From the sequence record OQ845957.1: a stretch of 64,000 nucleotides of DNA. One strand, given 5' to 3'. Origin of the DNA: Escherichia phage pEC-M719-6WT.1. The notes below the pieces were generated by a model. That model was not told where the DNA came from and searched no databases. It worked only from the letters and a program-made list of their open reading frames with translations. How positions within the stretch are numbered: the first letter of the stretch is position 1; each line of letters opens with the position of its first letter. Position numbers and translations under genes: made by a program. Shown piece after piece: positions 1 through 64,000 of the stretch.

Positions 1-692
1 AGCGCGACAAACCAACACCTGCTGAATTGGGGGCTTATACTAAAGCTGAAACTGACCAGAAGATTGCAACAGCTATCACAAACTCTACAGACCTTAATAT
101 GATTTACCCTGTGGGTATGGTTACACTTTTTGCCTCTAATGTCAACCCTAACGTAGCCTTTGCAGGAACTACTTGGACTTACTTGGCAAATGGACAGTTC
201 AGAACTATTAGGGTAGCTGCTGAGGATGGTTCAGATGTTGGTTCAATTGGTGGTTCAGACTCTAGAACACTTTCTGTAGGCAACATCCCAAGCCATACAC
301 ATAGCTTCTCTGCAACCACAAGCTCATTTGACTATGGTACAAAAACATCTAATACAACTGGTGCTCACACTCACACAGTAAGTGGTAGTGCAGGTTCTGC
401 TGGTGCTCACACACACACAGTTAGTGGAGTATGGACAAGTAGTACAAAACGTAGTGGTGGTTCTGATTGGAATACTCCTTCTACTGTTAGTACTGTAACG
501 TCATCATCATCTGGTGCTCACACTCACTCCGTTAGTGGTACTGCTGCAAGTAATGGTAACCATGCTCATACAGTTAATATTGGTGCTCACGACCACACTT
601 TCAGTGGTAATACTGATGGTACGGGTTCTGGTGCAGCATTTGACGTCACTAACGCATTCATTAAATTGATGGCATGGGTTAGAACTGCGTAA
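1..692 (+). CDS. tail fiber-like protein, C-terminal fragment (5' end lies outside window)
   Basis: Reading frame open to window edge; Gly/Ser/Thr-rich with repeated GAHTHxVSG-type His-x-His boxes typical of phage fiber tips. Confidence 0.45.
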   Translation, partial: RDKPTPAELGAYTKAETDQKIATAITNSTDLNMIYPVGMVTLFASNVNPNVAFAGTTWTYLANGQFRTIRVAAEDGSDVGSIGGSDSRTLSVGNIPSHTHSFSATTSSFDYGTKTSNTTGAHTHTVSGSAGSAGAHTHTVSGVWTSSTKRSGGSDWNTPSTVSTVTSSSSGAHTHSVSGTAASNGNHAHTVNIGAHDHTFSGNTDGTGSGAAFDVTNAFIKLMAWVRTA

Positions 693-778
693 TCAACTTA
701 TTGACTAATTGTTAAGATGGTGTTAATATTTCTTAGTAGGTATTCTCACCATCTTGGCTTAAGAAGTAAGGTGATTAA

Positions 779-973
779 ATGCCAACTATCCTAGCAATCC
801 TCTTAAAAAACCTTGGGGCATTCTTCTGGAAGCTTGCACTTTCTCTTCTAAGTGAATACATGATTGAAAAAGCGTTCTTCAGACTTGCAAGATACCTTGC
901 GAGTAAGACTCACACGCCTATCGATGATGAATTTGTAGATAACTTGGAAAAAGCTTTTAAAGGTGAGAAATAA
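779..973 (+). CDS. hypothetical small protein
   Basis: 64 aa ORF, stop overlaps next start (ATGA). Confidence 0.25.
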   Translation: MPTILAILLKNLGAFFWKLALSLLSEYMIEKAFFRLARYLASKTHTPIDDEFVDNLEKAFKGEK

Positions 974-1347
974 TGAAGTGGTTAGAAGATGCTTTCAAGA
1001 ATAATATCGGTGCAATTGTTGTAGGTATTTTCAGTGTAATTGGGATGTACACTACAATGCAGGTCTCTGACGGAAAGCAGGAAGTTTCCGTTTCGACAAA
1101 GTTACAACAGCTTGATAGTTACAGCAAAGGCAACTATTCAGCTATTCGTGATTTACAATCTGACATGAAACTCCTGCAATTAGGCATGGAGAACCAGAAG
1201 GTTCAGTTAGAGAATGTAAAGGGTGAAAACGCCAAGTTGACCAAAACCCTTGATAAATTCTCTGACAGTGTTAACAACCTAGCACAGTCTGTATCAGCTT
1301 TGCAAGCAATCACTGAACAGAACACTCAAAATGCTAAGAAAAAATAA
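973..1347 (+). CDS. membrane-anchored coiled-coil protein
   Basis: N-terminal hydrophobic helix then heptad-like Q/L-rich region; intrinsic terminator follows. Confidence 0.3.
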   Translation: MKWLEDAFKNNIGAIVVGIFSVIGMYTTMQVSDGKQEVSVSTKLQQLDSYSKGNYSAIRDLQSDMKLLQLGMENQKVQLENVKGENAKLTKTLDKFSDSVNNLAQSVSALQAITEQNTQNAKKK

Positions 1348-1353
1348 GTTTAA

Positions 1354-1378
1354 GGCTCCCGTAAAAAGGAGCCTTTTT
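1354..1378 (+). terminator. intrinsic terminator
   Basis: GGCTCC..GGAGCC hairpin followed by TTTTTT between convergent genes. Confidence 0.55.
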
Positions 1379-1386
1379 TGTATCTA

Positions 1387-2283
1387 TCAACCTACTGACA
1401 AGGGAGCTTCAATCTTCCCTGCATGTCGATAGTCTTTGAAACCACCGATAAAGTCACTTGCAGTCATATGTTTGAGGTCATCCAGACATTTCAAATCTTG
1501 AACAATCTCAAACTTCGGTGCAGGAAACTCTTCATTACCTAAAAGCTGGAATACCTGATTCATGTGGTTCTGGTAAATCTGAGTATCACCAAAAGTACCA
1601 ATCAGATAACGAGGTGTATATCCAGTCATCTTGCAAAGCACTTCTAAGATAAAACCATAAGATGCAATGTTAAATGGCAAACCTAAGAAGCTGTCTACAG
1701 AACGTTGATACCATTTTAAATCCACTTCACCAGTATTCGAGATGTAAATCTGGAAAAGCACATGACAAGGTGGTAAAGCCATTGCATTAGCTGAGATATC
1801 AGCAGCATTCCAAGCATTAACCAGCATGTAACGGTCTGTAGGAGACTTTTTCATCTTGGTAATCAGATTGTCTAGCTGGTCAACTGTAACACCACCATGA
1901 CCTTCTGAGGCTCTCCACTGTACACCGTAGATACGTCCACCTGCATCATCTAACCAATCTTGCTCGCTTGCATACGTTGTTTTAAGCCAGCGTCTAAAGT
2001 CATTTGTCCAGATTGTCCAACGCTCTCCATCGTTTTCTCCCCAAGTACGATAACGAAGATGACCAAGTTTATTCTCACCGTTCAAGAACCATAAAGCTTC
2101 CCCGATAACTTGTCTGGTCAGAACCTGTTTAGAGGTCAGTAAAGGGAAACCAGTACGCATATCAAAACGAAACTCTGGAGGTGAGAACGTTGAAATTACA
2201 GAACCAGTTCTGGTTTTACGTTGCTCACCAACTGTTAAAACGTGGTTCAAGATATTTTTGTAGCTTACATCTGCTTGTGACAT
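1387..2283 (-). CDS. thyA: thymidylate synthase
   Basis: 298 aa; ThyA-like active-site region ALPPCH and overall ThyA-like sequence. Confidence 0.85.
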   Translation of the reverse strand: MSQADVSYKNILNHVLTVGEQRKTRTGSVISTFSPPEFRFDMRTGFPLLTSKQVLTRQVIGEALWFLNGENKLGHLRYRTWGENDGERWTIWTNDFRRWLKTTYASEQDWLDDAGGRIYGVQWRASEGHGGVTVDQLDNLITKMKKSPTDRYMLVNAWNAADISANAMALPPCHVLFQIYISNTGEVDLKWYQRSVDSFLGLPFNIASYGFILEVLCKMTGYTPRYLIGTFGDTQIYQNHMNQVFQLLGNEEFPAPKFEIVQDLKCLDDLKHMTASDFIGGFKDYRHAGKIEAPLSVG

Positions 2284-2284
2284 A

Positions 2285-2830
2285 TCAGAATCGTCCTCTT
2301 ACTTGTGGAACATAAATGTTGAATACAACGCTGTCATCCTTCGATGGTTTTGACTGTATTCTAGCAAAGGTTGACTCATCATACAAGTACTCAAAGAAAC
2401 CCTTGTAAGGAAGCTTCACAGTTGCTTCTTCAGTGACTTCACGAATATATGTTTGGCAAACTGCATCTGCATATGGTAAAGCTTGGATTAGAATGCTTAC
2501 CCCGCCAATTATACAAACATCTTGCTCGATACTATTATCAAGATGTTTTAAGAATGCCCCAAAAGCGTCTGAATGAACCTTAGCAAACATTACATCTTCT
2601 CTACCAAAATCTATACCTTCATACGGTAATGAGTTTGTCAGAACAAGATTATCACGGTCTGGTAAAGGTTTGCTTCCAAGACTCTTGAAAGTGTCATTAC
2701 CCATAACTACCAATTGACCTGTGGTAATCTTTTTGAACTCTTGCATGTCTTGCTTATTACGAGGCCAAGGCATACCAGAAGGGCAACCAAACTCCCCGTT
2801 AAGGCCATTTGCAAAAACTAATTTAATCAT
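2285..2830 (-). CDS. folA: dihydrofolate reductase
   Basis: 181 aa; DHFR-like N-terminus (GxPW, VVMG..T..S); immediately upstream of thyA in same operon. Confidence 0.75.
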   Translation of the reverse strand: MIKLVFANGLNGEFGCPSGMPWPRNKQDMQEFKKITTGQLVVMGNDTFKSLGSKPLPDRDNLVLTNSLPYEGIDFGREDVMFAKVHSDAFGAFLKHLDNSIEQDVCIIGGVSILIQALPYADAVCQTYIREVTEEATVKLPYKGFFEYLYDESTFARIQSKPSKDDSVVFNIYVPQVRGRF

Positions 2831-3099
2831 TGTGTGAACCCATTTACAATAAACCAGTTAGCAATATTCTTCACAGTTCTTACTGGATGGAACACTAAAC
2901 GTGGTTGTGGTTGATAACTACCATAAGCCCAGAAAGAGATGATGTTATTACAATCAGTGCAACGTGTGTACTCTTCTGCTACATTACCTGTGACAATCTC
3001 TGTAACCTCACCTTGGAAATTTGTACCCCCACAATGGGGGCATTTTAAAGGTTCGCCGTCTTGACTGTAGCATTGCTCAAACTTCTCAAACAGTTTCAT
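2827..3099 (-). CDS. zinc-ribbon protein
   Basis: CPHCGG ... CTDCNN paired Cys motifs. Confidence 0.3.
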   Translation of the reverse strand: MKLFEKFEQCYSQDGEPLKCPHCGGTNFQGEVTEIVTGNVAEEYTRCTDCNNIISFWAYGSYQPQPRLVFHPVRTVKNIANWFIVNGFTQ

Positions 3100-3617
3100 T
3101 TTTTATTCACCTTAAAAGTTTGCTGGATATCAACTACAAAATCTAAGTCATCATGTTCACTTGAACAGAAATCTGTAAAGTGTTTTGGAACAAAGCTTAG
3201 GAACTCCATAGAGCCATAATCACCAGTTAAGGTAATTGAATAGCCATTAGGACATTCAGCGTTTACCACATGTCTTCCAGCAATAGGCTTAACAATCTCT
3301 CTGATATCCTCTATGAAGATATTCAGCAGTGCTTTAAAGCTTTTAGGGTACTGTGTACCAGTGTACAACTCAATGCTTGCATCCAAACTCACAGTTATGG
3401 ATTTAGAATCTCTCAACTCAGTTGTAAACAAATGAGATGGAAGAATGCACAGTGAGTCTCCAGTATCTGAATCAACAAAATCTATAGTTCCAGCATCATA
3501 GTTTGTCTCTATCAAAAACTCACCTTCAAGCAAGTTACGATTTTTTAAATGGCTAAGAATCGTACTTTTAAGCAAGACTGCTTCGGGTTGCTCTAGTGTA
3601 GTTCCTATCTTCTGCAT
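3096..3617 (-). CDS. hypothetical protein
   Basis: 173 aa ORF in operon-like minus-strand block. Confidence 0.3.
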   Translation of the reverse strand: MQKIGTTLEQPEAVLLKSTILSHLKNRNLLEGEFLIETNYDAGTIDFVDSDTGDSLCILPSHLFTTELRDSKSITVSLDASIELYTGTQYPKSFKALLNIFIEDIREIVKPIAGRHVVNAECPNGYSITLTGDYGSMEFLSFVPKHFTDFCSSEHDDLDFVVDIQQTFKVNKK

Positions 3618-3618
3618 A

Positions 3619-4122
3619 TCAAACCTCTACAAATGTTTGCTTCACGTTATCGTATGAGTAGAATTTTATACACTTTTGAGTATTCCAGTCAACCTTTTCT
3701 TTGTAAGAGATACCTTTTGAGATTCTCTTACCAAGAGTTTGATAGATGATATCTCGCAGCTTTCTGTACTCAGGTGCATCATCTAAAACTTTTGCATCTG
3801 TAGTTGCCTTGTAACCATCTATAGAACGTTGATTCCAATCCTGCTGAGTTGGTGACATTGGCTTGTAAAGCTGTGGTAGATGGTTGTAAAGCATGTTACC
3901 TTCTTCTAAAGCAAGCTTCAGTTGGTGAAGATACTCATTCAAACGACCATCCTCTTCAAGCCATTCATACAGAGACTGTAAAGCTCCTAGATTGTTATTG
4001 TAATGTGCAGCACGTTTCACAGAACCTTTGTCAGTACGATAAGGTGACTTTGGCAGACTCAGTATCTGACCTTTCAACACATTAAACCCAAAGACCAAAT
4101 CTATTTTCATGGGAAGAGACAT
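3619..4122 (-). CDS. hypothetical protein
   Basis: 167 aa ORF, tightly packed with neighbours. Confidence 0.3.
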   Translation of the reverse strand: MSLPMKIDLVFGFNVLKGQILSLPKSPYRTDKGSVKRAAHYNNNLGALQSLYEWLEEDGRLNEYLHQLKLALEEGNMLYNHLPQLYKPMSPTQQDWNQRSIDGYKATTDAKVLDDAPEYRKLRDIIYQTLGKRISKGISYKEKVDWNTQKCIKFYSYDNVKQTFVEV

Positions 4123-4466
4123 TTGATATCCTCATTTTTAAATACAAAAGTTGTGTAGTTAGTACCTTCAACATCTAACCAGATAGCAGTAGCATCAACA
4201 CCATCAAGGTTGTTGAAAAGTTCTTTGATGAACGAGTTACGAACATCCTTTGCACAGGTTGTCTCAAGTTTAATGTTTGAGATTGCTGAACCAATTGCCA
4301 TATAGCCTTTGACACGATTCTTCTCAGAATGCTTGATATCACCTTTCTGTAGTTTAGCAATCATCTCTACAAGAATCCCATGCCCCCATACCTTCTCAGC
4401 CTCTGTAGGCTTACTATAAAAACCAATTGCAAAGTTGCCTTTAAAGATTGCATTTTCACGTTTCAT
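4107..4466 (-). CDS. hypothetical protein
   Basis: 119 aa ORF. Confidence 0.3.
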   Translation of the reverse strand: MKRENAIFKGNFAIGFYSKPTEAEKVWGHGILVEMIAKLQKGDIKHSEKNRVKGYMAIGSAISNIKLETTCAKDVRNSFIKELFNNLDGVDATAIWLDVEGTNYTTFVFKNEDIKCLFP

Positions 4467-4467
4467 A

Positions 4468-4767
4468 CTAATCTACCTTACTTAAGTTGAAGTTTAAGCC
4501 AAGTTTATCACAAACACTAATCATGTAGTCAAGAGATACTTTCCCACTACCATTCAGAATGTTTGAGACTCTGGCTTGAGATATTTCACAAATCTTTGCT
4601 ACCTGAATCTGTGAAAGGTTGTTTCTTTTCATGTGGATGTTTAACTTTTCAGAGATGTAAAACTTCATCTCATCAACATCCATTCCTGCTATATAAGCTT
4701 CCATTTCAGCCTCTCTATCTGCCCCCCAATCATCTTGAGGTGCATAAGGGTCAAAGATACTATTCAT
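4468..4767 (-). CDS. HTH (XRE-like) DNA-binding protein
   Basis: C-terminal helix-turn-helix-like segment LSQIQVAKICEISQARVSNILNG. Confidence 0.4.
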   Translation of the reverse strand: MNSIFDPYAPQDDWGADREAEMEAYIAGMDVDEMKFYISEKLNIHMKRNNLSQIQVAKICEISQARVSNILNGSGKVSLDYMISVCDKLGLNFNLSKVD

Positions 4768-4963
4768 CTTTCTTTCTCCGTTTACGAGAAGTGTCGATTA
4801 ACGAATCAAGGTTAGTAGCTCTAACTTGTTCACGAGTACCATTGATGTAGTTATCAAGGGACTCTACAACAGTGTTGAAGTCTTTAGCCCAAACTCTGTA
4901 AATAACTACGCCGTCATCGTCAATAACTTCACCATAGTCTACTCTACAGATACTCTTCTTCAT
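4760..4963 (-). CDS. hypothetical protein
   Basis: 67 aa ORF with basic C-terminus. Confidence 0.25.
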   Translation of the reverse strand: MKKSICRVDYGEVIDDDGVVIYRVWAKDFNTVVESLDNYINGTREQVRATNLDSLIDTSRKRRKKDE

Positions 4964-5340
4964 TGTGGAAGACCCATGCAGTGACGGTTAATGATAAAGT
5001 GTTCAACACCGTCTAAAGCACCCTGAGAAACGTGCTCTTTCACAACTTCAATTTCAGCAATCTGCTCAGGGTTAAGAACGTCAATGTTTTCTGTAACCAT
5101 CATATCAGAAACATCAAGGTAGTACTGCCCCATTGTGTGGTAATTGAAATCAATTATCTTGTCAGTTAATTCATAAACAGTGTCTTGAGAAATTGGCTTG
5201 GTCAATTCTCCAGCTTTAGAAACAACCTTTTTAGCAACCTGACAAGCTTCTACTCTGACGTTGTTGTAATCAATCTTTGGCATATCTGCATAAGCATTGA
5301 GGCTTAGTGCTGCAAAGAGACATAATGTAATCTTTTTCAT
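4960..5340 (-). CDS. secreted/periplasmic protein
   Basis: N-terminal signal peptide MKKITLCLFAALSLNAYA. Confidence 0.4.
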   Translation of the reverse strand: MKKITLCLFAALSLNAYADMPKIDYNNVRVEACQVAKKVVSKAGELTKPISQDTVYELTDKIIDFNYHTMGQYYLDVSDMMVTENIDVLNPEQIAEIEVVKEHVSQGALDGVEHFIINRHCMGLPQ

Positions 5341-5515
5341 AACTTACTCCTATATAATATTTTGTATATCTACGAGTATAAAAATAAGCTATAACACCTG
5401 ACTTGTCAACAGATTTTATAGCTTATTTGGCAGATTTTTTATAAGGCTACTGCCATCCTTCCATACCTTACCACACAAGACCAAACCATGCCGTACTCCA
5501 CTTCACAGTACCAAG

Positions 5516-5731
5516 CATCACTTAAAAATCCTCTTAAAGACCCTTAAGTGATGTAAGTCTCATTTTAATGTAGCTGAGACTAACTACCCATACCATGCCT
5601 TACACCACCGAACCACACCAAACCACACCAAACCATACCAAACCATACCAAACCATACCATACCAAACCAGAGCCTACTATACCATACCGAACCTCACTT
5701 AAAAACCCTCTTAGAAGACTCTTAAGTGATG
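5516..5731. repeat. composite repeat: two ~36-bp palindromic elements (CATCACTTAA-N18-TTAAGTGATG) flanking tandem decamer repeats (CCAAACCATA x5-6)
   Basis: Direct reading of 5516-5553, 5607-5675 and 5695-5731; intergenic. Confidence 0.7.
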
Positions 5732-5795
5732 CTGGTGAGTACCCGTTGGTTTATGCTGCTCAGTATACTCACCAAATTTTCTATGTCAACAACTT

Positions 5796-6896
5796 TTATT
5801 CATAATCTCGAATAACTAACCCAACAGGGAACTGTAAAGAACCCTTACGAGTCATCTTCTGGAACTGAACCGTTAAAGGTTTCCCGATAAACTCTTCAGG
5901 ATGTTCAGCAAGATACTGTTTCTTCTCATGGGTAGTCTTCCATGAAACATCTACAAAGACATTAGGAAGAGTCTCTACAACGAACTTACCATGACCACGC
6001 TTATCAGTCTTCACACCAGTTACTTTAAATTCCTCTGTGTGCATCTTCTTATGTTTAATCAGGAAGTAAGAACGGTGACCACACTCATAGAAAGAATCTG
6101 CTGAAATGGAACGGTACATTGCCCCTTCAAACTTCAGCTTAACCCAATTATCATGGGCTTTGTCAAACTCTTCCCAAGAGTTAACACGTATAGTTTGAAC
6201 AGGTACAACCTTGCAAGCATCGCCAAGTTCAACGATTGGTGAATTATCAATGATTTCACGTCGCTCAGGCCAAGACTTAGTGCTATCACAGATATCATAC
6301 CAGTAGAACTTAAGAAGGTGACGGTCTGGATTGTCAGCATTCTTAATCATTGAAACAATATCTTCCAAATCCCAACCATGAGCATAAATCTCACCATCGA
6401 AGTCTGCAACTTGTGGATGGCATTTAAGCAGTAAAAGTAAGTCTGGAATTAACTCTTCAGGTACGTTGTACACAGTATTTTCACGGGAATAAGCTGTGAA
6501 GTTCACTGAGTCAACATCTCTTGAAATCCTGCAACGAACACCATCAAGTTTTGGTTGAGCGTCAGCAGGGAATTTCAAATACTTTGCATGACTAACCTTG
6601 GAAGCATCATGAGCAAGCTGTACACCTACCTTTTCAGTATTCTGTGCAGACTCTTTTGTGTAAGCATAACCTTTGCGGTCAACTTGCTTCTTGTACTTAG
6701 CAGCAACTTCAAAGAGAGCTTGCTGTTCAGCGTTACGCTCATTCTTTTTACCGATGTTTTTCGGTTCTGCTGTGTACTCTTCAAACATCATCTTGCCATT
6801 CTCTTTACCATAGGTGGTAACAACTTTGTCACCTACAGCAACACATGACCAGACGTTAAAGGAACCATCTTTATTTTGTTTGTACAGAATTGTCAT
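5796..6896 (-). CDS. ATP-dependent DNA ligase
   Basis: 366 aa; adenylation motif KLDGVRC (KxDG). Confidence 0.7.
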   Translation of the reverse strand: MTILYKQNKDGSFNVWSCVAVGDKVVTTYGKENGKMMFEEYTAEPKNIGKKNERNAEQQALFEVAAKYKKQVDRKGYAYTKESAQNTEKVGVQLAHDASKVSHAKYLKFPADAQPKLDGVRCRISRDVDSVNFTAYSRENTVYNVPEELIPDLLLLLKCHPQVADFDGEIYAHGWDLEDIVSMIKNADNPDRHLLKFYWYDICDSTKSWPERREIIDNSPIVELGDACKVVPVQTIRVNSWEEFDKAHDNWVKLKFEGAMYRSISADSFYECGHRSYFLIKHKKMHTEEFKVTGVKTDKRGHGKFVVETLPNVFVDVSWKTTHEKKQYLAEHPEEFIGKPLTVQFQKMTRKGSLQFPVGLVIRDYE

Positions 6897-6987
6897 TTAT
6901 TTCTTTCCTCACAAGCTATGCAGCCTTTTGAATAGAAGGAGTGCCAAGCACATCCACCAAAGTCTTCTTCAATGATACTATAAATCT

Positions 6988-7194
6988 TCATTGCCATTTA
7001 CCCTTTAAGTGTACATTAACAATTTGGTGGTCGTAGCCAGTTTTCAGTTTGTGTTCAATAAATTCAACTTTGTGCTTCCAACCATCAATTTCAACAATCT
7101 CACCTTCTCGTGGGATTACCGGATTTCTTTGAGCAACGGTTGTAGTAGAGTGGACAACATCATAACGGTAGATATAGTTTACTAAAACTTGCAT
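6988..7194 (-). CDS. hypothetical protein
   Basis: 68 aa ORF. Confidence 0.25.
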   Translation of the reverse strand: MQVLVNYIYRYDVVHSTTTVAQRNPVIPREGEIVEIDGWKHKVEFIEHKLKTGYDHQIVNVHLKGKWQ

Positions 7195-7203
7195 AGGTTT
7201 TCC

Positions 7204-7431
7204 TTAAAAGAATAAGTCAGATGCTTTTGGAGAATCTTGCACAATACTCCAACCAGTCTTCTGCCAATCATACCCACAATACCATGAAGCCATTGGGTAA
7301 CCCATCTCACATACAATCTTTCCATCTTTCATTTCAAAGAACTCATCAGATGTGAAGTTCTTGTTACGAACTTTCTTACCTTTCTTCATTGCTTCAACAG
7401 CTTCTTCATAAGTCATTTTTGGTATCTCCAA
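7204..7431 (-). CDS. hypothetical protein
   Basis: 75 aa ORF. Confidence 0.25.
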   Translation of the reverse strand: MEIPKMTYEEAVEAMKKGKKVRNKNFTSDEFFEMKDGKIVCEMGYPMASWYCGYDWQKTGWSIVQDSPKASDLFF

Positions 7432-7738
7432 TATTCAATATCAATAAGTTCTTGTGCAATGCTTTTCAGATTACCTTTCGTAGTCTAAGCCCCTGCTCCA
7501 AGCGTCAGCGATTAAGGCTGTAGCTTTATCTTTGCTTCTGATAACTTCATCAGATTTTTCAATCTTACTGTTCACGATGCTCTACCTCTCTGTATGTTTG
7601 TCGGTAATTTATAATAAGTTGTGCCAACTCGTTACTCTTGACGTTTGAACGTAGAAGTTGCCAATCAAAGCCTTTACCAACCCTGCCATATAAGCTAAAC
7701 AGTTTTACCTTGCGTTTCATTTTTGGTATCTCCAATAC

Positions 7739-7951
7739 TCAAAAGTCAATATTAATACGCTCACCCTTAAGGACTCCTGTACGGTCTCTTGCAATCTTAC
7801 CGTCAACAATAAGGATATGTGCAGCCCTTAAAGAGTCACGATTAAAACCTTTTACAAACTTACTAGTCATCACCACAATAAGCATCTCCTGAATTAAATC
7901 TGGAGTGTAGCAGTTGTCGTGGAGTTGTTGAATAACGTCTGCAAGTGTCAT
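7739..7951 (-). CDS. hypothetical protein
   Basis: 70 aa ORF upstream of DNA polymerase. Confidence 0.25.
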   Translation of the reverse strand: MTLADVIQQLHDNCYTPDLIQEMLIVVMTSKFVKGFNRDSLRAAHILIVDGKIARDRTGVLKGERINIDF

Positions 7952-8012
7952 ATGGCCTCCTATATAAGTTATTGTATAAGGTACTCTTCCATGAGCACCT
8001 TGTCAATACCAA

Positions 8013-10718
8013 TCAGTGTACCTCATACCAGCTTTTACCAACCTTACCAGTGCCAGTTACAAGCGTCTCACTCTTCAAACCTAAATTCTTAGATGCCTGA
8101 CCATACATCCAGTCAGTTATAGCTTTAACTTCTTGAGTCATACTTTCTGGGCATTCCCAACTGTTTTCATCGTGGTATGCCAGCAAAAGTCTAGCACCGA
8201 TTGCTGGTTTTCGTCCATTTAATTTTGTCAACCCTTCTTCACATGCCCTTCTACAAGCAAGGTTAATTGCCTCGTTCTGAATCTGGCTTTCCGAACCCAT
8301 GAGCAAATAATTCAATAACTTATGTGGAGATTTACACCACAACCACGCTCCAGCAACCTGAACAAACCCACCTTTAGCAATTGCAGCAGTCTTCCCAAAG
8401 ACCTCTTCAAGAGCCTTCTTAGTCGCTTTAAAATCAGCTTCTAAGTTATCAATCAGTTTCTTAATCTTCGGCAAACGAACAAAGTAAGTCTGCTTAGTCA
8501 ATGCACCTTCCTGAGTAGTTGCTGCTTTAATGGTCTTAGCAAACTTCTCATCACCTGCACCGAACAGCAGTGCATAGATACCATTCTTAGCTTTCTTACG
8601 ACCCTTACTAATCTCGTGAAGAAGATTTTCATCCTGTGTCATACGACAAGTCAAGATATCCTGCTCATCATTCAAGCTAAAGTAAATACTGTTCAGCGTG
8701 TGAGCATCAGTACCTGAATAAACTACGTACAAGTCGTTTTCAGAGTCATAACGCAGATACTTGTCAATTTCTGGATTAAGGTATTCGTCAAAGTGTTTGC
8801 AGTAATAGCGACCATCTTCTTGACGAATAAACTCAACCTCTTCCTTACCTTCTGTTACCGCTTTGGTGAACTCTTTGTCACCCATAAAGTTACACAGTAG
8901 AACAAGCTGTGCAGAGTTCATATCAACAGATACTACGTTGGTTCCCTCTTCACAAATCCAGACTGCCCTCATTGGTTCACCGTAAACAGCAGCACCAGAA
9001 GGTACGTTTACAATACCATATTGTGTCATACGACCAGTTGAAGTACCAAACACCATTGCACCAGCACTTAAACGACCATCTGGACGAATCTGGTTCAACC
9101 AACCTTTCTCATCATCCTTTGAGTTCTCAATAGTTCTGCGTCGGTGCATCAAAGTATAGTACTTCGCAATCTTCTGCCCAAGTTCACCTTCGATGGTATC
9201 ATAAGAAGATTCAGTCAGTTTTGGTGAAGTACGAATCAAGCAAGGTTCAAGCACATCTGTGTATTTCTTCACAGACCAATTATGCTCGATGTACTGTACC
9301 CCTTCATGCTCAACATAGTTTAAACCGCAGCGTTCAACCATTTCATCCCACTTAGGATGTTTACGAATCATCTTCTTATTATCTTTGAAGCGACAAACCT
9401 TAACAGGACGACCATCTGAGTCTTTCTTGTAGTTCCAATCATCAGGAATCCAACCAACAGATTTCAGATACTCTTTAACTACTGCAACCTGAGTCATGCG
9501 TGAAACTTCAAACTCAATTGGTGTATATGGTGCATCAATCAAACCTGTGTAACGACTTGACTCAAGTTCAAAGTGATTAACAACATGATTGTTGTAGTAC
9601 TTGACAGTCTTAACAGTTTTAACTGGCTTCCAATCTTTGCACTTCTTGTCAACCTTCGCATTTAGCTCATTACATACTGCACGAGCATCTTTCATTGCCA
9701 CGAAACCTTCTTTGTACTCTTCTCCGGTTACCGTGTTAGTTGGTGTGTAGCAGTTACGTTTCTCTACGCTGAAAATCTTGGTAGTTGGTTTACCAAATGG
9801 CTTAATAGGATAACTTTGCATTTCCCCATTACGAACCTGCTGACGATACTTTGTCTTAGGATACTTGGTAATGCGTTTCAAACCATCTGCTTCACCAAAA
9901 GTTTCAACATACTCATTCCAAGCTTTTGCAAATTCTTCACCAGTAACTTTCCCTTTTGTCTTGATAGTTGGTGGTAAGAATGGCTCAACATCTGAAGCAA
10001 GGTCAGCAGTCATCTTATCAAGCTCTTTAACACAACTCTTCATCATGTTAATGTCAGCTTTCCAACCATTGATAGCTTGCTGGCTCATCCAGAAAGATGT
10101 TTCTTTAGCTCGCATGTAGGTTTCGTAGGTATCCACACCACACTTCTTCAGCTTCACATACTCATTATCAAGGGCACGTTTAGTTTTGGCGTTGATTCGA
10201 ATATCCTCAACAACACGAGTTAAGATTTCAGCGTTCCAAACTCCCCACTCTTCAATCTCAGGCTTACGGACACCGACACGAGCACCCCATGCAGCCAAAC
10301 CATGAGAACCTTTGTAACCTTTAGGTGTAGGTCTGTCCATCCACTGAACACGAGATTGGATAAGTGAATCTTGTAAGAAATTACCCCAAGGTTTGCATTT
10401 AGGGTTATCAAAGTTCCACAGGTCAGGTGCAATGTGGTTGAACACCCACCAGTCATAACCAAGACCATTGTGAATGCAAAGACGTTTCGCCTTTAAAGCA
10501 AACTCAACACCTTCTCTCAAGCCACCCTTGATATACTTGGTGTACTTGTGACCAAGAATAGGCTCATCAGTGAATACCCACACAGGTGGTTCGTCACTGT
10601 CATCTTTGTAATCTGCAAAAGCCATTACGTGAGCTTTAGTGAACTCAAGCAGTAATCCGTCAGTTTCTGTATCGCCTACCAGATGCAAATTTTTAAAGTC
10701 TACGTTTTCCATTTCCAC
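8013..10718 (-). CDS. DNA polymerase, family A, with 3'-5' exonuclease domain
   Basis: 901 aa; N-terminal Exo motif VGDTETDGL and HNGxxYDWWVF resemble T7 gp5/Pol I exonuclease motifs. Confidence 0.85.
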   Translation of the reverse strand: MEMENVDFKNLHLVGDTETDGLLLEFTKAHVMAFADYKDDSDEPPVWVFTDEPILGHKYTKYIKGGLREGVEFALKAKRLCIHNGLGYDWWVFNHIAPDLWNFDNPKCKPWGNFLQDSLIQSRVQWMDRPTPKGYKGSHGLAAWGARVGVRKPEIEEWGVWNAEILTRVVEDIRINAKTKRALDNEYVKLKKCGVDTYETYMRAKETSFWMSQQAINGWKADINMMKSCVKELDKMTADLASDVEPFLPPTIKTKGKVTGEEFAKAWNEYVETFGEADGLKRITKYPKTKYRQQVRNGEMQSYPIKPFGKPTTKIFSVEKRNCYTPTNTVTGEEYKEGFVAMKDARAVCNELNAKVDKKCKDWKPVKTVKTVKYYNNHVVNHFELESSRYTGLIDAPYTPIEFEVSRMTQVAVVKEYLKSVGWIPDDWNYKKDSDGRPVKVCRFKDNKKMIRKHPKWDEMVERCGLNYVEHEGVQYIEHNWSVKKYTDVLEPCLIRTSPKLTESSYDTIEGELGQKIAKYYTLMHRRRTIENSKDDEKGWLNQIRPDGRLSAGAMVFGTSTGRMTQYGIVNVPSGAAVYGEPMRAVWICEEGTNVVSVDMNSAQLVLLCNFMGDKEFTKAVTEGKEEVEFIRQEDGRYYCKHFDEYLNPEIDKYLRYDSENDLYVVYSGTDAHTLNSIYFSLNDEQDILTCRMTQDENLLHEISKGRKKAKNGIYALLFGAGDEKFAKTIKAATTQEGALTKQTYFVRLPKIKKLIDNLEADFKATKKALEEVFGKTAAIAKGGFVQVAGAWLWCKSPHKLLNYLLMGSESQIQNEAINLACRRACEEGLTKLNGRKPAIGARLLLAYHDENSWECPESMTQEVKAITDWMYGQASKNLGLKSETLVTGTGKVGKSWYEVH

Positions 10719-10908
10719 TCCCTCTCAAACATATGACTCCATACCTTACTGCAAAACGACACAAAAAGCAAGTTGACAAATCACTTGACAGGGTGTTAGT
10801 CTTGTATGCAGTGGGTTTTAACTTAAAAGACTCCCTTTACAGATTAACTATACAGATTCTTTAAAACCCTTAAAAGACTTTTAATAGCTTTTAAAAAGCT
10901 TTAAAGTA

Positions 10909-10927
10909 TTACGTATAGAATACGTAA
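10909..10927. promoter_or_regulatory. palindrome TTACGTATAGAATACGTAA in divergent intergenic region
   Basis: Perfect inverted repeat between divergently transcribed polymerase and plus-strand genes. Confidence 0.3.
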
Positions 10928-10969
10928 AGAAAGAGATTAAGACTTAATAGAAACTATAAAGAGGCTGCC

Positions 10970-11392
10970 ATGCAGAGAATGTTTGTTCACCCTGACGTAG
11001 CAAATTTCCTAAAAGCTTTGGAGAAGTTAGAAGAACTTGACATAGCTGCTCAGAAAGAATATGCTTACCATCATCGTCGAATGGTTGATGTTCAACACGA
11101 GATAGAACTTTCAGAAGGTTACGACGAAGATTTGAAATGCTCTGTTTTCGAGCATATGAAAGAGATTGCTTCTGATAGGCGTAAAGCAAAAGATACATGT
11201 TTTTTGATAGATGCCTTAAAAAAGAAGTTGCAAAGTGGAACAGACTTGTGTAGTCTAGCAACACTTCTTCAGGATGTTGAGAGTTCTTGGGATAGACATT
11301 ACTTCCCAAGGTCTGAAAAGACACTTGACTTCTCTTCACCGGAAGGATTAAAATTATCACGACTTACATTAAACAAAATGAGAGAGAAATAA
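10970..11392 (+). CDS. hypothetical protein
   Basis: 140 aa ORF. Confidence 0.3.
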   Translation: MQRMFVHPDVANFLKALEKLEELDIAAQKEYAYHHRRMVDVQHEIELSEGYDEDLKCSVFEHMKEIASDRRKAKDTCFLIDALKKKLQSGTDLCSLATLLQDVESSWDRHYFPRSEKTLDFSSPEGLKLSRLTLNKMREK

Positions 11393-11393
11393 T

Positions 11394-12194
11394 ATGAAAA
11401 CTGTAAATGAAATGCTGGCAGAAAAGAACATCAACGAACAATTCCTATTAACTACTGTGGAAAGCCTTGCTGTAATTTTCCGTAGCAATACTTTCACTTC
11501 TGGCTTTATGCCAGAATCACTTAAAGTTACAGATATTGACAGTGACGAATCTTTCCGCTCAACTGTAGAGTTGCTTACCAGCAATCGTAAAATTGCTCTG
11601 GCCTCTATCGTTGTTGGTGTTGACTCTCTGGCTAAATTTCTGTTTGAGAACATGCAGAGTGGTGATTACTCTAGCATGGATGAACAAAGCATTAATATGC
11701 TGCTTAACGAGATGACTGAACAGCAAATGGTAATGGGTATTGTTGGTGGAGTATCAAGTGTCATGGCTATGCTGGAAAAGCGTATGGAAGATAAATCTTC
11801 ACGCTATGACAAACTTGATTGGGGTTTCAATGTAATTTCTGAACGTGCTAAAGCGCTGGCTATTGAAACTTACCAGAAACTGGAAGACTTGACTAAACAG
11901 GATGTAGACATTAAACTTGATGACATTCAGGTGATGGTCACTGCTCTGACGCCTGCAATTATGGTTATCATGAATATTCACGCAATTCTTGAAGTTGCAG
12001 ATTTGCTGAAGTCTCCACCTTCTTTCATTGAAGAAGTCAGTGGTGGTGCAAGTGTATCTGCTTTACAAGATGTTCTTATGCAGACTAACGTAGCAATTGT
12101 ACGTGAGAAAATTGCCATTAACTTTGGTGATGAGTTCTTGCAGCAGATTGAAGCAATGGCTGAAAAGAACGGTGAAGCTATTACAATCCACTAA
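11394..12194 (+). CDS. hypothetical protein
   Basis: 266 aa ORF, good RBS. Confidence 0.35.
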   Translation: MKTVNEMLAEKNINEQFLLTTVESLAVIFRSNTFTSGFMPESLKVTDIDSDESFRSTVELLTSNRKIALASIVVGVDSLAKFLFENMQSGDYSSMDEQSINMLLNEMTEQQMVMGIVGGVSSVMAMLEKRMEDKSSRYDKLDWGFNVISERAKALAIETYQKLEDLTKQDVDIKLDDIQVMVTALTPAIMVIMNIHAILEVADLLKSPPSFIEEVSGGASVSALQDVLMQTNVAIVREKIAINFGDEFLQQIEAMAEKNGEAITIH

Positions 12195-12211
12195 TTGTTA
12201 ATACCCAAATA

Positions 12212-12235
12212 GCCTCCTTAATTGGGGGCTTTTTA
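12212..12235 (+). terminator. intrinsic terminator
   Basis: GCCTCC..GGGGGC hairpin plus TTTTT. Confidence 0.45.
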
Positions 12236-12252
12236 TTATGGAGAGACTAAGT

Positions 12253-12993
12253 ATGAAAAGTATTATTGCATTCACTGGTAAGGCTCGTTCTGGAAAAGAC
12301 ACTTCCTGTACTCTGGTAAGAAATGCCTTGACTGAGAAAGGTTACGAAGTTAAAGTTTTTGCGTTTGCAGATAACCTTAAAAACACTGCTGGAGATATCT
12401 TCAACCTGACTTGGGAAGATTTGTATGGAGACACAAAAGAAACTCCACAGGTCTTCACACTGACTCATGCAGCACTGTCTTCACAGGTTATTTGGGCTTT
12501 TTTCAGACACATGCAAGATAAGAATATCCATAAGGATTCAAAACTGTGTGGTGAATTAACCGATAAACTAATCAAAGAACTGAAAAAGGTTGGTAAACCA
12601 ACATTACTCACCAGACTCGGCTTGCGTAATGAATATAAAGTCTCTTCACGTCAAATCCAACAAGTTTGGGGAAGTGAAGTTGTCCGTAAAATCTTGGGTG
12701 AAAGGTTCTGGATTATTGACTTAGCAGAACGCATGGAGAAGTTCTTTGGTGAATGCCATACAGAAGACCATGAAGGTATTGCACTAATCTGTGATTTAAG
12801 ATTTGACATTGAGGCTGAGTTTCTGCAAAGTTATGACAGTCAAATCATTGAGGTGAAGAGAAGCAACGCTACACAAGTTGCTTCACATCATTCTGAGAAA
12901 GGTATTTCAACCTTATTTGAGCGTGACATTATTCAAAACAATGGCACAGTTGATGAGCTTGAAAGTAAATTAAAAGCTATCGTTGGAATTTAA
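12253..12993 (+). CDS. deoxynucleoside monophosphate kinase-like P-loop kinase
   Basis: P-loop FTGKARSGKDT at N-terminus; start placed at internal ATG after GGAGAG RBS. Confidence 0.5.
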   Translation: MKSIIAFTGKARSGKDTSCTLVRNALTEKGYEVKVFAFADNLKNTAGDIFNLTWEDLYGDTKETPQVFTLTHAALSSQVIWAFFRHMQDKNIHKDSKLCGELTDKLIKELKKVGKPTLLTRLGLRNEYKVSSRQIQQVWGSEVVRKILGERFWIIDLAERMEKFFGECHTEDHEGIALICDLRFDIEAEFLQSYDSQIIEVKRSNATQVASHHSEKGISTLFERDIIQNNGTVDELESKLKAIVGI

Positions 12994-13201
12994 AAAGAGA
13001 GATATTAAGATGAGAGTAGATAATTTAAAAGTAATTGACCACCGTTCTGTAGAACTCTCATCTCTTTCTAAAGAAGTAATGATGGAGCGACTTGAAAGGG
13101 TCGCTTCACGAAGGAAAGAGATTGCTGAGGAAATTCATGAACTAGACAAGATTGAAAATGGTTTAAAAGCTGAACTGCAACGTAGAGGTGCTAATGTCTA
13201 A
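12983..13201 (+). CDS. hypothetical coiled-coil protein
   Basis: 72 aa ORF. Confidence 0.3.
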   Translation: MEFKKRDIKMRVDNLKVIDHRSVELSSLSKEVMMERLERVASRRKEIAEEIHELDKIENGLKAELQRRGANV

Positions 13202-15110
13202 AGGTCGTAAATTGAAAGAAGCTGGTCAGTTTGTTGGTCACTGTGCATGTCCTAAGTGTGGTTCATCAGATGCAGGGTCTATCTATCATCATGACGATGA
13301 TTCTTATTCGATGACTTGCTTTAGCTGTAACAAAGGTTTTCCAGAGTGGGATTTTGATAAGGGTCAGATTGTGAGCACATATTCTACAGGTTCTGATAAT
13401 AAGAATCGTACTTTCCGTGGTATGGATTTAGATGAAGTAAAAGAAAACCTTGAAGCAATGGATTTAAAAGACCGAAAGATTCCTGCAAAGGTTCTTGAAC
13501 GTCTTGGTATTAAGGTTGACATTGATGAAAACGGTGATATTGACGCTCACTTTTACCCAACTTATAAGAAAGATGAAAATGGGAAGTTGAAACATGTTGG
13601 TTATCGTGTTCGCCACAAATACCCTGAAGACCACCCTAAAGAGCATCTTCGTGGCAAGTTAAAAGACTTCTCAGGTGGTGTAGGAGACATTAAAGGTGAA
13701 CTGGCTATGTTCGGTTCATGGATTGCTCCAGAAGGTGGTAACCGTCTTTTCATTTGGGAAGGAGAGATGGAATGTGCTACAGCAATCTATATGACTTCTT
13801 TGGCAATCAAAGATAAGTCACGTAGAAAGAATTACTGTCACGTTTCTGTACCATCTGGTGCAAACATTAAGTCTATCAAAGAAAACTATCAGTACATTAC
13901 ATCGTTTGATGAGATTTACCTGTGCTTTGATAATGACGAAGCTGGAGCCAAAGTAACTAAAGAAGCTGCTGGTATTCTGCCTATCGAAAAGGTTCGTTTA
14001 TTCCAGTATCCAGAAGGTGTTAAAGACCTTAGCGAGTGGTGGACTAAATTCTTCAAAGACAAAGATACAGTCCTTGAAGGGTTTAAGCAGAGAATTTACA
14101 ATGCACCTCGTTACTGCCCTGCTGGTATCAAGAACTTCGCAGATGGTTTTGAGGCTATGAAGAATCGTGGTCAGATTCCACTGATTCCCTTCCCAGATTC
14201 CTTCGGAGACCTTAACAGGTTGACTTATGGAGGTTATGGTTTAGGGGAAATCACAACTCTGGCTGCACCATCTTCAGTTGGTAAATCCGCATACACTCGT
14301 GAAATGATTTACACAGCTTGGAAAGAAACTGACTACAATATCGGTGTAATTCCTGTGGAAGACACCTATGAAGAGTTAATGGAAATGCTCTGTGCAATTC
14401 ACCTGAGTAAGCAGATTTCAGAAATTCCTTATGATGAACGTAATTGGGATGAAATCAAGGTTGCACATGCTGAATTGTCTGCTGGTCGCCGTATCCATAT
14501 CGTTGACCACCAAGGAGCAATTGACCAAGATAACCTTCTGGAGTTTGTTGACTATCTGGTTAACAGTCTAGGTTGCAAGATTATTATTCTTGACCCTATT
14601 ACGTTGGCACTGTCACGTTCTGATACAGATGAAGAAGAAGTTCTGTCTGAGTTACTTCGTCGTTGCAAGCGTTACCAATATGCACAGGTAAACGTCTGTC
14701 ACGTTCGTAAGAGTGCAGGTGGTCAGAAAGCTAACTCTGAAGGTGGTGATATTTCTGAAGAGGATATCAAGGGTTCTGGTGCATACTTCCAGATTTCCAT
14801 GAACAACATTCTGTTAATGCGTAACAAGGTTGACCCAGACCCTGTGAAGAAAAACTTGACCAAAATCAAGTTAACTAAATGTCGTCGTCATGGTAAGTCA
14901 ACTGGTATTGCTGGTCACACTTGGTATAATCCAGATACAGGCCGTCTTATCAAGGCTGCTGGCAGTGGTGTTGATATTGATGGTGCAGCAGAGAATATTC
15001 GTCAGCAGTTTGGTATTGGTGAAGCCGATGACCACTATGATGATTCTATGTCACATTATGATGATGAAGCCTTTGACCGTGATACTGGAGAAATTTATAC
15101 TCAAGAGTAA
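13188..15110 (+). CDS. bifunctional primase-helicase (T7 gp4-like)
   Basis: N-terminal Cys4 zinc ribbon (CPKCGS...CFSCNKG), TOPRIM-like acidic motifs, helicase Walker A (SSVGKSA) and Walker B (IIILD). Confidence 0.8.
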   Translation: MLMSKGRKLKEAGQFVGHCACPKCGSSDAGSIYHHDDDSYSMTCFSCNKGFPEWDFDKGQIVSTYSTGSDNKNRTFRGMDLDEVKENLEAMDLKDRKIPAKVLERLGIKVDIDENGDIDAHFYPTYKKDENGKLKHVGYRVRHKYPEDHPKEHLRGKLKDFSGGVGDIKGELAMFGSWIAPEGGNRLFIWEGEMECATAIYMTSLAIKDKSRRKNYCHVSVPSGANIKSIKENYQYITSFDEIYLCFDNDEAGAKVTKEAAGILPIEKVRLFQYPEGVKDLSEWWTKFFKDKDTVLEGFKQRIYNAPRYCPAGIKNFADGFEAMKNRGQIPLIPFPDSFGDLNRLTYGGYGLGEITTLAAPSSVGKSAYTREMIYTAWKETDYNIGVIPVEDTYEELMEMLCAIHLSKQISEIPYDERNWDEIKVAHAELSAGRRIHIVDHQGAIDQDNLLEFVDYLVNSLGCKIIILDPITLALSRSDTDEEEVLSELLRRCKRYQYAQVNVCHVRKSAGGQKANSEGGDISEEDIKGSGAYFQISMNNILLMRNKVDPDPVKKNLTKIKLTKCRRHGKSTGIAGHTWYNPDTGRLIKAAGSGVDIDGAAENIRQQFGIGEADDHYDDSMSHYDDEAFDRDTGEIYTQE

Positions 15111-15159
15111 CGTCAGAGTTCTACCATCCCACCAGTGTTAAACGAAGACGGAGAAGACG

Positions 15160-15438
15160 ATGACTGCCCGTTTGAAACTGACTGATACGTATCTTAAGGA
15201 GGGCTTTACACCCTTCTATGAAGAAACAAATTCAGTAAAATTTAAAAAAGAGTGCTTGACTCGTATAGACGATTTCTGTAAAGTACTCATCAACAAAGGA
15301 CATACGGTTGAGTTAGAATATAGAGAACTTGAGAGTGTCCTTGATGGAATCTTAGTTTCTGTTGATAATGATACCGGATATATGTTTAGGTTAACTGACA
15401 AAACATTTGAATACGAAATTTATCGGAGAGTTGTATGA
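15160..15438 (+). CDS. hypothetical protein
   Basis: 92 aa ORF. Confidence 0.3.
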   Translation: MTARLKLTDTYLKEGFTPFYEETNSVKFKKECLTRIDDFCKVLINKGHTVELEYRELESVLDGILVSVDNDTGYMFRLTDKTFEYEIYRRVV

Positions 15439-15591
15439 AACATTCTAAAGCGTTTGAAAAAGTATTTGGCGATTCACTGAAAGCAACTGCTGGTAAGTCT
15501 GCTGCACATTATGAAGCAAAGCGTGTTCGCACTGGTAAGACAGCACGTAAAGCAGCTAAGAAAGCTGCTTAAAAAGATTTGACAAAGGAGT

Positions 15592-16509
15592 ATGAAGTCT
15601 GTAACATTGTACTCCTTCAAGTTTGAAAGAAATAATTTTGAGAAAGAGGATTTAAGAATGTCTAAAGTTGTTAAAATGAAATCTCCGGTAGAAAAATACA
15701 ACGGTACTGAACGTCAGACTCTGCGTTACTTGCTGAAAGATGTTTGGTTCTACTACCTGAACACTATTCCACGTCCGGGAAAAGGTAAGTCAGTTGACAA
15801 GAAATTCCCAGGCAAAGACTGTAACTACAGCGTTTCGATTCTGGCAAAAGACGGTAACAAACTCTTCAAAGAGTTCACCAAGTCTAAAAAGAATCCTGAT
15901 GGTTGGGACAAGGTTACAACTGAAGCAGTTGATGCAGATGACTTCGAAGAGAAGTTTGGTTGCAAACCACCATTTGAAGCAGATACTTATCACATTCTGA
16001 AAGTAAGTCGTGCTGCTGCTTATAAAGATGGTGCAGTCTGGACAGCGAAACAGTCATTCCCTGTTATGCTGATTGAAGAAGTTAATGGTAAACGTGTTGC
16101 AGTTAAACAGCCGATGAAGAAAATCAAGGCTCAACATTCTGACAAACACGATGACGACAAAACTTATGATATTATTCACCCAGATATCGCAGTCGGTAAC
16201 GGTTCATTTGGTAGTGTGATTCTTGCAACTCACTTCTACACTTTTGAAAGCAACGTTCTGACGAAGCCGATTCAGGAACAGTTTATCATTGATACTCTGG
16301 TTCCGTACACTGGTGGTACAGGTGGTAACGGTGAGCCTGAACTGGATGAAGATGAACTGGCTCTGCTTGGTCTGGATGGCGTTGAAGATAACGGTGAAAT
16401 TACCGAAGAAGATGCGAAGGATTCTGAAGATACTAACTCTGACGATGACGACGATGATATGCCAGACCCAGATGACTACGACGAAGAAGATTTCGATACT
16501 GAAGATTAA
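15592..16509 (+). CDS. putative ssDNA-binding protein
   Basis: 305 aa with strongly acidic C-terminal tail (DDDDDDMPDPDDYDEEDFDTED) as in T7 gp2.5/T4 gp32; AAGGAG RBS. Confidence 0.4.
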   Translation: MKSVTLYSFKFERNNFEKEDLRMSKVVKMKSPVEKYNGTERQTLRYLLKDVWFYYLNTIPRPGKGKSVDKKFPGKDCNYSVSILAKDGNKLFKEFTKSKKNPDGWDKVTTEAVDADDFEEKFGCKPPFEADTYHILKVSRAAAYKDGAVWTAKQSFPVMLIEEVNGKRVAVKQPMKKIKAQHSDKHDDDKTYDIIHPDIAVGNGSFGSVILATHFYTFESNVLTKPIQEQFIIDTLVPYTGGTGGNGEPELDEDELALLGLDGVEDNGEITEEDAKDSEDTNSDDDDDDMPDPDDYDEEDFDTED

Positions 16510-16529
16510 TTCTCAGTAGTTACTACAAA

Positions 16530-16555
16530 GCCCTGTACTTAGTATGGGGCTTTTT
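16530..16555 (+). terminator. intrinsic terminator
   Basis: Hairpin plus TTTTT after putative SSB gene. Confidence 0.45.
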
Positions 16556-16571
16556 CGTATTGGAGATACAA

Positions 16572-17612
16572 ATGGAAAAGTACACGTTAACAAAACTCCC
16601 AGATACTGTGACACATGTCTTTATTGACTCTGACAGCATCGCTTACAAGGGAGCCTGTGTCGTTGAGAAAGCAAAGTACAAGTATGTGAATAAACTCACT
16701 GCTGAAGGGTCTGATGCCTTTGAAAGTGCTAAAGATGCTAATCAATGGCTATCTGACCAGAGAGTTCTGACAGAGGAACTTGGTCTTGCATTCGATGAAG
16801 ATGAATGGGAAAGACAATCTTGGAAAGAAGCAAAGAGTGAGAAAGAAGCTATTATGGCAACTCAACAAGTTCTTCAGGAATGGTTGAAAGTTGTCGGTAA
16901 AGAACGAACTTGGATGGGATACCTCACTGAGAAAGGTGTACATAAACACAAAGACATTAAAGGTCTTGAACACCAGTATCAAGGTAACCGTAAAGAATCA
17001 GTAACCCCTACGCATTTAGTTGCTTGTCGTGAGTATCTTCTGTCACGACCTGAGTTTAAGCTTCTCAAAGGTGGCTTTGAAGCTGACTCCATTGTTATTG
17101 CAAAAGCTGAGAAGATGGGTAAGAAGGCTGCTCTTATGAGCATTGATAAAGACCTTCGCCAAGCGGAAGGAACTTACTGTATTGATATGACTTACGAGAA
17201 AGCCCCTCTTATTTTCATTGCAGATGGTAACGTAGGTAATATTTGGGATTGCCCTATCAAGTCTAAGCCGAAAGCTAAAAAGACTGTTGGTGTAGGCTTC
17301 AAATTCCTCTGCTATCAAGCTGTAGCAGGAGATAACGCAGATAACTACTTTGGCCTTAAGGGTGCAGGGAAAGTTGCTGTAATGAATGCTCTGGAAGGTA
17401 AAGAGACCTATAAAGAATGCCTTGATGCTATCTATGAACTTTACGCTAAGAAAGAGTCATACACTTATGAATCGTGGGATGGTCAGGTGATTACAAGAAC
17501 ACCTCTTGAACTGATGCACCAGCACTTCTGGATTGCCTATCAAGAGCGTAACCCTAAAGATGATTTCACCTTTGCTAAATATGGTTGGGAGCCTGTTATG
17601 AATGAAGATTAA
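16572..17612 (+). CDS. flap endonuclease / 5'-3' exonuclease
   Basis: FEN-like segments VFIDSDSIAYKG, SIDKDLRQ and GDNADNYFGLKGAG; start at ATG after GGAGA RBS. Confidence 0.55.
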   Translation: MEKYTLTKLPDTVTHVFIDSDSIAYKGACVVEKAKYKYVNKLTAEGSDAFESAKDANQWLSDQRVLTEELGLAFDEDEWERQSWKEAKSEKEAIMATQQVLQEWLKVVGKERTWMGYLTEKGVHKHKDIKGLEHQYQGNRKESVTPTHLVACREYLLSRPEFKLLKGGFEADSIVIAKAEKMGKKAALMSIDKDLRQAEGTYCIDMTYEKAPLIFIADGNVGNIWDCPIKSKPKAKKTVGVGFKFLCYQAVAGDNADNYFGLKGAGKVAVMNALEGKETYKECLDAIYELYAKKESYTYESWDGQVITRTPLELMHQHFWIAYQERNPKDDFTFAKYGWEPVMNED

Positions 17613-18102
17613 AGGTTTTGGCAATTGCCCTGAATATGGACATTGGATTTCACTGTGCGGGGAGATTGACCCCGCTAAGTATTTTGGTTTCGTTTACTTA
17701 GTGTACTGCAAAAAGACTGGACAGTACTATTTGGGTAAGAAGCAGTTTAACAATGTCACCAAGAAGAAAGTAGCTGGAAAGACCAGACGTAAGATTGTGA
17801 CAAAAGAGAGTGACTGGATGGTTTACCAGACCTCTTCTGAATACATTAAGAAAGATATTGAAACTTTCGGTGAAAAAGAGTTTGACTTCTATATTGTCCA
17901 AACTTATTATACGCGAGGTGGGTTGGTCTACGGAGAAGCTAACCTTCAGCATAAGTTTGACGTCATGACAAAAAGGATTGACTCCAAGCTTCGACTCTTC
18001 TACAATGCAAACATTGCAGCAATCAAGTTTCTGACTAAAGAGACTTATGAAGATGCTGAGAAGAGAATCCATAAAATCATGAAACTTAATGAGAGAGAAT
18101 AA
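17602..18102 (+). CDS. GIY-YIG-like endonuclease (possible homing endonuclease)
   Basis: FVYLVYCKKTGQYYLGKK resembles GIY...YIG motif spacing. Confidence 0.35.
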   Translation: MKIKGFGNCPEYGHWISLCGEIDPAKYFGFVYLVYCKKTGQYYLGKKQFNNVTKKKVAGKTRRKIVTKESDWMVYQTSSEYIKKDIETFGEKEFDFYIVQTYYTRGGLVYGEANLQHKFDVMTKRIDSKLRLFYNANIAAIKFLTKETYEDAEKRIHKIMKLNERE

Positions 18103-18316
18103 TATGATATTTAACAAAATTAATAATGACCACGTAGCTAAGATTGACAGCCACATTGCAGCACTGAAAGATGCAATCGTAAAAGCGAAAGCAGCTACGG
18201 AGTCCGAAATGGAGGCTCTTGAGTCCCAGATTCAGCACCTGATTAACAAACGTGTTGAACTGAAAGGCCGACTGGATTATATTGAGTCTCAGCAGAAACT
18301 GTTTCAGGAGGTTTAA
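18089..18316 (+). CDS. hypothetical coiled-coil protein
   Basis: 75 aa ORF. Confidence 0.3.
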   Translation: MRENNMIFNKINNDHVAKIDSHIAALKDAIVKAKAATESEMEALESQIQHLINKRVELKGRLDYIESQQKLFQEV

Positions 18317-19071
18317 TGTTTAATTCCAGAGAATCCGTTTTAACTTGGAATCAGCGTTGTGGTAATACCCCGTTGACTCCTTATACACCTGAGTATTGGT
18401 CTTCAATGCATAGTCAAGCACTTTGCATGTTAGAAGAGGCAAAAGAGCTTTTGAAAGCCATTGATGAAAAAGACCCTATTGAGGCTCTTGATGCTCAGGC
18501 AGATTTACAGTATGTTCTTGATGGACTGATTTACCTTTCACAGCATGACCATGACGGAGCTATGAAAGCAGTCTGTCAGAATAACAACCTGAAGTATACC
18601 GATAACTACGAAGAAGCTTTGAAGCGTCTTGCAGATATCGAGAAGCGTACTGGTGATGAATGTCGTGTACGTGCTTCAATGATTGACGGAAAAGAATGGT
18701 ACGCCATTGTCCGTGAATCTGATAAGAAGATTATGAAGCAGTCTAATCTTCCTAAAGTACAGCTTGCAGAGTTCATCGCGGAACTTGAAAGCAAAGAATT
18801 GTTCGTGGTAACATCTGACACATGTGTTATCTGTAAAGGTCTTGTAGGAAGTTTGAAAGACCTTGGATTGAGTGACTTCACAGAAGTTCGACCAATCAGT
18901 TCGAAAGCAGACAAAGACTTCTGCCGAGAAAACGGATTATGGCTTGCAGATATTGTTTACTATGACGGTGAGAAGTTCCATGTGACCTCATACCCGAAAC
19001 TGAACTATGATGCAAATAACCTGAAGAATTGGTTAAAAGGGGTTGGTTATAATGGATTCACAGAACATTAA
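18316..19071 (+). CDS. hypothetical protein
   Basis: 251 aa ORF; CxxC (CVICKG) in C-terminal part. Confidence 0.3.
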   Translation: MFNSRESVLTWNQRCGNTPLTPYTPEYWSSMHSQALCMLEEAKELLKAIDEKDPIEALDAQADLQYVLDGLIYLSQHDHDGAMKAVCQNNNLKYTDNYEEALKRLADIEKRTGDECRVRASMIDGKEWYAIVRESDKKIMKQSNLPKVQLAEFIAELESKELFVVTSDTCVICKGLVGSLKDLGLSDFTEVRPISSKADKDFCRENGLWLADIVYYDGEKFHVTSYPKLNYDANNLKNWLKGVGYNGFTEH

Positions 19072-19375
19072 TACTGAAGAGGTGGCTCCAAAGAGCCATT
19101 TCTCAAACTATAATCTCTCTATGACAGTGTTTATGAATGATTCACTGCTAGAGAAATATGGTGAGACTCCAGATACTATTCTGGACAATGAGCAAGTCTT
19201 ACGGGCAGTTCTTTACAAATATGGGCTAGATATTGATAAAGACTACTCTTATGAGATTTGTCAGCACAGAAACACTTTTGGTAAAGTTGTTCTGGCTCCA
19301 CTATTCATGGGTGTTGAGCGCGTCGATGAACAGTGGACTTACTTAAAACGTAACTTGGATAGATACCATGTCTAA
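19043..19375 (+). CDS. hypothetical protein
   Basis: 110 aa ORF. Confidence 0.3.
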   Translation: MVIMDSQNINTEEVAPKSHFSNYNLSMTVFMNDSLLEKYGETPDTILDNEQVLRAVLYKYGLDIDKDYSYEICQHRNTFGKVVLAPLFMGVERVDEQWTYLKRNLDRYHV

Positions 19376-19703
19376 AACTAAAAAGTTGACAGTAGAAGAA
19401 ATCAAATCGGGTGTTGAACTCGGTGTCGATAAGTTTGGAGAATCAATTCATTTCGGTGACTTTGTAATGTACACTCAGGACTGTAAAGGCCGTAGTAACA
19501 TTTGCTTTGGTAGAGTTGTCTGTAAAGTTCGTGGTAACTTTGCAATAGCCAGAATTGATGACAACATTTACGAGAAGCTTGATAGGGTTATGGGTGAGAA
19601 CTACGGATACTGGTATTGCAATGCAATGTCAAAAGGTTCTATCACCAAAGTCTCTCAGAAGTTTTATGAACTCTGGGAAAATAAAAAGATTTTTAGCATT
19701 TAA
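19368..19703 (+). CDS. hypothetical protein
   Basis: 111 aa ORF followed by terminator. Confidence 0.3.
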   Translation: MSKTKKLTVEEIKSGVELGVDKFGESIHFGDFVMYTQDCKGRSNICFGRVVCKVRGNFAIARIDDNIYEKLDRVMGENYGYWYCNAMSKGSITKVSQKFYELWENKKIFSI

Positions 19704-19711
19704 TCTCTAAG

Positions 19712-19734
19712 GGGTCTCTTCGGAGACCCTTTTT
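19712..19734 (+). terminator. intrinsic terminator
   Basis: GGGTCTC-TTCG-GAGACCC hairpin plus TTTTT. Confidence 0.6.
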
Positions 19735-19755
19735 CACCTGTAGGACTCTAAAATA

Positions 19756-21990
19756 ATGATTAAGACCATTCGCAAATCTGACGGTACAATCGTACCGTTC
19801 GAACCAGAACGTTTAAACAAATGGGCTTCATGGGCTGACAAACGAGGAATCATTTGGTCAGAAGTCACTATGGAAGCTATGAAGCATATCTATGAAGGTT
19901 GCTCTACCAAAGAGATGCACCAAGCTATGATTGACGTTTGTATTGATAAGCAGACTCAAGAATACTCTGATATGGCTGGTCGATTACTTCTTGGTATCAT
20001 CTACAAAGAAGCTTTTGGGGGTTTCACAAAAGTTCCTCAACTGTTTAACTTCGTCATGAAGATGGAGCAGATGGGTTTGTGGGAACACATGGATTACACT
20101 GAACAAGAGATTGACTATTTACAAGGTCACATTGTTCACTCAAAAGATATCTCTTACGGTTATGCAGTACTGAAACAGTTCCGTGACAAATACGGTATCC
20201 GAGATATCAAGTCAGGTCGTCTGTTTGAGTCTCCACAATTTATGTTTATGGGTATGGCTATGAAAGCCTTTGAGAGACAACCTAAGCACCGTAGACTGGA
20301 AGATGTTATCAAACTGTACACTTACCTGTCTGACCTGAAGATTAACGCTCCTACGCCTTATCTGAATGGTTTACGTGCTACTAAGTCAGGTTATGCGTCA
20401 TGTTGCTTAATCAAAGCTAATGACACTGCTGAGTCTCTTGGCATTGCTACTAAGGTAGCTTATGATATGACCACGAAGCAAGCTGGTATTGGTATGCTGA
20501 TGGAGACCCGTACAATTGGTGACGGTATTCGTCAAAACACCATTGAACACATGGGTAAGCTGCCTTATTACAAGCTTGTACGTGCTGCTGTAGAGGCCAA
20601 TAAGCAGAAGAGTCGTGGTGGTTCAGCTAACAACTTCTACACTGCCCTAGACCCGCAGATTGAAGATTTACTACGTTTGAAGCATCCTACAACGGTTCTT
20701 TCGAAGCGTATTAATGAGATGGACTATTCATTTGGTGCAAATGACTATTTCTGGCAGTGTGTGCAGTACGATACAGATTGGTTGCTGTTCTCTTACAAGG
20801 ACGCTCCAAAGCTTTATGACATGTTCTACACAGCATCTGCTGATGAGTTTGCTATGGCAGTTGGTCACGCAGTTCATTCAGGTGTTAAGCATAAGCGTGT
20901 TAAGGCTCGTGAAGTTGCCAAGCTGTTCATCCAGCAACGTTATGCTACAGGTCGTGTGTATCCGTTCTTTACGAACAATGCAAACACTCACACACCGTTT
21001 AAAGAACCTTTGAAAATGTCTAACCTGTGTATGGAGATTGTATTGCCAGTTCATGGATTCGAAGATGAACGTGACCTTTACAGTTACACAGCACCTAAAG
21101 AAGATGGTGAAGTTGCTCTTTGCTTCTTGGCTAGTCTGGTAGCAGGGAGAATCACAGAAGATGAATACGCTGACGTTGCTTATTATGCTCTTGCAATGGT
21201 TGACTCCGTTATTGACCTTATGGACTATCCGTATCCGTCAATGCGTAACCACGTTCAGAAACGCCGTTCTGTTGGGATTGGCCTTACGAATGTGGCTCAC
21301 TACCTTGCGAAGAACTACGTGAACTATTCTTCAAGAGCAGGTAAAACGAGACTGCATGAACTTGCAGAGATGCACTCTTACTATCTGCATGAGGCATCAT
21401 TAAGACTTGCAAAAGAACGTGGTGTACCTGAGTATATGCAGTTCACCAAGTATCCTGAAGGTTGGGTTCCTCCGAAGACAGCTAACAGGAAGATTGATAC
21501 AAAACACGATGCAAAACTTCGTTATGATTGGGATGACTTAGCAGACCGTATTAAGGCAAACGGTGGTATCAGAAACTCTGTGCTTGAGGCTTACATGCCT
21601 AACGAGAGTTCTTCACTGGCAACTAATACAACAAACGGTTTGTACCCAATTCGTGACTTCATCTTAACCAAGAAGTCAGCAACTGGTAACGTACTGTTTA
21701 TCGTTCCAGACTACGAAGAGTTGAAGTATATCTATGAAATTGCTTGGGATATTGACACCTTTGATATGATTGATTGCTATGCAATTGTTCAAAAATTCAC
21801 TGGTCAAGCTATCTCTTCAGATTTCTATGTTGACTATTCAAAATCAAAAAAGGTATCATTAGAGCAAGCTTTGAAGTACATGATTTATGCTAACTCAGTT
21901 GGGATGAAAACTATGTACTACCTTAACAGTCGTATTGGTGTTGGTAAGTCAGCACTTCAAGATGCTTACTGTGAAGGTTGTGGCGTTTAA
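19756..21990 (+). CDS. nrdA: ribonucleotide reductase class I alpha subunit
   Basis: 744 aa; ATP-cone-like N-terminus; co-located with nrdB and glutaredoxin. Confidence 0.8.
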   Translation: MIKTIRKSDGTIVPFEPERLNKWASWADKRGIIWSEVTMEAMKHIYEGCSTKEMHQAMIDVCIDKQTQEYSDMAGRLLLGIIYKEAFGGFTKVPQLFNFVMKMEQMGLWEHMDYTEQEIDYLQGHIVHSKDISYGYAVLKQFRDKYGIRDIKSGRLFESPQFMFMGMAMKAFERQPKHRRLEDVIKLYTYLSDLKINAPTPYLNGLRATKSGYASCCLIKANDTAESLGIATKVAYDMTTKQAGIGMLMETRTIGDGIRQNTIEHMGKLPYYKLVRAAVEANKQKSRGGSANNFYTALDPQIEDLLRLKHPTTVLSKRINEMDYSFGANDYFWQCVQYDTDWLLFSYKDAPKLYDMFYTASADEFAMAVGHAVHSGVKHKRVKAREVAKLFIQQRYATGRVYPFFTNNANTHTPFKEPLKMSNLCMEIVLPVHGFEDERDLYSYTAPKEDGEVALCFLASLVAGRITEDEYADVAYYALAMVDSVIDLMDYPYPSMRNHVQKRRSVGIGLTNVAHYLAKNYVNYSSRAGKTRLHELAEMHSYYLHEASLRLAKERGVPEYMQFTKYPEGWVPPKTANRKIDTKHDAKLRYDWDDLADRIKANGGIRNSVLEAYMPNESSSLATNTTNGLYPIRDFILTKKSATGNVLFIVPDYEELKYIYEIAWDIDTFDMIDCYAIVQKFTGQAISSDFYVDYSKSKKVSLEQALKYMIYANSVGMKTMYYLNSRIGVGKSALQDAYCEGCGV

Positions 21991-21997
21991 CTAAACA

Positions 21998-22018
21998 GGG
22001 GGCTGTAAAGCCCCTTTT
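21998..22018 (+). terminator. intrinsic terminator
   Basis: GGGGC-TGTAAA-GCCCC hairpin plus TTTT. Confidence 0.5.
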
Positions 22019-22027
22019 GGAGAAACC

Positions 22028-22303
22028 ATGTTAGAACTCATTCAAGATGCAAGGAGCAGAGAACCAAACTGTGCTTTGTATCTGTATTATATTCCAAGGG
22101 AGTCTCTATATTATATCGCAGACTATCACCTGAAAGTTAAAATGCCAGATGGTTCTTGGAAAGAGCATCTCCGTTACATTGATTGCTTTAATCCAAGCAA
22201 CACTTATGCAAGGTCTCTTGACATGTTTAAAGTTGACCGTTGGCAAGTTTTAACAGCGTCAGAAGCCAGAGAATTTTATGAAACAGGAAACCTACCATTA
22301 TGA
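22028..22303 (+). CDS. hypothetical protein
   Basis: 91 aa ORF between nrdA and nrdB. Confidence 0.3.
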   Translation: MLELIQDARSREPNCALYLYYIPRESLYYIADYHLKVKMPDGSWKEHLRYIDCFNPSNTYARSLDMFKVDRWQVLTASEAREFYETGNLPL

Positions 22304-23373
22304 TTAACCAACATCCAATCTTTTTAGGCGGTGAGCGAAAAACTTTTGACTCACTCAACAAACACTATCCAAAAATCTTTGAACTGTACAAACAGCAGAA
22401 AGCACAAGACTGGTCTGAAGATGAGTTCCCATTTGAGCAGTCACGATTAGATTTTGAAAGTGTTCCAGAATCAATGTCTGGTGTAATGCTTGAGATTCTT
22501 AAGTGGCAGTGGGAAGCTGATACACAGGTTGCTAAGAGTTTGGCATTTGCTTTTGCACCATTCATCTCTGATGATATCTACGCAACGGCAATTATGAAGC
22601 AATCTGAAATTGAGAACCTTCATGCCTTAACTTATTCAGAGATTGTTCGTCAGTGTATTAAGAATCCTGAAACAATCCTTGATGAGATTAACCAGAATGC
22701 TGCTGTACAAGACCGTCTGAAGACTGTGAACAGAGCACTGGAAGAACTACTTGACGAAGGTATCAACTATCGTCTAAGTTATGTTCGTGATTCACTGCTT
22801 GATAAAGACCCTTTACACTTCCACAAAGTGATTTTGAAAGGTCTCTTTGCAGTAACAGCCTTGGAAGGTGTATCCTTTATGGCATCCTTTGCATGTACCT
22901 TTGCACTTGATGCACAAGATAAGTTCCAAGGTATTGCTCAGGCAGTACAGAAAATTATGCTTGATGAAATCCTTCACACGAAGATTGACATTGAAGCACT
23001 GAAAGAGACTTTGAAAGATGAAGAATGGCAAGAAGCTTTCCGTCAGGTTCTTCCAGAAATCAAAGTAATTCTTGATGAAGTAGTTGAAAGTGAAGAGAAA
23101 TGGTCTTATTATATTTTCTCTGAAGGTCGTGCCGTAGTTGGTTTGAATACAAAACTTCTGCATGAGTGGGTTTACTATAATGCTGCACCATTGTATGATA
23201 TGTTTGGTATTCCAAGAGACTTCGTAGCTCCTAAAGAACCACCTTTGAAATACATGATTAAGAAGATGGAAATTGACAAAGAGCAGAATGCTAACCAAGA
23301 GCAACAAAACGGTGCGTACTTGTTGAATACCGTTGTAGATGATTTAAACTCAGGATATTTAGAGGTTCCTTAA
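22300..23373 (+). CDS. nrdB: ribonucleotide reductase class I beta subunit
   Basis: 357 aa; position and size next to nrdA; helical ferritin-like composition. Confidence 0.7.
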   Translation: MINQHPIFLGGERKTFDSLNKHYPKIFELYKQQKAQDWSEDEFPFEQSRLDFESVPESMSGVMLEILKWQWEADTQVAKSLAFAFAPFISDDIYATAIMKQSEIENLHALTYSEIVRQCIKNPETILDEINQNAAVQDRLKTVNRALEELLDEGINYRLSYVRDSLLDKDPLHFHKVILKGLFAVTALEGVSFMASFACTFALDAQDKFQGIAQAVQKIMLDEILHTKIDIEALKETLKDEEWQEAFRQVLPEIKVILDEVVESEEKWSYYIFSEGRAVVGLNTKLLHEWVYYNAAPLYDMFGIPRDFVAPKEPPLKYMIKKMEIDKEQNANQEQQNGAYLLNTVVDDLNSGYLEVP

Positions 23374-23615
23374 TGACTTACGTAATTTACTCCAAAACTG
23401 GTTGCCCTCAGTGCGAAACTGCAAAGAACTTTGCGAAGGCTCGTGGTATTGACCACGTTGTAAGAATGTTGGGGCAGGATTATGAACTGTCAGACCTGAT
23501 GGATATTGCACAGATGCCAGTTCGTCAGATGCCATTCATCATGAAGACTGACGACACTGTTCTGACTCCGGTTGGAACACTACAAAACTTTATGGCAGAG
23601 GTGAACAATACTTAA
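23373..23615 (+). CDS. glutaredoxin-like protein (NrdH/Grx)
   Basis: 80 aa; CPQC redox motif near N-terminus. Confidence 0.6.
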   Translation: MTYVIYSKTGCPQCETAKNFAKARGIDHVVRMLGQDYELSDLMDIAQMPVRQMPFIMKTDDTVLTPVGTLQNFMAEVNNT

Positions 23616-23619
23616 GCGT

Positions 23620-23814
23620 TTGTGGGAAGGTTTCACAGTTGATGCACCGATGATTGTACTAGGTTTCTTCTTTGTGAACCTGTTTATTGATATCAAACAA
23701 GGTGCTTTGTTTGGTGCTATGTTAGTATGGGTAATCTTTGAGATTCTAGAAATCCATCTTGACATTAGCGGAAAACTTAAAAAGTTTGTTGAGAAGATTT
23801 TCAAAAAGAATTAA
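23620..23814 (+). CDS. small membrane protein
   Basis: 64 aa, mostly hydrophobic. Confidence 0.3.
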   Translation: MWEGFTVDAPMIVLGFFFVNLFIDIKQGALFGAMLVWVIFEILEIHLDISGKLKKFVEKIFKKN

Positions 23815-23819
23815 TATAA

Positions 23820-23842
23820 GGGTCTCTTCGGAGACCTTTTTC
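23820..23842 (+). terminator. intrinsic terminator
   Basis: GGTCTC-TTCG-GAGACC hairpin plus TTTTT. Confidence 0.55.
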
Positions 23843-23861
23843 GTATATAAAGGAGCACAAA

Positions 23862-26002
23862 TGGTCAAAGTACAAATTATTAAAAAGAATGGCTCACTTG
23901 AAGAACCAGATATTAAGAAAGTCCTAGCAGCAGTTACAAAATCAGCTAACCGAGTTGGCTATAAAGAACTCCCGTTAGAAGTTGTTCATGCTCTTGAGTC
24001 AGCTTTTATGCGGATTCTTGTAAAGGCTTCTAACCAGAATGCTTTGCTGATTTCTGTAGATGATATTCACAGCATTGTTGAAGGGACTTTAGCAGAAGTT
24101 AATCACGAGATTTATGAATCTTATTCAACCTATCGTAACTACCGTAAAGAGGTTGCACAGAATTGGGATGAACTCTATCAGAAGACTAAAGACACCCTCT
24201 TCTTAGGTGACCGTGAGAACGCTAACTTTGACAGCAGTTTAATCTCTACAAAGGGTTCTATCATTCGTGGATATCTGACTAAAGAAATCTTCAAGCAGTA
24301 TCACTTGACACCAGAAGAACTCGAAGCTATTGAAGCAGGTTTCATCTACATTCATGACCTGAGAGATTTGGTATTTGGTGGTATTAACTGCTGCCTGTTT
24401 GACATTGGTAAAGTCCTGAAAGGTGGCTTTGAAATGTCTGGTATTGAATACTGTGAACCAAAGTCTGTTCTGTCAGCTTTACAGGTTATTGGTGATGTTG
24501 TATTGTCAGCAACTGCACAGCAATTTGGTGGATTTACTTTAGCAGAGATTGATAAGGTGCTTGTACCGTATGCTAAGAAGTCTCTACGCTATCATGCTGA
24601 GAAAGCAGCATCTTACGGTATCCCTAAAGAACATTACCACAATTATGTCATGGAGCAGCTACAGATTGAATTAACTCAAGGTTTTCAGTCACTTGAGATG
24701 AAACTGAATACTGTACCTTGCAGCCGTGGTGACTTTGCATTCACAACTTTAACATTTGGTTTACTTGACTCAGACATGTCTAATGAAGACAACCGACTAC
24801 AATACATGATTGCAAGCACTCTCCTAGATGTTCGTATGAATGGACAAGGTAAGAGCAAGAAGCCTGTTGTATTTCCTAAACTGGTTTATATCTATGACCA
24901 GAAGAGACATGATGAAAATATCTGTCAAGGACACCTGTACAGTAAAGCTATTGAGTGTTGCTCTAAAGCAATGTATCCAGACTTCTTAAGCGTATCTGGT
25001 CATGGTGCTGTAGCAGAAGCTTTTGAGCGTTCTGGCAAGGTAATTTCACCGATGGGTTGCAGAGCGTTTTTATCACCATATCTTAACGAAGATGGTGAAG
25101 AATTTTATGTAGGTCGTGCAAACATTGGTGCAGTATCTTTGAACTTGCCAATGATTTACCAGTATGCTAGAGAGAATGGTTTAGACTTCTGGAGAGAGAT
25201 TGACAAATACCTTGAAATGATTCGCAGTTTTCATAAGAAACGTTATGAGATGATTGCTAACATGCCAGCAAGTTCAAACCCTCTAGCATTCACACAAGGT
25301 GGATTGTACAAAGGGAATAAGAAGCCAACTGATAAGATTGGTTGGGATACTGTGAAATCCTTCACAGCATCTTTCGGTGTAACTGCACTTGATGAGCTTT
25401 CTGTACTGGCTGGAGAAGGTAGACTGCATGAGTCTCAGAAAGTGATTGCACAGCAAGTTCTAGACTACCTGAATGACCGTCTGGCATACTTTAAAGAGCA
25501 AGATGGCTTCTTGTATGCCCTTTATGGTACACCTGCTGAGAGCCTTTGTGGGACGCAATTGAAGCAGTTCCGTAATATGTTTGGTGTTGTGAAAGATGTG
25601 TCTGATAAAGAATACTTCACTAACAGCTTCCATATGAACGTTGCAGCAGATATTACTCCGTATCAGAAGCAAGACTTGGAAGAATCTCTGTTCCATAGCT
25701 GTAATGGTGGTCACATCCAGTACATTCGTCTGGCTAACCCAGAGAACCATAAAGCTATCAGGGCTTGTGTCTCAAGAGGCATGGGTAAAGGATTCTATCA
25801 AGGGGTTAACTTTGACTTAGCAATCTGTGAGAATTGTGGTCATCGCCCTAATTCAGATGTTGAAGAGTGTCCTAAGTGTCATTCACATGATATCTCAGTT
25901 ATCAACCGTGTCTGTGGTTACCTTGGATGGACTAAGATTAAAGGAACCTCAAGAATGAATGATGCAAAAATTGCTGAGATTCGTGACAGAAAATCTATGT
26001 AA
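23862..26002 (+). CDS. nrdD: anaerobic ribonucleoside-triphosphate reductase
   Basis: Start at ATG after AAGGAG RBS; C-terminal Cys cluster (CENCGH...CPKCHSH) and glycyl-radical motif RVCGYLG. Confidence 0.8.
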
Positions 26003-26157
26003 GTAGTTGACAAGGTAGTGTAGGTCTTGATAGGCTTGCACTACCTTTTTTATTGGATGTTAGATATGGCAGAGAACATCATTGGACTATTCATAGTTTC
26101 AATCTTACTAGGGTTCTTTTTAGGACTCCTTTATTGTGAATTAAGAGGAAAGTTAAA

Positions 26158-26556
26158 ATGTTTAAAATCTCAAAAGCGTTAATGGAAGTGCTGAAAGAAT
26201 GCACGTTAGATGATGGAAAGTGTGAGAAAGAGCATCGTCGTGGTTCAAGCTTTTATCTCACCAGTGAACTCACAATCACTCAAGAGCTAATTGACTCAAT
26301 CAAAGAGGATGAAAACTTAGTAGTGCCTGATTGGTTACTTGATAAAATCATTACCATAACAGGTACTTGGGACGGTGATTGGGGAACTGAGATTTTTGAT
26401 ATCTCATTCTACAGCTACATCCAGAAGATGAATCCTAAGTATGTGGCCTTGATGACTGCTGCGCAAGATAGTAAAATCTTGCAAGACTTCATTTACAAAC
26501 ACTGTCCAGAATATGTTATATCTTACGAAAAGATTGAAGTGGAGGTAGTAGAATGA
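26158..26556 (+). CDS. hypothetical protein
   Basis: 132 aa ORF between nrdD and nrdG. Confidence 0.3.
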   Translation: MFKISKALMEVLKECTLDDGKCEKEHRRGSSFYLTSELTITQELIDSIKEDENLVVPDWLLDKIITITGTWDGDWGTEIFDISFYSYIQKMNPKYVALMTAAQDSKILQDFIYKHCPEYVISYEKIEVEVVE

Positions 26557-27038
26557 ATTTTATGGAAATTCGAGGATTCGATACAGCTAATGGTGAAGGT
26601 GCTCGTGTGAGTATCTTTGTAGCTGGTTGCAAGCATCACTGTGAAGGTTGTTTCAACAAAGAATCTTGGAAATTCAATGCAGGTAAAGAGTTTACTGATT
26701 TTGATATGGCTGATATCTTAGCTATGTTGAAAGATGATGGTATAGAAGGTTTGTCAGTGTTAGGTGGGGAACCTTTAGAAGAACGAAACATTGACACTGT
26801 AGCGTATATCTGCAAGACTGTTAAAGAGCATTATCCAGAGAAATCTATCTGGCTTTGGACAGGTTTCCAGCTTCACCAAAAAATTCACCATGAAGTAATG
26901 GAATATGTTGACGTGGTGATTGATGGTAAGTATGATGCTTCTAAACCAACGAACAAACCGTATCGTGGTTCTGATAACCAAAACCTTTGGAGAAAAGAAT
27001 ATGGCTGGCAAGGCGATTGTCAATGGCGTACAGAGTAG
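26553..27038 (+). CDS. nrdG: anaerobic RNR activating protein (radical SAM)
   Basis: 161 aa; CxxxCxxC cluster (CKHHCEGC). Confidence 0.65.
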   Translation: MNFMEIRGFDTANGEGARVSIFVAGCKHHCEGCFNKESWKFNAGKEFTDFDMADILAMLKDDGIEGLSVLGGEPLEERNIDTVAYICKTVKEHYPEKSIWLWTGFQLHQKIHHEVMEYVDVVIDGKYDASKPTNKPYRGSDNQNLWRKEYGWQGDCQWRTE

Positions 27039-27321
27039 TGGTGGATTCAAACGTGGCGAGATTGTTATGGTAACCTGTAACATGTCTCTGTTTGGTAGCT
27101 ACAAAGTCAATCCAGAAACTCTCGAAGAGTGGAGAAACTACACAAAAAGCCTATTTGATTCCACTGGAATGATAGCCTTGAAGCAGATTGAGGACGCTGG
27201 AGTATTTAAAGTAAAATACAAAGCACATTTCTCAAACTTTTACGCGACAAACTTGAGAGTTGATGATAAAGTTGTCGCAGTTACCGAAGAAGAACTGAAT
27301 AAGTTCTGTATTAAACTTTAA
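27001..27321 (+). CDS. hypothetical protein
   Basis: Start moved to internal ATG (MAGKAIVNG) preceded by GGAG; overlaps nrdG end. Confidence 0.3.
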   Translation: MAGKAIVNGVQSSGGFKRGEIVMVTCNMSLFGSYKVNPETLEEWRNYTKSLFDSTGMIALKQIEDAGVFKVKYKAHFSNFYATNLRVDDKVVAVTEEELNKFCIKL

Positions 27322-27337
27322 TAAGAGAGATATTAAA

Positions 27338-27595
27338 ATGGGAATTTTTAGCAATATGAAAGCTGGTTTCTTAGCGGCACTGGCAAAAGCAGCAGCAATT
27401 GTTTCTATGACAGGTAAGCAAGTTGGTGTAGATGCTTCAGCAGTTGCACAGGTTCTTGCAAGCCAGATTGAAAACCAACCTTACATTCACGTTGGACGTG
27501 GTAAAGGTGGTAAGAAGCAAGCTCACCGTCAGTCTGGTGCAGCAGCAATTAAACGTGCAGCTAAGAAAGCACGTAACCGTAAACGTAACAAGTAA
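27338..27595 (+). CDS. small basic protein
   Basis: 85 aa, Lys/Arg-rich C-terminus. Confidence 0.3.
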   Translation: MGIFSNMKAGFLAALAKAAAIVSMTGKQVGVDASAVAQVLASQIENQPYIHVGRGKGGKKQAHRQSGAAAIKRAAKKARNRKRNK

Positions 27596-27606
27596 GGAAA
27601 ATTGTC

Positions 27607-27918
27607 ATGAGCAAGATTTATAACACTCGTAAAATTCAGATTTTAGCACTGTGCCAGTTTATGTATGACAAACACAATGCACACTATTGTGGTACAGGCT
27701 TTCAATCTTTTAGTGGTGAGTACACACCATTTAAAAAGGCTGTTGAGATGTACAACACTCAGGATGAATCTGATAAAGAACTGCATCAACTGAAGCTGAC
27801 TTATGACAAAAAGCACAAGAAGATTGTATGCACAAACAACCTTGTCAAGCCATCTGAATCACTCAAGATGGATGTAACCCAAGAAGGGTTTGTAAGAGTC
27901 TTGAAAAAGCTTCAGTAA
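27607..27918 (+). CDS. hypothetical protein
   Basis: 103 aa ORF followed by terminator. Confidence 0.3.
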   Translation: MSKIYNTRKIQILALCQFMYDKHNAHYCGTGFQSFSGEYTPFKKAVEMYNTQDESDKELHQLKLTYDKKHKKIVCTNNLVKPSESLKMDVTQEGFVRVLKKLQ

Positions 27919-27931
27919 TTCGTTATGATTA

Positions 27932-27958
27932 GGGAACTGTAAAAGGTTCCCTTTTTAT
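27932..27958 (+). terminator. intrinsic terminator
   Basis: GGGAAC..GTTCCC hairpin plus TTTTTATTT. Confidence 0.6.
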
Positions 27959-27970
27959 TTTGGACAGAAA

Positions 27971-28486
27971 ATGTACTTATCTAACTTGAAACGTGCTGCT
28001 GCAATGTCTGTTCTAAGACTTGACTTTGATGAACGTCAAGAGTTCATTGATTCCCATCAGTACGACCCTTCTAATTCTAATCACATGGTTCTTTGGAATC
28101 GTGGGAAGTTTCGTGACAGTTCCCTCTTTGCATACTACCCTCATTATACAATTGACAATCTTTATGAGTACTGTGTTGTCAAGAACACTATTGCAACTCT
28201 TAACAAGCTTTGTCATTATTCTGGCAAGCAAGCCTTTACATTAGGCCACCACAAACCCGTCACAAAGGGTGGTGAACATCATTGCTCTAACTGGTTTATC
28301 CAGACTCAGCTTGATAACCAGAAGCAGGGAGAAACTATTCTGGACACTCCTAAGATGACTTATGAAGAACAAAAGGCTTATCTTAAAAATAATATGCCAC
28401 CAATGCTTGACAAAGAATATGCAACTCTGGCAATATCTCTCTTGTTGAAGTTCGAGACAGTTTATAGGGCAACTTATCATGGCTAA
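27971..28486 (+). CDS. HNH endonuclease-like protein
   Basis: GHHKPVTKGGEHHCSNWFIQTQLDNQKQG resembles HNH motif spacing. Confidence 0.35.
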   Translation: MYLSNLKRAAAMSVLRLDFDERQEFIDSHQYDPSNSNHMVLWNRGKFRDSSLFAYYPHYTIDNLYEYCVVKNTIATLNKLCHYSGKQAFTLGHHKPVTKGGEHHCSNWFIQTQLDNQKQGETILDTPKMTYEEQKAYLKNNMPPMLDKEYATLAISLLLKFETVYRATYHG

Positions 28487-28766
28487 AGAGAAATGGGAAA
28501 TCTTACAATTAATTAGTGATGCTGGCAATGGTTGTGAGATGTATATGATTCGTGGTCATGTACCAGACTCATTAGCTCTTGAGATGCTTGACCATCACAC
28601 AAACGGATTCTACAAAGAACTATGTGAACTTGGTGAACCACGTATCCAACGCACTTGGACAAAACCAGTACCAGATGGCACAGGCAACTGTTCAGTCATC
28701 TATCACATTGTGAATCCACAAAAATGTAAAACAGCTATGGCTGTGACCTTTGTAACTTTTGATTGA
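28479..28766 (+). CDS. hypothetical protein
   Basis: 95 aa ORF. Confidence 0.3.
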   Translation: MAKEKWEILQLISDAGNGCEMYMIRGHVPDSLALEMLDHHTNGFYKELCELGEPRIQRTWTKPVPDGTGNCSVIYHIVNPQKCKTAMAVTFVTFD

Positions 28767-28778
28767 GAGAGATTAAAG

Positions 28779-29660
28779 ATGAAAACTATTATTAGCGTAC
28801 TGTTGCAATCACAGAAAAAAGGTGCTTACCAAGAAGAGTTCAACATTATCCAGTTCCCGTCTGGAGAAATTGGTGGTAACTTCCCTGAAGACCTTGTAAC
28901 CTATGCTGAAGAGAACGCTTCCCAGATTGAGAACGTAATCTTCACTGTACGGGGTTACGACAAAGACACTCTGTTTGCTTTAGCTCTGGCAAAAGAGGCA
29001 ATCGACAAAATGATTCCTCAGAAAGCAACTATGAAGACTGTCATCTTTGCTTATCTTCCAAATGCTCGATATGACCGTCACATGTTTAAAGGTGATGCAG
29101 CAGCACTGAAAGTGTTTGCTAATCTGGTTAATGCAATGGATTTTGATGCAGTATGTGCTCTGGATGCTCACAGTGACGTTGCAGACAACCTGTTCAAATG
29201 CTTCCAGAACATCCATCAAAAAGATGTTGCAGCACACTATGCCAGTGAGCCTACCATTGATTTCTTGGTAGCACCAGATGCAGGGGCAGCTAAGAAGATT
29301 GCAGAGACCGCTAAAGAGGTTGATAAGCCTTATGTAACAATGGCTAAGGTTCGAGACCTGAAGACTGGTGAGATTACGGGTATGCGTCTCCTTGATGATG
29401 TAGACCTGACTGGTAAAACTGTGCTAATCATTGATGATATCTGTGATGGTGGTCGTACATTCATCGAAGCAGCTAAGTATCTACGTGAAGCTGGAGCAGC
29501 TAAAGTTGAATTGTATGTAACACATGGTATTTTCTCAAAAGGTGTTGAAAACCTGCTTGACAATGGGATTTCACACATCTACACTACAGACTCTTTAGGT
29601 AGTGCAAAAGACCGTGGCATTACTCATTTCGGTCAAGTAACTGTAGCAAACATTGAATAA
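28779..29660 (+). CDS. ribose-phosphate pyrophosphokinase family protein (Prs-like; candidate ADPR-pyrophosphate synthetase)
   Basis: 293 aa; PRPP-binding loop VLIIDDICDGGRT; directly upstream of Nampt-like gene. Confidence 0.7.
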   Translation: MKTIISVLLQSQKKGAYQEEFNIIQFPSGEIGGNFPEDLVTYAEENASQIENVIFTVRGYDKDTLFALALAKEAIDKMIPQKATMKTVIFAYLPNARYDRHMFKGDAAALKVFANLVNAMDFDAVCALDAHSDVADNLFKCFQNIHQKDVAAHYASEPTIDFLVAPDAGAAKKIAETAKEVDKPYVTMAKVRDLKTGEITGMRLLDDVDLTGKTVLIIDDICDGGRTFIEAAKYLREAGAAKVELYVTHGIFSKGVENLLDNGISHIYTTDSLGSAKDRGITHFGQVTVANIE

Positions 29661-29670
29661 AAACTTTAAA

Positions 29671-29694
29671 GGGGCTGCATAGCCCCCACTTTGA
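29671..29694 (+). terminator. hairpin, weak terminator
   Basis: GGGGC-TGCATA-GCCCC hairpin with poor U-tract. Confidence 0.3.
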
Positions 29695-29707
29695 GAGAGA
29701 CAAGAAG

Positions 29708-31534
29708 ATGACTAAATCAATCTACGCAGTTCCAGCAGGTCTTAATGCAGATGCCTACAAAGCAGGTCACGTCTACCAGTATCCAAGTGCTACACAGTAT
29801 TTGATGCTGAACCTTACACCTCGTGGTGATAAGTGGTTTAACAGCCCCTTAGAAGTTGACGGTGTAGTTGCTTTCGGTATTCAACGTTTCGTTAAAGATT
29901 ACTTAGTAGACCATTGGAACGAAACTTTCTTCGAACGTGATAAGAAAGAGGCTGTTGATGAAATCTTGGAAATCATGAATGGTGTTCTTGGTGCAGATGC
30001 TATCAAGCGTCATCATTGGGAAGAACTTCACGACTTGGGTTATCTGCCAGTTGCAGTGTACTCTGTTGAAGAAGGTACAATCGTTCCTATGCGTGTTCCA
30101 ATGATTATCTTCAAAAATACCGTTGAAGGTTTCCATTGGGTAGCTGGTTATCTGGAAGATGCTTTCTCTGCTGAAATCTGGAAAGCTTGTACCATTGCCA
30201 CTATTGCACTGCATTACAAACGTATCTGTAAGTCTTGGGCTGAGAAGACCTGTGACAATGACTTCCATCTTCCTTGGCAGTGTCATGACTTTGCAATGCG
30301 TGGTATGTCTGGCTTCACAGATGATGCTTTCAATGCTGTAGGTCACCTGACCAGCTTTAAAGGCACTGATAGCTTCCCTGCTGTGTATACTGCTAAACGT
30401 GCATATGGTCAGTTCATGACTGTAAGTGATATTGGTAACTCTGTTCCAGCAACTGAACATTCCGTTATGTGTGCAAACATTTCATGGAATATGAAAGACC
30501 TGACAGAAGATAACATTCACTCACAGTACATCATGCAGTCTGATAGCTTGCTGGATGCTAAACGCTGGCGTGGAGAGGTTCAAACCTTTAAGCACCTGCT
30601 GGTAGATGTTTACCCAACTGGTATTGCAAGTGTTGTGTCCGATACTTACAACTTCTGGCGTACAGTTACAGAGATTCTTTCAGAACTCCGTGAAGTAATC
30701 TTGAATCGTGATGGTAAGCTGGTAATCCGTCCAGATTCTGGTGACCCTGTACACATTGTTACTGGTTATCGTGCAATTGAATGGGAAAATGCTAAGAGCA
30801 TGTATTACAAACACATGGCAACCATTTCTCCTGACAATACTTATCTGCTTGATGCAATCTTGAATTGTAACATGACAGATATGGGTTACGGTTTCTCTGC
30901 TTGGCTAATCTCTGAAGGTTATGAGTTAGTTGTTGATGCAGAAGACTTTAACGTTGCCGATACAGTTAACCTGAAAGAGACTTACAAGACTGGTAAAGTT
31001 GTTGTTAAACGTATGCTGACAGCAGAAATTGATGGTGCTATCAAGACTCTGTACAACATCTTTGGAGGCACTGTAAACTCTAAAGGTTACAAAGTTCTTG
31101 ATGAACACATTGGCTTAATCTACGGTGATTCTATCACTCTGGAACGTGCTGAAGAGATTCTTAGCCGTCTTGCTGAAAAGGGCTTTGCAAGTTCTAACGT
31201 TGTCTTTGGTGTTGGTTCATACACTTACCAGTACCTGACTCGTGATACCTTTGCATTCGCTGTTAAAGCAACTCTTGCACAGATGGATGGTGAAGAAATC
31301 ATGCTGGCAAAAGACCCTAAAACTGACAGTGGTCTGAAGAAGTCTGCTTTTGGTGGTGTAGTCCCTATGTGGGATGGTGATAAGCTGGAAGCTGTAGATG
31401 GTTTTGGTTTTGCAGAGTTTGAAAGTGTACTGGATAACCCTCAGTGTGCTCTGAAGCTGGTATTCTGTGACTCTCAGCCATATGGCTACGTTAACCTTTG
31501 TGATGTACGAAATGTTATTGACAGAGAGCTTTAA
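29708..31534 (+). CDS. nicotinamide phosphoribosyltransferase family protein (Nampt/Namat-like)
   Basis: 608 aa; N-terminal DAYKAGHVYQYP and FGVGSYTYQYLTRDTFAFAVKAT match Nampt signature regions. Confidence 0.7.
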   Translation: MTKSIYAVPAGLNADAYKAGHVYQYPSATQYLMLNLTPRGDKWFNSPLEVDGVVAFGIQRFVKDYLVDHWNETFFERDKKEAVDEILEIMNGVLGADAIKRHHWEELHDLGYLPVAVYSVEEGTIVPMRVPMIIFKNTVEGFHWVAGYLEDAFSAEIWKACTIATIALHYKRICKSWAEKTCDNDFHLPWQCHDFAMRGMSGFTDDAFNAVGHLTSFKGTDSFPAVYTAKRAYGQFMTVSDIGNSVPATEHSVMCANISWNMKDLTEDNIHSQYIMQSDSLLDAKRWRGEVQTFKHLLVDVYPTGIASVVSDTYNFWRTVTEILSELREVILNRDGKLVIRPDSGDPVHIVTGYRAIEWENAKSMYYKHMATISPDNTYLLDAILNCNMTDMGYGFSAWLISEGYELVVDAEDFNVADTVNLKETYKTGKVVVKRMLTAEIDGAIKTLYNIFGGTVNSKGYKVLDEHIGLIYGDSITLERAEEILSRLAEKGFASSNVVFGVGSYTYQYLTRDTFAFAVKATLAQMDGEEIMLAKDPKTDSGLKKSAFGGVVPMWDGDKLEAVDGFGFAEFESVLDNPQCALKLVFCDSQPYGYVNLCDVRNVIDREL

Positions 31535-31548
31535 ATAAGTATTATAAG

Positions 31549-31571
31549 AGGCTCCTACTGGAGCCTTTTTA
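31549..31571 (+). terminator. intrinsic terminator
   Basis: GGCTCC-TACT-GGAGCC hairpin plus TTTTT. Confidence 0.6.
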
Positions 31572-31587
31572 ATTTCTGGAGAATGTT

Positions 31588-31923
31588 ATGAAAATTAAGC
31601 AGATGAATGTCAATCTTGTCTTGGAAGAGAATTGGGATGACATTAAGCGTCCAGAGGATGGTCACAAGTTCATTAACAGCCTGATAGTAGCAGCCAGAGA
31701 TGAGCTACAAAGTGATATCCTTACCACAGTCACACTGAAAGTGTTTATTAAAGGTTTACCACAAAATCACCAATTAGCACTTGACCAATTCTTAGACGGG
31801 TTCTATAATCCGAACAAGAAAATACTTGAAGACAGTTTTGCAGTTTCTTCAAGCATTGTCCATGACAGAAGCTTCACACTTTATAAAACTGTTGGAGAAA
31901 AGTTATGCAAGGTTATTGGTTAG
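31588..31923 (+). CDS. hypothetical protein
   Basis: 111 aa ORF. Confidence 0.3.
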   Translation: MKIKQMNVNLVLEENWDDIKRPEDGHKFINSLIVAARDELQSDILTTVTLKVFIKGLPQNHQLALDQFLDGFYNPNKKILEDSFAVSSSIVHDRSFTLYKTVGEKLCKVIG

Positions 31924-32084
31924 AAGTTGCTCTTTCACTAGGTTGCATTGTTGCTATTGCAGTGGTACTTTGTAAGTACTTTGCAGAGACCGAACCTTGT
32001 GAAGAGTGTGAAGGAACTGGTGTAGTAGGTATGGGGCATTGTTGCCCTCACTGTAATGGTTCGGGAAAGAAATTTAAAAAATAA
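31905..32084 (+). CDS. small membrane-anchored zinc-finger protein
   Basis: 59 aa (below ORF-track cutoff); hydrophobic helix then CEECEGTG...CPHCNGSG (DnaJ-like CxxCxGxG pair); GGAGAAAAG RBS. Confidence 0.3.
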   Translation: MQGYWLEVALSLGCIVAIAVVLCKYFAETEPCEECEGTGVVGMGHCCPHCNGSGKKFKK

Positions 32085-32148
32085 TTTGACAGGGCTATAC
32101 AGTTTTCTGCATAGCCTCTTAACCAAAACAACATAGAGGAATATAGTT

Positions 32149-34524
32149 ATGCGCATGGTAAATGACCACGCAGAAGTAATTAAGAGTTCAACCACGTTAG
32201 AGACTGCTCAAGCATCGATTACCATGACTCCTGAGATGTTTAGTCTTCTGAGTTCTGGTGTATACACACATAAGGAACGTGCTGTAATTCGTGAGCTTTC
32301 CTGTAATGCTGTAGATGCTCATGTAGAAGCTGGAAATCCAGATAAACCATTCAGGGTTCACTTACCAACTCGTTTTGAACCTTACTTTGAAGTACGAGAT
32401 TTTGGGACTGGTTTAACACACGATAAAGTAATGTCTCTGTATCTCAACTACGGAGAATCAACAAAGAATGATTCTAATGATTACATTGGTGCAATGGGTA
32501 TTGGTTCAAAGTCACCCTTTGCAATTGCTCAATCATTCACTGTGTCAAGCTATGTAGATGGTGTTGTAAACAAGTATTCTGTATATCTGGAAAACGGTAT
32601 TCCGAGGGTTACTAAACTGACAACTAACCCTACTGTTGAACCAAACGGATTAGCTGTACGTGTAGCAGTTTCTGACCAACGTATCAGCAAGTTTGCAGAT
32701 GAAGCAAGTAACGTATTCTCTTACTTCAAAGTAAAACCGGAATGTAACATTAAGTATCGTGATATCCTTGCAGAGATGACTTCAATCTCTCGTGAAGCAA
32801 ATGTCTACGATGCTATGAAGTACAAAGAGAACTGGCGTTCAAGCAACAACGTAGTTAACTTTAACGTGGTCATGGGTAATATTGCATACCCTGTTGATGT
32901 ACCAACTTTGTTTGAAGGTAACTATGCAGATGCTGTTCCACAGTTCTTCAGGAATGCAGTAGACCTTGTTAACATCTATATGCCAATTGGTTCAGTAGCT
33001 ATTGCTGCATCTCGTGAAGCACTACAGATGAATGAGGCAACTAAACAGAAGATTATTGATGCTGTTAACCGTATCACAGAGACTATTGTTGCAGACGTTA
33101 TTAAGGCTGTTGCTGATAAGCCAACTTTGCTGGATGCTGCACAAGCTTATAGTGACATGTTTAAAGATTCTCGTGAAATCTTCATGCACGTTCAAAACAA
33201 GCTTGAGTGGAATGGTCAGAACTTAGCAGAACTTGACAGAAAACTTAACAGTATTCGTCGTGGTCAGTTAACTGAAGCAGATGGTTCACCGTCATTTATG
33301 AAGAATGATGCAGGTGATTTCATGCTTGATAAAGATGGTAATAAGATTCCTAACATTGGGAACCTATATGAACCAGTAGCTTATTATAAGTTTAGCAGTC
33401 TTGAGAACCGTATACGTGCAACTTCAGCAACTTATACACAAGACTCTTCAATGTTCAATATCTTCAGTGGTATGAGCAAAGATAAACTGTATAACTACAT
33501 GTTTATGATTAATGACCGTCGAAACAAAAACGGTACTGAGAAGACAACTGGTAAGAATCAGATTATCCGTGGAGCTTGCCGTGACCGTGAACTTGAAGAA
33601 CCTAAGTTCCGTCGCTACAATGGTATAGTTTTCATGTTTAGTTCTGAAGAACAATTGGATGACTTTATCAAGCTTCATATGCTGGATAAGAGCTTGCTTA
33701 ATATTGTCACAATGTCTTCTAAAGAGCACCACTATGTTAAGCGTACCGTTGTACGTGGTGTTGTTAAGCTGTATAAAGCATTCATGGATAGTACACCACG
33801 GATTGCCTATACAGAAGTGAAAGAGAACTTTGATGATATTGAAGAACCTCAATATTACATCAAGGCACAAAGTGATACTGTTGTGGGTGATATCTTCAGT
33901 TGTTCCCCAGAGACAGCAGCAAAACTGACTGCTCAACTTATTGGACAACCTGTGTATGTCTTCCGTAAGGCTAACTGGAAGAAAGTACCTGAAGATTGGA
34001 TTGAAATCAGTGACCAAGTTTTCAAAGATTTTATTGACAGCAGTTATTGGGTTGATTATAATCGCTACCTCACTCACCAGTACATGAGTGGAAGTAAAGG
34101 TACTAGCATTCTTGACTGTAATGTTATCTCAAGAAACTTCACATTTAAGGATAAGAAGATTTCTAAAGGTTACGTGTACAGCAAAGACTTTGAGAAGGTA
34201 ATGTTCCTTGAAGGGAATGAAGAAGCAATTGAGGATGTATTCGGTCGAATCGCCTACACTGCTGCACCTATTGCTTACATGTTTGAGACAAGTGTTTTAA
34301 ATGACATTCGTCGTCACACAAAGAGTGGAAGCAAAATTAACAAGAGTCTAAAGAAAGCTAAGAACCATATGGAGAAGAAACTTGAAGTTTATTTCTCTAA
34401 AAGAAAGTCAAAAAACTTCTTGCTTTCACATCTTGATTGGGGTAAAGTAAGCCCTGTTGAAGTGAGTAACTTCTTAGGTCACCAAGTCCGGTCAATCCCT
34501 TCAGATACAACTGCTTGGGACTAA
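32149..34524 (+). CDS. GHKL-type ATPase protein, rIIA-like
   Basis: 791 aa; Bergerat-fold motifs ELSCNAVDAH, DFGTGLT, GAMGIGSKSPF at N-terminus. Confidence 0.45.
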   Translation: MRMVNDHAEVIKSSTTLETAQASITMTPEMFSLLSSGVYTHKERAVIRELSCNAVDAHVEAGNPDKPFRVHLPTRFEPYFEVRDFGTGLTHDKVMSLYLNYGESTKNDSNDYIGAMGIGSKSPFAIAQSFTVSSYVDGVVNKYSVYLENGIPRVTKLTTNPTVEPNGLAVRVAVSDQRISKFADEASNVFSYFKVKPECNIKYRDILAEMTSISREANVYDAMKYKENWRSSNNVVNFNVVMGNIAYPVDVPTLFEGNYADAVPQFFRNAVDLVNIYMPIGSVAIAASREALQMNEATKQKIIDAVNRITETIVADVIKAVADKPTLLDAAQAYSDMFKDSREIFMHVQNKLEWNGQNLAELDRKLNSIRRGQLTEADGSPSFMKNDAGDFMLDKDGNKIPNIGNLYEPVAYYKFSSLENRIRATSATYTQDSSMFNIFSGMSKDKLYNYMFMINDRRNKNGTEKTTGKNQIIRGACRDRELEEPKFRRYNGIVFMFSSEEQLDDFIKLHMLDKSLLNIVTMSSKEHHYVKRTVVRGVVKLYKAFMDSTPRIAYTEVKENFDDIEEPQYYIKAQSDTVVGDIFSCSPETAAKLTAQLIGQPVYVFRKANWKKVPEDWIEISDQVFKDFIDSSYWVDYNRYLTHQYMSGSKGTSILDCNVISRNFTFKDKKISKGYVYSKDFEKVMFLEGNEEAIEDVFGRIAYTAAPIAYMFETSVLNDIRRHTKSGSKINKSLKKAKNHMEKKLEVYFSKRKSKNFLLSHLDWGKVSPVEVSNFLGHQVRSIPSDTTAWD

Positions 34525-34602
34525 ACAAAAGCTTGACGGGGGCTGAAAAGCCCCTTAGGATACGAAACACAAACTTTTAAACAATAAAGAGAGAGATTTA
34601 AA

Positions 34603-35712
34603 ATGACTACTAAGACTAAAGCACAAATTGATGCAGAAATCTATGCACTGGTTCAGGAAGGTAAACTGACCAAAACCGCCATTGCAATGAAGTATAACAC
34701 TTCTACTCGTTCCGTTGGTCGTGCTGTAGAACGTCACGAAGCAACACTGAAAGGTGCTAAGAAAGCAACTTCCAAGCCAGCTAAACAGACTCTGAAACAG
34801 ATTGCAAAGTCTGCTAAGAAGACGGCTACTAAGCCAGTTGCCAAGGCTGTTAAAGAGGCAGTGAAGAAAGAGCCTGTTAACCAACTGCACGAAGCAATGC
34901 AGAATGGTAACCAGATTGAGTACATGATTACTGGTGATTCTGTTATCATGACTTTCGGTGCAGATTCTGAAATCGTAGAGTCTACCCATCCGAACTACAA
35001 AGAAATCGTGATGGCTGTTGTAGGTGGTGAGTACAAGAAAGCTTTCGAACTGATGAACATTCGTAAGTCTATCGAGAACTTCACTCAGGGTGCAATCACT
35101 ATCAAAGGTGATAACCTGTACTACGGTGCTGTTCAAATGCGCTCCACTCTGGTAGACCGTATTCTGGACATGATGAAAGTTGGTGATGATGGCTTTAAAC
35201 GTCTGGTAGCATTCTTCGAAAAACTGATGGAAAACCCATCCAAAGATTCTGTAGAACAACTTTGGGGTTTTGTGTCTCACCTCGATGTTGAGATTGATGA
35301 AGAAGGTTATATCATCGGTTGGAAGAAAGTTACAACTCGTGGTGGTAAGCTGTTTGACTCCCGTACCTGCAAAGTTCCTAATGATTTGGGTAACGTTGTA
35401 GAGATGCCACGCTGGATGGTTGATAATGACCGTACAGTAACTTGCTCTCAAGGTCTGCACGTTGGTGCTTGGGGTTATGTACGTAGCTTCTCTGGTGATA
35501 CTATCCTGAAAGTTCGTGTACATCCACGAGACGTTGTATCTGTACCAACTGACTATAAAGATATGAAAATGCGAGCTTCCCGTTATGAAGTTGCAGCAAT
35601 CGTGAATGGTCAGCGTCAGGTTGTCAAAGAGTGGGATGGCAAATCTGAAGCACTGCATATTGTTGTAGGTACTGCTGGTGAACTGATTTCTCAGCGTAAA
35701 CGTGAAATCTGA
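34603..35712 (+). CDS. hypothetical protein, possible rIIB-like partner
   Basis: 369 aa directly downstream of GHKL ATPase; assignment by position only. Confidence 0.25.
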   Translation: MTTKTKAQIDAEIYALVQEGKLTKTAIAMKYNTSTRSVGRAVERHEATLKGAKKATSKPAKQTLKQIAKSAKKTATKPVAKAVKEAVKKEPVNQLHEAMQNGNQIEYMITGDSVIMTFGADSEIVESTHPNYKEIVMAVVGGEYKKAFELMNIRKSIENFTQGAITIKGDNLYYGAVQMRSTLVDRILDMMKVGDDGFKRLVAFFEKLMENPSKDSVEQLWGFVSHLDVEIDEEGYIIGWKKVTTRGGKLFDSRTCKVPNDLGNVVEMPRWMVDNDRTVTCSQGLHVGAWGYVRSFSGDTILKVRVHPRDVVSVPTDYKDMKMRASRYEVAAIVNGQRQVVKEWDGKSEALHIVVGTAGELISQRKREI

Positions 35713-35728
35713 TAAGTAAATTCTTAAA

Positions 35729-35752
35729 GGGCTGCTTCGGCAGCCTTTTTTA
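35729..35752 (+). terminator. intrinsic terminator
   Basis: GGCTG-CTTCG-GCAGCC hairpin plus TTTTTT. Confidence 0.6.
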
Positions 35753-35812
35753 TTTGTGTTTTGTGCAGAGTAGTGTATAATTACCCCTATGTTTAATAAA
35801 ATAGGAGAACCA

Positions 35813-36361
35813 ATGAAGAAATTCATTTTAGGTTTGTGCTTACTTTTTACAGCACAAGTAGCTGTGGCAACTGACTGCCCTGAGTTAACTATCGGCCAGA
35901 AAGTAAACATGCTTAAAGCTTACAACTATGGCGAAAACAAAATGGGAAAAGGTTGGGGCATTACACTTGCAGCTATAGCCTTACAAGAGTCAGAGTTAGG
36001 TCTTAACCTAGAAAATAGAAAGACACATGATTATGGCATCTTCCAGAATCACTTGAAGACTGTTGTAAAGCGTAACAAAGTTAACCCTAATGTAGCTAGG
36101 AAGAAGCTTATCAGAGACTTTCAATATGCTGCACAGGAGACTCACAAAGAACTTGAATTCTGGACTAAGGTACATGGTACACCAAAAGGGAAGAAGTCTC
36201 TTAAAAAGGTGTTAGCCTCTTACAATGCAGGATATAGCTACAGCATCCCAAAAGCTAGACAGTACTCTAAAGATGTGTATAATAATATGAAAGTGCTTGC
36301 TCAATGTGAGTTTGCAACAAACATTCAAAAGGTAAAACATGAGCGTATTAAGTCAATCTGA
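35813..36361 (+). CDS. secreted lytic transglycosylase-like protein
   Basis: Signal peptide MKKFILGLCLLFTAQVAVA; ALQESELG ... YGIFQ resembles SLT-domain catalytic region. Confidence 0.4.
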   Translation: MKKFILGLCLLFTAQVAVATDCPELTIGQKVNMLKAYNYGENKMGKGWGITLAAIALQESELGLNLENRKTHDYGIFQNHLKTVVKRNKVNPNVARKKLIRDFQYAAQETHKELEFWTKVHGTPKGKKSLKKVLASYNAGYSYSIPKARQYSKDVYNNMKVLAQCEFATNIQKVKHERIKSI

Positions 36362-37034
36362 TAGTGTCCTGTGTCATGCTTATGACATTCAACCACTTGA
36401 CTTAGGTCTGAGTGCAGCAAGCTGGGCAGACTGGATGAAGGAAGATTTTGCAGACACCGCAAGGCTTGTTGAGTGTGAATTTGAAGAGTTCCATTCACCA
36501 AAATCTTTTGTCTGTTGTATAGATGTGACAACTAGAAAGGTTGTATCTGTAAAGCGTGACAGTTTGATACTTGTCGCAAAAGAATTTGACGTTAAACGTA
36601 AGATGGTGCTTACTGATATTGACGGTGTGCTAACACGATTTGATAAGTCACTGAATGCAACTTACTTGCAAGATGGTACTAAATCACAGTACACCAATCT
36701 GGTTGATTCTGTTCATGCAGAAGCTACTTATGTGTTTAACATCCTGAGAGCTATCTCAAAGAATGCTGATATTGGTGTATTAACTGCTCGTGGTGATTCA
36801 CAAAGAATCCCTACTGAGTTGTTTTTAAACGAACATCTTGACAGCATGTACTCACTCTTTATGCGAGGCTTTGGATGCAATAAGATGAGTGCAGAAAGTT
36901 TGAAAGTTCGTATGATTCAGTCTTGCATTCTCCCATACTATGACGTAGAATGTTTTATAGAAGATACAGTAAGGAATGTGCAGAAGGTTAATAGAATCCT
37001 TCCACATATTAAAACAATGATTGTTAAACACTAA
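36339..37034 (+). CDS. HAD-family phosphatase-like protein
   Basis: Motif MVLTDIDGVLT (DxDG[VT]) typical of HAD hydrolases/nucleotidases. Confidence 0.4.
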   Translation: MSVLSQSDSVLCHAYDIQPLDLGLSAASWADWMKEDFADTARLVECEFEEFHSPKSFVCCIDVTTRKVVSVKRDSLILVAKEFDVKRKMVLTDIDGVLTRFDKSLNATYLQDGTKSQYTNLVDSVHAEATYVFNILRAISKNADIGVLTARGDSQRIPTELFLNEHLDSMYSLFMRGFGCNKMSAESLKVRMIQSCILPYYDVECFIEDTVRNVQKVNRILPHIKTMIVKH

Positions 37035-37044
37035 GAGAGAAATC

Positions 37045-37509
37045 ATGCAAAACATTATCACTGTAGCAATTGATGCAACTGGTAACAAATCACAAGTTGT
37101 ACGTAACATCATCAAGGAAAACTTTGATGGTAAAATCTTTCGTGCAGTAAACGTTAAAGCTGACGGAGAAATCCGTGAATATCGTGCAATGCTTAACGTT
37201 ACTAAGCATGTCAAAGGTGTCGGTTCTACTACAGCACATAAAGAAAACCTGATGACCATCTATGACATGGGTATGGCTTCAGAGTTGGGTGCTAAAGGAA
37301 TTGTACAGTCCGGTGCTCCGTACCGCTCTTTCAATCTGGAAACTGCTCTTATGCTTTCCTTTACAAGTGGTTCACAAACTACCACATATCTCTTTACTGA
37401 TGCTGCAACGGTATCTGCCATTAAGGATAGCACTATCAAGGCTGGTGTAGCTGCTGCTGCAAAAGCTTCAACGATGGCTGCAAATGTCCTTGCTAAAGTC
37501 CTCGGTTAA
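37045..37509 (+). CDS. hypothetical protein
   Basis: Start at internal ATG (MQNIITV); Ala-rich C-terminus. Confidence 0.35.
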   Translation: MQNIITVAIDATGNKSQVVRNIIKENFDGKIFRAVNVKADGEIREYRAMLNVTKHVKGVGSTTAHKENLMTIYDMGMASELGAKGIVQSGAPYRSFNLETALMLSFTSGSQTTTYLFTDAATVSAIKDSTIKAGVAAAAKASTMAANVLAKVLG

Positions 37510-37522
37510 GGTTACTATATAG

Positions 37523-37543
37523 GCTCCTTCGGGAGCCTTTTTC
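37523..37543 (+). terminator. intrinsic terminator
   Basis: GGCTCC-TTCG-GGAGCC hairpin plus TTTTT. Confidence 0.6.
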
Positions 37544-37849
37544 GTTTATGTAAGGGGGTACATTATGATTAAAGTTATCAAGATAATACCATCATTGGTA
37601 ATGCTTATAGTAGGAGTAGGTATAATACTTATGCTTTGCCCTGCTTTTTGGCCTTTTATCTTATAAGATTCTAGGAGATTATTATGAAGTACAAAGTCTA
37701 CATTGTAATACAAGGTGTTGAGATTGCTATTGATATCTACTCTGACACAGATTCTGATGATGCTTATGAGCTTGAAGAAGAACTTAGAATGAAAGCCAAA
37801 CTATTATTCCCACATGCAGAATGCTGTTATCTTTAAGAGGGTGAGTTAA

Positions 37850-38197
37850 ATGACATTTAAAGAATTTTGTCAAGCTGCTTTCATAGTTGTTTTTCTGATT
37901 GGTGTAGGTGTCTGGGGAGGTTATTCTTACAAGGATTACCAAGTCACTCAGACAGAGTTGGCTAATCAGAAACTTATCAGTGTTGCTAAGGATGCTTACC
38001 AAGAGGGTTTAGCAAATCTTAGCTCCAGTTACAAAAATGATTTGAAAGACGTGCTTGCTAAAAACAAACACACAAAAGAGGTATTGACATATGAAAAGAC
38101 TAAGCCAGAGTTTTATAACATTTGTGCTACTGATACTTATGTCAGGGTGTTCAACGAACAAAGCGAACTTTACGTTCAAAAACTCCCAAGTAAGTGA
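37850..38197 (+). CDS. i-spanin-like protein (membrane anchor plus periplasmic coiled-coil)
   Basis: N-terminal TM helix; 3' end overlapped out of frame by a lipoprotein ORF (Rz/Rz1-like architecture). Confidence 0.35.
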   Translation: MTFKEFCQAAFIVVFLIGVGVWGGYSYKDYQVTQTELANQKLISVAKDAYQEGLANLSSSYKNDLKDVLAKNKHTKEVLTYEKTKPEFYNICATDTYVRVFNEQSELYVQKLPSK

Positions 38198-38360
38198 AAG
38201 TGATAAGTACACTCAAGAAGAATCACGCTATGTTGTCAAGGGTAATACAGGCACAGACCTGTCACAAGCCCTTGAATTTTATCGTGATGGGTACTATCAA
38301 TGTACGATGAAAGCAAATAATTTGATTGATATGATTTTGTTAGGGAATAAGCAGCAATGA
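38091..38360 (+). CDS. o-spanin-like outer-membrane lipoprotein
   Basis: Signal peptide with lipobox LMSGC (MKRLSQSFITFVLLILMSGC); embedded in 3' end of upstream gene in another frame. Confidence 0.4.
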   Translation: MKRLSQSFITFVLLILMSGCSTNKANFTFKNSQVSESDKYTQEESRYVVKGNTGTDLSQALEFYRDGYYQCTMKANNLIDMILLGNKQQ

Positions 38361-38626
38361 GTCAAGAGACAGAACTGTTCTACACAGAAGGTTATCTACT
38401 TCTTCCAAGACCAAAAGATACTTACATGCGCATTGACTTTATGCCGATGGTTATGGATGATGTGATGTGCCATATCTTTATGAAGGGTATCACAACACAG
38501 TTGAAAGATACTGGAAGAGATTGCAAATTAAAGATTGACACTCATCCAGAAATCAAAGAGAATCACTACACATGGTTCTTAGAAGATAGCAAAGAAATTA
38601 TGGCAGTTCTCAAAACGAGGAAGTAG
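38357..38626 (+). CDS. hypothetical protein
   Basis: 89 aa ORF. Confidence 0.3.
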   Translation: MSQETELFYTEGYLLLPRPKDTYMRIDFMPMVMDDVMCHIFMKGITTQLKDTGRDCKLKIDTHPEIKENHYTWFLEDSKEIMAVLKTRK

Positions 38627-38784
38627 CATGTCAAGCAAAGAGAAGTTGATTAAACTCATTAAAGAATACGGTCAAGCACGTTACAACGTTGCTGGAGAAA
38701 GCTGTTGTGGTGATATTGACAGTATGATGATGTGGGAAGAAACTTCAGAAGCAATTCTACAACAAATTGAAGAGGTAATCTCTG

Positions 38785-39111
38785 ATGGAGTTGAACGGTA
38801 AAACCTTTGTAGCTGTCATTCAAGATAGTGAAAAAGATATTGGTGTAGCACAAGTCACATATGGTAACGGTGAGTTCCTTTATGGTGTTGTGGCAATGGT
38901 TGGTACAAGAGGTGACACACCAACCTTTCATGATTGTGTAGATAAACTCGAAGAGTCTGTCAGGAATTATTGGTGTCTTATCTGGATGAATGAGAAAGAT
39001 ATCAAAGAGCGATATGCTAAACTCGGTATTGACATTGCTGGCATAGAACATGTAGACTTGTATGAGTTGACAGAGAAAGTTCTCTTTGAAAAAGGTAAAG
39101 AAAATGGCTGA
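38785..39111 (+). CDS. hypothetical protein
   Basis: 108 aa ORF. Confidence 0.3.
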   Translation: MELNGKTFVAVIQDSEKDIGVAQVTYGNGEFLYGVVAMVGTRGDTPTFHDCVDKLEESVRNYWCLIWMNEKDIKERYAKLGIDIAGIEHVDLYELTEKVLFEKGKENG

Positions 39112-39304
39112 TTTTTGCAAAGACTGCTCTATCGAAATGTTTGGACGTGACACAGGAGACTTGAAAGGTCTTATCTCTGAAGAAGAGTTCAAAGCTGGTT
39201 ATGCTATGCCAACACTCTGTGAAGGTTGTGGTGGAATCTGGGTAGACCACGAAGGACAGCGCGTGAAGCCTTCTAAAGATAAAGAATCATGGGAGAAATG
39301 GTAA
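39086..39304 (+). CDS. small zinc-ribbon protein
   Basis: CKDCS...CEGCGG. Confidence 0.3.
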   Translation: MKKVKKMADFCKDCSIEMFGRDTGDLKGLISEEEFKAGYAMPTLCEGCGGIWVDHEGQRVKPSKDKESWEKW

Positions 39305-39305
39305 A

Positions 39306-40088
39306 ATGGGTATTGTAAAAGTCATCAAAGGTGATATCTTCGCAGACTTTGAGAAAGGTAAGTTTGATATCATCGGTCACGGTTGTAACTGTATGAATCT
39401 GATGGGTGCAGGTATTGCTGACAAGATTTCTAAGGGCTACCCAAAAGCCTATGAAACTGATGCTGAAGTCTACCGTGTAGCAGGAGGAAGAGAGCATAAA
39501 CCTTGTCAGAAACTGCTTGGTAAACTCTCTGTAGCACGTCTTAAACAAGGCCGTATTGCTAACCTGTACACTCAGTTGAAGACTGGTAAAGATGCTCGCT
39601 ATGATGCTCTTGAGAGCGCTCTGTTGAGCCTTAACCAGTACTGCAAAGTGAATAGACTGAAGAAAGTTGGGCTTCCAATGATTGGTGCAGGGATTGGTGG
39701 GCTTGACCCGAAAGCTGTTGTGGTGATTATGAATCACATCCTGAAAGATGTTGATGTTTACCTTTACGTGTTTGAAGAGGCAATGTTTAATACTCTGTCA
39801 ACATGGGGTAATCACAGTGAGCCACAATACTTTGCAGGTGTAGCCGTTGTCAACGAAGATGGAGTTACCCTCTTCAGGCATCGCCAGTACAAGGTACATC
39901 GGAGTAACCCTCCGGTTGAGCGAATGTCTCTAAGTAACGCTCAAGTTACCCCGCCGTTGAAAGGTAGTATGCAACGTGCAGTGACATTTGGAAGTGAACC
40001 TGATGTGTACATTCTTGCAGCAAATGAGAAAGATGCTGAAGCAATTATAGACATTTCTAATATCAAGTTCTTAGCTGCAAAGAACTAA
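39306..40088 (+). CDS. macro-domain protein (ADP-ribose binding/processing)
   Basis: N-terminal VIKGDIFADF...FDIIGHGCNCMNLMGAGIADKI matches macro-domain core; C-terminal extension. Confidence 0.6.
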   Translation: MGIVKVIKGDIFADFEKGKFDIIGHGCNCMNLMGAGIADKISKGYPKAYETDAEVYRVAGGREHKPCQKLLGKLSVARLKQGRIANLYTQLKTGKDARYDALESALLSLNQYCKVNRLKKVGLPMIGAGIGGLDPKAVVVIMNHILKDVDVYLYVFEEAMFNTLSTWGNHSEPQYFAGVAVVNEDGVTLFRHRQYKVHRSNPPVERMSLSNAQVTPPLKGSMQRAVTFGSEPDVYILAANEKDAEAIIDISNIKFLAAKN

Positions 40089-40157
40089 GAAACTCTGTAG
40101 CATATTCACAATAGACTAAGCCTTTCTTATCTGGTGAATTTTCAGGTAAGGAGGGCT

Positions 40158-40338
40158 TTTTCATTTTAAAATTGTGCAGGTAAAAGTCTGGACAGAAATC
40201 TGTAGAGAAAATTTTGAACTCCAAAGGGAAAATTCATTTTCAATTTGTGCAGGTGGACTCCAAAGAGATTTTTCATTTTCAAAACGTGCAGTCCCGGCGA
40301 GTGTCGGGCAAGAAAAATCATTTTAGAATTGTGCAGGT
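40158..40338 (+). repeat. four direct repeats of TCATTTTNNNAANTGTGCAGGT
   Basis: Copies near 40158, 40229, 40268 and 40314 in the intergenic region ahead of the small-gene array. Confidence 0.7.
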
Positions 40339-40516
40339 AGGTGGGTGCAGGTGGGGATGCCACCATTTCTCACAAGGCTACCACATCTGAAAAGAAAAGT
40401 CAACAGAAAAATTTGTAGTGGATTGAAAAATAATTCTTGATTGTAGTTCTGTTTTGTGATAGTTGCATGTGCCCGTCTCATTACAGTTTTTGCAAAAAAT
40501 ATTTTTAAAAATTTGC

Positions 40517-40545
40517 TTGACCTGTAAAACAAAGGCGTTTAGTAT
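40517..40545 (+). promoter_or_regulatory. sigma70-like promoter (TTGACC-N17-TAGTAT)
   Basis: Hexamers with 17-bp spacer, followed by GC hairpin and CCTAAACTGGAGA leader. Confidence 0.5.
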
Positions 40546-40594
40546 TTGCATCAGACGGGCAAGCAAGCCCACTTCCTAAACTGGAGATTCCAAA

Positions 40595-40801
40595 ATGTTA
40601 TATCAACGCCAATTGATGATTGTAGACAATAACAAGACTAAAAAGCGCCGTTTCTTTATGCTTATCTGTGACGTGTGGCAAAGAATATCAGAAAAAGATT
40701 TTGATAAGTATGTTGATACGTCTATCAAGTCAGATTGTTACTTGACAAATCACACAAGACAGTTTACAAGACATACAGCAATTTACTACTATGACGTTTA
40801 A
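40595..40801 (+). CDS. small hypothetical protein (leader-cassette gene 1)
   Basis: 68 aa; ATG 8 nt after conserved CCTAAACTGGAGA. Confidence 0.4.
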   Translation: MLYQRQLMIVDNNKTKKRRFFMLICDVWQRISEKDFDKYVDTSIKSDCYLTNHTRQFTRHTAIYYYDV

Positions 40802-40813
40802 AAGGTCTTGACA

Positions 40814-40975
40814 ATGATTAAAGAAGACTATGTAATAAAATACAAAGGTAGTGACGGATACACAAAAATAGGTCGCGTCTTCTACCTTTACAAGTCAGTT
40901 ACGGGTAATGACTGCATAGCTCTAACAAATGGCGACAAAATAACCATGAAAGATTTTATAAAAATTATTTCATAA
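40814..40975 (+). CDS. small hypothetical protein
   Basis: 53 aa ORF below track cutoff; no own cassette. Confidence 0.2.
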   Translation: MIKEDYVIKYKGSDGYTKIGRVFYLYKSVTGNDCIALTNGDKITMKDFIKIIS

Positions 40976-41059
40976 AGTACTTTACATGGGGTTTAGAGTT
41001 CGATAGTATAAGCCCCAGATAAAGAGCTTTACCAACAATCCTAAACTGGAGAATCTAAA

Positions 41060-41443
41060 ATGAAAAAATACTACATGCCTAAATTCATCAAAAAAGAAAA
41101 CTTTCGTGGTGCTCTGGAAAAATCTATGGGCGAACAATTCAAAGGCAAAATAATTGTTGTACACGCATATAATTTTAAGTATGATGTAAATGGTAACAAG
41201 ATAAACCACTATAAAGCTACACTGTTAGATGGTACACTCTCAGGAGAAAAGGCTGTTATCCATGCACTTGCAGGACGTGGTAAGACGCTAATCCGTTGCG
41301 ATAAACGCCGCTATCAAGGTAGTGCTTACGGTTATGAGGATGCAATCTATCATCTTGATAATATGGGTTACAACGTGGTAAAAGCTGGAGTATCCCAAAT
41401 GATTGGTAGTGATGGTTACGTAACAATCTTTGAAATTAACTAA
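41060..41443 (+). CDS. small hypothetical protein (leader-cassette gene)
   Basis: 127 aa; conserved leader at 40977-41059. Confidence 0.4.
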   Translation: MKKYYMPKFIKKENFRGALEKSMGEQFKGKIIVVHAYNFKYDVNGNKINHYKATLLDGTLSGEKAVIHALAGRGKTLIRCDKRRYQGSAYGYEDAIYHLDNMGYNVVKAGVSQMIGSDGYVTIFEIN

Positions 41444-41531
41444 TAAAGTGCTTTACATGGGGTTTATAAATTGCTAGTATAAGCCCCAGATAAAGAACTT
41501 TATCCAACAACCTAAACTGGAGATTCAAAAA

Positions 41532-41789
41532 ATGGCTACTATCAAAAACATCATTGTTACTGCAAAATCTCGTGATGATGCTCGCGCAACTGCTAAAAAA
41601 TTAAATGGTAAAGTGGTTGACAATGGTAAAAATTCTAATGTAAGATGGGGTGTAAAGACAGACAAAGAATTAACCTTGAAACATAGCTCTAAAAACCTGT
41701 TTAAAGGTGTACAGACTATCGGTAAAACAAATGTATTTACAAAACAAGGTTACAAAATGCACTTGGCATTAACTGACAATTTAATCTAA
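41532..41789 (+). CDS. small hypothetical protein (leader-cassette gene)
   Basis: 85 aa; conserved leader at 41447-41531. Confidence 0.4.
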   Translation: MATIKNIIVTAKSRDDARATAKKLNGKVVDNGKNSNVRWGVKTDKELTLKHSSKNLFKGVQTIGKTNVFTKQGYKMHLALTDNLI

Positions 41790-41879
41790 AAGTACTTTAC
41801 ATGGGGTTTATAAATTGCTAGTATAAGCCCCAGATAAAGAGCTTTACCACTAAACAATCCTAAACTGGAGAATCTAAAA

Positions 41880-42392
41880 ATGAAATTTGTTGAAAGTACC
41901 TTTGAAGTTCAAAAAGAAAAATTCACCATTATCTATGAGGCAATGAATATTTGTGAGCCTTCCCATTGTGTGGATAACTGGCAATTTACTGATGAGCATA
42001 AAGGCGGGGTTACAATCAAAGTTAAGAATGCAGAACGTAACAGCTACAAATATGCAATTCCCACACATTACACGCTTTCACAGCTTGCCAGTGACTACGC
42101 AAAACAGGGAAGGGATAACCCATCATTGGAAGCTTACAAGAGCTTACAGGATGAGCTAGAAAGGGATTTAGAAGCTAATAGCTATATCTTATATGCCTCA
42201 GTAATTGACGCAGAAGGAAACACGGTTTTAAATAGCTTTTCTCTTGCTTATGCCTTTGATTGGTGCTATCTTGACGGTGAAGATTTAGAGGAAAGATTAA
42301 AAGAGGAAGTAAGCAATTCAGACTCTGAAAAGGAAGTTTTAGAGCACTTGGAAGATTTAAAAGACAGTGTGATGAATATCTTTAATATCTAA
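41880..42392 (+). CDS. small hypothetical protein (leader-cassette gene)
   Basis: 170 aa, acidic C-terminus; conserved leader at 41790-41879. Confidence 0.4.
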   Translation: MKFVESTFEVQKEKFTIIYEAMNICEPSHCVDNWQFTDEHKGGVTIKVKNAERNSYKYAIPTHYTLSQLASDYAKQGRDNPSLEAYKSLQDELERDLEANSYILYASVIDAEGNTVLNSFSLAYAFDWCYLDGEDLEERLKEEVSNSDSEKEVLEHLEDLKDSVMNIFNI

Positions 42393-42485
42393 AATAAATT
42401 GCTTTACATGGGGTTATCAGGCTGATAAGATAGCCCCAGATAAAGGAGATTTATCACTAAACAATCCTAAACTGGAGATTCTAAA

Positions 42486-42782
42486 ATGTTTATCGCTGCA
42501 AATGTACGTTCCAAATTGAGCAAGCTTTTACAAGATATCAAATTTGTAGAATCTATGCGCCGCACTCATGGAGTAACGGAGTGGTATCATGGGAAAATAA
42601 ATGGTAAAGAAGTTGTTATTTGTATTTGGAATTTTTGTAAAGAATACAAAAAGCCGTTGCTTCAGGTGGATATCTATGATAATGCAAATAAAAGTTCTGT
42701 TAAGTCTACAAGGGATATGATAGATTCTTTTGAGATTAGCCACACTGGTAGACTATTTCACAAAGGAAAATCATCATGCTAA
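42486..42782 (+). CDS. small hypothetical protein (leader-cassette gene)
   Basis: 98 aa; conserved leader at 42395-42485. Confidence 0.4.
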   Translation: MFIAANVRSKLSKLLQDIKFVESMRRTHGVTEWYHGKINGKEVVICIWNFCKEYKKPLLQVDIYDNANKSSVKSTRDMIDSFEISHTGRLFHKGKSSC

Positions 42783-43099
42783 TTTCTGGAGTTGCCTTAC
42801 TCATTGCTATTTTAGCACTGTATAAATCATGTAAAGCACATCATGCGGCAAGTGATGCAATCACAAGACAAATCAATAATAAACTTGTGACGTCCTTTCT
42901 AGAGCGTTTAAACGTGGAACAATTGAAGCGCTTAGAGATGGGCTTCAGATTCAAGGCTGATACGTATCAGGTGGGCGACATTCTAAGCGGTGATTTTCAA
43001 TTGATTGATGATTATAACGCTTTATTAAATGCTTTAAATATCAGTGACTTGAAAGATTATCATGCTGTTATTGTTCACGAAATAAGCAAACGAAAATAA
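42776..43099 (+). CDS. small membrane-anchored protein
   Basis: 107 aa, N-terminal hydrophobic helix; overlaps upstream stop. Confidence 0.35.
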   Translation: MLISGVALLIAILALYKSCKAHHAASDAITRQINNKLVTSFLERLNVEQLKRLEMGFRFKADTYQVGDILSGDFQLIDDYNALLNALNISDLKDYHAVIVHEISKRK

Positions 43100-43114
43100 A
43101 TTACTAAAAAGGGA

Positions 43115-43143
43115 TTGCAAGACCAAACCAAAATAAGTAAAGT
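43115..43143 (+). promoter_or_regulatory. sigma70-like promoter (TTGCAA-N17-TAAAGT)
   Basis: Conserved -10 block TAAAGTACT shared across cassettes. Confidence 0.45.
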
Positions 43144-43194
43144 ACTTATCAACGGGGCAAGCAAGCCCCAATAACCTAAACTGGAGATTCAAAA

Positions 43195-43596
43195 ATGACT
43201 ACTAATCATGATATCGCTATTCTGAAAGCACGTTTGACCGTTAACCGCATTAATGCTATCACGTCAACCGCACCGGATGAGGTTTTACATAGCATTATCG
43301 GTAAAGTTCAAGGTGTAATTTTAGACGTAGAAAACATCAAAAATTCACTTGCAAACGTTGCAAATGGTGATACACTTGACGGCGCACAATATGAAATGGC
43401 TGATATGTTATCCAAATCAAAAGTGCTGAATAAAGAACTTGACTTGAAAATGTTTAGATTTGCTGTGAAAGTGTGGTTATCTGTTGAGTTCGGTGCAAAT
43501 TTTGCAATTTCTGATTTCTTTGCAACATGGTTGCAACGTAACCTGTCAAAACAAGACTTTGAAGATATCTGCGACACAATTTACGCAGAACTTTAA
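43195..43596 (+). CDS. small hypothetical protein (leader-cassette gene)
   Basis: 133 aa. Confidence 0.4.
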   Translation: MTTNHDIAILKARLTVNRINAITSTAPDEVLHSIIGKVQGVILDVENIKNSLANVANGDTLDGAQYEMADMLSKSKVLNKELDLKMFRFAVKVWLSVEFGANFAISDFFATWLQRNLSKQDFEDICDTIYAEL

Positions 43597-43603
43597 AAAA
43601 CGT

Positions 43604-43632
43604 TTGACACTAATTTTTAAATAGATTAAAGT
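43604..43632 (+). promoter_or_regulatory. sigma70-like promoter (TTGACA-N17-TAAAGT)
   Basis: Consensus -35 with 17-bp spacer. Confidence 0.55.
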
Positions 43633-43684
43633 ACTTATCAACGGGGCAAGCAAGCCCCAACAATCCTAAACTGGAGATTCAAAA

Positions 43685-44242
43685 ATGAAATGCTTTCATG
43701 GAACTACTCAAGAAAACTTTGCAAACCTGCTAAGTGGTGGAGAAAAACCTTCAGGGGCTTGGAATTGCACTGATAGTGATGGATGCTTTTATGTTTATCC
43801 TGAAAGCAAGCTTGACGACGTGGAAAACTTGGACGCAGAACAAATAACTGATGAGGGTATTAGAAACGCTCTGGATAGTGCAAGTATCACAGCGGCTTTC
43901 CAGATGAAATCACAAAAAATAGTTATCTTAGAGCTTGACATTCCAGAGGATGAATTACAAGATGACTGGAGTTGTGAGAACATGAGCGATGTTGCAAGCT
44001 TTACAGAATACTTTGATAAAGCTTGGATTAAAAAGATTTACACAACTGAATTTAATGCTATGTATGCACCGTTTTTTGTACCTAACTTGAACAATAGAAA
44101 TCTTGGCTATGTGCCTGATGAATTACGTAACATTGCTGTAATGGTTCAACGTAGCGATGAGATGAATAATGTCTATTGTGGCATTTTCGAAAATATGCAA
44201 TCTAACATCACAGAAAGCAATATAAACGACTTTACAGCATAA
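43685..44242 (+). CDS. small hypothetical protein (leader-cassette gene)
   Basis: 185 aa. Confidence 0.4.
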   Translation: MKCFHGTTQENFANLLSGGEKPSGAWNCTDSDGCFYVYPESKLDDVENLDAEQITDEGIRNALDSASITAAFQMKSQKIVILELDIPEDELQDDWSCENMSDVASFTEYFDKAWIKKIYTTEFNAMYAPFFVPNLNNRNLGYVPDELRNIAVMVQRSDEMNNVYCGIFENMQSNITESNINDFTA

Positions 44243-44305
44243 ACCATAGAATCATACCAGATAACCATAAAAGCCCCGCATAGGGGCTTACAGGAGCTTT
44301 AAAAG

Positions 44306-44536
44306 ATGCTTACAACAATCTATCTTATCCTTTCCTTGTCTAATGGTGCTGAATGGGACTTCAAAGGGCTTGAAGAGTTCACAGGAAGCAAGGAAAACGC
44401 CATCGCAGCCTGCCAAATAGCAAGACTTGACTACCCCGCCAGTGATGATATACAATGCTACTTCAAAACAGAGGATGAGGATTCTATTTATTTTGATAGT
44501 GTAGATGGTCAATATGAAATTCTTATAGAAAAATAG
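44306..44536 (+). CDS. small hypothetical protein
   Basis: 76 aa; preceded by hairpin and CAGGAG RBS rather than the conserved cassette. Confidence 0.35.
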   Translation: MLTTIYLILSLSNGAEWDFKGLEEFTGSKENAIAACQIARLDYPASDDIQCYFKTEDEDSIYFDSVDGQYEILIEK

Positions 44537-44565
44537 TTGACACTGAAAAACAAAACAAGTAAAGT
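44537..44565 (+). promoter_or_regulatory. sigma70-like promoter (TTGACA-N17-TAAAGT)
   Basis: Consensus -35 with 17-bp spacer. Confidence 0.55.
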
Positions 44566-44618
44566 ACTCATCAACGGGACAAACAAGCCCCTAACAATCC
44601 TAAACTGGAGATTCTAAA

Positions 44619-44960
44619 ATGGCATACGTAACAGTTATTACTGACAAAGAAAATTCCTCTTGGTCTACTCAGGTTAGCGACAAAATGACACCTATGCAGT
44701 GTCTCAAGTACTTTGAACAATGGAACCGTGGAGAAGACGTAAGCCCATTTCAAGTAATGAAAGTTGTACACGTTGATAATGACGGCAACAAAACAACTCT
44801 TAACACTGAATACTATACAACACGCTTTGAAACTAGAGCGGAAACCATGAAACAATTACGTGAAAAGGGTTATAGCCATATAGCGGGGTTAATCTGGAAT
44901 GATTTACTCCAACAACAAAGATTAACCTATGTCAAGCCTGAAAAAATCTTTATAAGCTAA
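44619..44960 (+). CDS. small hypothetical protein (leader-cassette gene)
   Basis: 113 aa. Confidence 0.4.
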   Translation: MAYVTVITDKENSSWSTQVSDKMTPMQCLKYFEQWNRGEDVSPFQVMKVVHVDNDGNKTTLNTEYYTTRFETRAETMKQLREKGYSHIAGLIWNDLLQQQRLTYVKPEKIFIS

Positions 44961-45144
44961 TCAGTAACTTACAAAAATCTTTGAAAAAACTGTTGACATT
45001 ACCCCTTGACAATAGTACATTTGTTCGAGGGGGTTTATCTAAAAGGATTCACTTAAAAGATTCTTTATAGATAAGCCTTGCAATTGCTTAAAAGATTCTG
45101 TATAGTTCTCTCAGTTGGTTAACTTCCTAAACTGGAGACATAAA

Positions 45145-45264
45145 ATGATTATCCTGTATATGATGGTACTCTCAGTAGTGACACCTTTCCTGCTTTTAGT
45201 AGCTAGTGAAATAGATGATAAAATCTTTGATAAAAAGCTTGCAAAGGTAAATCAAAACAAGTAA
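45145..45264 (+). CDS. tiny hydrophobic protein (leader-cassette gene)
   Basis: 39 aa, below ORF-track cutoff; ATG 7 nt after CCTAAACTGGAGA; single predicted TM helix. Confidence 0.3.
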   Translation: MIILYMMVLSVVTPFLLLVASEIDDKIFDKKLAKVNQNK

Positions 45265-45267
45265 AGT
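45239..45267 (+). promoter_or_regulatory. sigma70-like promoter (TTGCAA-N17-TAAAGT)
   Basis: Hexamers with 17-bp spacer. Confidence 0.45.
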
Positions 45268-45330
45268 ACTCATCAACGGGAGGGAATAAAACCTCCCAAT
45301 CTGATAAAATCCTAAACTGGAGAATCTAAA

Positions 45331-45858
45331 ATGAACAAGTCCACAGCAATCAACACTATCCGCTCGAAAGATGTAATGAAAAAACCTGTGAAAGACACTT
45401 TCGAATTTACTCTTAAAGATAAGTTGTTTGCAGTCATCACAAGAGGGGAAGATAAGAAATATTACATACATCGCCCAAATCAACAAATGTTAACAGCTAA
45501 CAACTTTATGAAAGCTGTTGCAATGATTCTACCGGACTATCTGGCTATTGTTGCAGAGATTCACGAAATGGCTATCAAATCAACTAAAAACGAGCTAAAC
45601 CGTTACAAAATGGCTTACGAGCGCTCTATCAAGTCTCATAATCTTTTTATTGCAATTCATCATACAGGGATGTATGCTATGGGAACGGGTAACCAACAAT
45701 ACCCGCTCTATGATGTAGAAAATCTCTTTACGGGGGATTATCCAACAACTAGATTCAAAGTAACGTTAGGGGAAGCATTGACTAGAGGCATCCGACTTTA
45801 CGAACAATCTCTAAAAAACTTAGAAAATTCACTTGACGAAACGCTAGCGAGTCTTTAA
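45331..45858 (+). CDS. small hypothetical protein (leader-cassette gene)
   Basis: 175 aa. Confidence 0.4.
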   Translation: MNKSTAINTIRSKDVMKKPVKDTFEFTLKDKLFAVITRGEDKKYYIHRPNQQMLTANNFMKAVAMILPDYLAIVAEIHEMAIKSTKNELNRYKMAYERSIKSHNLFIAIHHTGMYAMGTGNQQYPLYDVENLFTGDYPTTRFKVTLGEALTRGIRLYEQSLKNLENSLDETLASL

Positions 45859-45861
45859 AGT
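45833..45861 (+). promoter_or_regulatory. sigma70-like promoter (TTGACG-N17-TAAAGT)
   Basis: Hexamers with 17-bp spacer, overlapping 3' end of upstream gene. Confidence 0.45.
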
Positions 45862-45918
45862 ATCTATCAAGGGGAGGGAATGACCTTCCCCAACAATCCT
45901 AAACTGGAGACTTGAAAA

Positions 45919-46182
45919 ATGGAACACGTAGAACTGATTGAACTGTTAAAGATTGCCACCGTATCAGAAGATGTTTCTTTATTCCACCGTGTAGAATCCG
46001 ATATGTTTACAGGTGACTTTATCAAAGAGTCTTACGAAGTAGTCGGGTTTAAAGATAATCAAGTATTTGGGTTTTATGACTTGACAAAATCACAAGCAAT
46101 TGTTAAATATGACGTTTTATCTTGTGAGATTATCACAAAATATAATGAGAAAAGACTTGCAACCTATGCAGAGATGAATTAA
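45919..46182 (+). CDS. small hypothetical protein (leader-cassette gene)
   Basis: 87 aa. Confidence 0.4.
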   Translation: MEHVELIELLKIATVSEDVSLFHRVESDMFTGDFIKESYEVVGFKDNQVFGFYDLTKSQAIVKYDVLSCEIITKYNEKRLATYAEMN

Positions 46183-46246
46183 TATTATTTTCAACGGGGA
46201 GGGTAAAACCTCCCAATCTAAAAATCCTAAACTGGAGACTTCAAAG

Positions 46247-46498
46247 ATGGCAACTATCCGCGCAACTGTAAACACTTTTGGTTTTAACGTGTTAGATGTT
46301 AAGTTCGACATGGTAGGCACTGGTGATGCTTTTGGAATGGTTGAAATGTGCCTAAAGGCAACTATTCAGGACTATAAACCAACTGAAAACTTCTGGAAGG
46401 GAGTAAAACAGGAAGTCTTAAAAGATGGCGTGACGTCTTACTATTGGGGTGATTCTCTTATCACGCTTTACCATCAAAAATTTGGTTATAATGACTAA
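46247..46498 (+). CDS. small hypothetical protein (leader-cassette gene)
   Basis: 83 aa; last gene of array. Confidence 0.4.
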   Translation: MATIRATVNTFGFNVLDVKFDMVGTGDAFGMVEMCLKATIQDYKPTENFWKGVKQEVLKDGVTSYYWGDSLITLYHQKFGYND

Positions 46499-46540
46499 CA
46501 AGACGCCGCAACGGGGCAAATAGCCCCAGACCCTATACAA

Positions 46541-46561
46541 GCCCCTTCAATGGGGCTTTTT
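46541..46561 (+). terminator. intrinsic terminator closing the small-gene array
   Basis: GCCCC-TTCAAT-GGGGC hairpin plus TTTTT. Confidence 0.6.
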
Positions 46562-48089
46562 AACGTCTATCTAAACCCTTCCTAGAATCTTACCAGACAT
46601 TTAGAGCAATAACTCTATAGCTTACTCTATAATCCCTTATCAAATCAACTAAAATATAAGCCCATAACCCCAGAAAGGGGATGGCATTCTAATTGGTATT
46701 GTTACCAATCCCTTAAACGCTCTATAACGCTCTATAACGGCTTATCATCTCAACTTAAGCAATCATATTAACCCGCTCTTAAAAGCCCTTTATAGAGCTT
46801 CCTAGAGCCTTAAAAGAATCTTATAAGGGTGTAAGCTTTATCATCTCGTTAGTCTCTTGTGAATATCTAAACGGGGCTATGAGATAGGACTCTATAGTGG
46901 TTATAAAGTATCGTAAAAGCTAGCCCCCTTAACATTTCTTTAACAAAATCTTAACAATCCCTACATAGTTATGCTTATTAGCAACTTGTTAGCACCTTGT
47001 TAAATCCTTGTTAAGACCATGTTACAACCTTGTTAGACTCTTTGGAGTACCCTTAAAAGCCCCTGTAAAGGGCTATAAAGAGCTATACAGTCAGTTGGGC
47101 TATAGTTACTATGGAGAACCTTAGAAATAGCTGTATAGAGCTATACAGGGCTTTTAAGAGGTATGTTTAGAGAATCACTGAGAGGGATAGGGAGCGATAA
47201 GAGAAGAGATAGTGACCATGTTAATAGACTGTTAAAAAGGTTAAGAACTTATTAGCCACTTGTTAATTATCTTAACAAAATAACTTTTAAATTTAACATG
47301 TTAGCATCTTGTTAGACCCTTGTAAGAACTGTTAAGCTCTTGTTACATCCTTGTTAGTTCTGTTAAGAGACTGTTAAGAACTATCGAGACTTGTTAGAGA
47401 CTTGTTAGAGACTTGTTAGAGTTGTAAAGAAATTGTTAATGATATTTTAAAATTTTGCAAAGGGTATGTTACAAGGCTGTTAAGGGCTACCAAGCAGATA
47501 TACACCCTTTGTAGATATTTTTCAGATTCTCTACAAACCCTAAATAAACACTTGACAACTCTATTTTATAAAAATTTTATAGAACTGAATAACTATCTAT
47601 ACACTATCTTCTATAAAACAGGTAAATACAGGCTTATAAGATACCTTGTTAATACCGTGTTAGACCTTGTAGAATAAGCCTTAGAAGGGAATACCTGTTT
47701 AGTGCTATATAACAGTCTATATAGAGGGTTAGTAGAACCTAGTGAACATCCTATAGAGAGTCACATAGCTTACATAATGGGTTACTGTTAAGTAACACAG
47801 ATAACCTAGAGATTAAGATGGGTATAGGGGCTTCTAAGGGGCTATGAAGAGATGGTTAAGGTGATTGTATAGGTTTGGAAGAGGATTGCTTAGAGGGCTA
47901 TTTAGAAGGGTTATACAGAGAGCTATAGAGACTCACTGTTAAGGGACTAAGATACTATATAGTACTATATAACTATATAGAGAGTAAGGTTAAGTAGGTT
48001 GTTTAGAAGGGCTAGATATTTTATCACATATCATGGTGACCCAAGATGAACGAAGTGAATCCAAATTTTATAAAAATATTTTACTCAAT
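46562..48089. repeat. ORF-free repeat island with phased YTGTTAR motifs, GCTATACAG-type palindromes and a tandem CGCTCTATAA duplication
   Basis: No ORF of 60 aa or more on either strand; tandem 11-bp units at 46985-47040; 12-13 phased units at 47296-47432; bounded by convergent terminators. Confidence 0.75.
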
Positions 48090-48124
48090 AAAAAAGCCCC
48101 TATGAGACAGACTCTATTAGGGGC
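48090..48124 (-). terminator. intrinsic terminator for minus-strand block
   Basis: Hairpin GCCCC..GGGGC with T-run on minus strand (A-run on plus). Confidence 0.5.
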
Positions 48125-48133
48125 TGTATAGTT

Positions 48134-48817
48134 TTACATCACTTCTCGTAACATTACCTGTAGAGAAGTTTTAGTCGTCTGGAAGAAGTGTGTGAATCCA
48201 TTGTGACGTTCTCTTACCTGAAGCATTATCTGGTCACCCTTAATTGGATGTGAACTAATGTGATACTCATTCAGGTTCAAGACTGCACTTCCACCTTCAA
48301 AGATGTGGCTCAGGTACGTAGCATCAATAAACTCTTCTTTATCTGTGACCTTGATACAGATACCTCTGTTAACTCGTTTAGGATTGATATCTTCCATCAC
48401 AAGCATTTGTTGTCCACCAAGAGAAATCATAGTGAACTCTTTACGGTTCTGCTGTTTAACGTACATTTCAAGTTTCTGCAAAGTATCTTTATAGAACGGA
48501 TAAGACTCCTTAACAAAGATACCTTTAAGTTGCTCTTTACCATCTACAAACTCTCTTGAATGTCTCAGTGACATTACAATCTGTTGAAGCTGGTCTCTGC
48601 ATTCCGGTGAAAGATAGTTATCAATATCTTCCAAACTCAGTATCAAGTACTTTCTCTCTAGCTCAAATTGTTTTTCCATATCTATCAAATCCTGAAAACA
48701 TTTCTTAGTGACTTTTGACCACTCTTCAGAAGCAATCTTTTTCTTCCTCTGAAGGGGAATCATATCTTTCAAGTTCATCCAACTCTTCTTGAGAAGGTGA
48801 GCCATAGCTTTCTTCAA
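48134..48817 (-). CDS. hypothetical protein
   Basis: 227 aa ORF. Confidence 0.35.
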   Translation of the reverse strand: MKKAMAHLLKKSWMNLKDMIPLQRKKKIASEEWSKVTKKCFQDLIDMEKQFELERKYLILSLEDIDNYLSPECRDQLQQIVMSLRHSREFVDGKEQLKGIFVKESYPFYKDTLQKLEMYVKQQNRKEFTMISLGGQQMLVMEDINPKRVNRGICIKVTDKEEFIDATYLSHIFEGGSAVLNLNEYHISSHPIKGDQIMLQVRERHNGFTHFFQTTKTSLQVMLREVM

Positions 48818-49013
48818 CGTACAACTTCATAGCGTGGCACACCAAATATATCACCATAATCTCGTATCAAATCTTCTTTAGAAATGATTAAACGATACCC
48901 ACGAAGGTGAGCATAAGATTTGGCATATTGATAGATGACAACTTTTTGGTCTTCTTTCAGATTTAAACTCATTTCCGCTACCTTATAAAGAGGGGCTGTT
49001 ACACCCCTTTAAA

Positions 49014-49250
49014 TCACTCTTCAGTCTTCTTCTCATCAGACTTTTTAGTTTTCTTATCATCTTTCTTAGGCTTCTCTTCAACCTTAGCTTCTGGTTCATT
49101 TTGAGTTGCCTGAATAGCAATGTCCAGAAGTTTTGCCAAGTCTGATTTAATCACCGTAACAGGTTGCTCATTGTAGTAGCTCTTGTCAAGGTGCTCTTTC
49201 AGTTCATTAAGAGAGTTAAAGCCGAATGGCTGGATAGGTGTCTTAATCAT
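49014..49250 (-). CDS. hypothetical protein with Lys/Glu-rich tail
   Basis: 78 aa ORF. Confidence 0.3.
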   Translation of the reverse strand: MIKTPIQPFGFNSLNELKEHLDKSYYNEQPVTVIKSDLAKLLDIAIQATQNEPEAKVEEKPKKDDKKTKKSDEKKTEE

Positions 49251-49324
49251 TCATTACTCCTTATAAGCATCTTTCAAAATTGCCTGATTAATCATCTCTG
49301 CGATTGCATAACGAATACAGATAA

Positions 49325-49831
49325 CTAGAATTTTAGGTTGCATTCTTTACTCACTTCTTCAAATTTCTGTTCATGTTCCAAGGCTTTCTTCCTGTGGAAC
49401 CTCATTCTCAAGTAGGCTGCAATCATACCACCTACAGGAAGCACATACAAGAACCAAATTTCTTCGATTTTGTTTATTGACTGCTTAATAGTCATTTCTT
49501 GACCGTAAAAAGCTGTTATAGCCACTGCACAGACCATGATAAAGAACATTGCCAAGAATACAATCATTCCTGCATAGGCTCTTACGTGCTGTTCTGATAA
49601 AGTCTGCTTGTTCTTTGCATCAATCAGTCCGTTGTAGTCATTTGAAAAGTCCCTGTAGAAAGCTTTCAAGTATTCTCGGCTATAACCTTCAAAACAACCT
49701 GTGCCAAACCAATCATCCCCTCCAAAGTGGGAAATTACACCTGTTTCGCCATTTGCTTTAACAATCTTGATAGAAACGTGGTGCTTAGATTTTGTATGAG
49801 AAATCTGGTCTCTTTCTTCTAACATAATCAT
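49325..49831 (-). CDS. membrane protein (2 predicted TM helices)
   Basis: Hydrophobic segments VFLAMFFIMVCAVAITAF and FLYVLPVGGMIAAYL. Confidence 0.35.
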   Translation of the reverse strand: MIMLEERDQISHTKSKHHVSIKIVKANGETGVISHFGGDDWFGTGCFEGYSREYLKAFYRDFSNDYNGLIDAKNKQTLSEQHVRAYAGMIVFLAMFFIMVCAVAITAFYGQEMTIKQSINKIEEIWFLYVLPVGGMIAAYLRMRFHRKKALEHEQKFEEVSKECNLKF

Positions 49832-50049
49832 TGTTTAATCCTCTCTAAACGTGCATTCCACTCAATGTCAATCATTTTCTTAAAAGTTTTTCCCCTTGGG
49901 GTTACATTTGGAATGCCTTCATCTGCTGTGCAGTAAAGAATATCCCCTCTTGCTGCTTTACCGTAGCACTGTTTGATTTTCTTGGCTCTCCTGTATGACT
50001 CTGCTGCTGCAATCATCCAGTACTCGCCTAAAGTTGTAAACTTTTTCAT
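49828..50049 (-). CDS. hypothetical protein
   Basis: 73 aa ORF. Confidence 0.3.
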   Translation of the reverse strand: MKKFTTLGEYWMIAAAESYRRAKKIKQCYGKAARGDILYCTADEGIPNVTPRGKTFKKMIDIEWNARLERIKQ

Positions 50050-50762
50050 TCGTTCACCATTGCGTTGTAAAACTGTCTTTGAATTTCTTCAGCAATTTGA
50101 TGAGGTGTCAAACCAGCTTTCAGCATCATTCTAACGGTGTATTCAATATCTCCGTGGTTTACTACTCTGTCAGCGATAAAGGCAGCCTCTTTAAACTCTT
50201 CAGCTTTCTTCTTAGCATCTTCACAAGCACCTGTCAATAACGAAGATAACTTCTGTTGAGGCGGTAACCAATAATGATGTGTATTGTTGGAAGCAAATGC
50301 TTTGAAGAATTCTCCAACATGGTCAACAACTCTTGAATCTCCACCTTTTGCATTCAGTTCTGAACTGTAACGTTTTTCATGCTTTGGTAAATCTTCAATC
50401 TGAAGAATCTTATGTGTAGGTTCAATAGTCACGTCTACAGAACGAATCTTTGGAGTTGTCTGAGATTCTTCGTGACGAATGAACAGAATGTCTTTAAACT
50501 GACCTGTGAACTGACCACTTGAGTACTCATCAGTAGAGTAGATAATCCCTGCGTGTAACACTCCGAGAGTACCTTGTGGGTTATGTCGATAGTCTTTAAA
50601 CATCAGTCTCTTAAGTGGTCTGAAAAAGATACGTCCAGATTCTGCTACGTGCGTAATCTCAGCCTGAGTAGACTCTTGACCATTATAACGGTTTCCTAAA
50701 GAAACCTGAATAGTAATCTTGTCACCAGCTTTTGGTTTAGTGTTCATTTTCTTTCCTCGCAT
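50046..50762 (-). CDS. hypothetical protein
   Basis: 238 aa ORF. Confidence 0.35.
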   Translation of the reverse strand: MRGKKMNTKPKAGDKITIQVSLGNRYNGQESTQAEITHVAESGRIFFRPLKRLMFKDYRHNPQGTLGVLHAGIIYSTDEYSSGQFTGQFKDILFIRHEESQTTPKIRSVDVTIEPTHKILQIEDLPKHEKRYSSELNAKGGDSRVVDHVGEFFKAFASNNTHHYWLPPQQKLSSLLTGACEDAKKKAEEFKEAAFIADRVVNHGDIEYTVRMMLKAGLTPHQIAEEIQRQFYNAMVNE

Positions 50763-50820
50763 ATGAAAAAGGGAACTACCTTTCGATAGCTCCCATGTTA
50801 TACGTTTTTATGTATCACTG

Positions 50821-51423
50821 TCAAGTGTGTTTTTTAGGCAGTAATGCACTTCTTTTATCCCTGACATTATCAAGAATACCAATAAAGGTATCTTTAGCAC
50901 CCTTCCAAGGGCTGAAGTCTGGGATGTGCTCTCGAATTCCTTCAATAACAACCTTCAAAGCATTGTTCTTCATCCACCAATCAGGACTTGAAGCAGACAT
51001 GACATAGAACTGCTTATCATCTGTCAAAATAGGTTCTTTAGTCATTGGTGAGATGTAAGTTGTAACAACTGCACCACTATTCATGTAGTAAGTACGTTTT
51101 GTAACCTTGCTCAATGTTTTGTGCAGGTCTGCAAACAGTGTCACAACATCTTTGTGGTCAATGTCTTTTTCAAGGTCAACACGATACTTCAATAGAGCCT
51201 CATCAACCTCTTTATCGGTAAACTTGAAGTACTGTACCTCATCAACAAGGCAAACAGATACGTTGTTTACGTTAAAGGTTTGTTTAACAACCTTTGCAGG
51301 TGACGTTATAGTTGGCTGAAAAGCTGCAATCAGACCTTCAATGTTTCCGTAGAAACTTACAAGCTGAACTTGAGGCTGTTGAATGTACTCATCAGGGGCA
51401 TTTTTATTTTCTATTTCTGACAT
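50821..51423 (-). CDS. hypothetical protein
   Basis: 200 aa ORF. Confidence 0.35.
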   Translation of the reverse strand: MSEIENKNAPDEYIQQPQVQLVSFYGNIEGLIAAFQPTITSPAKVVKQTFNVNNVSVCLVDEVQYFKFTDKEVDEALLKYRVDLEKDIDHKDVVTLFADLHKTLSKVTKRTYYMNSGAVVTTYISPMTKEPILTDDKQFYVMSASSPDWWMKNNALKVVIEGIREHIPDFSPWKGAKDTFIGILDNVRDKRSALLPKKHT

Positions 51424-51424
51424 G

Positions 51425-51769
51425 TTACAATTTCCTTACAAGATATTTCTTAAGTGGGGTGTTAGGCTTTTCGAAGACCTCCAGAGAATCTATCTTAATA
51501 TGTTCACCTCTCATTCCTGTGGTTTGGTAGATGTAATATTCAAGCATACCAACCTGTTTAGCTGGTAGGTCATGTTTTACAAAAACAACAACTTTATCTC
51601 TGGATTTATAGATGATTGTGCCATCTTTGAAACTTAGCTTCTTAGGTCTCTCATAATCACCTAGCTCACACATGATGAAGAGTTTTGACAGACAGTTGTC
51701 AATTTGTGAAGTCAAAGCTTCTGGGATATCTGCAAAACTCTTGTAAACGACCACATGCAACTTAATCAT
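51425..51769 (-). CDS. hypothetical protein
   Basis: Start set at internal Met (MIKLHVVVYK) to give 8-nt overlap with upstream gene. Confidence 0.3.
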   Translation of the reverse strand: MIKLHVVVYKSFADIPEALTSQIDNCLSKLFIMCELGDYERPKKLSFKDGTIIYKSRDKVVVFVKHDLPAKQVGMLEYYIYQTTGMRGEHIKIDSLEVFEKPNTPLKKYLVRKL

Positions 51770-52055
51770 CGCGGTATTCCCTGACGAAGAAGTAGTTAAC
51801 CTTGTTGCCACCAACTAAAAGGTTAAAGCAGGTGTTTTCAAACTTGACGTTTGCTGCATCGTATGTGTTATACGGGTCTGCAACCTGCTCTGTTGAGACT
51901 TTCTTATTTTGGGGATTCAAGAGGCCACCATAAAGTTTCTTGATAGACTCTGAAACAACTTCCCAAATCATCTCATCAGTAATTTCTTCGAACAGGTCAA
52001 ATTCACGTTCAAGACGAAAGTCACAAATCGGGAATACAACCTGTATCTTACTCAT
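51762..52055 (-). CDS. hypothetical protein
   Basis: 97 aa ORF. Confidence 0.3.
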   Translation of the reverse strand: MSKIQVVFPICDFRLEREFDLFEEITDEMIWEVVSESIKKLYGGLLNPQNKKVSTEQVADPYNTYDAANVKFENTCFNLLVGGNKVNYFFVREYRDD

Positions 52056-52441
52056 TAGCGGATTACCTGAGATACCTGAATAGCTTCTGTTACAGAAATG
52101 TCACCGACCTTTTCTTCAGTAATAAAAGTGAAGGTAACAAGAGCTTCTTCAGCTTTTTCTTCTTCAAGTGGTACTCCGTTCAGTTCGTCACGGATAGATT
52201 GTGTAGTCCAATCTTCCTGACCGTCTGGGTAATGGATTGCATACAGAGGGAAGTCTGTACCATACCAACCAAATACCGGACAACCATCTTCATCATCACG
52301 AGTGTGTGAAAGAATGCTTCCAGACACTTCAAAACGAAGGCGTAGATTACCTTGATATTGATAGATGACAGCATCTGCCAGATTGTGTGTGTCATGACCA
52401 TGACGTGAAGTATCAACTTTTACATGAATCTCTTTATTCAT
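52055..52441 (-). CDS. hypothetical protein
   Basis: Start set at internal Met (MNKEIHV) after GAGAGG RBS. Confidence 0.3.
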   Translation of the reverse strand: MNKEIHVKVDTSRHGHDTHNLADAVIYQYQGNLRLRFEVSGSILSHTRDDEDGCPVFGWYGTDFPLYAIHYPDGQEDWTTQSIRDELNGVPLEEEKAEEALVTFTFITEEKVGDISVTEAIQVSQVIR

Positions 52442-52832
52442 AATAACCTCTCTCAGCTTTCTCAATTTTGTCCAGAAGTTTGATGCACTGGTTGTTGTGA
52501 TAAGTTGCCTCACGGTTGTGCATCTCTTTCTGTCTCTCAAGTAGAGTTTTATAGTAACCTGCTAACTGCTCTCTTGTCAAGGGTTGCTCTGAAATAATAT
52601 CTAAAGAACTTTCTCCAAGTGAGCAAAACATACCGTCATCGTTGACTTCATAGAGTTCATTTGTAAAGAAACCCTTGTTAGCCATCGTGATAGGTGAACG
52701 ATTGATAACCTCAATGATAAACTTGGTAACAACCTTCTCACCATAAGTGATTAGCTTGCTTCCATAGATACGTACCTTCATACCACCTCTCGTGTACTTG
52801 AAAGTCCCAACATCACTAGCCCAAATCTTCAT
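52434..52832 (-). CDS. hypothetical protein
   Basis: 132 aa ORF. Confidence 0.3.
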   Translation of the reverse strand: MKIWASDVGTFKYTRGGMKVRIYGSKLITYGEKVVTKFIIEVINRSPITMANKGFFTNELYEVNDDGMFCSLGESSLDIISEQPLTREQLAGYYKTLLERQKEMHNREATYHNNQCIKLLDKIEKAERGYYE

Positions 52833-52849
52833 AACTTTTCTCCATAGAA

Positions 52850-52880
52850 ATAAAAAAAAAAAGGCTCCCGAAGGAGCCTC
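52850..52880 (-). terminator. intrinsic terminator downstream of endolysin gene
   Basis: GGCTCC-TTCG-GGAGCC hairpin with long T-run on minus strand. Confidence 0.55.
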
Positions 52881-52888
52881 TGAATATA

Positions 52889-53353
52889 TTACTTTGGATA
52901 TACAGCGTCAAGATAAATTTTTGCTTCCATTCTACGTCTGTTTGTCAGACCCTTAGAAGGTACTTTCTTACCTTTGACCGTAATCTTGTTCCACCATTGC
53001 ATAGCTTCTGCACATCCAACTTTATCTCCAGCATTATGACGCTTGATAAATGTTGAGGTTTGCATAGCTGCAATACCAATGTTATAAGTCTCAATGACAA
53101 GAGCATCAAACTCATTCTGTGTAGTAGGAACTTTAATCGCTCTTGCTACAGCACCAATGTAGTTTTCAACATCTGCCAGAAGATACTGTTCAGCTTGTTC
53201 AGCAGTAATCTTCATACCCATAGTTACTGGTTTTCCGTGGATACGGATTGTACCATACCCGATTGTAGGAATCCCAGCGGAGTCTGGATATGCTTCTAGC
53301 TCAAGCCCTTCAAAGAACTTGATAGCATCAAGACCTTTCTGTGAGAGCCTCAT
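52889..53353 (-). CDS. endolysin, lysozyme-like
   Basis: 154 aa; FEGLELEAYPDSAGIPTIGYG resembles catalytic region of T4/lambda-type phage lysozymes. Confidence 0.65.
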   Translation of the reverse strand: MRLSQKGLDAIKFFEGLELEAYPDSAGIPTIGYGTIRIHGKPVTMGMKITAEQAEQYLLADVENYIGAVARAIKVPTTQNEFDALVIETYNIGIAAMQTSTFIKRHNAGDKVGCAEAMQWWNKITVKGKKVPSKGLTNRRRMEAKIYLDAVYPK

Positions 53354-54240
53354 TATTCACCTCCAACTACATTAACGACAACTGTTGCGGTATTTGAAGT
53401 AACACTTCCACCAGCACCAGTTACAACACATGTGTAAGCTCCTGCATCATCAGCAGTTGTTGCATTTTCTTTAGTATACGTTGCAGATGTAGCAGAAGGG
53501 ATGTTCACATTGTCTTTCTTCCACTGGTAACCAGTTGCACCAGTAGCTGTGATACTCAGGTTAAGAGTTTCACCTTCGTTGATAGTCTGATTAGTTGGTT
53601 GGACAGTGATTACAGGTAGTGCATTTACAGTTACTGTAGCTGCATCAGAAGTTACACTTGAGCCACCTTCACCGGAAACTACACAGGTGTATGAACCAGC
53701 ATCATCAGGAACTACAGAGTTTTTTGTGTAGGTTGCAGAAGTTGCACCGGAGATGTTAGAAGCACCCTTCTTCCACTGGTAACCAGTAGCATTTGAAGCA
53801 ACAACCTGTAGAGTCAGGGTATCACCTTCATTAACCGTCTGGTCAGTTGGCTGTGTAGTAATTGTTGGAGGCACTACAGCATCTTTCAACTTAGCATTCA
53901 GCATAGAGAAAGGTTTAACTCTTGCAAGCCATTCACAGTAAACGGTGTCAACATCTTTACCATTGATAATTGCATATTGCAAATCCATGAAGAAGTCAGC
54001 AGTCCTCATCTGTGAGCCAATTGCATATAGCAACTCTTCATTAAATGGAACGTCATAGTCTGGAACGTATGTGAAGTTTGTCACTTCAGCAATATCAGCT
54101 TCAGGCCAAGGTGAACTGTATGTGAGTGGCAATACAGCAGCTTGGTAAGTTCTGAAGTCATATCTTTTACCAGCTTTAACATTCGCAATAAAAACTTTCA
54201 CGAATTCTTTAAAGTCTGGATATGTTTTTGCTTTAATCAT
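53353..54240 (-). CDS. protein with two Ig-like domains and N-terminal domain paralogous to upstream gene
   Basis: Two repeats containing GYQWKK...ATYTK...DAGxYTCVV (Ig I-set-like); N-terminal ~110 aa aligns with ORF 54237-54605. Confidence 0.45.
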   Translation of the reverse strand: MIKAKTYPDFKEFVKVFIANVKAGKRYDFRTYQAAVLPLTYSSPWPEADIAEVTNFTYVPDYDVPFNEELLYAIGSQMRTADFFMDLQYAIINGKDVDTVYCEWLARVKPFSMLNAKLKDAVVPPTITTQPTDQTVNEGDTLTLQVVASNATGYQWKKGASNISGATSATYTKNSVVPDDAGSYTCVVSGEGGSSVTSDAATVTVNALPVITVQPTNQTINEGETLNLSITATGATGYQWKKDNVNIPSATSATYTKENATTADDAGAYTCVVTGAGGSVTSNTATVVVNVVGGE

Positions 54241-54605
54241 TTATTAGCCTCTAATCTAGCATTTAATCTAAAATAACCTCTGTGGCGAGGGGAAGCATCA
54301 CCAACCACAATGCCACCAATCTTATAACCTTTCCCCATGACGTATTGAATATCCATTAAGAAAGTCCCAAGGCCAACAATGTGAAACATTGGGTAAAGTA
54401 ATTCTTCAGAATCTGGTAAGTCAATTACAGGGGTATAATTAAAGGTGTTTAGAGTGGGGTTGATATCTTCTTCAGGCCATTGGCTATCACGCCATGTTAA
54501 GGGTGTTGGAAGTACATCATCAAGATTATACCTTTCACCTTTTTGAACACTTTGAACATAAGATTGTAGGAAGCAGTAAAAGTCCTTTCCACTCTTTGCT
54601 TTCAT
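54237..54605 (-). CDS. hypothetical protein, paralog of N-terminal domain of downstream Ig-like protein
   Basis: Shared blocks (PDSEELLYP/PFNEELLYA, FLMDIQYVMGKG/FFMDLQYAIINGK). Confidence 0.35.
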   Translation of the reverse strand: MKAKSGKDFYCFLQSYVQSVQKGERYNLDDVLPTPLTWRDSQWPEEDINPTLNTFNYTPVIDLPDSEELLYPMFHIVGLGTFLMDIQYVMGKGYKIGGIVVGDASPRHRGYFRLNARLEANK

Positions 54606-54648
54606 TATCTTTCCTTAACAAAGAAAAGGGGCTTTCACCCCAAATCAC

Positions 54649-55239
54649 TTAAGCCATAGTCTTAAGCATGTTTTTAAGTTTTTTGAGATTCATAGCCTCA
54701 TCTAACTCAAATCCAAATCCATTGACATACTCAATGAAATCAGATTTCTTACTCAGAGAGAGTGCATAACTCATATCAAAGTCATTACTAGGAGTTGACT
54801 CTGGAGAAGTGTTCACATCGAAAGAAATCTCAGTGGCTGTTGATTCTTCATCTCTCATGTTATCAATTACAACACATGTATAGTTGGCTGGAGAGAAGTT
54901 TGTTGAACCTTCCACATAGCTATACTTTTCGTTGTGAATAAGGTTTGAGAATACCTTGAAGAAAGTTTCAGAATCGTGGCAGACGAGTTTAAATTCACTC
55001 TTTCCACCAAGAGCCATAAGTGAATATGGGTTTTCACCATCAATGTTATAAGCAGGGTTCATACACTGAACTGTCACACGCATGAGGTTGTTTGTGATAG
55101 TCTTCTGTTTAAAAGAATTAGGAACGTAGTGCATACCTCTTCCACACTGATTAACTAATTCTTTTAGAAGGTCATCGGAGTATGGCGAAGTGATAGATAC
55201 AGACCCATCACCATTATAATTAAAACTTACATTTAACAT
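54649..55239 (-). CDS. hypothetical protein
   Basis: 196 aa ORF. Confidence 0.3.
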   Translation of the reverse strand: MLNVSFNYNGDGSVSITSPYSDDLLKELVNQCGRGMHYVPNSFKQKTITNNLMRVTVQCMNPAYNIDGENPYSLMALGGKSEFKLVCHDSETFFKVFSNLIHNEKYSYVEGSTNFSPANYTCVVIDNMRDEESTATEISFDVNTSPESTPSNDFDMSYALSLSKKSDFIEYVNGFGFELDEAMNLKKLKNMLKTMA

Positions 55240-55466
55240 TTGTTAGTTCTCCTACGATTAATAATTTTGCTGCAATAGAGAAATGAAGCAAATTCACTGG
55301 AAGAAACCATTAAAACTTGTTCACTAGATTGAGCTACAGCCCTGAAGTAAATTGCTGTCAAAGCATCATAGTGTTTATTCTTTCCTACTGAAGTGAAATA
55401 TCCATGACTCTTTGCAGTTTGATACAAATCTATAATATCTGTGATTTCTAATTGGGAGCTACACAT
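55233..55466 (-). CDS. hypothetical protein
   Basis: 77 aa ORF. Confidence 0.3.
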   Translation of the reverse strand: MCSSQLEITDIIDLYQTAKSHGYFTSVGKNKHYDALTAIYFRAVAQSSEQVLMVSSSEFASFLYCSKIINRRRTNKC

Positions 55467-55675
55467 AATAAATCCTCTTGTCTTCTATAATTCTGGAAGT
55501 ACAGGTACAAACCAATTTCAGAGGACGAATAGTGGATTGCTTCCACACGTTTTGATTCCTTACAGTGATTGGTATTATTACCTTTCTTCTTTTTGGTAGT
55601 TTTTCTCATTAAGTCTCCTTTGTAGAAAGGCAGACCTACAGCTTTAGTAAGATGGTACAGTAATCCATACAACAA
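55448..55675 (-). CDS. hypothetical basic protein
   Basis: 75 aa ORF. Confidence 0.3.
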   Translation of the reverse strand: MLYGLLYHLTKAVGLPFYKGDLMRKTTKKKKGNNTNHCKESKRVEAIHYSSSEIGLYLYFQNYRRQEDLLCVAPN

Positions 55676-55706
55676 GTCAAGAAAAATTACAATATCAAAA
55701 TTTTAC

Positions 55707-55735
55707 TTGACAAACCTCTTGACAAGGTGTAAGTT
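55707..55735 (+). promoter_or_regulatory. sigma70-like promoter (TTGACA-N17-TAAGTT), second TTGACA 12 bp downstream
   Basis: Divergent intergenic region. Confidence 0.35.
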
Positions 55736-55858
55736 AATAAAACACTTAGAAGATAACTTAAAAGACTCTTCTAAAAAGGCTATTTAAACAGATATCTTTC
55801 TGGATATCTATCTCTTATCTTAAAAGCCTTTTAAGAAGTCTTCATAGTAGGAGTCCCA

Positions 55859-56233
55859 ATGACCAAAAGAACAAACAAAGGCCAATTCAAAAAAGGCCAA
55901 TCTGGTAACCCATCAGGGAGACCAAAAGGTTCCCGTAACAAGAGTTCTCTTGTAAAAGCCCAATTAACCATTGACAACTCAGCAGAGTTTGCTGCAAAGT
56001 TGTTTGAAGCAATCGTCACCAGAGACCCTGTAAAGCTTGCAGAGTTTGGTCTTTCACCAAATGATGTTCAGCTAAAATCCATGATGGAGGCTGGTAAGGT
56101 CATCATGACCCACTCAGCAGGTGAGATGAAAGCTATTGCGGTTGATAACAAGAAGAACCCTGATAATGTCGGGGGTAATACTCCACAGGAGAATAAACCA
56201 ACGTTCTCTCCAGTGGCAGCGATTAAAAGATAA
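55859..56233 (+). CDS. hypothetical basic protein
   Basis: N-terminal KGQSGNPSGRPKGSRNK motif; 124 aa. Confidence 0.3.
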   Translation: MTKRTNKGQFKKGQSGNPSGRPKGSRNKSSLVKAQLTIDNSAEFAAKLFEAIVTRDPVKLAEFGLSPNDVQLKSMMEAGKVIMTHSAGEMKAIAVDNKKNPDNVGGNTPQENKPTFSPVAAIKR

Positions 56234-56245
56234 TTTAAAAAGGTG

Positions 56246-56274
56246 TTGACAGACTTTACTTGTTACTTTAGAGT
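56246..56274 (+). promoter_or_regulatory. sigma70-like promoter (TTGACA-N17-TAGAGT) embedded in 8-bp inverted repeat GACAGACT/AGTCTGTC
   Basis: Consensus hexamers; palindrome arms at 56248-56255 and 56272-56279. Confidence 0.55.
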
Positions 56275-56313
56275 CTGTCACATCAAACAACAAATGAGAG
56301 AAGAGAGATAAAC

Positions 56314-57729
56314 ATGAGCGAATTATTTAACCACTCAAACCTTCATCAAGGTCGTACTGAAAATGGTGCTGTAAACCACACCTCTTCAATGTCAGCCTTG
56401 GTAGACTTCTACAAAGCTGCTGGCTCTAGCCGCAACTACGTAGAGAAACTTCCAAATCTTTTCTACAAAGCTTTACGGGAAGATATTGATGTTGCTGTAC
56501 GAATCCTGCTTCATATGCGAGATGCACGAGAAGGTATGGGTGAGCGTAAAGCGTTCAGAACTGTTTTGACTGAATCCATCAAAAGCAACATCCTAGACTC
56601 TTTCCAAGTTCTACGTATCATGGAAAAGATTTCTGAACTAGGCCGTTATGATGACTTTAAAATCTTCGTAGGTACTCGATACGAAACAGATGCTTTCAAA
56701 CAACTTGAAGCAGCACTGTTAGACCCTAATACTGCACAGTTAGCTGCAAAGTGGTTACCAAGGGTTAAGCGTCGTCATATGAACTTTGTAAACCGCTTCT
56801 GTAAGTTTGCAAAGCTAAGTCAGAAAGAGTACCGACTGTTACTGTCAGCCTTGTCTGATACAGTTGAGCAGAAGATTTCTGCAAATGCTTTTGGAGAGAT
56901 TGATTACAGTAAAATCCCTTCACTGGCTGCTGCACGTTACCAGAAGCTTTTCGGTCGTAAAGATGGTGAGCGTTACAAAGCATACATTGAAGCTCTTACT
57001 AAAGGTGAGACCAAGATTAATGCTGGTGCAGTTTACCCATACGATGTGATTAAGTCAGTAAATTACGGAAACGCTACAGTTGCCAATGAACAATGGAAAG
57101 CTTTACCAAACTGGATGGCAGATGGTGAAAACATTCTCTGCATGACAGACGTATCAAGCTCTATGACTTGGGAAAGACACGGTGCAGTTACTGCTTTAGA
57201 CATTGGTGTATCACTTGCATTGTACGTAGCAGAACGCAACACAGGTTGTTTTAAAGATGAGTTAATGGTTTACTCCAGCAGACCTCACTTTATTACACTG
57301 AGTGGAGATTTAGCACAACGTAAGCGTCAGGTAATGTCTCATGTTGAGTATGGTTCAACTAACCTTCAAGCAGCATTTGACAGAATTCTTGAAATTGGTG
57401 TTAAAAATGGCTTGACACAAGAAGCTATGCCAAGTAAGCTTATTATCTTCTCTGATATGGAATTCAATCAGGTTGATGGTGCAAATGGCCTTACTAACTT
57501 TGAAGCAATTCAGAGTAAGTACAAAAAAGCTGGATATGAGATGCCACAACTGGTATTCTGGTACTTAGCTGACCGTAACGGTAATTGCGAAGTGTCTGTA
57601 AAGGATAACGGAGTAGCAATGGTTTCAGGTTTCTCTCCAGCCACCTTAAAAGCTTTGCTTGGTGGTGAGAAGTTTGACCCAATTAGCGTTATGCTTAAAG
57701 CAGTTATGATTGAGCGTTACGACTGGTAA
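56314..57729 (+). CDS. vWA (MIDAS) domain protein with N-terminal helical domain; possibly Ro60/TROVE-like
   Basis: C-terminal MIDAS-like motif CMTDVSSSM; ~270 aa helical N-terminal region; domain order matches Ro60-type proteins (architecture only). Confidence 0.45.
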   Translation: MSELFNHSNLHQGRTENGAVNHTSSMSALVDFYKAAGSSRNYVEKLPNLFYKALREDIDVAVRILLHMRDAREGMGERKAFRTVLTESIKSNILDSFQVLRIMEKISELGRYDDFKIFVGTRYETDAFKQLEAALLDPNTAQLAAKWLPRVKRRHMNFVNRFCKFAKLSQKEYRLLLSALSDTVEQKISANAFGEIDYSKIPSLAAARYQKLFGRKDGERYKAYIEALTKGETKINAGAVYPYDVIKSVNYGNATVANEQWKALPNWMADGENILCMTDVSSSMTWERHGAVTALDIGVSLALYVAERNTGCFKDELMVYSSRPHFITLSGDLAQRKRQVMSHVEYGSTNLQAAFDRILEIGVKNGLTQEAMPSKLIIFSDMEFNQVDGANGLTNFEAIQSKYKKAGYEMPQLVFWYLADRNGNCEVSVKDNGVAMVSGFSPATLKALLGGEKFDPISVMLKAVMIERYDW

Positions 57730-57746
57730 GAATTTTAAAAAGGGTA

Positions 57747-57775
57747 TTGACAAAGTGTTTAATACCCTTTAATAT
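57747..57775 (+). promoter_or_regulatory. sigma70-like promoter (TTGACA-N17-TAATAT) inside 10-bp inverted repeat AAAGGGTATT/AATACCCTTT
   Basis: Direct reading; palindrome overlaps -35 and spacer. Confidence 0.5.
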
Positions 57776-57837
57776 GTTCTACATAGAAACGAAAAAGAGT
57801 TTTTCTAAAATAAATTGAAGAGATTTTAAAAAATCTC

Positions 57838-57867
57838 TTGACAACCACTAAAAAATAGTGCTATAGT
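57838..57867 (+). promoter_or_regulatory. sigma70-like promoter (TTGACA-N18-TATAGT) for tRNA cluster, with flanking palindromes
   Basis: Palindromes AGAGATTTTAAAAAATCTCT upstream and CACTAAAAAATAGTG in spacer; first tRNA starts ~28 nt downstream. Confidence 0.5.
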
Positions 57868-57894
57868 GGTTACATAGATTGTTAAAAAGATTAT

Positions 57895-57971
57895 CTCTGT
57901 TTAGCTCAGTTTGGTAGAGCGTTCCGTTTGGGGCGGTAAGGCCAGAGGTTCAAGTCCTCTAACAGAGACCA
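57895..57971 (+). tRNA. tRNA-Pro (anticodon TGG, tentative)
   Basis: 7-bp acceptor CTCTGTT/AACAGAG, T-arm AGAGG-TTCAAGT-CCTCT, encoded CCA. Confidence 0.55.
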
Positions 57972-57978
57972 AATTAAT

Positions 57979-58053
57979 GTCGTAGAAGGCAAATGGTTAG
58001 CCACCTGACCTTCAATCAGTTGCTCGCGGGTTCGAATCCCGTCTACGACTCCA
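57979..58053 (+). tRNA. tRNA-Glu (anticodon TTC, tentative)
   Basis: Acceptor GTCGTAG/CTACGAC, T-loop TTCGAAT, CCA end. Confidence 0.5.
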
Positions 58054-58138
58054 AATTTGACAGAAGACCAAATACAGCAAACAACTTTTACTTTTCGCGC
58101 ATAGAAAACATAAAAAGCTTGGTCTGGTCATTAAGAAT

Positions 58139-58215
58139 TGCGGGTATAGAGAAAGGGCGTCTCACATGTCTCATTAGCATGGTATCGGCAGGTTCGACTC
58201 CTGCACCCGCCTCCA
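58139..58215 (+). tRNA. tRNA with CAT anticodon (Met/Ile2/initiator unresolved); 1:72 mismatch
   Basis: Anticodon arm CATGT-CTCATTA-GCATG, T-arm GCAGG-TTCGACT-CCTGC. Confidence 0.5.
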
Positions 58216-58296
58216 AATTTACAGAAGACCGTTTACAGCAATTCAAACAATTTTATCGGAAAATTAAAATGAATACGGTCTGGTAATGTTAAACAT

Positions 58297-58373
58297 GGTT
58301 AGGAAGCACATAAGGCATGTGCGGTCGGCTGTTAACCGAATGGCACAGGGTTCGAATCCCTGACTAACCGCCA
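58297..58373 (+). tRNA. tRNA-Asn (anticodon GTT)
   Basis: Anticodon loop CTGTTAA, T-arm CAGGG-TTCGAAT-CCCTG, CCA end. Confidence 0.6.
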
Positions 58374-58383
58374 AAATTTAAAT

Positions 58384-58471
58384 GCGTCGTTATCCCGTAG
58401 ATGGAAGCGGTGGTGACTGTAAATCACTTGTCATTACGACTCGGTAGGTTCGACTCCTTCACGGCGCACCA
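58384..58471 (+). tRNA. tRNA-Tyr (anticodon GTA), class II
   Basis: 88 nt with long variable arm; anticodon loop CTGTAAA. Confidence 0.6.
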
Positions 58472-58477
58472 AACAAA

Positions 58478-58555
58478 GGTTATGTAGTTTAATTTGGTTA
58501 AAATACCTCCCTGTCACGGAGGAAGATGTGGGTTCAAGTCCCATCATAACCGCCA
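58478..58555 (+). tRNA. tRNA-Asp (anticodon GTC)
   Basis: Acceptor GGTTATG/CATAACC; anticodon arm CCTCC-CTGTCAC-GGAGG. Confidence 0.65.
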
Positions 58556-58975
58556 ATTTTGAGAGGGCTTTTTAGCCCCTCCCTTAAAGAGTTCTTACGA
58601 GTATTCTTTAAAGGAGCAGAAGACCAAATTCAGCAAGTTACTTAAAATTTCAAGCCAATTTAATTTTGAAAAATTTAAAACTTGGTCTGGTTCCAACAAA
58701 TTTACAGAAGACCGTTTACAGCAATTTAAATCTATTTCTCTCAAAAAGAAAAGGTGAAGGTTCGATTCCTTCACACGTTACGGCGTGTTGGTGTAATGGA
58801 AGCACTTTAGATAATAACGGTCTGGTAATCCTCTTTGCAGTGACTTATGGAGCTAATATATCGTCCCATGAGTGCCGATGAATTTCCTTAGCATGATTCT
58901 AGATTAGCTTAATAGGAAATGACTCTACAAGCCCTTTAGCAAGGTTTGCGTAGGTTACTGCAAAGATGATTTAAT

Positions 58976-59051
58976 GGGAGTGTAGCAGAATGGTGATGCG
59001 GCAGACTTTTAATCTGACAGGCGACGGGTTCGAATCCCTCCACTCCTACCA
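58976..59051 (+). tRNA. tRNA-Lys (anticodon TTT)
   Basis: Anticodon loop CTTTTAA; T-loop TTCGAAT; weak T-stem. Confidence 0.5.
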
Positions 59052-59055
59052 ATAT

Positions 59056-59132
59056 GGTTCAGTCGCAGATAAGGTAATGCAAGGGTTTCATAAGCCCTAT
59101 GAATGTGGGTTCGATTCCCACCTGAACCTCCA
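59056..59132 (+). tRNA. tRNA with CAT anticodon (Met or Ile2)
   Basis: Perfect acceptor GGTTCAG/CTGAACC; anticodon arm AGGGT-TTCATAA-GCCCT; T-arm GTGGG-TTCGATT-CCCAC. Confidence 0.65.
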
Positions 59133-59134
59133 AT

Positions 59135-59209
59135 TGTGGGTTAGCATAAATGGTAATGCAAACGGCTGATAACCGTTAGAAGAGGGTTCGATACCCTCAC
59201 CTACAACCA
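59135..59209 (+). tRNA. tRNA-Ile (anticodon GAT)
   Basis: Anticodon arm AACGG-CTGATAA-CCGTT; T-arm GAGGG-TTCGATA-CCCTC. Confidence 0.65.
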
Positions 59210-59224
59210 ATTTCAATAAAGTTG

Positions 59225-59253
59225 TTGACATTGAGATGTGACTACTTTATAGT
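59225..59253 (+). promoter_or_regulatory. sigma70 consensus-like promoter (TTGACA-N17-TATAGT) inside tRNA cluster
   Basis: Near-consensus hexamers with exact 17-bp spacer. Confidence 0.6.
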
Positions 59254-59486
59254 TACCTTAGTTTTCGTTAGCGTAGCGTCTATTTTGCAAACTTAAAAAT
59301 AAATGCAAACGATAATGTTTTTCTGGCAGTAGCTTAATAGGCTAAACACCAGTGAGGTCTTCCAATCCCTCATCAAAGAATTTGGCGTACTAGCCCACGG
59401 TATGATTAATAAAGTGGGCAACATTCTAAAGGGTATCCCTTATGGGGCTTGGCTTAAATGCAATGAGTACCCTTTAAAATGTTAAT
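59254..59486 (+). ncRNA. candidate structured ncRNA downstream of internal promoter
   Basis: ~230 nt with no ORF and no canonical tRNA fold; nested stems GCCCAC..GTGGGC and AAGGGTA..TACCCTT. Confidence 0.3.
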
Positions 59487-59563
59487 GCACCCTTAGTTCA
59501 ACTGGACAGAGCAAATGACTTCTAATCATTGAGTTACAGGTTCGAATCCTGTAGGGTGTTCCA
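59487..59563 (+). tRNA. tRNA-Arg (anticodon TCT)
   Basis: Anticodon arm AATGA-CTTCTAA-TCATT; T-arm ACAGG-TTCGAAT-CCTGT. Confidence 0.65.
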
Positions 59564-59623
59564 ATTTAATGGTCAAGACAACACTAGTAAGTCATCTTCG
59601 ATACATGTTAAGAGATGAACGAA

Positions 59624-59691
59624 AGTCGGAAAGTTGCTGAAGGTTAGCTACCTTCGATAGTAAGTAGGTTCGACTCCTACCTTGGCTGCCA
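59624..59691 (+). tRNA. aberrant tRNA-like element (~68 nt; D-arm not resolvable)
   Basis: Good T-arm GTAGG-TTCGACT-CCTAC and CCA end, stem GAAGG-TTAGCTA-CCTTC, but no standard D-arm or full acceptor pairing. Confidence 0.3.
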
Positions 59692-59833
59692 AATAGTTAG
59701 CAGATTGCTTAGACGACCTTAACGGGTCTCCGTGTAAGGAGGTGGTCTGTATCTCATGTTTCCAGAGCATGTAAAATATTCTGAGAAGGGGCTTTACAGT
59801 GTTGTGATAATACGGTAAGCTTCGAATTATAGT

Positions 59834-59916
59834 ATGGGACGATGTTAAGACACTAAGGCATGTGCGTAAGCCTCCAAAACTTACTCAAAGGGGTTCGAAT
59901 CCTCCGTCCCATGCCA
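59834..59916 (+). tRNA. atypical tRNA-like element (possible anticodon CCA/Trp; ~8-nt insertion between acceptor and D-stem)
   Basis: Perfect acceptor ATGGGAC/GTCCCAT, T-loop TTCGAAT, CCA end; body 83 nt without a class II variable arm. Confidence 0.35.
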
Positions 59917-59929
59917 AAGTCTTATTAGG

Positions 59930-60017
59930 GGTAGGTAGCGGCTAATGGAAGCCAAACTGTCTTGAAAACAGTTGCCACTGTAGAGATACGGTGAGGGTTC
60001 GACTCCTTTACTTACCG
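59930..60017 (+). tRNA. tRNA-Ser (anticodon TGA), class II
   Basis: Anticodon arm ACTGT-CTTGAAA-ACAGT; long variable arm; CCA not encoded. Confidence 0.6.
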
Positions 60018-60019
60018 CC

Positions 60020-60272
60020 TAATAAGATTTGAAATCCACGCTACTGTTATTACGTGCGTTCGGTTTCCTCTAACGTGTATTGGCGTACACGGCACTGATG
60101 GAGCACCTAGTAGGTGTCACGGAGAAGAGATAGTATCAAGCTCTCCAAAGGTTCTAGTCACCGGATTAAACAAGACTATGCAAAGACTGATTAGGTCTTT
60201 TTAGAGAACTTCTGAGGCAAACTATACCATTGTTGCTTTGGGGTCTTGGAAGTTCTCTACAAAGATTTTAAT
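60020..60272 (+). ncRNA. candidate structured ncRNA / spacer within tRNA cluster
   Basis: ~250 nt without ORF or tRNA fold between two tRNAs; multiple local stems. Confidence 0.25.
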
Positions 60273-60350
60273 GGGAGATTGACGGTAATTGGTAAACCTA
60301 CCATCCTTAGAAGTTGGTGTTTGAGGGTTCGAATCCCTTGTCTCCTACCA
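60273..60350 (+). tRNA. tRNA, class I length, anticodon TAG (Leu anticodon; isotype uncertain)
   Basis: Acceptor GGGAGAT/GTCTCCT, anticodon arm CCATC-CTTAGAA-GTTGG, discriminator A. Confidence 0.45.
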
Positions 60351-60357
60351 AATTAAT

Positions 60358-60433
60358 GCAGGTGTAGCAAAATGGTTATGCGGCTGACTCTTAATCAGTA
60401 AGACGATGGGTTCAATTCCCTCCACCTGTACCA
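60358..60433 (+). tRNA. tRNA-Lys (anticodon CTT, tentative)
   Basis: Anticodon arm GCTGA-CTCTTAA-TCAGT; T-loop TTCAATT. Confidence 0.5.
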
Positions 60434-60439
60434 AACATT

Positions 60440-60515
60440 GGGGATGTAGTTTACATGGTTAAAACGTAAGTTTTGCAAACTTAAGTACAGGGTTCAATTC
60501 CCTGCTTCTCCACCA
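60440..60515 (+). tRNA. tRNA-Ala (anticodon TGC)
   Basis: Anticodon arm TAAGT-TTTGCAA-ACTTA; T-arm CAGGG-TTCAATT-CCCTG. Confidence 0.6.
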
Positions 60516-60521
60516 ATTAGT

Positions 60522-60596
60522 GCATCCATAGTTTAAACGGGAAAATTACAGTCTTCCAAACTGAGGTTGAGGGTTCGATTCCCTCTGGATGCTCCA
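60522..60596 (+). tRNA. tRNA-Gly (anticodon TCC)
   Basis: Perfect acceptor GCATCCA/TGGATGC; anticodon loop CTTCCAA. Confidence 0.6.
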
Positions 60597-60610
60597 AATT
60601 AAGGTGTGAT

Positions 60611-61024
60611 ATGAAAATATGTAGTACTTGCAGAATACCAAAAGATGAAAGCTTATTCCATAAGAATAAGAACAAGAAAGATGGTCTTCAAAGTCAATGC
60701 AAAGACTGTGCAAGACTTCGTGATGCAAAGAGTTATCAAGCAAATGATAGAAGGAAAGAGTCTATTAAAAGCACTCGTAACTTCAAGAGAGAGTATAACA
60801 AGGCTCTAGCTAGAAGGTACAAAGCTTTATGTAAATGTCATATATGTGGTGAGAAAGAGCCAGTTGCACTGGATTTACACCATACAGACCCTTCCAAGAA
60901 AGATTTGAATCCTGCATCGCTTTATTCATACTCCACAAAAAGATTAAAAGATGAAATCAGAAAGTGTATTGTCTTGTGCGCTAACTGTCACAGAAAAGTA
61001 CATGCTGGTATTATTAAAGTTTAA
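60611..61024 (+). CDS. HNH endonuclease (zinc-finger type), inserted between tRNA genes
   Basis: HNH core LDLHHTDPSKK...CANCHRKVHAG plus CxxC pairs. Confidence 0.6.
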   Translation: MKICSTCRIPKDESLFHKNKNKKDGLQSQCKDCARLRDAKSYQANDRRKESIKSTRNFKREYNKALARRYKALCKCHICGEKEPVALDLHHTDPSKKDLNPASLYSYSTKRLKDEIRKCIVLCANCHRKVHAGIIKV

Positions 61025-61025
61025 T

Positions 61026-61102
61026 GCTGCTTTCGTATAATTGGCTATTACACATCCCTTGTAAGGATGGAGATGCGGGTTCAAGTCCTGTGAGCAGCAC
61101 CA
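61026..61102 (+). tRNA. tRNA-Thr (anticodon TGT)
   Basis: Anticodon arm CATCC-CTTGTAA-GGATG; acceptor GCTGCTT/GAGCAGC. Confidence 0.6.
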
Positions 61103-61198
61103 ATTTTGAGGTCAAGTGAAAGACCGCTTGAGTCAACTGAAGACCGTAACAAATTCCACGGAGTTGAGTTAGCGGCACAACTTCAGACCTCTTTCAAA

Positions 61199-61273
61199 GC
61201 TCGCTTAGTTTATATGGTAAAGCCCCATCCTTACAAGTTGGTGAAGAAGGTTCAAGTCCTTCAGCGAGTACCA
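61199..61273 (+). tRNA. tRNA-Val (anticodon TAC)
   Basis: Anticodon arm CCATC-CTTACAA-GTTGG (same stem as 60273 element); T-arm GAAGG-TTCAAGT-CCTTC. Confidence 0.55.
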
Positions 61274-61274
61274 A

Positions 61275-61352
61275 GTTCCAGTATCCCAATTGGCAGAGGA
61301 TGCAAGCTCAAACCTTGTATTAGTGACGGTTCGAATCCGTCTTGGAACACCA
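61275..61352 (+). tRNA. tRNA, class I length, anticodon CAA (Leu anticodon; isotype uncertain)
   Basis: Anticodon arm GCAAG-CTCAAAC-CTTGT; T-arm GACGG-TTCGAAT-CCGTC; discriminator A. Confidence 0.45.
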
Positions 61353-61369
61353 AATTTTAGGAGATTCCT

Positions 61370-61582
61370 ATGAAGCCTTATGGTAGACACGGTAAAGTTG
61401 AAATTGCAAGTTGTGGTTGCTGTGCTTCTCACGATGGTGAAGAAGATTACTACAAGTGGCGTACAGACCATCGTAGACGCTTTCTCAGAAGAGATAAGAA
61501 GAAAGCTAGACAGGAATCTCGAAAAGATATTGCAGAATTAGTTCAAATGGATAGAGCAGCAACCTACGAAGTTGTCTGTTAG
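61370..61582 (+). CDS. small Cys-rich basic protein (doubtful; 3' end overlaps tRNA-Arg)
   Basis: 70 aa with GGAGA RBS but ~50-nt overlap with a well-formed tRNA. Confidence 0.2.
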   Translation: MKPYGRHGKVEIASCGCCASHDGEEDYYKWRTDHRRRFLRRDKKKARQESRKDIAELVQMDRAATYEVVC

Positions 61583-61608
61583 GGGTTCGAATCCCTTATT
61601 CTGCACCA
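61532..61608 (+). tRNA. tRNA-Arg (anticodon ACG)
   Basis: Perfect acceptor GCAGAAT/ATTCTGC; anticodon arm GCAAC-CTACGAA-GTTGT. Confidence 0.65.
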
Positions 61609-61628
61609 ATTTTAAAGAGGCTATTTAA

Positions 61629-62186
61629 ATGAGATATTTGAAGTATGCTTCATGGATTTTCCTAGCTTTGCTAGAGCCATTTGCAGCAATCTTAGCAGTT
61701 ATCTTAGCACCTTTCGTAGTTCCATTCTACAATGAGAAGAAAGGTCACTTACCTTTTGGATTCAGATGGATGGAGACTTATGATAATCCAATTGACGGTG
61801 ACAAAGGCCACGTTGAACGATGGGCTAAGATTCGAAAGATTGGCAAGCTCGGTGTTTATATGCAGAGAGTTGGATGGCTCTGGAGAAACAAAGCTTATAA
61901 CTTCTCTTACCATGTATTAGGGAGAGATGTAAAAGATGTTACTAAGTGGAAAGGTAATATCAACGTAAGTTCTAACCCTGAAGATAATCAGACAGGTTAT
62001 CTCCTGATGTGGAACAGTAATGCTTGGGGATTATTCGCTTTTATACCGTCAATTAAAATCTTTGGTAAACAGTTTTACTGGAGAATTTATGTTGGATGGA
62101 AGCTTAAAAGTGTTGTCCCAGAAGAAAGAGCATTCTCAAGGGAAAGAATTATGTTGGCATTCTTTATTCATCCACTAAGAAAGTAA
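61629..62186 (+). CDS. membrane protein
   Basis: 185 aa; N-terminal hydrophobic segment IFLALLEPFAAILAVILAPFVVPF; AAAGAGG RBS. Confidence 0.35.
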   Translation: MRYLKYASWIFLALLEPFAAILAVILAPFVVPFYNEKKGHLPFGFRWMETYDNPIDGDKGHVERWAKIRKIGKLGVYMQRVGWLWRNKAYNFSYHVLGRDVKDVTKWKGNINVSSNPEDNQTGYLLMWNSNAWGLFAFIPSIKIFGKQFYWRIYVGWKLKSVVPEERAFSRERIMLAFFIHPLRK

Positions 62187-62194
62187 AGATTTAA

Positions 62195-62270
62195 AGGGGA
62201 TTAGTTTACAAGGTTAAAACCTCGGTCTTTGAAATCGAAGAAGTTGGTTCAATTCCAACATCCCCCGCCA
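62195..62270 (+). tRNA. tRNA-Gln (anticodon TTG)
   Basis: Anticodon arm TCGGT-CTTTGAA-ATCGA; perfect T-arm GTTGG-TTCAATT-CCAAC; 1:72 mismatch. Confidence 0.6.
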
Positions 62271-62272
62271 AT

Positions 62273-62351
62273 GCTCCATTACTCCAATTGGCAGAGAGGC
62301 CAGACTTAAAATCTGTGTTATGTATCGGTTCGAATCCGATATGGAGTACCA
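62273..62351 (+). tRNA. tRNA, class I length, anticodon TAA (Leu anticodon; isotype uncertain)
   Basis: Anticodon loop CTTAAAA; T-arm ATCGG-TTCGAAT-CCGAT; discriminator A. Confidence 0.45.
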
Positions 62352-62357
62352 AATATT

Positions 62358-62433
62358 AGCAGTGTAGCATAACTGGCAATGCTCCAGCCTCTGAAGCTGA
62401 AAGATTAAGGTTCAAATCCTTACACTGCTGCCA
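62358..62433 (+). tRNA. tRNA-Gln (anticodon CTG, tentative)
   Basis: Perfect acceptor AGCAGTG/CACTGCT; anticodon loop CTCTGAA. Confidence 0.5.
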
Positions 62434-62464
62434 CTTCTAAGGGTTCTTACGAGAGTCCTTAAAT

Positions 62465-62541
62465 GTGGCCTTATCATAAATGTATAATGACCCATGCTGT
62501 GAACATGGTCTATACGGGTTCGATTCCCGTAGGTCACCCCA
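62465..62541 (+). tRNA. tRNA-His (anticodon GTG)
   Basis: Anticodon arm CCATG-CTGTGAA-CATGG perfect; T-arm ACGGG-TTCGATT-CCCGT. Confidence 0.65.
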
Positions 62542-62548
62542 ATTTTAA

Positions 62549-62623
62549 TAGCTCAATTAGCTTATATGGTTAAAGCGCGTGTCTGAAAAACATGAGAACA
62601 GGGTTCAAATCCCGATGGGCTAC
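62549..62623 (+). tRNA. tRNA-Phe (anticodon GAA)
   Basis: Acceptor TAGCTCA/TGGGCTA; anticodon loop CTGAAAA; weak T-stem. Confidence 0.5.
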
Positions 62624-62650
62624 CAATTATATAGGTGCATAATGAAAGAG

Positions 62651-63376
62651 ATGACAGGACAAGGTAAAGAGATTTTCAGTCTCCTTAAATCCGGTAACGG
62701 GTTCTCTAACCCTCTTATTACTGGTGCAGCAGTTCTTGGTGGTACAGTTGCTGCTTCTCAGTTATTAATCACTTCAATTAGCTCTGTATCAGACCCAGCT
62801 ACCCAGCAAATCCTTATTGCTGCTGGCTTGACAACTGCCTTACTAAGCAGCTTTACAACAAGCCTTGGTAGCACCACTTCAACGACAACTACTTTAACTG
62901 ACTATGGACAGAAGTCTGTAGATGAGTTTTCACAGCGTATGCAAGTAGCTAAAGGTTACTCTAACGTTATGGGAGCAGCAGGTGAACAAGTTGGCTGTAC
63001 ACCGTTTAGTGGAATCATGGGAGTTGCTACTGAATACGGTAACAAGGCTATGGATTTGATTAACACCTCCATAGATGCCGTAAACAGCGTTCTAAGCGAC
63101 TTACAGGATGCAATTGATAAAGGACTAGCAACTATCTCTGACCTCGCTACACAAGCTGTTACAGCGATTAATGAAGGTATGGCAAAGATTACTGCCTACG
63201 CTAATGAAGTGGCTCAGATGATTGCAGATGAAGCAGCAATGATTGCAGAGTATCTAAAAACCAATATTAATGGTTTCCTTGCAAATGTTTTACCAGATTG
63301 GTTTAACGATGATTGTAAGACGGGTGTAATTGATACAATTGCAACTCCAGAGATGAAAGAAGCTCTAAACAAATAA
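62651..63376 (+). CDS. hypothetical membrane-associated protein
   Basis: Track ORF 62579-63376 trimmed to internal ATG past tRNA-Phe; hydrophobic segments LITGAAVLGGTVAASQLLITSI and ILIAAGLTTALLSSF. Confidence 0.35.
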   Translation: MTGQGKEIFSLLKSGNGFSNPLITGAAVLGGTVAASQLLITSISSVSDPATQQILIAAGLTTALLSSFTTSLGSTTSTTTTLTDYGQKSVDEFSQRMQVAKGYSNVMGAAGEQVGCTPFSGIMGVATEYGNKAMDLINTSIDAVNSVLSDLQDAIDKGLATISDLATQAVTAINEGMAKITAYANEVAQMIADEAAMIAEYLKTNINGFLANVLPDWFNDDCKTGVIDTIATPEMKEALNK

Positions 63377-63379
63377 TTT

Positions 63380-63472
63380 GGAAGATTAACCCTAAAAGGT
63401 AAGGGAGCAGTTTGCTAAACTGCCAGTAGCTGAGAAATCGGTGTACCAGTTCAAGTCTGGTATCTTCCTCCA
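63380..63472 (+). tRNA. tRNA-Ser (anticodon GCT), class II
   Basis: 93 nt; perfect acceptor GGAAGAT/ATCTTCC; anticodon arm GCAGT-TTGCTAA-ACTGC; long variable arm. Confidence 0.65.
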
Positions 63473-63478
63473 AATTTT

Positions 63479-63554
63479 GCATTGGTGTCAGAAATGGATA
63501 TGTACCTGTCTGCAAAATAGGTTTATGAGGGTTCGAGTCCCTTCCAATGCTCCA
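63479..63554 (+). tRNA. tRNA-Cys (anticodon GCA)
   Basis: Perfect acceptor GCATTGG/CCAATGC; anticodon loop CTGCAAA; T-loop TTCGAGT. Confidence 0.6.
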
Positions 63555-63590
63555 ATTTACTTTAATATCTCTCTCTCTCAAAGTATATAT

Positions 63591-63650
63591 GCCCTGCTAT
63601 GAGTATTCTCCCTTTCGCTACCGGAGAGTATTTTTAGACAGGGCTTTTTT
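63591..63650 (+). terminator. long hairpin plus T-tract terminator closing tRNA cluster
   Basis: GCCCTG...CAGGGC outer stem with inner stem, followed by TTTTTT; preceded by (CT)5 microsatellite. Confidence 0.5.
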
Positions 63651-63717
63651 GTAGAGTTATACTTTATAGGAAAGACCTATACAGTATGTCTCTGGCATAC
63701 ATTGTGGTTTCTCCTTG

Positions 63718-63742
63718 ACGGTCTCTGCGCCGTCTTTTTTCA
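63718..63742 (+). terminator. intrinsic terminator
   Basis: GACGG-TCTCTGCG-CCGTC hairpin plus TTTTTT. Confidence 0.5.
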
Positions 63743-63778
63743 GAGGAACCATTAACTTATTATCTTTGGAGAAATACA

Positions 63779-63979
63779 ATGAACGAGACTAACATTTATA
63801 AAGATTTTTACGAAGCACAGCAGCAAGTTAATCTGCTGAAAAATACTATCATGTCTATTGCTGAACGTCTAATTACGGCTACTGGTATTAAACCAGGAGA
63901 AGCAACAATGGACAGTCTTCTTGATGCTGTAGATGCCAAGTTTGGTGTATGTAAAGAAGAAGAAGCTAAACCTGAATAA
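63779..63979 (+). CDS. hypothetical small protein
   Basis: 66 aa ORF with GGAGAAA RBS. Confidence 0.3.
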   Translation: MNETNIYKDFYEAQQQVNLLKNTIMSIAERLITATGIKPGEATMDSLLDAVDAKFGVCKEEEAKPE

Positions 63980-64000
63980 TTCTATTTGCAGAGGTGCTTA

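Follow-up and report, generated by a model that had tools for sequence, protein, structure and literature searches.

The window, the whole stretch of 64,000 nucleotides analysed here, contains on its plus strand a gene for a 471-aa protein that begins with ATG and occupies positions 56314–57729. Its upstream neighbour on the same strand is a gene for a 124-aa DUF5681 protein (55859–56233), which adjoins it in all Ounavirinae-like relatives examined, and a tRNA cluster follows downstream (57895–63554, plus strand). Position 56246, where the initial annotation began its description of the gene, belongs to the −35 hexamer of a promoter-like site; the start codon is at 56314. This site (56246–56279, plus strand) consists of TTGACA (56246–56251), a 17-nt spacer and TAGAGT (56269–56274); 10 of the 12 hexamer positions agree with the sigma-70 consensus. 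It lies within an 8-bp inverted repeat with the arms GACAGACT (56248–56255) and AGTCTGTC (56272–56279). The palindrome of the initial annotation was confirmed, but since the region holds 9 such sites against 6.0 ± 2.3 in shuffles, the 56246 site is promoter-like by consensus only. Two further promoter-like sites on the plus strand are located between the gene and the cluster, at 57747–57775 (10/12 consensus, inside an inverted repeat at 57739–57770) and at 57838–57867 (11/12 consensus with an extended −10 TG). Judged from their sequence, they could drive the downstream RNA cluster.

ARAGORN indicated 24 tRNAs in the cluster, all co-oriented. Three plus-strand genes were missed by this program: a tRNA-Glu at 57979–58050 (53.7 bits with Rfam), a gene at 58386–58466 that probably encodes a class-II tRNA-Tyr(GUA), and a probable tRNA-Trp(CCA) at 59834–59916, which is kept even in relatives at 53–57% protein identity and whose anticodon stem covaries. 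With the added Glu and the probable Tyr and Trp, the cluster has 27 tRNAs and covers all 20 amino acids. The cluster with T-arm-bearing and repeated elements was described correctly beforehand, while several of its presumed non-tRNA spacers are missed tRNAs. In particular, the stretches at 58386–58466 and 59832–59918 were rejected as partner RNAs because they are the probable tRNA-Tyr and tRNA-Trp. An orphan T-arm element at 59600–59700 was also rejected as a partner and looks like a lineage-restricted tRNA relic.

The 471-aa protein is a full-length member of PHROG 850, as the match (E = 1.6e-176) extends across residues 1–471. It matches the Pfam families DUF7788 (PF25043; 148.7 bits, cut-off 27.1, E = 2e-43) and DUF2828 (PF11443; 97.3 bits, cut-off 29, E = 1.2e-27). 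Homologues were found in 709 phage records, and the DUF2828 family is also present in eukaryotes, e.g. as one annotated wheat gene. Existing labels are “RNA-binding protein” for PHROG 850, “RNA-binding” or “Ro-like” in RefSeq records, and “Ro-like RNA binding protein” for the cluster-L mycobacteriophages in SEA-PHAGES. Beyond such annotation labels, the searchable literature linked neither an RNA nor a structure or function to the DUF2828/DUF7788 family.

The AF2 model of the protein (pLDDT 88.9, pTM 0.88) has helices at approximately residues 28–263, followed by an alpha/beta domain at residues 274–455. The predicted layout is a helical domain with a TROVE-like fold (approximately residues 1–265) and a vWA/MIDAS domain (approximately 274–455). 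The model bears out the helical N-terminal region, the vWA domain and the CMTDVSSSM motif that had been recognised from the sequence, and places the motif at residues 276–284. The MIDAS residues D279, S281, S283, T349 and D381, corresponding to the DxSxS...T...D pattern of the Ro60/Rsr vWA domain, show no variation in 48 family members.

Foldseek comparison with the PDB supported the Ro60/Rsr-like architecture that had been proposed at the outset. The best 12 matches were all Ro60/Rsr structures, including the Ro60 of Thermus phage phiLo, and were full-length with TM values of up to 0.66 and E-values from 8e-9 to 2e-6. The next-best matches were isolated vWA domains with E-values of ~1e-3, a gap of ~1000-fold. 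Full-length matches that included at least 200 N-terminal residues were obtained with Ro60/Rsr structures only. As in these proteins, a helical-repeat ring is predicted to be closed by the vWA domain. A combination of TROVE and vWA domains is also reported for TEP1 in a TEP1/vault preprint, which is otherwise irrelevant here.

Sequence comparison pointed to the relationship in the C-terminal part. Alignment of the family profile with a Ro60 profile by hhalign gave 86% probability (E = 4.9e-6) over family positions 232–450 only, a region comprising the last TROVE helix (AVYPYD vs RIHP), the vWA domain and a C-terminal GF(S/D) tail. Among the 48 family members, Pfam vWA_Ro60 (PF25045) was matched in 9 and VWA_2 in 29. 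Pfam TROVE (PF05731) was found in none of the 48, even at E-values up to 10, and hhalign of the N-terminal domain against a 23-sequence Ro60 profile was not significant (E = 0.43). Searches of PDB sequences with phmmer and hmmsearch, including the family profile, retrieved no Ro60 chain, and an NCBIfam search with the protein gave nothing relevant. An accepted phage Ro60 (9KOP) was likewise missed by phmmer from Rsr or human Ro60 queries. The proposal of a TROVE-type N-terminal domain is supported at the level of the fold but not of the sequence; by sequence, this domain is not TROVE. On the basis of the predicted structure, the gene product is Ro60-like, with a HEAT-repeat ring of TROVE-like fold and a vWA/MIDAS cap, and represents the divergent phage family DUF2828/DUF7788.

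The missing TROVE similarity in the N-terminal sequence would also fit a generic vWA/MIDAS adaptor that binds no RNA and whose helical domain is functionally unrelated to Ro60; an assembly factor and a co-chaperone of the MoxR type are examples. We regard such a role as very unlikely, given that the full-length structural matches are Ro60/Rsr only, that no gene for an AAA+ MoxR partner is present nearby, and that a specific structured RNA family, described below, co-localises with the gene across phyla.

Four elements of this RNA family are present in the window at 58065–58823, 336–1094 nt downstream of the Ro60-like gene and on the same strand. Three of them are “minis” of ~60 nt and one is a 115-nt “maxi”, and they are scattered among the cluster's first tRNAs. 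The family architecture consists of a covarying terminal stem, 1–3 nt, CAGCAA and a variable interior, and the conserved single-stranded (U)UA-CAGCAA motif is located immediately 3′ of the 5′ strand of the terminal stem. Mini 1 (58065–58125, plus strand) lies between tRNA-Glu and tRNA-Met and has the stem AGACCAA/TTGGTCT, AUA-CAGCAA and a variable interior. Mini 2 (58226–58281, plus strand), between tRNA-Met and tRNA-Asn, has the stem AGACCGT/ACGGTCT and UUA-CAGCAA, and mini 3 (58621–58688, plus strand) has the stem AGACCAA/TTGGTCT and AUU-CAGCAA. The maxi (58709–58823, plus strand) is YrlA-like; its stem AGACCGUU/AACGGUCU and the U-ACAGCAA motif are followed by an anticodon-like arm and then by a permuted tRNA-like domain, which the terminal stem encloses as in YrlA. 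Specifically, the core at 58751–58806 is circularly permuted in the order T-arm, closed 5-bp acceptor hairpin and D-arm. Of the three intervals flagged earlier as possible small RNAs, 58691–58860 holds this covariation-supported Y-RNA-like element, but 59254–59486 and 60020–60272 fall outside the family. The latter two contain no CAGCAA element, are conserved in close relatives only and were rejected as partner RNAs; their predicted folding is slightly better than that of shuffled sequences (z = −2.96 and −2.57, respectively).

The five-helix structure of the maxi was evaluated by covariation. In alignment A6, 95.4% of cells pair and 13 of 27 pairs show compensatory changes, including all five pairs of the acceptor-like helix. 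None of 500 shuffles reached the observed values, and slid controls paired at 42–52%. Orthologues of the maxi are present in L015 and L014, and the minimum-free-energy folds of three maxi orthologues, obtained independently, gave the same architecture. The Rfam YrlA model (RF02553, gathering score 69 bits) had no match in 58556–58975 at E-values up to 10. The sole YrlA match in the window (21.5 bits) spans the tRNA-His/tRNA-Phe junction and was rejected as an artefact. The bacterial Rsr-binding motif GNCGAAN0–1G/GNCGAAG does not occur within 55200–64000, and the 13 occurrences of GNCGAAG in the whole window correspond to the chance frequency (12.1 expected). The place equivalent to this motif is occupied by (U)UA-CAGCAA.

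The same YrlA model gave sub-threshold, full-length and same-strand matches in non-coding gaps beside DUF2828 genes of three phages, infecting Enterococcus (47.8 bits, E = 1e-7), Klebsiella (40.1 bits) and Bacillus (37.8 bits); overall, elements in phages other than that of the window scored 34–48 bits. In the permuted tRNA-like core of these three phages, 94% of cells pair and 11 of 16 pairs are compensatory, which was equalled by none of 500 shuffles. With a model built from the three cores (R1), additional cores were detected next to the gene: in Sinorhizobium phiM12 (55 bits), in Mycobacterium phage Archie (39 bits) and in the IMG/VR contigs L040 (62 bits), L033 (54 bits) and L068 (53 bits). 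Among 11 elements from five lineages, 8 have CAGCAA at 26–36 nt upstream of the core. Since tRNA–tRNA junctions reach 15–39 bits with R1, the model was rejected as a stand-alone detector and is usable only with case-by-case inspection of context and hairpin complementarity. In the window, R1 scored 32.4 bits on 58751–58806 with all three helices formed; this value is inside the junction artefact range, and the assignment of the window core is therefore supported by covariation and context, not by the score.

Of the 12 sampled phage lineages, 11 have elements beside their DUF2828 genes, on the strand of the gene and often within a few hundred nucleotides. A first census of 285 kb gave 54 elements in the orientation of the gene and 8 in the reverse orientation, compared with 5.1 ± 2.0 in shuffles. 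In an independent set of 65 IMG/VR contigs, the numbers were 64 and 12, respectively, compared with 9.8 ± 2.5 in shuffles, and 37 of the 65 loci were positive; the chance background of the strict element scan is above zero. The distances in this set peak at 0–500 nt downstream (35 elements) and 0–500 nt upstream (11 elements) of the gene. The minis have a median length of 59 nt, elements come in tandem arrays of 2–7 copies, and four copies are kept in all 15 IMG/VR Ounavirinae. No clear element was found in the Vibrio and Aeromonas T4-like members, and the protein is retained in Salmonella phage SP116 despite loss of the maxi's 3′ half. The YrlAs of phages Forza and Colt, which have a canonical Ro60, contain the same core without CAGCAA. 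The DUF2828 gene is accompanied by a nearby same-strand candidate Y RNA, as Ro60/Rsr genes are by Y RNAs, of a variant type and not a canonical YrlA. The stem–CAGCAA RNA family is apparently new.

The location of the window elements among tRNAs raises the question of whether they are processing signals of the cluster or decayed tRNA debris, including remnants of mobile HNH endonucleases, with the proximity reflecting the place of the gene beside the cluster. The resemblance of the maxi core to a T-arm and a D-arm, together with the scores of tRNA–tRNA junctions on R1, is in line with such an origin; HNH genes shift their position in the cluster among relatives, and the orphan T-arm element at 59600–59700 does resemble a relic. 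However, elements flank DUF2828 genes in the absence of any tRNA, e.g. in Mycobacterium phage Archie and at 47 of the 65 IMG/VR loci (18 have at least one tRNA). Phages of different host phyla have kept CAGCAA and the terminal stem, and compensatory changes occur in every helix of the maxi, the opposite of decay. An origin from processing signals or debris is therefore quite improbable.

Alternatively, the protein may be Ro60-like and the elements may regulate its mRNA or operon in cis, as autoregulatory binding sites, 3′-UTR stabilisers or processing sites, instead of serving as partners in trans. They share the strand of the gene, and many of the IMG/VR elements begin merely 20–40 nt past the stop codon or sit just upstream of the start codon. 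A cis-regulatory function nevertheless seems unlikely in view of the tandem arrays and of the distances in the window, where two promoter-like sites and tRNAs intervene between the gene and the elements. The elaborate tRNA-like domain of the maxis is typical of stable Y RNAs. Most elements are followed by no U-run, which indicates that they are not intrinsic terminators.

The protein fold, the RNA structure by covariation and the protein–RNA genomic linkage across phyla were computed here, and we consider that the locus probably encodes a variant Ro60–Y RNA RNP, composed of the Ro60-like protein and the four downstream small RNAs as candidate partners. The known RNPs of this type include Rsr paired with YrlA/YrlB or Yrn1 in bacteria, and phiRo60 of phage phiLo with Yrl1/Yrl2 (PDB 9KOP and 9L5Y). 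The phage protein shares their predicted fold of a helical ring with a vWA/MIDAS cap. As in these systems, the candidate RNAs are on the same strand within ~1 kb of the gene, and they are several paralogous RNAs with a common terminal stem and a conserved motif and with differing interiors. The core order of the maxi is that of YrlA, and the window minis (~60 nt) are comparable to YrlB. The gene adjoins tRNA genes and, in some phages, RtcB or RNA ligase genes, again like Ro60/Rsr genes; in Listeria phage P100 its neighbours encode RtcB, RNA ligase and an HD phosphohydrolase. In contrast to Ro60/Rsr, the N-terminal domain belongs to Pfam DUF2828 instead of PF05731. The protein has 471 aa compared with ~530 in bacterial and vertebrate Ro60, while the phiLo Ro60 chain has ~460 aa. 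The phage RNAs carry (U)UA-CAGCAA whereas the Y RNAs carry GNCGAAN0–1G/CGAA, and they differ from Ro60 Y RNAs in that the minis have just ~60 nt and that all score below the Rfam YrlA threshold.

Analogy with bacterial Rsr–YrlA–PNPase, with the rsr-yrlBA-rtcBA operon of Salmonella and with phiRo60–Yrl of the Thermus phage suggests how such an RNP might operate. A phage Ro60 binds adjacent Yrl RNAs and attenuates PNPase (PMC12135203), YrlA RNAs are encoded on the same strand as Ro60 within 4 kb (PMC4201824), and the rsr-yrlBA-rtcBA operon is implicated in tRNA repair (PMC7790460). In the phage, the four small RNAs downstream of the gene and on its strand would be the partners of the ring; they are presumably transcribed from the putative promoters at 57747 and 57838 and freed by the same processing as the cluster tRNAs. 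The ring may bind the stem/CAGCAA module, and the RNA may either gate the ring or tether it to tRNA-handling enzymes or to RNA-degrading and RNA-repair enzymes. In this way, phage tRNAs and other structured RNAs could be monitored or protected while infection proceeds.

The analysis indicates a second, sequence-divergent Ro60-like branch (DUF2828) that has its own RNA family and occurs in at least 709 sequenced phages of Proteobacteria, Firmicutes, Actinobacteria, Cyanobacteria and Campylobacterota. Ro60–Y RNA particles are found from bacteria to humans, and human Ro60 is a major autoantigen in lupus and Sjogren syndrome, while the function of the particles is poorly understood. The RNA–protein linkage points to a widespread and unstudied viral ribonucleoprotein. 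Its different candidate recognition motif, CAGCAA, would be a natural “second solution” that helps to define the essentials of RNA recognition by the Ro ring. If the RNP reading is true, a gene that is very common in phages and had no known function would be given one, and phage tRNA clusters would be tied to RNA surveillance or repair, and possibly to evasion of host tRNA-targeting defences. The coordinates of the four elements define directly testable RNAs.

The minis were also compared with the Class I RNAs of dictyostelids (Rfam RF01414; PMC7919456), which have been reported from no organism outside Dictyostelia and whose mechanism is unknown (PMC7919456). By inspection, both are of ~60 nt with a variable interior and have a covarying terminal stem (6-bp in Class I) with a UUACAGCAA-containing motif directly past its 5′ strand. 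Class I RNAs have conserved ends, 5′ AAG and 3′ CUGU; those of the phage elements are 5′ (A)AG or AGG and 3′ CU-G(U). The Rfam Class I model scored 28.4 (mini 2, E = 0.05), 20.7 and 14.9 bits on the window minis, all below the gathering score of 41.5. The model had no match at E-values up to 1 on minis from 7 other viral contigs; membership in Class I is therefore not claimed. Unlike the phage elements, Class I RNAs are eukaryotic, are transcribed from a DUSE promoter and bind the RRM protein Rnp1A/CIBP (PMC7919456), and no DUF2828 protein is known to be linked to them. DDB_G0281243, a protein of unknown function, was among the unassigned proteins pulled down with DdR-21, a Class I RNA, and the literature and supplements searched contained nothing further on that protein. 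That the minis and Class I RNAs are the same kind of RNA, both being ligands of DUF2828-type Ro60-like proteins, is a speculative suggestion that we hold with considerable doubt. If so, Class I RNAs would be analogues of Y RNAs and DDB_G0281243 might be their Ro60-like partner. A shared protein partner would make the long-standing question on Class I RNAs testable.

Small stable non-tRNA RNAs in a phage tRNA cluster have a precedent in the species 1 and species 2 RNAs of T4, for which no Ro-like protein is known and which are co-transcribed and co-processed with the phage tRNAs.

The window derives from an Ounavirinae (Felix O1-like) phage genome with DNA identities of 82–84% to its nearest GenBank relatives. 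The initial annotation described an ORF for a 471-aa protein, a palindrome-embedded promoter and a downstream tRNA cluster, and all three were recovered. The ORF lies at 56314–57729 (+), a promoter-like site (TTGACA-17 nt-TAGAGT, 56246–56279, 10/12 consensus match) sits between the inverted arms GACAGACT (56248–56255) and AGTCTGTC (56272–56279), and ARAGORN detected 24 co-oriented tRNA genes downstream of the Ro60-like protein gene. Promoter-like hexamers are also embedded in an inverted repeat with 12-bp arms (AAAGGGTATTGACA...TAATACCCTTT) at 57739–57770, and both sites resemble the "promoter stem-loops" known from other large phages.

Neither the protein family nor its loose "Ro-like" label is new. 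With E-values up to 1e-3, the homologues number more than 2,785, and the family occurs in 709 phage records, including Ounavirinae, Vibrio/Aeromonas T4-like and Listeria P100-like phages and phages of Staphylococcus, Enterococcus, Bacillus, Campylobacter, Sinorhizobium, Synechococcus and Mycobacterium (cluster L); SEA-PHAGES annotators already label the mycobacteriophage members "Ro-like RNA binding protein". In PHROGs, the 471-aa protein belongs to family 850, annotated as "RNA-binding protein", with an E-value of 1.6e-176. Its Pfam search gave DUF2828 (E 1.2e-27) and DUF7788 (E 2e-43), with neither TROVE nor VWA assigned by name. The MIDAS residues D279, S281, S283, T349 and D381 are invariant in a 48-sequence family alignment. 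At the profile level, 9 of the 48 members matched Pfam vWA_Ro60 while none of the 48 matched TROVE. Comparison of the family profile with a Ro60 profile of 23 sequences, each carrying PF05731 and PF25045, gave 86% probability (E 4.9e-6) over the last TROVE helix, the vWA domain and the C-terminal tail; the N-terminal domains alone showed no significant similarity (E 0.43). A phmmer search from Rsr or human Ro60 fails to detect even the experimentally validated phage Ro60 (9KOP). Judged by sequence, the protein is a member of a distinct family and not of the TROVE family; it is probably a remote homologue.

The structure of the 471-aa protein was predicted confidently with AlphaFold2 on the 48-sequence alignment (pLDDT 88.9, pTM 0.88). 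The best 12 Foldseek matches of the model in the PDB were all Ro60/Rsr (E 8e-9 to 2e-6; ~500–575 aligned columns, TM up to 0.66), including Thermus phage phiLo Ro60 (9KOP/9L5Y), Xenopus and human Ro60 and Deinococcus Rsr, and the matches ranking after them were isolated vWA domains (E ~1e-3). The Ro60-like architecture proposed earlier is thus borne out by the predicted model, and the protein very probably has a Ro60-like fold.

Near the gene we found a family of structured RNAs in which a single-stranded motif is conserved and the terminal stem covaries. The motif, CAGCAA, directly follows the 5' strand of the stem, whose sequence is different in every copy (e.g., AGAAUCUA/UAGAUUCU, AGAACGC/GCGUUCU, AGAAGGU/ACCUUCU and GGACUCC/GGAGUCC; AGACCGUU/AACGGUCU in the window), and the element consensus is uAA-[A/U]GG-stem-(UUA/AUU/UU)-CAGCAA(a/u)c...stem-CCU-G(a/u). 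Element lengths are bimodal, at 47–64 nt (median 59) and 87–138 nt. The window has three short elements without a tRNA-like interior ("minis", 58065–58125, 58226–58281 and 58621–58688) and a longer one ("maxi", 58709–58823) enclosing a tRNA-like core at 58751–58806. Four copies occupy corresponding positions in 15/15 IMG/VR Ounavirinae. Orthologues of the maxi were found in Citrobacter phage Michonne, Felixounavirus-type contigs and two distant relatives (L014 and L015), and every helix shows a compensatory change among them; the acceptor hairpin, for example, appears as ACACG/CGUGU, ACCCUUC/GAAGGGU, ACUCG/CGAGU and CGUGG/CCACG. In the five-helix structure 95.4% of cells pair and 13 of 27 pairs are compensatory; by every measure, 0/500 shuffles reached the observed value, and pairing in slid controls was 42–52%. 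In Staphylococcus phage Alsa_4 the motif has the variant form CAGCUAA, and no clear element was seen in Vibrio and Aeromonas T4-like DUF2828 loci.

The Ro60-like protein and RNA families show tight, strand-specific genomic linkage across host phyla. Elements were scanned strictly (stem of at least 7 bp, gap of 1–3 nt, exact CAGCAA, closing strand within 135 nt), and the resulting counts retain a chance background: in the window and 17 loci (285 kb), 54 were on the gene strand and 8 on the opposite strand, with 5.1 ± 2.0 in block shuffles. An independent set of 65 IMG/VR contigs (39–46% identity), chosen by protein similarity only, gave 64, 12 and 9.8 ± 2.5, respectively. In 37/65 IMG/VR loci the gene has an element no more than 1.5 kb away, and since the scan demands the exact motif, such positive fractions are lower bounds. 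Distances peak at 0–500 nt downstream (35 elements) and 0–500 nt upstream (11) of the gene, and many downstream elements begin 20–40 nt past the stop codon. A tRNA of any kind is present in only 18/65 of these loci, so that it is the gene, and not tRNA clusters, that the RNA tracks. No description of an RNA partner, the CAGCAA motif or gene-RNA linkage for this protein family was found in the searchable literature.

The interior of the longer elements resembles YrlA. A permissive Rfam scan of distant DUF2828 loci, counting YrlA matches below threshold, gave full-length, same-strand matches in non-coding gaps beside the gene that are sub-threshold yet statistically significant: two in Enterococcus phage GVEsP-1 (47.8 bits at E 1e-7 and 35.8 bits), two in Klebsiella phage KP2025 (40.1 and 34.3 bits) and one in Bacillus phage PBC2 (37.8 bits). 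The matched part is the permuted tRNA-like domain of YrlA (T-arm, closed 7-bp acceptor hairpin and D-arm, in order). Among six aligned cores 94% of cells pair and 11/16 pairs are compensatory; 0/500 shuffles matched this, and pairing in slid controls did not exceed 55%. A covariance model of these cores, R1, found further cores beside the DUF2828 genes of Sinorhizobium phiM12 (55 and 35 bits) and Mycobacterium phage Archie (39 bits, a locus without tRNAs) and the window core at 58751–58806 (32.4 bits), although the R1 score alone is not decisive because tRNA-tRNA junctions reach 15–39 bits. Such mimics combine the T-arm of one tRNA with the D-arm of the next (e.g., window 59100–59160 and 62319–62383), which suggests that tRNA-tRNA junctions are an evolutionary route to permuted tRNA-like domains. 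R1 cores are enclosed by maxis, for example in the IMG/VR contigs L033, L040 and L068, and CAGCAA lies 26–36 nt upstream of the core in 8/11 elements. YrlAs of canonical-Ro60 phages have the core in common with the DUF2828-linked elements but lack CAGCAA; that of Gordonia phage Forza has a CGAA-type motif in its place. In Forza (L098, 2959–7529), the canonical Ro60 gene is directly followed by a tRNA cluster with a tmRNA, and YrlA (5724–5823, 52 bits) is embedded among the tRNAs.

Comparison with six relatives (53–89% protein identity) resolved several spacers of the window cluster. Some of the presumed non-tRNA spacers do hold stem-CAGCAA elements, but others contain tRNAs missed by ARAGORN: a probable class-II tRNA-Tyr(GUA) at 58386–58466, a probable tRNA-Trp(CCA) at 59834–59916 and, by Rfam only (53.7 bits), tRNA-Glu at 57979–58050. 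The probable tRNA-Trp has a covarying anticodon stem, an unpaired position 31-39 and an encoded CCA end, and is kept even in the most distant of the six; in relatives, the Tyr and Trp genes lack annotation or carry a pseudogene label. With these additions the cluster has 27 tRNAs covering all 20 amino acids. An orphan T-arm within 59600–59700 (GUAGG-UUCGACU-CCUAC, then CUUGGCUGCCA, preceded by an anticodon-like hairpin) is confined to close relatives (SUSP1, Michonne) and probably represents a tRNA in decay. Ahead of a 233-nt spacer (within 59225–59486) whose folding is better than that of shuffles (z −2.96) lies a strong internal promoter-like site (TTGACA-17-TATAGT, 59225–59253), and a 17-bp hairpin is present in a 253-nt spacer at 60020–60272 (z −2.57); both spacers are kept among close relatives only, and neither has a CAGCAA element. 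The inter-tRNA position of an HNH endonuclease gene (window 60611–61024; relatives L001, 11212–11616, and L016, 11613–12065) differs, which suggests mobile endonuclease traffic inside the cluster. In Salmonella phage SP116 (L017, ~10006–10045, versus window 58776–59050), a deletion with both endpoints in T-arms takes out the maxi 3' half and tRNA-Lys(UUU), and looks like recombination between GGTTCGAnTCC repeats.

Among 11 distant phages, 8 have tRNAs within 5 kb of the DUF2828 gene, all co-oriented with it. The DUF2828 gene of Listeria phage P100 has a tRNA cluster on one side and, on the other, genes encoding an HD phosphohydrolase, RtcB and an RNA ligase, a neighbourhood recalling the bacterial rsr-yrlBA-rtcBA operon implicated in tRNA repair (PMC7790460).

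We favour, with some reservation, a ribonucleoprotein of the Ro60-like protein and these candidate partner RNAs. The stem/CAGCAA module would be bound by the protein in the way that the conserved Y RNA stem is bound by Ro60, and the minis and the maxi would be counterparts of YrlB and YrlA, respectively. In the window phage, promoter-like sites at 57747 and 57838 may drive transcription of the RNAs together with the first tRNAs, and tRNA processing may then release the RNAs. The particle might modulate host exoribonucleases or recruit tRNA-handling or repair enzymes, following the precedents of Rsr-Y RNA-PNPase and the PNPase-attenuating phiRo60-Yrl (PMC12135203; PMC4201824); any specific activity of this kind is much less certain than the particle or the fold.

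The minis also resemble dictyostelid Class I RNAs, which are ~60 nt long with a 6-bp covarying terminal stem, a variable interior, an 11-nt motif that comes straight after the 5' strand and AAG...CUGU ends, and are reported absent from all other organisms (PMC7919456). By inspection, length, stem, motif position, interior and ends are alike. The Rfam Dictyostelium Class I model, whose consensus at the motif is CCUUACAGCAA, gave 28.4 (58227–58282), 14.9 (58622–58689) and 20.7 bits (58710–58824), all below the gathering score of 41.5, owing to the common terminal stem, UUACAGCAA motif and ...CUG end. It did not match the minis of seven other contigs, and therefore we claim no Class I membership. 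DUF2828 is present in eukaryotes too (e.g., an annotated wheat gene), and DDB_G0281243, a protein of no known function, was pulled down with DdR-21, a Class I RNA. It seems unlikely that the minis and the Class I RNAs are the same kind of RNA, ligands of DUF2828-type proteins; if they were, DDB_G0281243 or another dictyostelid protein might be the DUF2828-type partner of Class I RNAs.

Other features were observed close to the genes of this family. P100 (L004) has a ROOL RNA match (RF03087, 3468–4019, E 8e-16; its 86 bits fall short of the 99.1-bit threshold) between tRNAs ~1 kb upstream of its DUF2828 gene, and three stem-CAGCAA elements (4661–4927) occupy the gap immediately before the gene. 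Synechococcus phage BUCT-ZZ01 (L012) has a tmRNA at 707–1125, within 4 kb of its DUF2828 gene. In the window, the gene immediately upstream of the Ro60-like gene (55859–56233) encodes a small DUF5681 protein with a basic N-terminal motif, KGQSGNPSGRPKGSRNK. This gene holds the same position, directly 5' of the Ro60-like gene, in all Ounavirinae-like relatives that were examined (L013–L017), and its product could be a partner of the Ro60-like protein.

Follow-up and report, generated by a model that had tools for sequence, protein, structure and literature searches.

Candidate Y-RNA-type genes beside a Ro60-like protein gene in the tRNA array of an Escherichia phage

Introduction

Conservation of Ro60 and Y RNAs extends from bacteria to humans, and the accumulation of known Y RNAs depends on Ro60. 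In phage T4, small stable RNAs that are not tRNAs are co-transcribed as part of the tRNA cluster; to our knowledge, these have no link with Ro60. In bacteria and phages, Y RNAs are encoded on the same strand as the Ro60 gene and within a few kilobases of it, and a genome usually encodes at least two, one tRNA-like and one a simple hairpin (PMC4201824).

The tRNA array of Escherichia phage pEC-M719-6WT.1 (OQ845957.1) contains repeated units in the spaces between its tRNA genes. These could be small RNAs, processing signals, tRNA remnants or DNA elements, and the question is which of these they are and whether they belong with a neighbouring gene. The analysis covered a stretch of 64,000 nt, referred to here as the window, and all coordinates are positions within it.

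Results

Four related units are interleaved with tRNA genes

Four repeat units were found on the + strand of the 64 kb window and scored with a covariance model, R1, described below.

58054-58134, + strand: unit 1, simple hairpin (R1 score 82.7 bits)
58215-58290, + strand: unit 2, simple hairpin (65.7 bits)
58610-58697, + strand: unit 3, simple hairpin (60.1 bits)
58698-58832, + strand: unit 4, tRNA-like, of YrlA type (72.1 bits)

A previous sequence-only reading had described four inter-tRNA copies, and all were present where it had placed them. The pattern CAGAAGACCNNNNNCAGCAA occurred at 58061, 58222, 58617 and 58705, always on the + strand, compared with 0.18 occurrences expected by chance, and a count of four was reached in none of 100 shuffles. 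Copy number was thus only four per 64 kb. The units and six tRNAs are interleaved over 780 nt; unit 1 lies 4 nt after the CCA of a tRNA-Glu and 8 nt before a tRNA-Met, and tRNA ends fall within 3-10 nt on either side of units 1 and 2. Other spacers of the tRNA region also have stable folds. Sequence comparison with relatives, which the earlier reading had proposed as a check, showed that the units are conserved in approximately 247 Felixounavirus records.

Open reading frames overlapping the units (57993-58286, 58666-58881 and others on the minus strand) were considered as coding sequences and rejected, based on compensatory changes in the helices and frame-shifting length differences between close relatives. 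Unit 4 measures 127 nt in this phage but 137-138 nt in close relatives, a difference that shifts the frame and makes it unlikely that the overlapping ORF 58666-58881 is coding.

A conserved handle closes every unit

Folding produced a shared two-helix closure, here termed the handle, in all four units (all features below are on the + strand).

Unit 1: outer helix 58058-61/58127-30; loop AGA 58062-64; inner helix 58065-71/58119-25; unpaired U-N-CAGCAA 58073-80 and G 58126
Unit 2: outer helix TTAC/GTAA 58219-22/58283-86; inner helix AGACCGT/ACGGTCT 58226-32/58275-81; unpaired CAGCAA 58236-41 and G 58282
Unit 3: outer helix GGAGC/GTTCC 58613-17/58690-94, with one G-U pair; inner helix 58621-27/58682-88; unpaired CAGCAA 58631-36 and G 58689
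Unit 4: handle 58702-58724/58816-58828

The handle consists of an outer helix, a 3 nt loop ending in A, a 7 bp inner helix starting with A-G, an unpaired U-N-CAGCAA, the variable module, the 3' strand of the inner helix ending in C-U, then one G and the 3' strand of the outer helix. The inner helix is AGACCAA/TTGGTCT in copies 1 and 3 and AGACCGT/ACGGTCT in copies 2 and 4, and is separated by an AGA/G internal loop from an outer helix of 4-5 bp (TGAC/GTCA, TTAC/GTAA or GGAGC/GTTCC). The AGACC/GGTCT pairing noticed previously is therefore real and longer than claimed, extending to a 7 bp inner and a 4-5 bp outer helix. As in the Y RNAs described by Chen et al. (2014), the 5' and 3' ends are paired with an intervening internal loop. 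The 5' strand reads (U/G/A)(A/G)C-AGA-AGACC, and the conserved elements are NNA-AG and UNCAGCAA.

Compensatory changes were detected in both helices, between copies and between phages; for example, the outer helix of unit 2 is switched to TTGC/GCAA in relatives. Among 26 units, 84.8 % of cells were paired, compared with 61 % in shuffles, and covariation was 0.653, compared with 0.207 when shuffled (a value this high was reached in none of 500 shuffles; slid controls, 0.07-0.15). In a larger set, covariation was 0.798 compared with 0.193 in shuffles, and the inner helix was 97.3 % paired across 72 covariance-model matches with 24-45 double changes per variable pair, although the covariation count is partly circular because distant-locus seeds were first chosen by a pairing-based scan. 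G-U pairs favour the + strand as the RNA sense, and the G-U pair in the outer helix of unit 3 is broken when read as the minus strand. Positions U22, C24, G26, C27, A30 and G292 of the alignment (A4) were invariant or nearly so though unpaired, and UNCAGCAA is unpaired, invariant and held at a fixed 10 nt distance in the handle.

Unit 4 contains a permuted tRNA body

A tRNA-like domain was found inside the handle of unit 4, its elements running from a variable hairpin through the T arm, a closed acceptor stem and U8 to the D arm.

58735-58751, + strand: variable-arm-like hairpin (UUUCU-CUCAAAA-AGAAA), directly 5' of the T arm
58754-58774, + strand: T arm, with a 5 bp stem at 58756-58772 (GAAGG-UUCGAUU-CCUUC)
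58773-58788, + strand: closed acceptor-like stem (ACACGU-UACG-GCGUGU), abutting the T stem and lying between the T and D arms
58789-58805, + strand: U8-like U and N9 (TG), then the D arm (GUGU-AAUGGAA-GCAC) at 58791-58805

The sequence-only reading had recognized the T arm and a 'D-loop-like' GTTGGTGTAATGG but no complete tRNA in normal order. The T arm is confirmed and GTTGGTGTAATGG falls within a D arm; the tRNA body is complete, being opened at the anticodon stem and permuted in order. The closed acceptor stem (58773-58788) and the variable-arm-like hairpin (58735-58751) had been overlooked. The V-T-acceptor stem-D order described by Chen et al. (2014) was found in unit 4 only (58735-58805), and units 1-3 are without a tRNA-like domain; these three copies correspond to simple hairpins of the YrlB kind.

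The T stem was 100 % paired in ten homologous units, with double changes at three pairs. The acceptor stem of relatives has 7 bp of unrelated sequence but was 97 % paired, with changes on both sides at all seven pairs. A near-identical D arm, GUGUAAUAGUAGCAC, was found in a phage whose protein is 41 % identical to that of the window. Unit 4 failed as a canonical tRNA gene, its real acceptor stem being capped by UACG, and no tRNA was called at unit 4 by ARAGORN. The Rfam tRNA model scored 29.9 bits at 58711-58780 (gathering score, 29), a score that was driven by the T arm and in which handle sequence was paired as a false acceptor. As the acceptor is capped and there is no anticodon loop, copy 4 would be unable to mature into a decoding tRNA. 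The idea of a tRNA remnant survives in part: copy 4 is tRNA-derived but not decaying, since the permuted domain is conserved with compensatory changes. Some GenBank records label copy 4 as a tRNA pseudogene.

Rfam models of Y RNAs do not recognize the units

No window unit was matched by the Rfam YrlA and Y_RNA models, even at E<=10; none reached the gathering score of RF02553 (69 bits), and the metazoan Y RNA model RF00019 had no match in the window at E<=10. The sole YrlA-like match by Rfam was to a homologous unit in another phage locus (24.7 bits, E 0.019). Weak Rfam matches of the units to Dictyostelium class I RNA, HPnc0260 and idnO were far below threshold and were dismissed as chance. 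The CGAA motif was absent from the 5' strand of the units, and the canonical Ro-binding motif (GNCGAAN0-1G/GGUCCGA) was not found. The earlier Y-RNA lead was correct in kind.

A Ro60-like protein gene lies upstream on the same strand

56314-57729, + strand: gene for a Ro60-like protein of 471 aa (Pfam DUF2828 and DUF7788; PHROG 850 'RNA-binding protein')

The end of this gene is 325 nt from unit 1, and the units are located 325-1100 nt downstream, all on the + strand. An AlphaFold2 model of the protein (pLDDT 86) was compared with the PDB using Foldseek, and the top 11 matches were full-length Ro60/TROVE structures (E 1.7e-8 to 3.5e-5, TM 0.52-0.66, probability 1.00). The best structural match was Ro60 of phage phiLo, with an identity of only ~17 %. 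The MIDAS residues D279-x-S281-x-S283, T349 and D381 were invariant among 35 homologs. The modelled protein is thus a full-length Ro60 fold, with a TROVE ring of alpha-helical repeats and a C-terminal vWA domain with a MIDAS site, which is the Ro60/TROVE architecture. Pfam matches at E<=10 were to DUF2828 and DUF7788 and not to TROVE, apart from a sub-threshold chance match to PSMA-like_N (E 0.15). Ro60 was not found in phmmer and profile searches of the PDB, only by fold comparison. This absence of a TROVE match by sequence indicates that the RNA-binding mode of the protein may differ. As in the genomes surveyed by Chen et al. (2014), a Ro60 relative is therefore encoded on the same strand within a few kilobases, its likeness being one of fold rather than sequence.

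DUF2828 homologs number at least 2785, and members of the branch are annotated only as 'hypothetical', 'vWFA' or 'RNA-binding' proteins. A literature search for 'DUF2828' returned incidental plant and tardigrade mentions only, and RNA partners of the branch were not found. Bas63 (Escherichia phage JohannRWettstein) encodes an ortholog, gp130, which is 84 % identical and likewise upstream of a tRNA array; all four units are present in Bas63, and two of them are overlapped in GenBank by minus-strand 'hypothetical protein' ORFs.

Two promoter-like sites precede the units

57747-57775, + strand: sigma-70-like promoter, TTGACA-17-TAATAT, 3' of the Ro-like gene (10/12 positions; consensus match only)
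57838-57867, + strand: strong sigma-70-like promoter, TTGACA-18-TATAGT with TG (11/12 matches), predicted to head the tRNA/ncRNA transcription unit

No terminator-like site was detected on the + strand before the next promoter at 59225-59253.

Units and gene are linked across phages

A first pairing scan was too loose (87 matches on the + strand and 44 on the minus strand) and was replaced by a fixed-geometry scan and then by covariance model R1. In a search of 1.04 Mb of DUF2828 loci at E<=1, all 84 matches were on the strand of the gene; a separate, smaller search gave one weak minus-strand match (21.4 bits, E 0.32). At least one R1 match was present in 38 of 75 distant DUF2828 loci, the first-pass model being silent in about half. 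There were 47 non-seed matches in distant loci and 34 of these were within 500 nt of the gene. No R1 match was obtained in ~92 unrelated viral contigs, the negative controls being the contigs of the exact-pattern scan (mostly single chance matches with a few Felixounavirus fragments).

Among the 38 match-bearing distant loci, 18 had no tRNA gene within ~6 kb. In distant loci without tRNAs the units were only tens of nucleotides away from the DUF2828 gene, and in several distant loci a unit ended 3-50 nt before the start codon or began 11-40 nt past the stop. Units were also found in named phages of Klebsiella, Aeromonas and Listeria, and the cargo modules varied widely on one conserved handle. 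No convincing match to the AT-rich R1 model was detected in the loci of Mycobacteriophage Faith1 (annotated 'Ro-like RNA binding protein') and of Enterococcus and Bacillus phages, where the RNA may be missing or the handle may have diverged. Erwinia phage EAP4, the sole related genome without the gene that was examined, has a 27-tRNA array with neither the DUF2828 gene nor the units.

These distributions bear on four other explanations. The units could be tRNA-operon spacers, acting as RNase III/E/P processing signals or punctuation or persisting as by-product stable RNAs unlinked to the Ro-like protein. The closeness of tRNA ends to units 1 and 2 (3-10 nt), the organization of the region as one transcription unit and the stable folds of further spacers are consistent with this, but the 18 match-bearing loci without nearby tRNA genes and the EAP4 array without any unit are not, and a cleavage signal needs neither an invariant unpaired UNCAGCAA nor a covarying tRNA-like cargo. 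This explanation was considered distinctly unlikely, and the earlier suggestion of pure processing signals finds no support, because the handle also follows the DUF2828 gene in tRNA-less loci.

Repeats acting at the DNA level (tRNA pseudogene debris, recombination scars, MITE-like elements or HNH homing endonuclease sites) were considered barely credible. Repeated units with inverted-repeat ends, an HNH ORF at 60611-61024 and the 'tRNA pseudogene' label given to copy 4 would all fit such elements. However, pairing is kept while helix sequences change completely, G-U pairs make the structure strand-specific, and the copies, four to a genome, run in the direction of the DUF2828 gene (84/84 at E<=1). 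Occurrence in both orientations, high copy number and a lack of strand-specific pairing, as expected of mobile repeats or homing sites, were thus not observed. No finding suggested that the units are targets of the HNH endonuclease, whose ORF lies at a distance of 1.8 kb, and their structures are strand-specific and of RNA type.

The location of units 3-50 nt before the start or 11-40 nt after the stop in several distant loci could also point to cis-regulatory UTR sites that autoregulate the mRNA of the Ro-like gene and are not free RNAs. This is very unlikely: in the window, two promoter-like sites separate the gene from the units, which share a stretch of 780 nt with six interleaved tRNAs; moreover, bacterial Y RNAs are also co-transcribed with rsr and then processed (PMC4201824).

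Lastly, the units could be functional structured RNAs that act alone or with another protein as mimics of, or decoys for, anticodon nucleases, tRNA-modifying enzymes or ribosome-associated factors, with DUF2828 as a neighbour through a common tRNA/RNA-repair module. DUF2828 genes often adjoin tRNA arrays and genes for RNA ligases (RtcB, Rnl2), the tRNA-like domain is strongly conserved, the canonical Ro-binding motif is absent, and a DUF5681 gene is likewise syntenic upstream, so that linkage cannot tell the binder among the neighbours. Conservation, however, resides in the handle and not in the cargo, tRNA-less loci keep the units tens of nucleotides from the DUF2828 gene, and EAP4, which lacks the gene, has no units either. 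We consider this explanation improbable, though worth bearing in mind.

Discussion

The units are best read as Y-RNA-type ncRNA genes, one with a permuted tRNA body, whose products would partner the Ro60-like protein; we give this reading a probability of about 0.7, with binding inferred from linkage and fold. Strand-specific covariation, the conserved unpaired motif and the adjacent Ro60-like gene uphold the earlier suggestion of a small stable RNA, the RNA itself being predicted. The conserved handle with differing cargo follows Y-RNA logic, in which one protein-binding stem carries variable effectors, and we class these RNAs as Y-RNA-like with a new handle.

Under this reading, the units would be co-transcribed with the tRNAs on the + strand from the promoters at 57747-57775 and 57838-57867 and released by tRNA enzymes, presumably RNase P at the 5' end of the downstream tRNA and 3'-end processing at the upstream tRNA. 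Each RNA would close on itself through the outer helix, the NNA/G loop and the A-G...C-U 7 bp helix, leaving U-N-CAGCAA single-stranded, and the gene linkage across many phages suggests the handle as the docking site of the Ro60-like ring protein. The variable interior would act as an effector module, as in known Y RNAs, with short AU-rich hairpins as the cargo of copies 1-3 and a tRNA mimic, which could draw tRNA-binding enzymes or nucleases, as that of copy 4. The RNP would most likely tether or gate a host RNA enzyme, such as an exoribonuclease or a factor for tRNA repair or cleavage, so that RNA may be protected or remodelled in infection and defence evasion aided.

The chances are about even that the units represent a widespread, unrecognized class of phage Y RNAs in which the NNA/G, A-G...C-U and UNCAGCAA handle serves Ro60 homologs of the DUF2828 branch as their cognate ligand, the cargo is swappable and the RNPs function in tRNA/RNA surveillance or counter-defence (e.g. 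against Ppl). That branch has members in phages of Enterobacteria, Klebsiella, Aeromonas, Listeria and Vibrio, and in many uncultured groups. The cargo would consist of permuted tRNA bodies, normal-order tRNA bodies or a conserved CCUUUCUGGAGGGGAAAG module. Some permuted bodies encode a CCA together with a leader of the RNase P type, and these could give rise to a split, CCA-ended tRNA-like molecule. The candidate ncRNA genes are unannotated in ~250 Felixounavirus genomes and others, including Listeria P100-like phages, some records having spurious ORFs or 'pseudo-tRNAs' in their place. They provide mutable RNA candidates in tractable Felixounavirus phages, including Bas63, where the protein has a counter-defence phenotype, and the consensus handle makes it directly testable whether DUF2828 proteins bind RNA, and which RNA. 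The variety of tRNA-derived cargo on a single handle would represent modular RNA evolution from the tRNA genes of phage arrays.

Among known systems, permuted tRNA genes of the red alga Cyanidioschyzon merolae have the 3' half before the 5' half, as in copy 4. Copy 4 differs from these in its loop-capped acceptor and missing anticodon loop.

YrlA and YrlB with Rsr (Chen et al. 2014, PMC4201824; RF02553) are likewise encoded on the same strand within 1 kb of a Ro60-type gene, several per genome, with the 5' and 3' ends paired in a stem with an internal loop. The V-T-acceptor stem-loop-D order of YrlA is that of copy 4, including a V stem-loop in the place of the variable-arm-like hairpin just 5' of the T arm (PMC4201824), and the remaining units take the simple hairpin form. 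Units of some relatives encode a CCA and a leader in the acceptor loop, with the sequence N-CCA-(A/U)CUAU, like the RNase P-cleaved YrlA of M. smegmatis. In contrast to YrlA, the units have the new handle instead of GNCGAAN0-1G and fall below the threshold of the Rfam YrlA model; the partner is of DUF2828 type and not Pfam TROVE, and the RNAs lie inside a tRNA array.

Ro60 of Thermus phage phiLo binds two adjacent Yrl RNAs, Yrl1 and Yrl2 (PMC12135203; PDB 9KOP, 9L5Y), and is therefore also a phage ring protein with adjacent stem-bulge-stem RNAs. It is a proposed hijacker of host RNA enzymes (PNPase). The phiLo RNAs contain a CGAA motif and are encoded 5' of the gene, neither of which applies to the window units; in the parts of that report considered here, no tRNA-like module such as that of unit 4 is described for Yrl1/2 (PMC12135203).

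Gp130 of Bas63 is Ro60-like by structure, and genetic evidence shows that it counters the Ppl defence system (PhageMaP preprint, PMC11482910). That Y RNAs might be among the annotated tRNA genes is offered there as speculation only (PMC11482910), whereas the candidates presented here are unannotated inter-tRNA units.

Metazoan Y RNAs (RF00019) have different conserved nucleotides and bulge geometry and no tRNA-like domain, and their Rfam model does not match here. The 5' strand of hY1, which we take to be GUCCGAAG, bears a loose resemblance to GACAGAAG of the units. As partners of Ro60, metazoan Y RNAs likewise combine a conserved bulged closing stem with a variable effector loop, in about four paralogs per genome.

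Repeat units within the tRNA array

The window is a Felixounavirus-like phage genome, and the region studied here matches 294 phage records at 88-93 % DNA identity. A run of tRNA genes on the + strand (57895-59209) is interleaved with four repeat copies; CAGAAGACCNNNNNCAGCAA matches four times in the window, 4/4 on the + strand, against 0.18 expected. The sequence-only reading had described four units of about 75 bp, the last expanded by a perfect T arm and a D-like segment, and every element of this was borne out, the T arm (58754-58774) and the D-like segment among them. Covariance-model boundaries of the units were:

58054-58134, + strand, unit 1
58215-58290, + strand, unit 2
58610-58697, + strand, unit 3
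58698-58832, + strand, unit 4

Units 1 and 2 start 3-4 nt past the upstream CCA and stop 8-10 nt short of the downstream tRNA. One common two-helix closure, the handle, was present in 4/4 copies:

5' side: outer helix of 4-5 bp, 3-nt loop AGA, 7-bp inner helix beginning A-G
Unpaired part: three A/U-rich nt, then CAGCAA, exactly 10 nt from the inner-helix start
3' side: variable interior, inner 3' strand ending C-U, single G, outer 3' strand

Two copies have the inner helix AGACCAA/TTGGTCT and the remaining two have AGACCGT/ACGGTCT, a compensatory difference within one genome, and the outer helix also varies within the window (TGAC/GTCA, TTAC/GTAA and GGAGC/GTTCC). A G-U pair in copy 3 becomes a C-A mismatch if read from the opposite strand. 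The interior of units 1-3 is an AU-rich hairpin of 33-45 nt, while unit 4 contains:

58735-58751, + strand, short hairpin
58756-58772, + strand, perfect T arm
58773-58788, + strand, stem ACACGU-UACG-GCGUGU, abutting the T stem and followed by U-G
58791-58805, + strand, D arm GUGU-AAUGGAA-GCAC

Unit 4 is a tRNA body with its acceptor stem capped and its anticodon stem swapped for the handle.

Two tRNA genes in the window were missed by ARAGORN: tRNA-Glu(UUC) at 57979-58053 (53.7 bits with the Rfam tRNA model) and tRNA-Tyr(GUA) at 58386-58471 (22.8 bits; a class II tRNA whose variable arm is long). Relatives including Bas63 have both genes annotated, and in L202 the Tyr gene was called by ARAGORN. 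The units 3-4 region is overlapped by ORFs 58595-58774(-) and 58666-58881(+) in the window. In Bas63 (MZ501086; L204 2716-2990) the GenBank minus-strand 'hypothetical proteins' bas63_0137 and bas63_0138 lie over units 3-4 and the next spacer, and further records label the region 'hypothetical protein' or 'tRNA-OTHER/pseudo'. These annotations are probably spurious calls on top of ncRNA genes.

Other structures were observed nearby. The spacer past unit 4 (58826-58975) forms a fold of ~150 nt with a closing stem of ~20 bp (-44.6 kcal/mol, z -4.0). Its counterpart in L201 (7277-7421, z -5.1) has the same shape, a different stem sequence and a common internal hairpin with loop CUUUAGCAA / CUUAAGCAA. 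This structure lacks the handle, was not matched by the handle model R1, and is possibly another ncRNA. The stretch from tRNA-Asp to unit 3 holds two neighbouring hairpins, GAGAGGGCUUUUUAGCCCCUCCC and after it UUAAAGAGUUCUUACGAGUAUUCUUUAA (58561-58611, z -3.9), which are kept with altered sequence in L201/L202; as they lack a U-tract behind them, they do not readily pass for a terminator. At 59152-59337 a weak match to the Rfam permuted tmRNA model (RF04321; 32.2 bits, gathering score 47, E 2.7e-4) covers tRNA-Ile and the next spacer, which also has a strong promoter-like site (59225-59253), and is probably driven by the tRNA part.

Conservation and covariation

All four units are kept in close relatives (L001-L005 and Bas63) with compensatory changes, such as TTAC/GTAA to TTGC/GCAA in the outer helix of unit 2 and ACACG/CGUGU to ACUCGGC/GUCGAGU in the unit 4 acceptor. 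Four more distant relatives (L201-L203 and L006; 49-64 % protein identity) share the gene order DUF5681, DUF2828, tRNA array, and their inter-tRNA spacers hold units of the same geometry with unrelated helix sequences. Across 26 aligned units, 84.8 % of the alignment cells were paired compared with 61 % in shuffles, and covariation was 0.653 compared with 0.207 (0/500 shuffles as high; slid controls 0.07-0.15). Pair counts for the most distant loci are partly circular, their seeds having first been picked by a pairing-demanding scan; the orthologous comparisons and the R1 search are free of this circularity. For the tRNA-like domain (ten units, eight phages), pairing was 100 % in the T stem and 97 % in the 7-bp acceptor stem, with 7/7 acceptor pairs altered on both sides. 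The units are structured RNA elements specific to one strand, and one is a permuted tRNA mimic.

Linkage to a Ro-like gene

An ORF on the same strand (56314-57729) stops 325 nt upstream of the units. Its only Pfam matches are DUF2828 and DUF7788; it belongs to PHROG 850 ('RNA-binding protein') and had no sequence-level match among solved structures. The top eleven PDB matches of an AlphaFold2 model (pLDDT 86, based on 35 homologs) were Ro60/TROVE proteins, all matched over their full length (E 1.7e-8 to 3.5e-5, TM 0.52-0.66): Thermus phage phiLo Ro60, Xenopus Ro60 and Deinococcus Rsr. Lower-ranked matches were isolated vWA domains throughout, and the MIDAS residues are invariant across the family. 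The proposed partner protein is a Ro60 by fold, without Pfam TROVE membership. It is 84 % identical to Bas63 gp130, which is Ro60-like by structure and counters the Ppl defence system (2024 preprint, PMC11482910); annotated tRNAs as possible Y RNAs were only speculation by its authors (PMC11482910). Immediately upstream, and syntenic in L201-L203, is a DUF5681 gene (55859-56233, 124 aa, PHROG 4114), whose product may be a component of, or an alternative partner for, the unit RNAs.

R1, a covariance model of the handle, was used to search 1.04 Mb around DUF2828 genes (80 viral contigs and the window). The consensus of 72 aligned hits reads, on the 5' side, outer helix, N-N-A, paired A-G-R-N-Y-N-N and W-U-W-C-A-G-C-A-A, and, after the interior, N-N-R-N-Y-C-U, G and outer helix. 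The unpaired U, C-A-G-C-A-A and G vary little or not at all, and pairing in the inner helix reaches 97.3 %. All 84 matches at E<=1 were on the DUF2828 gene's strand. The sequence-only reading had offered processing signals, small stable RNAs, tRNA remnants or HNH targets, and this is supported in part: structured RNA stands, while DNA-level repeats or HNH targets are highly improbable. Among 75 distant loci (38-49 % protein identity), 38 bore matches, and 34 of the 47 non-seed matches were no more than 500 nt from the start or stop of the gene. Such proximity could suit regulation of the Ro-like gene from its UTR, which is nevertheless very unlikely. The gene is directly adjoined by units in Klebsiella phage KP13-16, Listeria phage LMTA-34 and Aeromonas phage LAh_9, the last with seven or eight in tandem.

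The short gaps flanking units 1 and 2 would suit a pure tRNA-operon processing role, but this is improbable: 18 of the 38 match-bearing loci have no tRNA gene, indicating that the RNA tracks the protein gene and not tRNA arrays. In 0.91 Mb of other viral contigs, R1 matched eight Felixounavirus fragments and none of ~92 unrelated contigs. Erwinia phage vB_EamM-EAP4 (OR185440), of the same subfamily (Ounavirinae), has a 27-tRNA array and, in a record labelled partial genome, neither Ro-like gene nor credible unit; it is a natural minus/minus comparison. A Ro-independent function of the RNAs is unlikely, though less so than the other three alternatives; all four are less consistent with strand, proximity, tRNA-free loci and this gene-minus control. 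Phages of very different kinds show genetic linkage between the units and a Ro60-fold protein, and the best explanation, at a probability of roughly 0.7, is that the units are Y-RNA-type RNAs partnering the Ro60-like protein.

Comparison with Y RNAs

With promoter-like sites at 57747 and 57838 and no + strand terminator before 59225, the units would be co-transcribed with the tRNAs, and ordinary processing at the close tRNA ends would free units 1 and 2. The invariant handle is a candidate protein-binding site and the variable interior a candidate effector-recruiting part, mirroring the division of labour in Y RNAs, in which Ro60 is bound by the stem while PNPase or other factors are tethered through the loop (PMC4201824, PMC12135203). 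Cargo on the one handle includes permuted tRNA bodies, a conserved CCUUUCUGGAGGGGAAAG module and tRNA bodies in normal order, a diversity that fits this modular logic. The second class, a nearly invariant module AACCUUUCUGGAGGGGAAAG(C/U)AAAAACUCGCCAAAA, adjoins the DUF2828 gene in each of six uncultured phage contigs (L007 138-289, L008 3122-3239, L009 5265-5379, L011 1255-1382, L029 5727-5837 and L030 5670-5782), and the L007 copy had no Rfam match. In the third (L026 5747-5866, L052 8509-8624), the handle replaces or extends the acceptor stem of a normal-order tRNA body with D, anticodon and T arms.

In three tRNA-like units of distant relatives (L203 8004-8062, L052 7733-7791 and L065 7855-7915) the capped acceptor stem has the loop N-CCA-(A/U)CUAU, an encoded discriminator and CCA followed by a 5-nt leader ahead of G+1. 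RNase P cleavage there could yield a split, CCA-ended tRNA-like RNA, in the manner reported for M. smegmatis YrlA.

The DUF2828 gene has an RNA ligase gene no more than a few kb away in LMTA-34 (RtcB, L206 6850-8061) and in LAh_9 (RNA ligase 2, L210 9103-9386), echoing the Salmonella rsr-yrlBA-rtcBA operon. Together with the gp130 Ppl phenotype, these ligase genes suggest a part in RNA surveillance, repair or counter-defence.

No paper identifying these RNAs was found in a literature search covering part of the journals. The units were not matched by the Rfam YrlA and Y_RNA models (a relative's unit scored 24.7 bits with YrlA; 69 required), and the YrlA-defining motif GNCGAAN0-1G is missing. 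The published V-T-AS-D layout of YrlA (variable, T, acceptor and D stem-loops; PMC4201824) is the order seen in unit 4. By architecture, genomic setting and copy pattern alike, unit 4 resembles YrlA, and units 1-3 resemble the simple-hairpin YrlB. Because both defining tests failed and the proposed partner is a Ro60 by fold and not by Pfam TROVE, the units are classed as Y-RNA-like RNAs that have a handle of their own and go with the DUF2828 branch of Ro60 homologs.

Follow-up and report, generated by a model that had tools for sequence, protein, structure and literature searches.

A probable non-canonical tRNA-Trp(CCA) gene and a separate tRNA-like unit in a Felix O1-like phage tRNA array

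Comparative sequence analysis suggests that a Felix O1-like phage encodes its tryptophan tRNA in a non-canonical form. With a probability of roughly 0.6, we consider an 83-nt element (element 2) to be the phage's Trp tRNA gene, and a second irregular element upstream of it (element 1) to be a separate lineage-restricted tRNA-like unit that is most likely non-decoding. Positions refer to the window, i.e. the whole stretch of 64,000 nt from Escherichia phage pEC-M719-6WT.1 (OQ845957.1) that was analysed. Both elements are real sequence features at the positions listed below, and both lie within the tRNA array of this Ounavirinae (Felix O1-like, Suspvirus-type) phage. Within the window there are 27 copies of the T-arm motif GGTTCRANTCC where 0.12 would be expected, all 27 on the + strand and inside 57.9-63.6 kb, and alignment places the 3' halves of both elements in register with those of the neighbouring tRNAs; thus, neither element is a product of chance. 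The array also holds other degenerate pieces, for instance at 58711-58780. The features are as follows.

59225..59253, + strand: candidate sigma-70-like promoter TTGACA-17-TATAGT, 11 of 12 consensus matches
59571..59691, + strand: element 1 in its preferred limits, a putative 121-nt tRNA-like RNA gene with acceptor, two hairpins, T arm and GCCA
59592..59618, + strand: element 1 hairpin 1, stem TCATCT/AGATGA with a two-sided change, 15-nt loop
59639..59655, + strand: element 1 hairpin 2 (the "anticodon arm" of the original prediction), stem GAAGGT/ACCTTC, 5-nt loop TAGCT
59664..59691, + strand: element 1 T arm GTAGG/TTCGACT/CCTAC, acceptor 3' strand CTTGGCT, G and CCA
59692..59833, + strand: conserved 142-nt spacer between the elements with an invariant AAGGAGGTG, present in 258 phage records
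59834..59916, + strand: element 2, putative 83-nt non-canonical tRNA-Trp(CCA)-type gene with encoded GCCA, assigned from its coordinates, covariation, variants and connector deletion
59834..59841, + strand: element 2 acceptor 5' strand ATGGGACG, forming 8 pairs with 59905-59912
59842..59850, + strand: element 2 extra connector ("E-loop") ATGTTAAGA separating acceptor and D stems, nearly invariant
59851..59864, + strand: element 2 D arm, stem CAC/GTG (59851-53 with 59862-64), loop TAAGGCAT with GG
59866..59884, + strand: element 2 anticodon arm, stem GTAAG/CTTAC, 9-nt loop CCTCCAAAA, anticodon CCA at 59874-59876
59890..59904, + strand: element 2 T arm, 4-bp stem GGGG/CCTC, loop TTCGAAT
59905..59916, + strand: element 2 acceptor 3' strand CGTCCCAT, discriminator G59913, encoded CCA at 59914-59916

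A motif made up of an A/T tract and TTGACA is repeated, and the promoter candidate, its third copy, likely marks the start of a transcript running from tRNA-Arg through element 1, the spacer and element 2 to tRNA-Ser. A further promoter-like site at 59804-59833 (9 of 12 matches) was disregarded because its start would fall inside the acceptor stem of element 2.

As originally predicted, element 2 has a perfect 7-bp acceptor stem (ATGGGAC/GTCCCAT) and a CCA end, with GCCA running to 59916; an eighth pair, G59841-C59905, is possible. The approximately 8 extra nucleotides proposed between acceptor and D stems were found as a connector of 9-10 nt (9 nt in the 8-bp acceptor reading) in place of the normal 2 nt. 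Likewise, the anticodon arm can indeed be read in two ways, either as a perfect GTAAG/CTTAC stem closing a 9-nt loop with C59871.A59879 unpaired, or as a 7-nt loop CUCCAAA with anticodon CCA, closed by a C.A mismatch. The T arm, however, is not perfect as had been claimed: a 7/5 reading contains one A.C and one G.U, whereas an 8/4 reading leaves 4 bp with one G-U, the next T-stem position then being A.C. In the latter reading, the 8-bp acceptor and the 4-bp T stem make up the 12-bp acceptor branch that defines 8/4 tRNAs. A long acceptor combined with a 4-bp T stem is likewise seen in the fold of the adjacent tRNA-Ser(UGA). Element 2 thus lacks canonical geometry (2-nt connector, 7/5 stems, closed 31-39 pair with a 7-nt loop); its variable region is 5 nt (TCAAA), and the tRNA loop nucleotides T54-T55-C56-purine57-A58, the GG of the D loop, U33, A37 and CCA are all present. 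With 9 nt at positions 8-9, the connector might perturb the tRNA core. Pairing of the connector (59842-46) with the D loop (59857-61) was considered and rejected: although 98 % of cells are paired, there are no two-sided changes, the signal does not rise above shuffles, and the helix would leave 0 nt between helices and is incompatible with the D stem supported by covariation. Single-sequence folding energies are unremarkable and uninformative for both elements, with z values of -1.0 and -0.6.

Neither ARAGORN nor Rfam at its gathering threshold made a call at element 1 or element 2, so that the standard cloverleaf named beforehand as the outcome speaking against irregular elements was not returned. 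RF00005 gave no match for either element even at E<=10 over a 376-nt stretch. Under permissive settings the sole RNA-family match was tRNA-Sec for element 2 (RF01852; 18.5 bits against a threshold of 47, E=0.39), an assignment we reject on account of its anticodon CCA instead of UCA, a 12-bp rather than 13-bp acceptor branch and a short variable loop. In-silico deletion of 4 or 6 connector bases led ARAGORN to call tRNA-Trp(cca) in four variants, none of whose native sequences was called; the copy in Pectobacterium phages, which carries a bulged base in the acceptor stem, was not rescued in this way. We ascribe the failure of gene finders to three conserved features, namely the 9-nt connector, the non-Watson-Crick 31.39 position and the 8/4 helix split.

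The four-helix cloverleaf of element 2 has been kept in evolution. Among 12 variants and 20 pairs, 99.6 % of cells are paired and 8 pairs have changed on both sides, in counts of covarying cells that overstate the number of events, as the variants represent few independent lineages. The covariation score is 0.311 versus 0.133 in shuffles, with 0 of 500 shuffles as high, and slid controls are 34-52 % paired. All four helices covary. Acceptor cells are paired throughout (100 %), with variation at pairs 1-72 and 2-71 (UA/CG), the former being A-U in 7 variants, G-U in 4 and G-C in 1; the eighth pair is invariant, and covariation says nothing on it. The middle pair of the D stem is A-U in 5 variants and U-A in 7, and one wobble change occurs in this stem in a Pectobacterium phage. 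Four of the five anticodon-stem pairs changed on both sides, and the outer pair of the T stem shifts from G-C to U-A in Moogle and Sf13. From E. coli to Pectobacterium phages, T33-CCA-A37 is invariant, and loop positions 32, 38 and 39 as well as the stem vary. Position 31.39 is C.A or C.C in 12 of 12 variants and never Watson-Crick. The T loop occurs as TTCGAAT, TTCAAAT, TTCAACT and TTCGACT, always with T54, T55, C56, purine 57 and A58. Across the same 12 variants, Pectobacterium phages included, the connector differs by a single T->C change, in PC79-13. Overall, the Pectobacterium copy is 81.6 % identical to element 2, syntenic bona fide tRNAs being 64-91 % identical. The 15-mer GGGACGATGTTAAGA was found at 85 loci in IMG/VR, of which the tRNA-like ones belong to Ounavirinae only, and a wider homologue search there with a relaxed connector-anticodon-T-loop pattern added two chance matches and no more.

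Several features point to tryptophan as the amino acid concerned. The anticodon C34-C35-A36 (59874-59876) is invariant in the 12 variants, and so is the discriminator G73 (G59913). G73 is the bacterial Trp discriminator, and the recognised Trp identity positions (PMC9976931) are those that element 2 has in common with E. coli tRNA-Trp, i.e. the loop CUCCAAA with its anticodon, A1-U72, G3-G5:C68-C70 and G73. U31-A39 has been predicted as a Trp determinant in E. coli (PMC9976931), and here element 2 has C.A or C.C instead.

The genomic slot tells the same story of a CCA-anticodon tRNA, as one or other type always follows the 142-nt spacer. In this slot, directly 3' of the spacer, ~230 records have element 2; in 23 from Ounavirinae (wV8, S19cd and phiSUSP1-type phages) it is a compact 71-nt tRNA-Trp(CCA) that is found there. 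The two together make up the 258 spacer-bearing records. Compact tRNA-Trp and element 2 have the anticodon loop CUCCAAA, A1-U72 and G73 in common, but no detectable homology beyond universal tRNA motifs; unlike element 2, the compact form is built 7/5, with U31-A39 paired, the usual 2 nt between acceptor and D stems, and a reduced D arm. It is called by ARAGORN, though not by Rfam at gathering threshold, and its annotation varies between Trp, OTHER, Pseudo and none. The ~230 GenBank relatives with element 2 carry no tRNA annotation for it among the matches listed. In published tRNA lists of relatives the gene order is identical to that of the array studied here and Trp is the sole amino acid absent; for instance, the list for Sf14 gives 26 tRNAs for 19 amino acids, and that for Felix O1 has no tRNA at the site of element 2. 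The spacer itself is probably a non-coding, structured RNA, with a consensus fold of 39 pairs in which changes are one-sided only. An ATG follows AAGGAGGTG and opens a frame that spans 20 codons in the window, most relatives having 7; two frame-shifting 1-nt indels exclude a conserved peptide.

The original prediction had offered three options for the two elements, namely pseudo-tRNAs, tRNA-derived regulatory RNAs or unusual functional tRNAs. For element 2, covariation and the invariant anticodon favour the last, specifically a tRNA-Trp(CCA). Since all four helices covary, the anticodon is invariant and a compact tRNA-Trp fills the slot elsewhere, a decaying pseudogene is excluded for it. Element 2 would be transcribed within the polycistronic tRNA array, cut by RNase P at A59834 under the guidance of the 12-bp (8+4) acceptor/T helix and the encoded GCCA, charged by host TrpRS via C34-C35-A36, G73 and A1-U72, and would then decode UGG. 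Literature searches on a Felix O1 tRNA-Trp, on non-canonical Felixounavirus tRNAs and on their expression returned nothing relevant.

Element 1 is of a different kind. It had been predicted at 59624-59691 with a perfect T arm and a CCA end, both of which are present, the T arm at 59664-59680 and the CTTGGCT-G-CCA that ends at 59691. Its description as a ~68-nt unit without a D arm stood in part. No D arm is found, because 8 nt alone separate the 5' acceptor strand at 59624-30 from the next hairpin; the limits, however, are better drawn elsewhere. The acceptor at 59624-30 is poor (3 Watson-Crick pairs, 3 G-U and 1 A.C), whereas GGTCAAG at 59571-77 is a better partner for CTTGGCT and gives a 121-nt unit that starts 7 nt past the CCA of tRNA-Arg. 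A 7-nt complement within ~110 nt upstream has an estimated chance of about one in ten, a figure that bears on these 121-nt limits, and covariation does not separate the two candidate 5' strands. Two relatives (L003 and L009) lack exactly 59560-59687, i.e. 128 nt or one spacer plus one unit, and L009 has an identical element 2 yet no element 1. Six variants were compared and yielded two two-sided changes, both in the Mooglevirus group: C59593-G59617 of hairpin 1 becomes U-A, and T59644-A59650 of hairpin 2 becomes G-C. The latter corresponds to positions 32/38, U-A in three variants and G-C in three, in a 6-bp stem; because this pair covaries, the loop of hairpin 2 has 5 nt and is not a 7-nt anticodon loop.

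The acceptor and T arm of element 1 can be modelled as a minihelix of 7 bp (59571-77/59681-87) and 5 bp (59664-68/59676-80) followed by G-CCA, in which 100 % of cells are paired in the six variants and which has the form of an RNase P/end-processing substrate. Judged from this model, element 1 retains, in this minihelix and GCCA, the parts for tRNA-type end processing. Of the canonical tRNA loop nucleotides it has the T loop and CCA only; T-loop position 57 changes from G to A in Moogle, a purine being kept. A minimum-energy fold pairing AGTCGGA with TTCGACT was rejected, as this G->A change breaks it but is tolerated in a T loop. For element 1, then, a pseudo-tRNA or tRNA-like RNA fits better among the three options, given a loop that is no anticodon loop and close relatives that do without the element; we regard it as most likely a dispensable non-decoding tRNA-like RNA or a relic of array rearrangement. 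That element 1 alone is a decaying pseudo-tRNA is plausible, if somewhat short of an even bet, and the two compensated pairs, few as they are, argue for some constraint. Taken alone, element 1 is of minor interest.

With regard to element 2, the alternative that fares best, though we consider it unlikely, is a tRNA-Trp mimic acting outside translation as a decoy or sponge for a host factor, e.g. a defence nuclease that cuts anticodon loops; an equally unlikely variant is a still functional tRNA-Trp made nuclease-resistant by the open 31.39 and the extra connector. In its favour, the irregularities are kept: C is invariably found at position 31, with A or C but never G at 39, though one C->U change would close the pair, and the near-invariant connector in distant relatives suggests sequence-specific recognition. 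Furthermore, phage tRNAs have been proposed or shown to counter tRNA-targeting defences (PMC10264068, PMC11464382, PMC11555353), and a soil-bacterial 8/4 E-loop tRNA was not charged in vitro (PMC5389517). However, we found no tRNA-Trp-specific enterobacterial nuclease in the literature, the eLife paper making no mention of Trp, and a full Trp identity set in a slot that alternates with a more ordinary tRNA-Trp leaves decoding as the simplest explanation. The resistant but functional variant is a special case of our main explanation and no true rival. A related extension, which we hold to be distinctly unlikely, is that element 2 is a functional tRNA-Trp whose connector and open 31.39 are adaptations instead of tolerated defects, either hiding the Trp decoder from a factor, of the host or of a competitor, by which normal tRNA-Trp is inactivated, or being read by a phage or host protein. 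If so, Felix O1-like phages would have a complete, partly "armoured" 20-amino-acid tRNA set, and the presence of two alternative Trp alleles in a single slot would testify to an arms race still in progress.

It is improbable that both elements are functionless, decaying pseudo-tRNAs left by recombination and homing-endonuclease traffic. Such a view would accord with the silence of the predictors, with near-identical relatives that lack element 1, with degenerate array pieces such as 58711-58780, and with the at least 4 configurations that the tRNA-Ile-to-spacer interval takes among relatives, including an HNH endonuclease gene in Felix O1. Against it, element 2 shows two-sided changes in all four helices around an invariant anticodon core, and has been retained in ~230 genomes and, at the 81.6 % identity given above, in Pectobacterium phages.

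Very improbable, too, is a functional 68-nt D-armless tRNA in element 1, with anticodon AGC (Ala), resembling mitochondrial D-armless tRNAs and related, in the same very improbable reading, to a D-armless tRNA-Arg(UCU)-like gene of Felixounavirus. Its parts can be laid out as an acceptor, an 8-nt linker, a 5-bp stem with TTAGCTA, an 8-nt variable region, the T arm and GCCA, and Felixounavirus phages do have a D-armless element with anticodon TCT at the corresponding position; this scores 31.7 bits with the Rfam tRNA model, has a compensated anticodon-stem pair and occurs in phages with no normal tRNA-Arg(TCT) there. However, positions 32/38 turn into a G-C pair with a 5-nt loop in the Mooglevirus group, position 37 is U in the window, the Ala identity pair G3.U70 is absent in either acceptor reading, the acceptor of the 68-nt reading includes three G-U pairs and a mismatch, and the phage already possesses a tRNA-Ala(TGC). 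ARAGORN in metazoan-mitochondrial mode reported nothing on element 1 or on the Felixounavirus Arg-like element, and literature searches on phage D-armless tRNAs gave nothing relevant.

Least credible of all is element 2 as a recoding tRNA, with a 9-nt loop that would read a quadruplet (+1 frameshift) or a changed body that would permit CCA to decode UGA. Suppression of frameshifts and of UGA is known to arise through enlarged anticodon loops and altered D arms, and in D-arm suppressor mutants of tRNA-Trp, CCA reads UGA; accordingly, the conserved unpaired state of C31.A39, which makes a 9-nt loop, and the abnormal D-arm region could be taken as hints in this direction. The original prediction had likewise suggested that an expanded loop implies frameshifting or recoding, which finds no support here: the 7-nt core is that of an ordinary E. 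coli tRNA-Trp loop, TGG use is ordinary (1.32 % of codons), and a limited scan of the 64-kb window for in-frame read-through (a frame of >=120 codons, one stop, then >=60 codons) found no candidate. Moreover, 23 relatives carry the replacement tRNA-Trp with a closed 31-39 pair and a normal 7-nt loop, and hence no essential recoding event depends on an expanded loop. In frameshift-suppressor tRNAs with expanded loops, a base is inserted inside the anticodon loop. Element 2 resembles them in a loop longer than 7 nt only if C31.A39 is unpaired, and differs in its wild-type Trp 7-nt core, the expansion arising from the unpaired closing position.

Felix O1-like phages are classic agents of typing and biocontrol; hundreds of their genomes have been sequenced, and the tRNA inventories published for them end at 19 amino acids. 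If element 2 works as tRNA-Trp, these phages would encode decoders for all 20 amino acids, and ~230 GenBank records would be without a tRNA annotation that is due. A tRNA that has seven additional nucleotides between acceptor and D stems, leaves 31.39 open and is split 8/4 would then be acceptable to bacterial translation, which would widen the range of structures that RNase P, TrpRS, EF-Tu and the ribosome are known to tolerate and make element 2 a natural scaffold for engineered tRNAs. Two non-homologous Trp alleles together with the adjoining normal/D-armless tRNA-Arg(UCU) pair form a ready comparative system, which could address the reasons for the persistence of irregular tRNAs in phages, including the current idea that phage tRNAs serve to withstand tRNA-directed host defences.

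How do the two elements compare with known systems? The T4 tRNA cluster contains small stable RNAs, "species 1" and "species 2" (rnaC and rnaD), that are co-matured with tRNAs. As a lead only, element 1 and the 142-nt spacer may be likened to them, the likeness being one of context among phage tRNA genes. D-armless mitochondrial tRNAs (type III, mt-tRNA-Ser AGY; PMC7609411) resemble the 68-nt reading of element 1 in that a short linker replaces the D arm, and they, this reading and the Felixounavirus Arg-like gene all retain acceptor, central hairpin and T arm; element 1 differs in its 5-nt loop closed by a covarying pair, its phage origin, its canonical T loop and its encoded CCA. Element 2 is matched in part by E. 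coli tRNA-Trp (trpT), which has an identical 7-nt loop core CUCCAAA and likewise A1-U72, G3-C70, G4-C69, G5-C68, G73, a D-loop GG, a TTCGA-type T loop and an encoded CCA. Overall sequence similarity is nevertheless low, and element 2 is distinguished by its 9-nt connector instead of U8-A9, C31.A39 instead of U31-A39, 8/4 instead of 7/5 helices, U2-A71 instead of G2-C71, and a 3-bp D stem. In helix geometry it resembles the 8/4 tRNAs, with a 12-bp acceptor branch split 8+4, which occur in phage tRNA clusters (PMC5389517; reviewed in PMC7609411) and some of which have one bulged nucleotide, as does the Pectobacterium copy of element 2. Mukai et al. 2017 (PMC5389517) have already described an 8/4 tRNA in which an additional loop separates the acceptor and D arms, and the single 8/4 "E-loop" tRNA to be assayed failed to be charged by the enzymes tried there. 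Those E-loop tRNAs are soil (probably acidobacterial) transcripts with other anticodons, set apart from element 2 by description, the phage 8/4 tRNAs described are Ser and His, and allo-tRNAs have long variable arms and Ser identity, in contrast to the 5-nt region and Trp-type character of element 2. Thus, with respect to both 8/4 and E-loop tRNAs, element 2 stands out by its short variable loop, its apparent Trp identity and its single-stranded connector.

It is highly probable (roughly 85%) that element 2, an 83-nt sequence of the tRNA-Trp(CCA) type at 59834-59916 (+), is a gene maintained by selection, and on balance we expect it to be a working tRNA. It resides in the tRNA array at the window's end (about 57.9-63.6 kb), in which ARAGORN called 24 tRNA genes and Rfam at its gathering threshold also gave 24 tRNA hits, including 57979-58050 and 58711-58780, both missed by ARAGORN. 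Neither ARAGORN nor Rfam at that threshold made a call at 59834-59916 or at 59624-59691, the 68-nt version of a second tRNA-like unit (element 1); no standard cloverleaf, which would have refuted the original reading, was returned for either. With permissive thresholds, the sole RNA-family match on the 376-nt stretch was tRNA-Sec at 59836-59910 (18.5 bits against a threshold of 47, E=0.39). There are 27 copies of the T-arm motif GGTTCRANTCC, solely on the + strand of the array (0.12 expected), and both elements line up in register with neighbouring tRNAs over their 3' halves; the two are therefore genuine array members and no chance look-alikes.

Twelve distinct variants of element 2 were obtained from GenBank and IMG/VR (Suspvirus, Mooglevirus, Felixounavirus and two Pectobacterium phages), and one explicit structure was scored for pairing and covariation across them:

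59834-41 with 59905-12, +, acceptor stem
59851-53 with 59862-64, +, D stem
59866-70 with 59880-84, +, anticodon stem
59890-93 with 59901-04, +, T stem

Standard pairs filled 99.6% of cells, both sides had changed in 8 of the 20 pairs, and the covariation score was 0.311 versus 0.133 in shuffles (reached by 0 of 500), with the reservation that few lineages are represented and independent events are therefore fewer than the covarying cell counts suggest. Slid controls, with the 3' partner moved by 1-3 columns, were only 34-52% paired. Both-sided changes affected four of the five anticodon-stem pairs (GTAAG/CTTAC, AACGG/CCGTT, GACGG/CCGTT, GTAGG/CCTAC), the middle D-stem pair alternated between A-U and U-A, and the outer T-stem pair changed from G-C to U-A. 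Furthermore, the anticodon loop varied at 32, 38 and 39 (CCTCCAAAA, CTTCCAACA, CTTCCAAAC) around an invariant T33-CCA-A37, and all T loops retained T54, T55, C56, purine 57 and A58. This pattern is typical of a cloverleaf under constraint, anticodon arm included. The window's copy and a Pectobacterium phage copy are 81.6% identical, and syntenic bona fide tRNAs ranged from 64% to 91%.

All features originally described at the two elements are present, with three corrections: the supposedly perfect T arm of element 2 is imperfect when read 7/5; its 7-bp acceptor stem exists but has an eighth pair available, giving an 8/4 architecture; and the 5' acceptor strand proposed for element 1 is weak, a better one lying 53 nt upstream.

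Tryptophan identity was assessed against E. coli tRNA-Trp, a reference found in 5,426 genomes at 100% identity, annotated as tRNA-Trp, with a median of one copy per genome. Both molecules share the entire 7-nt loop core CUCCAAA, A1-U72, G3-G5:C68-C70 and discriminator G73; recognised Trp identity elements are the anticodon, the first base pair and the discriminator, which is G73 in both E. coli and B. subtilis (PMC9976931). Native element 2 in its window, mistaenkt, Felix O1 and Moogle variants received no ARAGORN call, but removal in silico of 4 or 6 bases from the connector, the 9 nt joining acceptor and D stems, yielded tRNA-Trp(cca) in all four; thus, the connector is the sole obstacle for ARAGORN.

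BLAST placed the region in the Ounavirinae (Felix O1-like myoviruses; 258 phage records match), with Escherichia phages EcSzw-2 (93.9%) and mistaenkt (Suspvirus, 92%) as top matches. Upstream of element 2, a conserved 142-nt spacer (59692-59833) is found in all Enterobacteria-infecting relatives and runs on into element 2 in about 230 of the 258 records. In Salmonella phage S19cd it is followed instead by a compact 71-nt tRNA-Trp(CCA) called by ARAGORN, an allele carried by 23 Ounavirinae records and annotated as tRNA-Trp, tRNA-OTHER, tRNA-Pseudo or nothing. As the two counts add up to the spacer records, these forms replace each other in a single slot. Published inventories fit this picture: Moogle-like phage Sf14, whose tRNA order is the window's, has 26 tRNAs for 19 amino acids with only Trp missing (PMC12482277), and the table for Felix O1 leaves this position without a tRNA (PMC3185647). 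No tRNA feature covers element 2 among the 100 matching records listed; in this well-studied group of phages it has stayed unannotated. The S19cd copy (L021 1649-1719) has a reduced D arm and is unreported by Rfam at the gathering threshold, and Vibrio phages K566, K567 and D484 carry a copy about 78% similar. In Pectobacterium phage Arno162, one base bulges out of the 3' acceptor strand of the element 2 homologue, an annotated 38-codon ORF upstream replaces the enterobacterial spacer, and a tRNA-Ser(UGA)-like sequence (L018 1611-1700), unannotated and without ARAGORN call, follows directly 3'.

The suggestion that an expanded anticodon loop serves recoding found no backing. No read-through candidates (at least 120 open codons, one stop, at least 60 further in-frame open codons) occur in the window, where TGG accounts for 1.32% of codons across 69 long ORFs. 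In the compact allele the loop is normal and closed, which argues against any essential recoding event that depends on the expanded one.

Upstream of the spacer, relatives show at least four configurations:

normal tRNA-Arg(TCT) by itself
tRNA-Arg(TCT) with element 1: window, mistaenkt, SUSP2, KMM2, Michonne, Moogle
D-armless tRNA-Arg(TCT)-like element: radambza type
HNH endonuclease gene: Felix O1

In its preferred 121-nt limits (59571-59691), element 1 starts 7 nt past the CCA of tRNA-Arg, matching the usual array spacing, and 5 of its 7 acceptor pairs are Watson-Crick, against 6 in relatives. Across six variants, its two internal hairpins show one both-sided change each; in hairpin 2, originally taken for an anticodon arm, a pair that covaries (U-A to G-C) narrows the loop to 5 nt, and the window's loop lacks a purine at position 37. 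The Ala G3.U70 pair is absent from both acceptor readings. Thus, element 1 appears to have the needs of tRNA end processing without those of decoding. Two relatives (L003, L009) lack exactly 59560-59687, 128 nt comprising a 7-nt spacer and the 121-nt unit, and the element 2 of L009 matches that of the window exactly although element 1 is missing. By its sequence, element 1 is a minor tRNA-like unit that is dispensable; it may have a function of its own or be a relic.

The D-armless tRNA-Arg(UCU)-like gene occupies the pre-spacer slot of many Felixounavirus phages (Escherichia phage radambza, L004 852-933; also L007, L008, L010, L012, L024, L058, L074), from which the normal tRNA-Arg(TCT) is absent. 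It has 4 nt in place of the D arm and a 20-nt insertion in the variable region, scores 31.7 bits with Rfam tRNA and is missed by ARAGORN; its two versions differ solely in a compensated anticodon-stem pair (GCGGT/ACCGC versus GCTGT/ACAGC).

Frame-shifting indels disrupt every reading frame in the 142-nt spacer, which is therefore non-coding. The consensus fold comprises 39 pairs in three predicted hairpin domains, with one-sided, pair-preserving changes only, and the Mooglevirus group carries a 23-nt hairpin inserted at one stem's tip. The invariant AAGGAGGTG is perfectly Shine-Dalgarno-like and partly sequestered in a stem. Flanking tRNA-type end processing may release the spacer as a discrete, stable small RNA.

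Elsewhere in the array, a promoter-like motif, TTGACA after an A/T tract, occurs at 57732-57775, 57823-57867 and 59210-59253, in two of the three copies as TTGACA-17/18-TATAGT (11/12 matches), which suggests that the array may be transcribed as several units. About 230 conserved nt (59254-59486) separate such a site from tRNA-Arg and contain strong hairpins (GCCCAC...GTGGGC; AAAGGGTA...TACCCTTT) and a stem-loop, TGAGG[TCTTCCAATC]CCTCA, with TTCCAA once more in its loop; weak, sub-threshold Rfam tmRNA matches nearby seem to be caused by the adjacent tRNA-Ile. An intergenic repeat (58061-58128, 58214-58287, 58617-58691, 58697-58829) starts with CAGAAGACC(N4-5)ACAGCAA and ends with GGTCTGGT; its ends are complementary (AGACC/GGTCT), so that each copy might fold into a long hairpin in the space between tRNA genes. 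One copy overlaps a third orphan T-arm element, 58711-58780 (29.9 bits with Rfam tRNA), which lacks CCA and combines a mismatched acceptor with a T stem of 7 bp (GTGAAGG/CCTTCAC). The tRNA-Tyr(GTA) at 58386-58469 has a mismatched T stem, is sub-threshold in Rfam (22.8 bits) and received no ARAGORN call; its counterpart is entered as 'Pseudo (Tyr)' in the Felix O1 paper.

Element 2 combines a 12-bp acceptor branch split 8/4 with the connector ATGTTAAGA (59842-50) in place of the usual two nucleotides, nearly invariant even in Pectobacterium phages, and with C.A or C.C at 31.39 in all variants, where a single transition would close the pair. The adjacent tRNA-Ser(UGA), 59930-60019, is also irregular: its fold pairs 8-9 bp in the acceptor and 4 bp in the T stem, its best fit in Rfam is tRNA-Sec (35.4 bits versus 33.7 for tRNA), and CCA is incompletely encoded (GCC then T). 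It resembles the 8/4 tRNA-Ser class described from phages by Mukai et al. 8/4 tRNAs are known, some from phage tRNA clusters, and an extra loop joining acceptor and D arms is known from one of them, which was not charged by the enzymes tried (PMC5389517, PMC7609411). To this 8/4 and extra-loop class, element 2 newly adds a predicted Trp variant.
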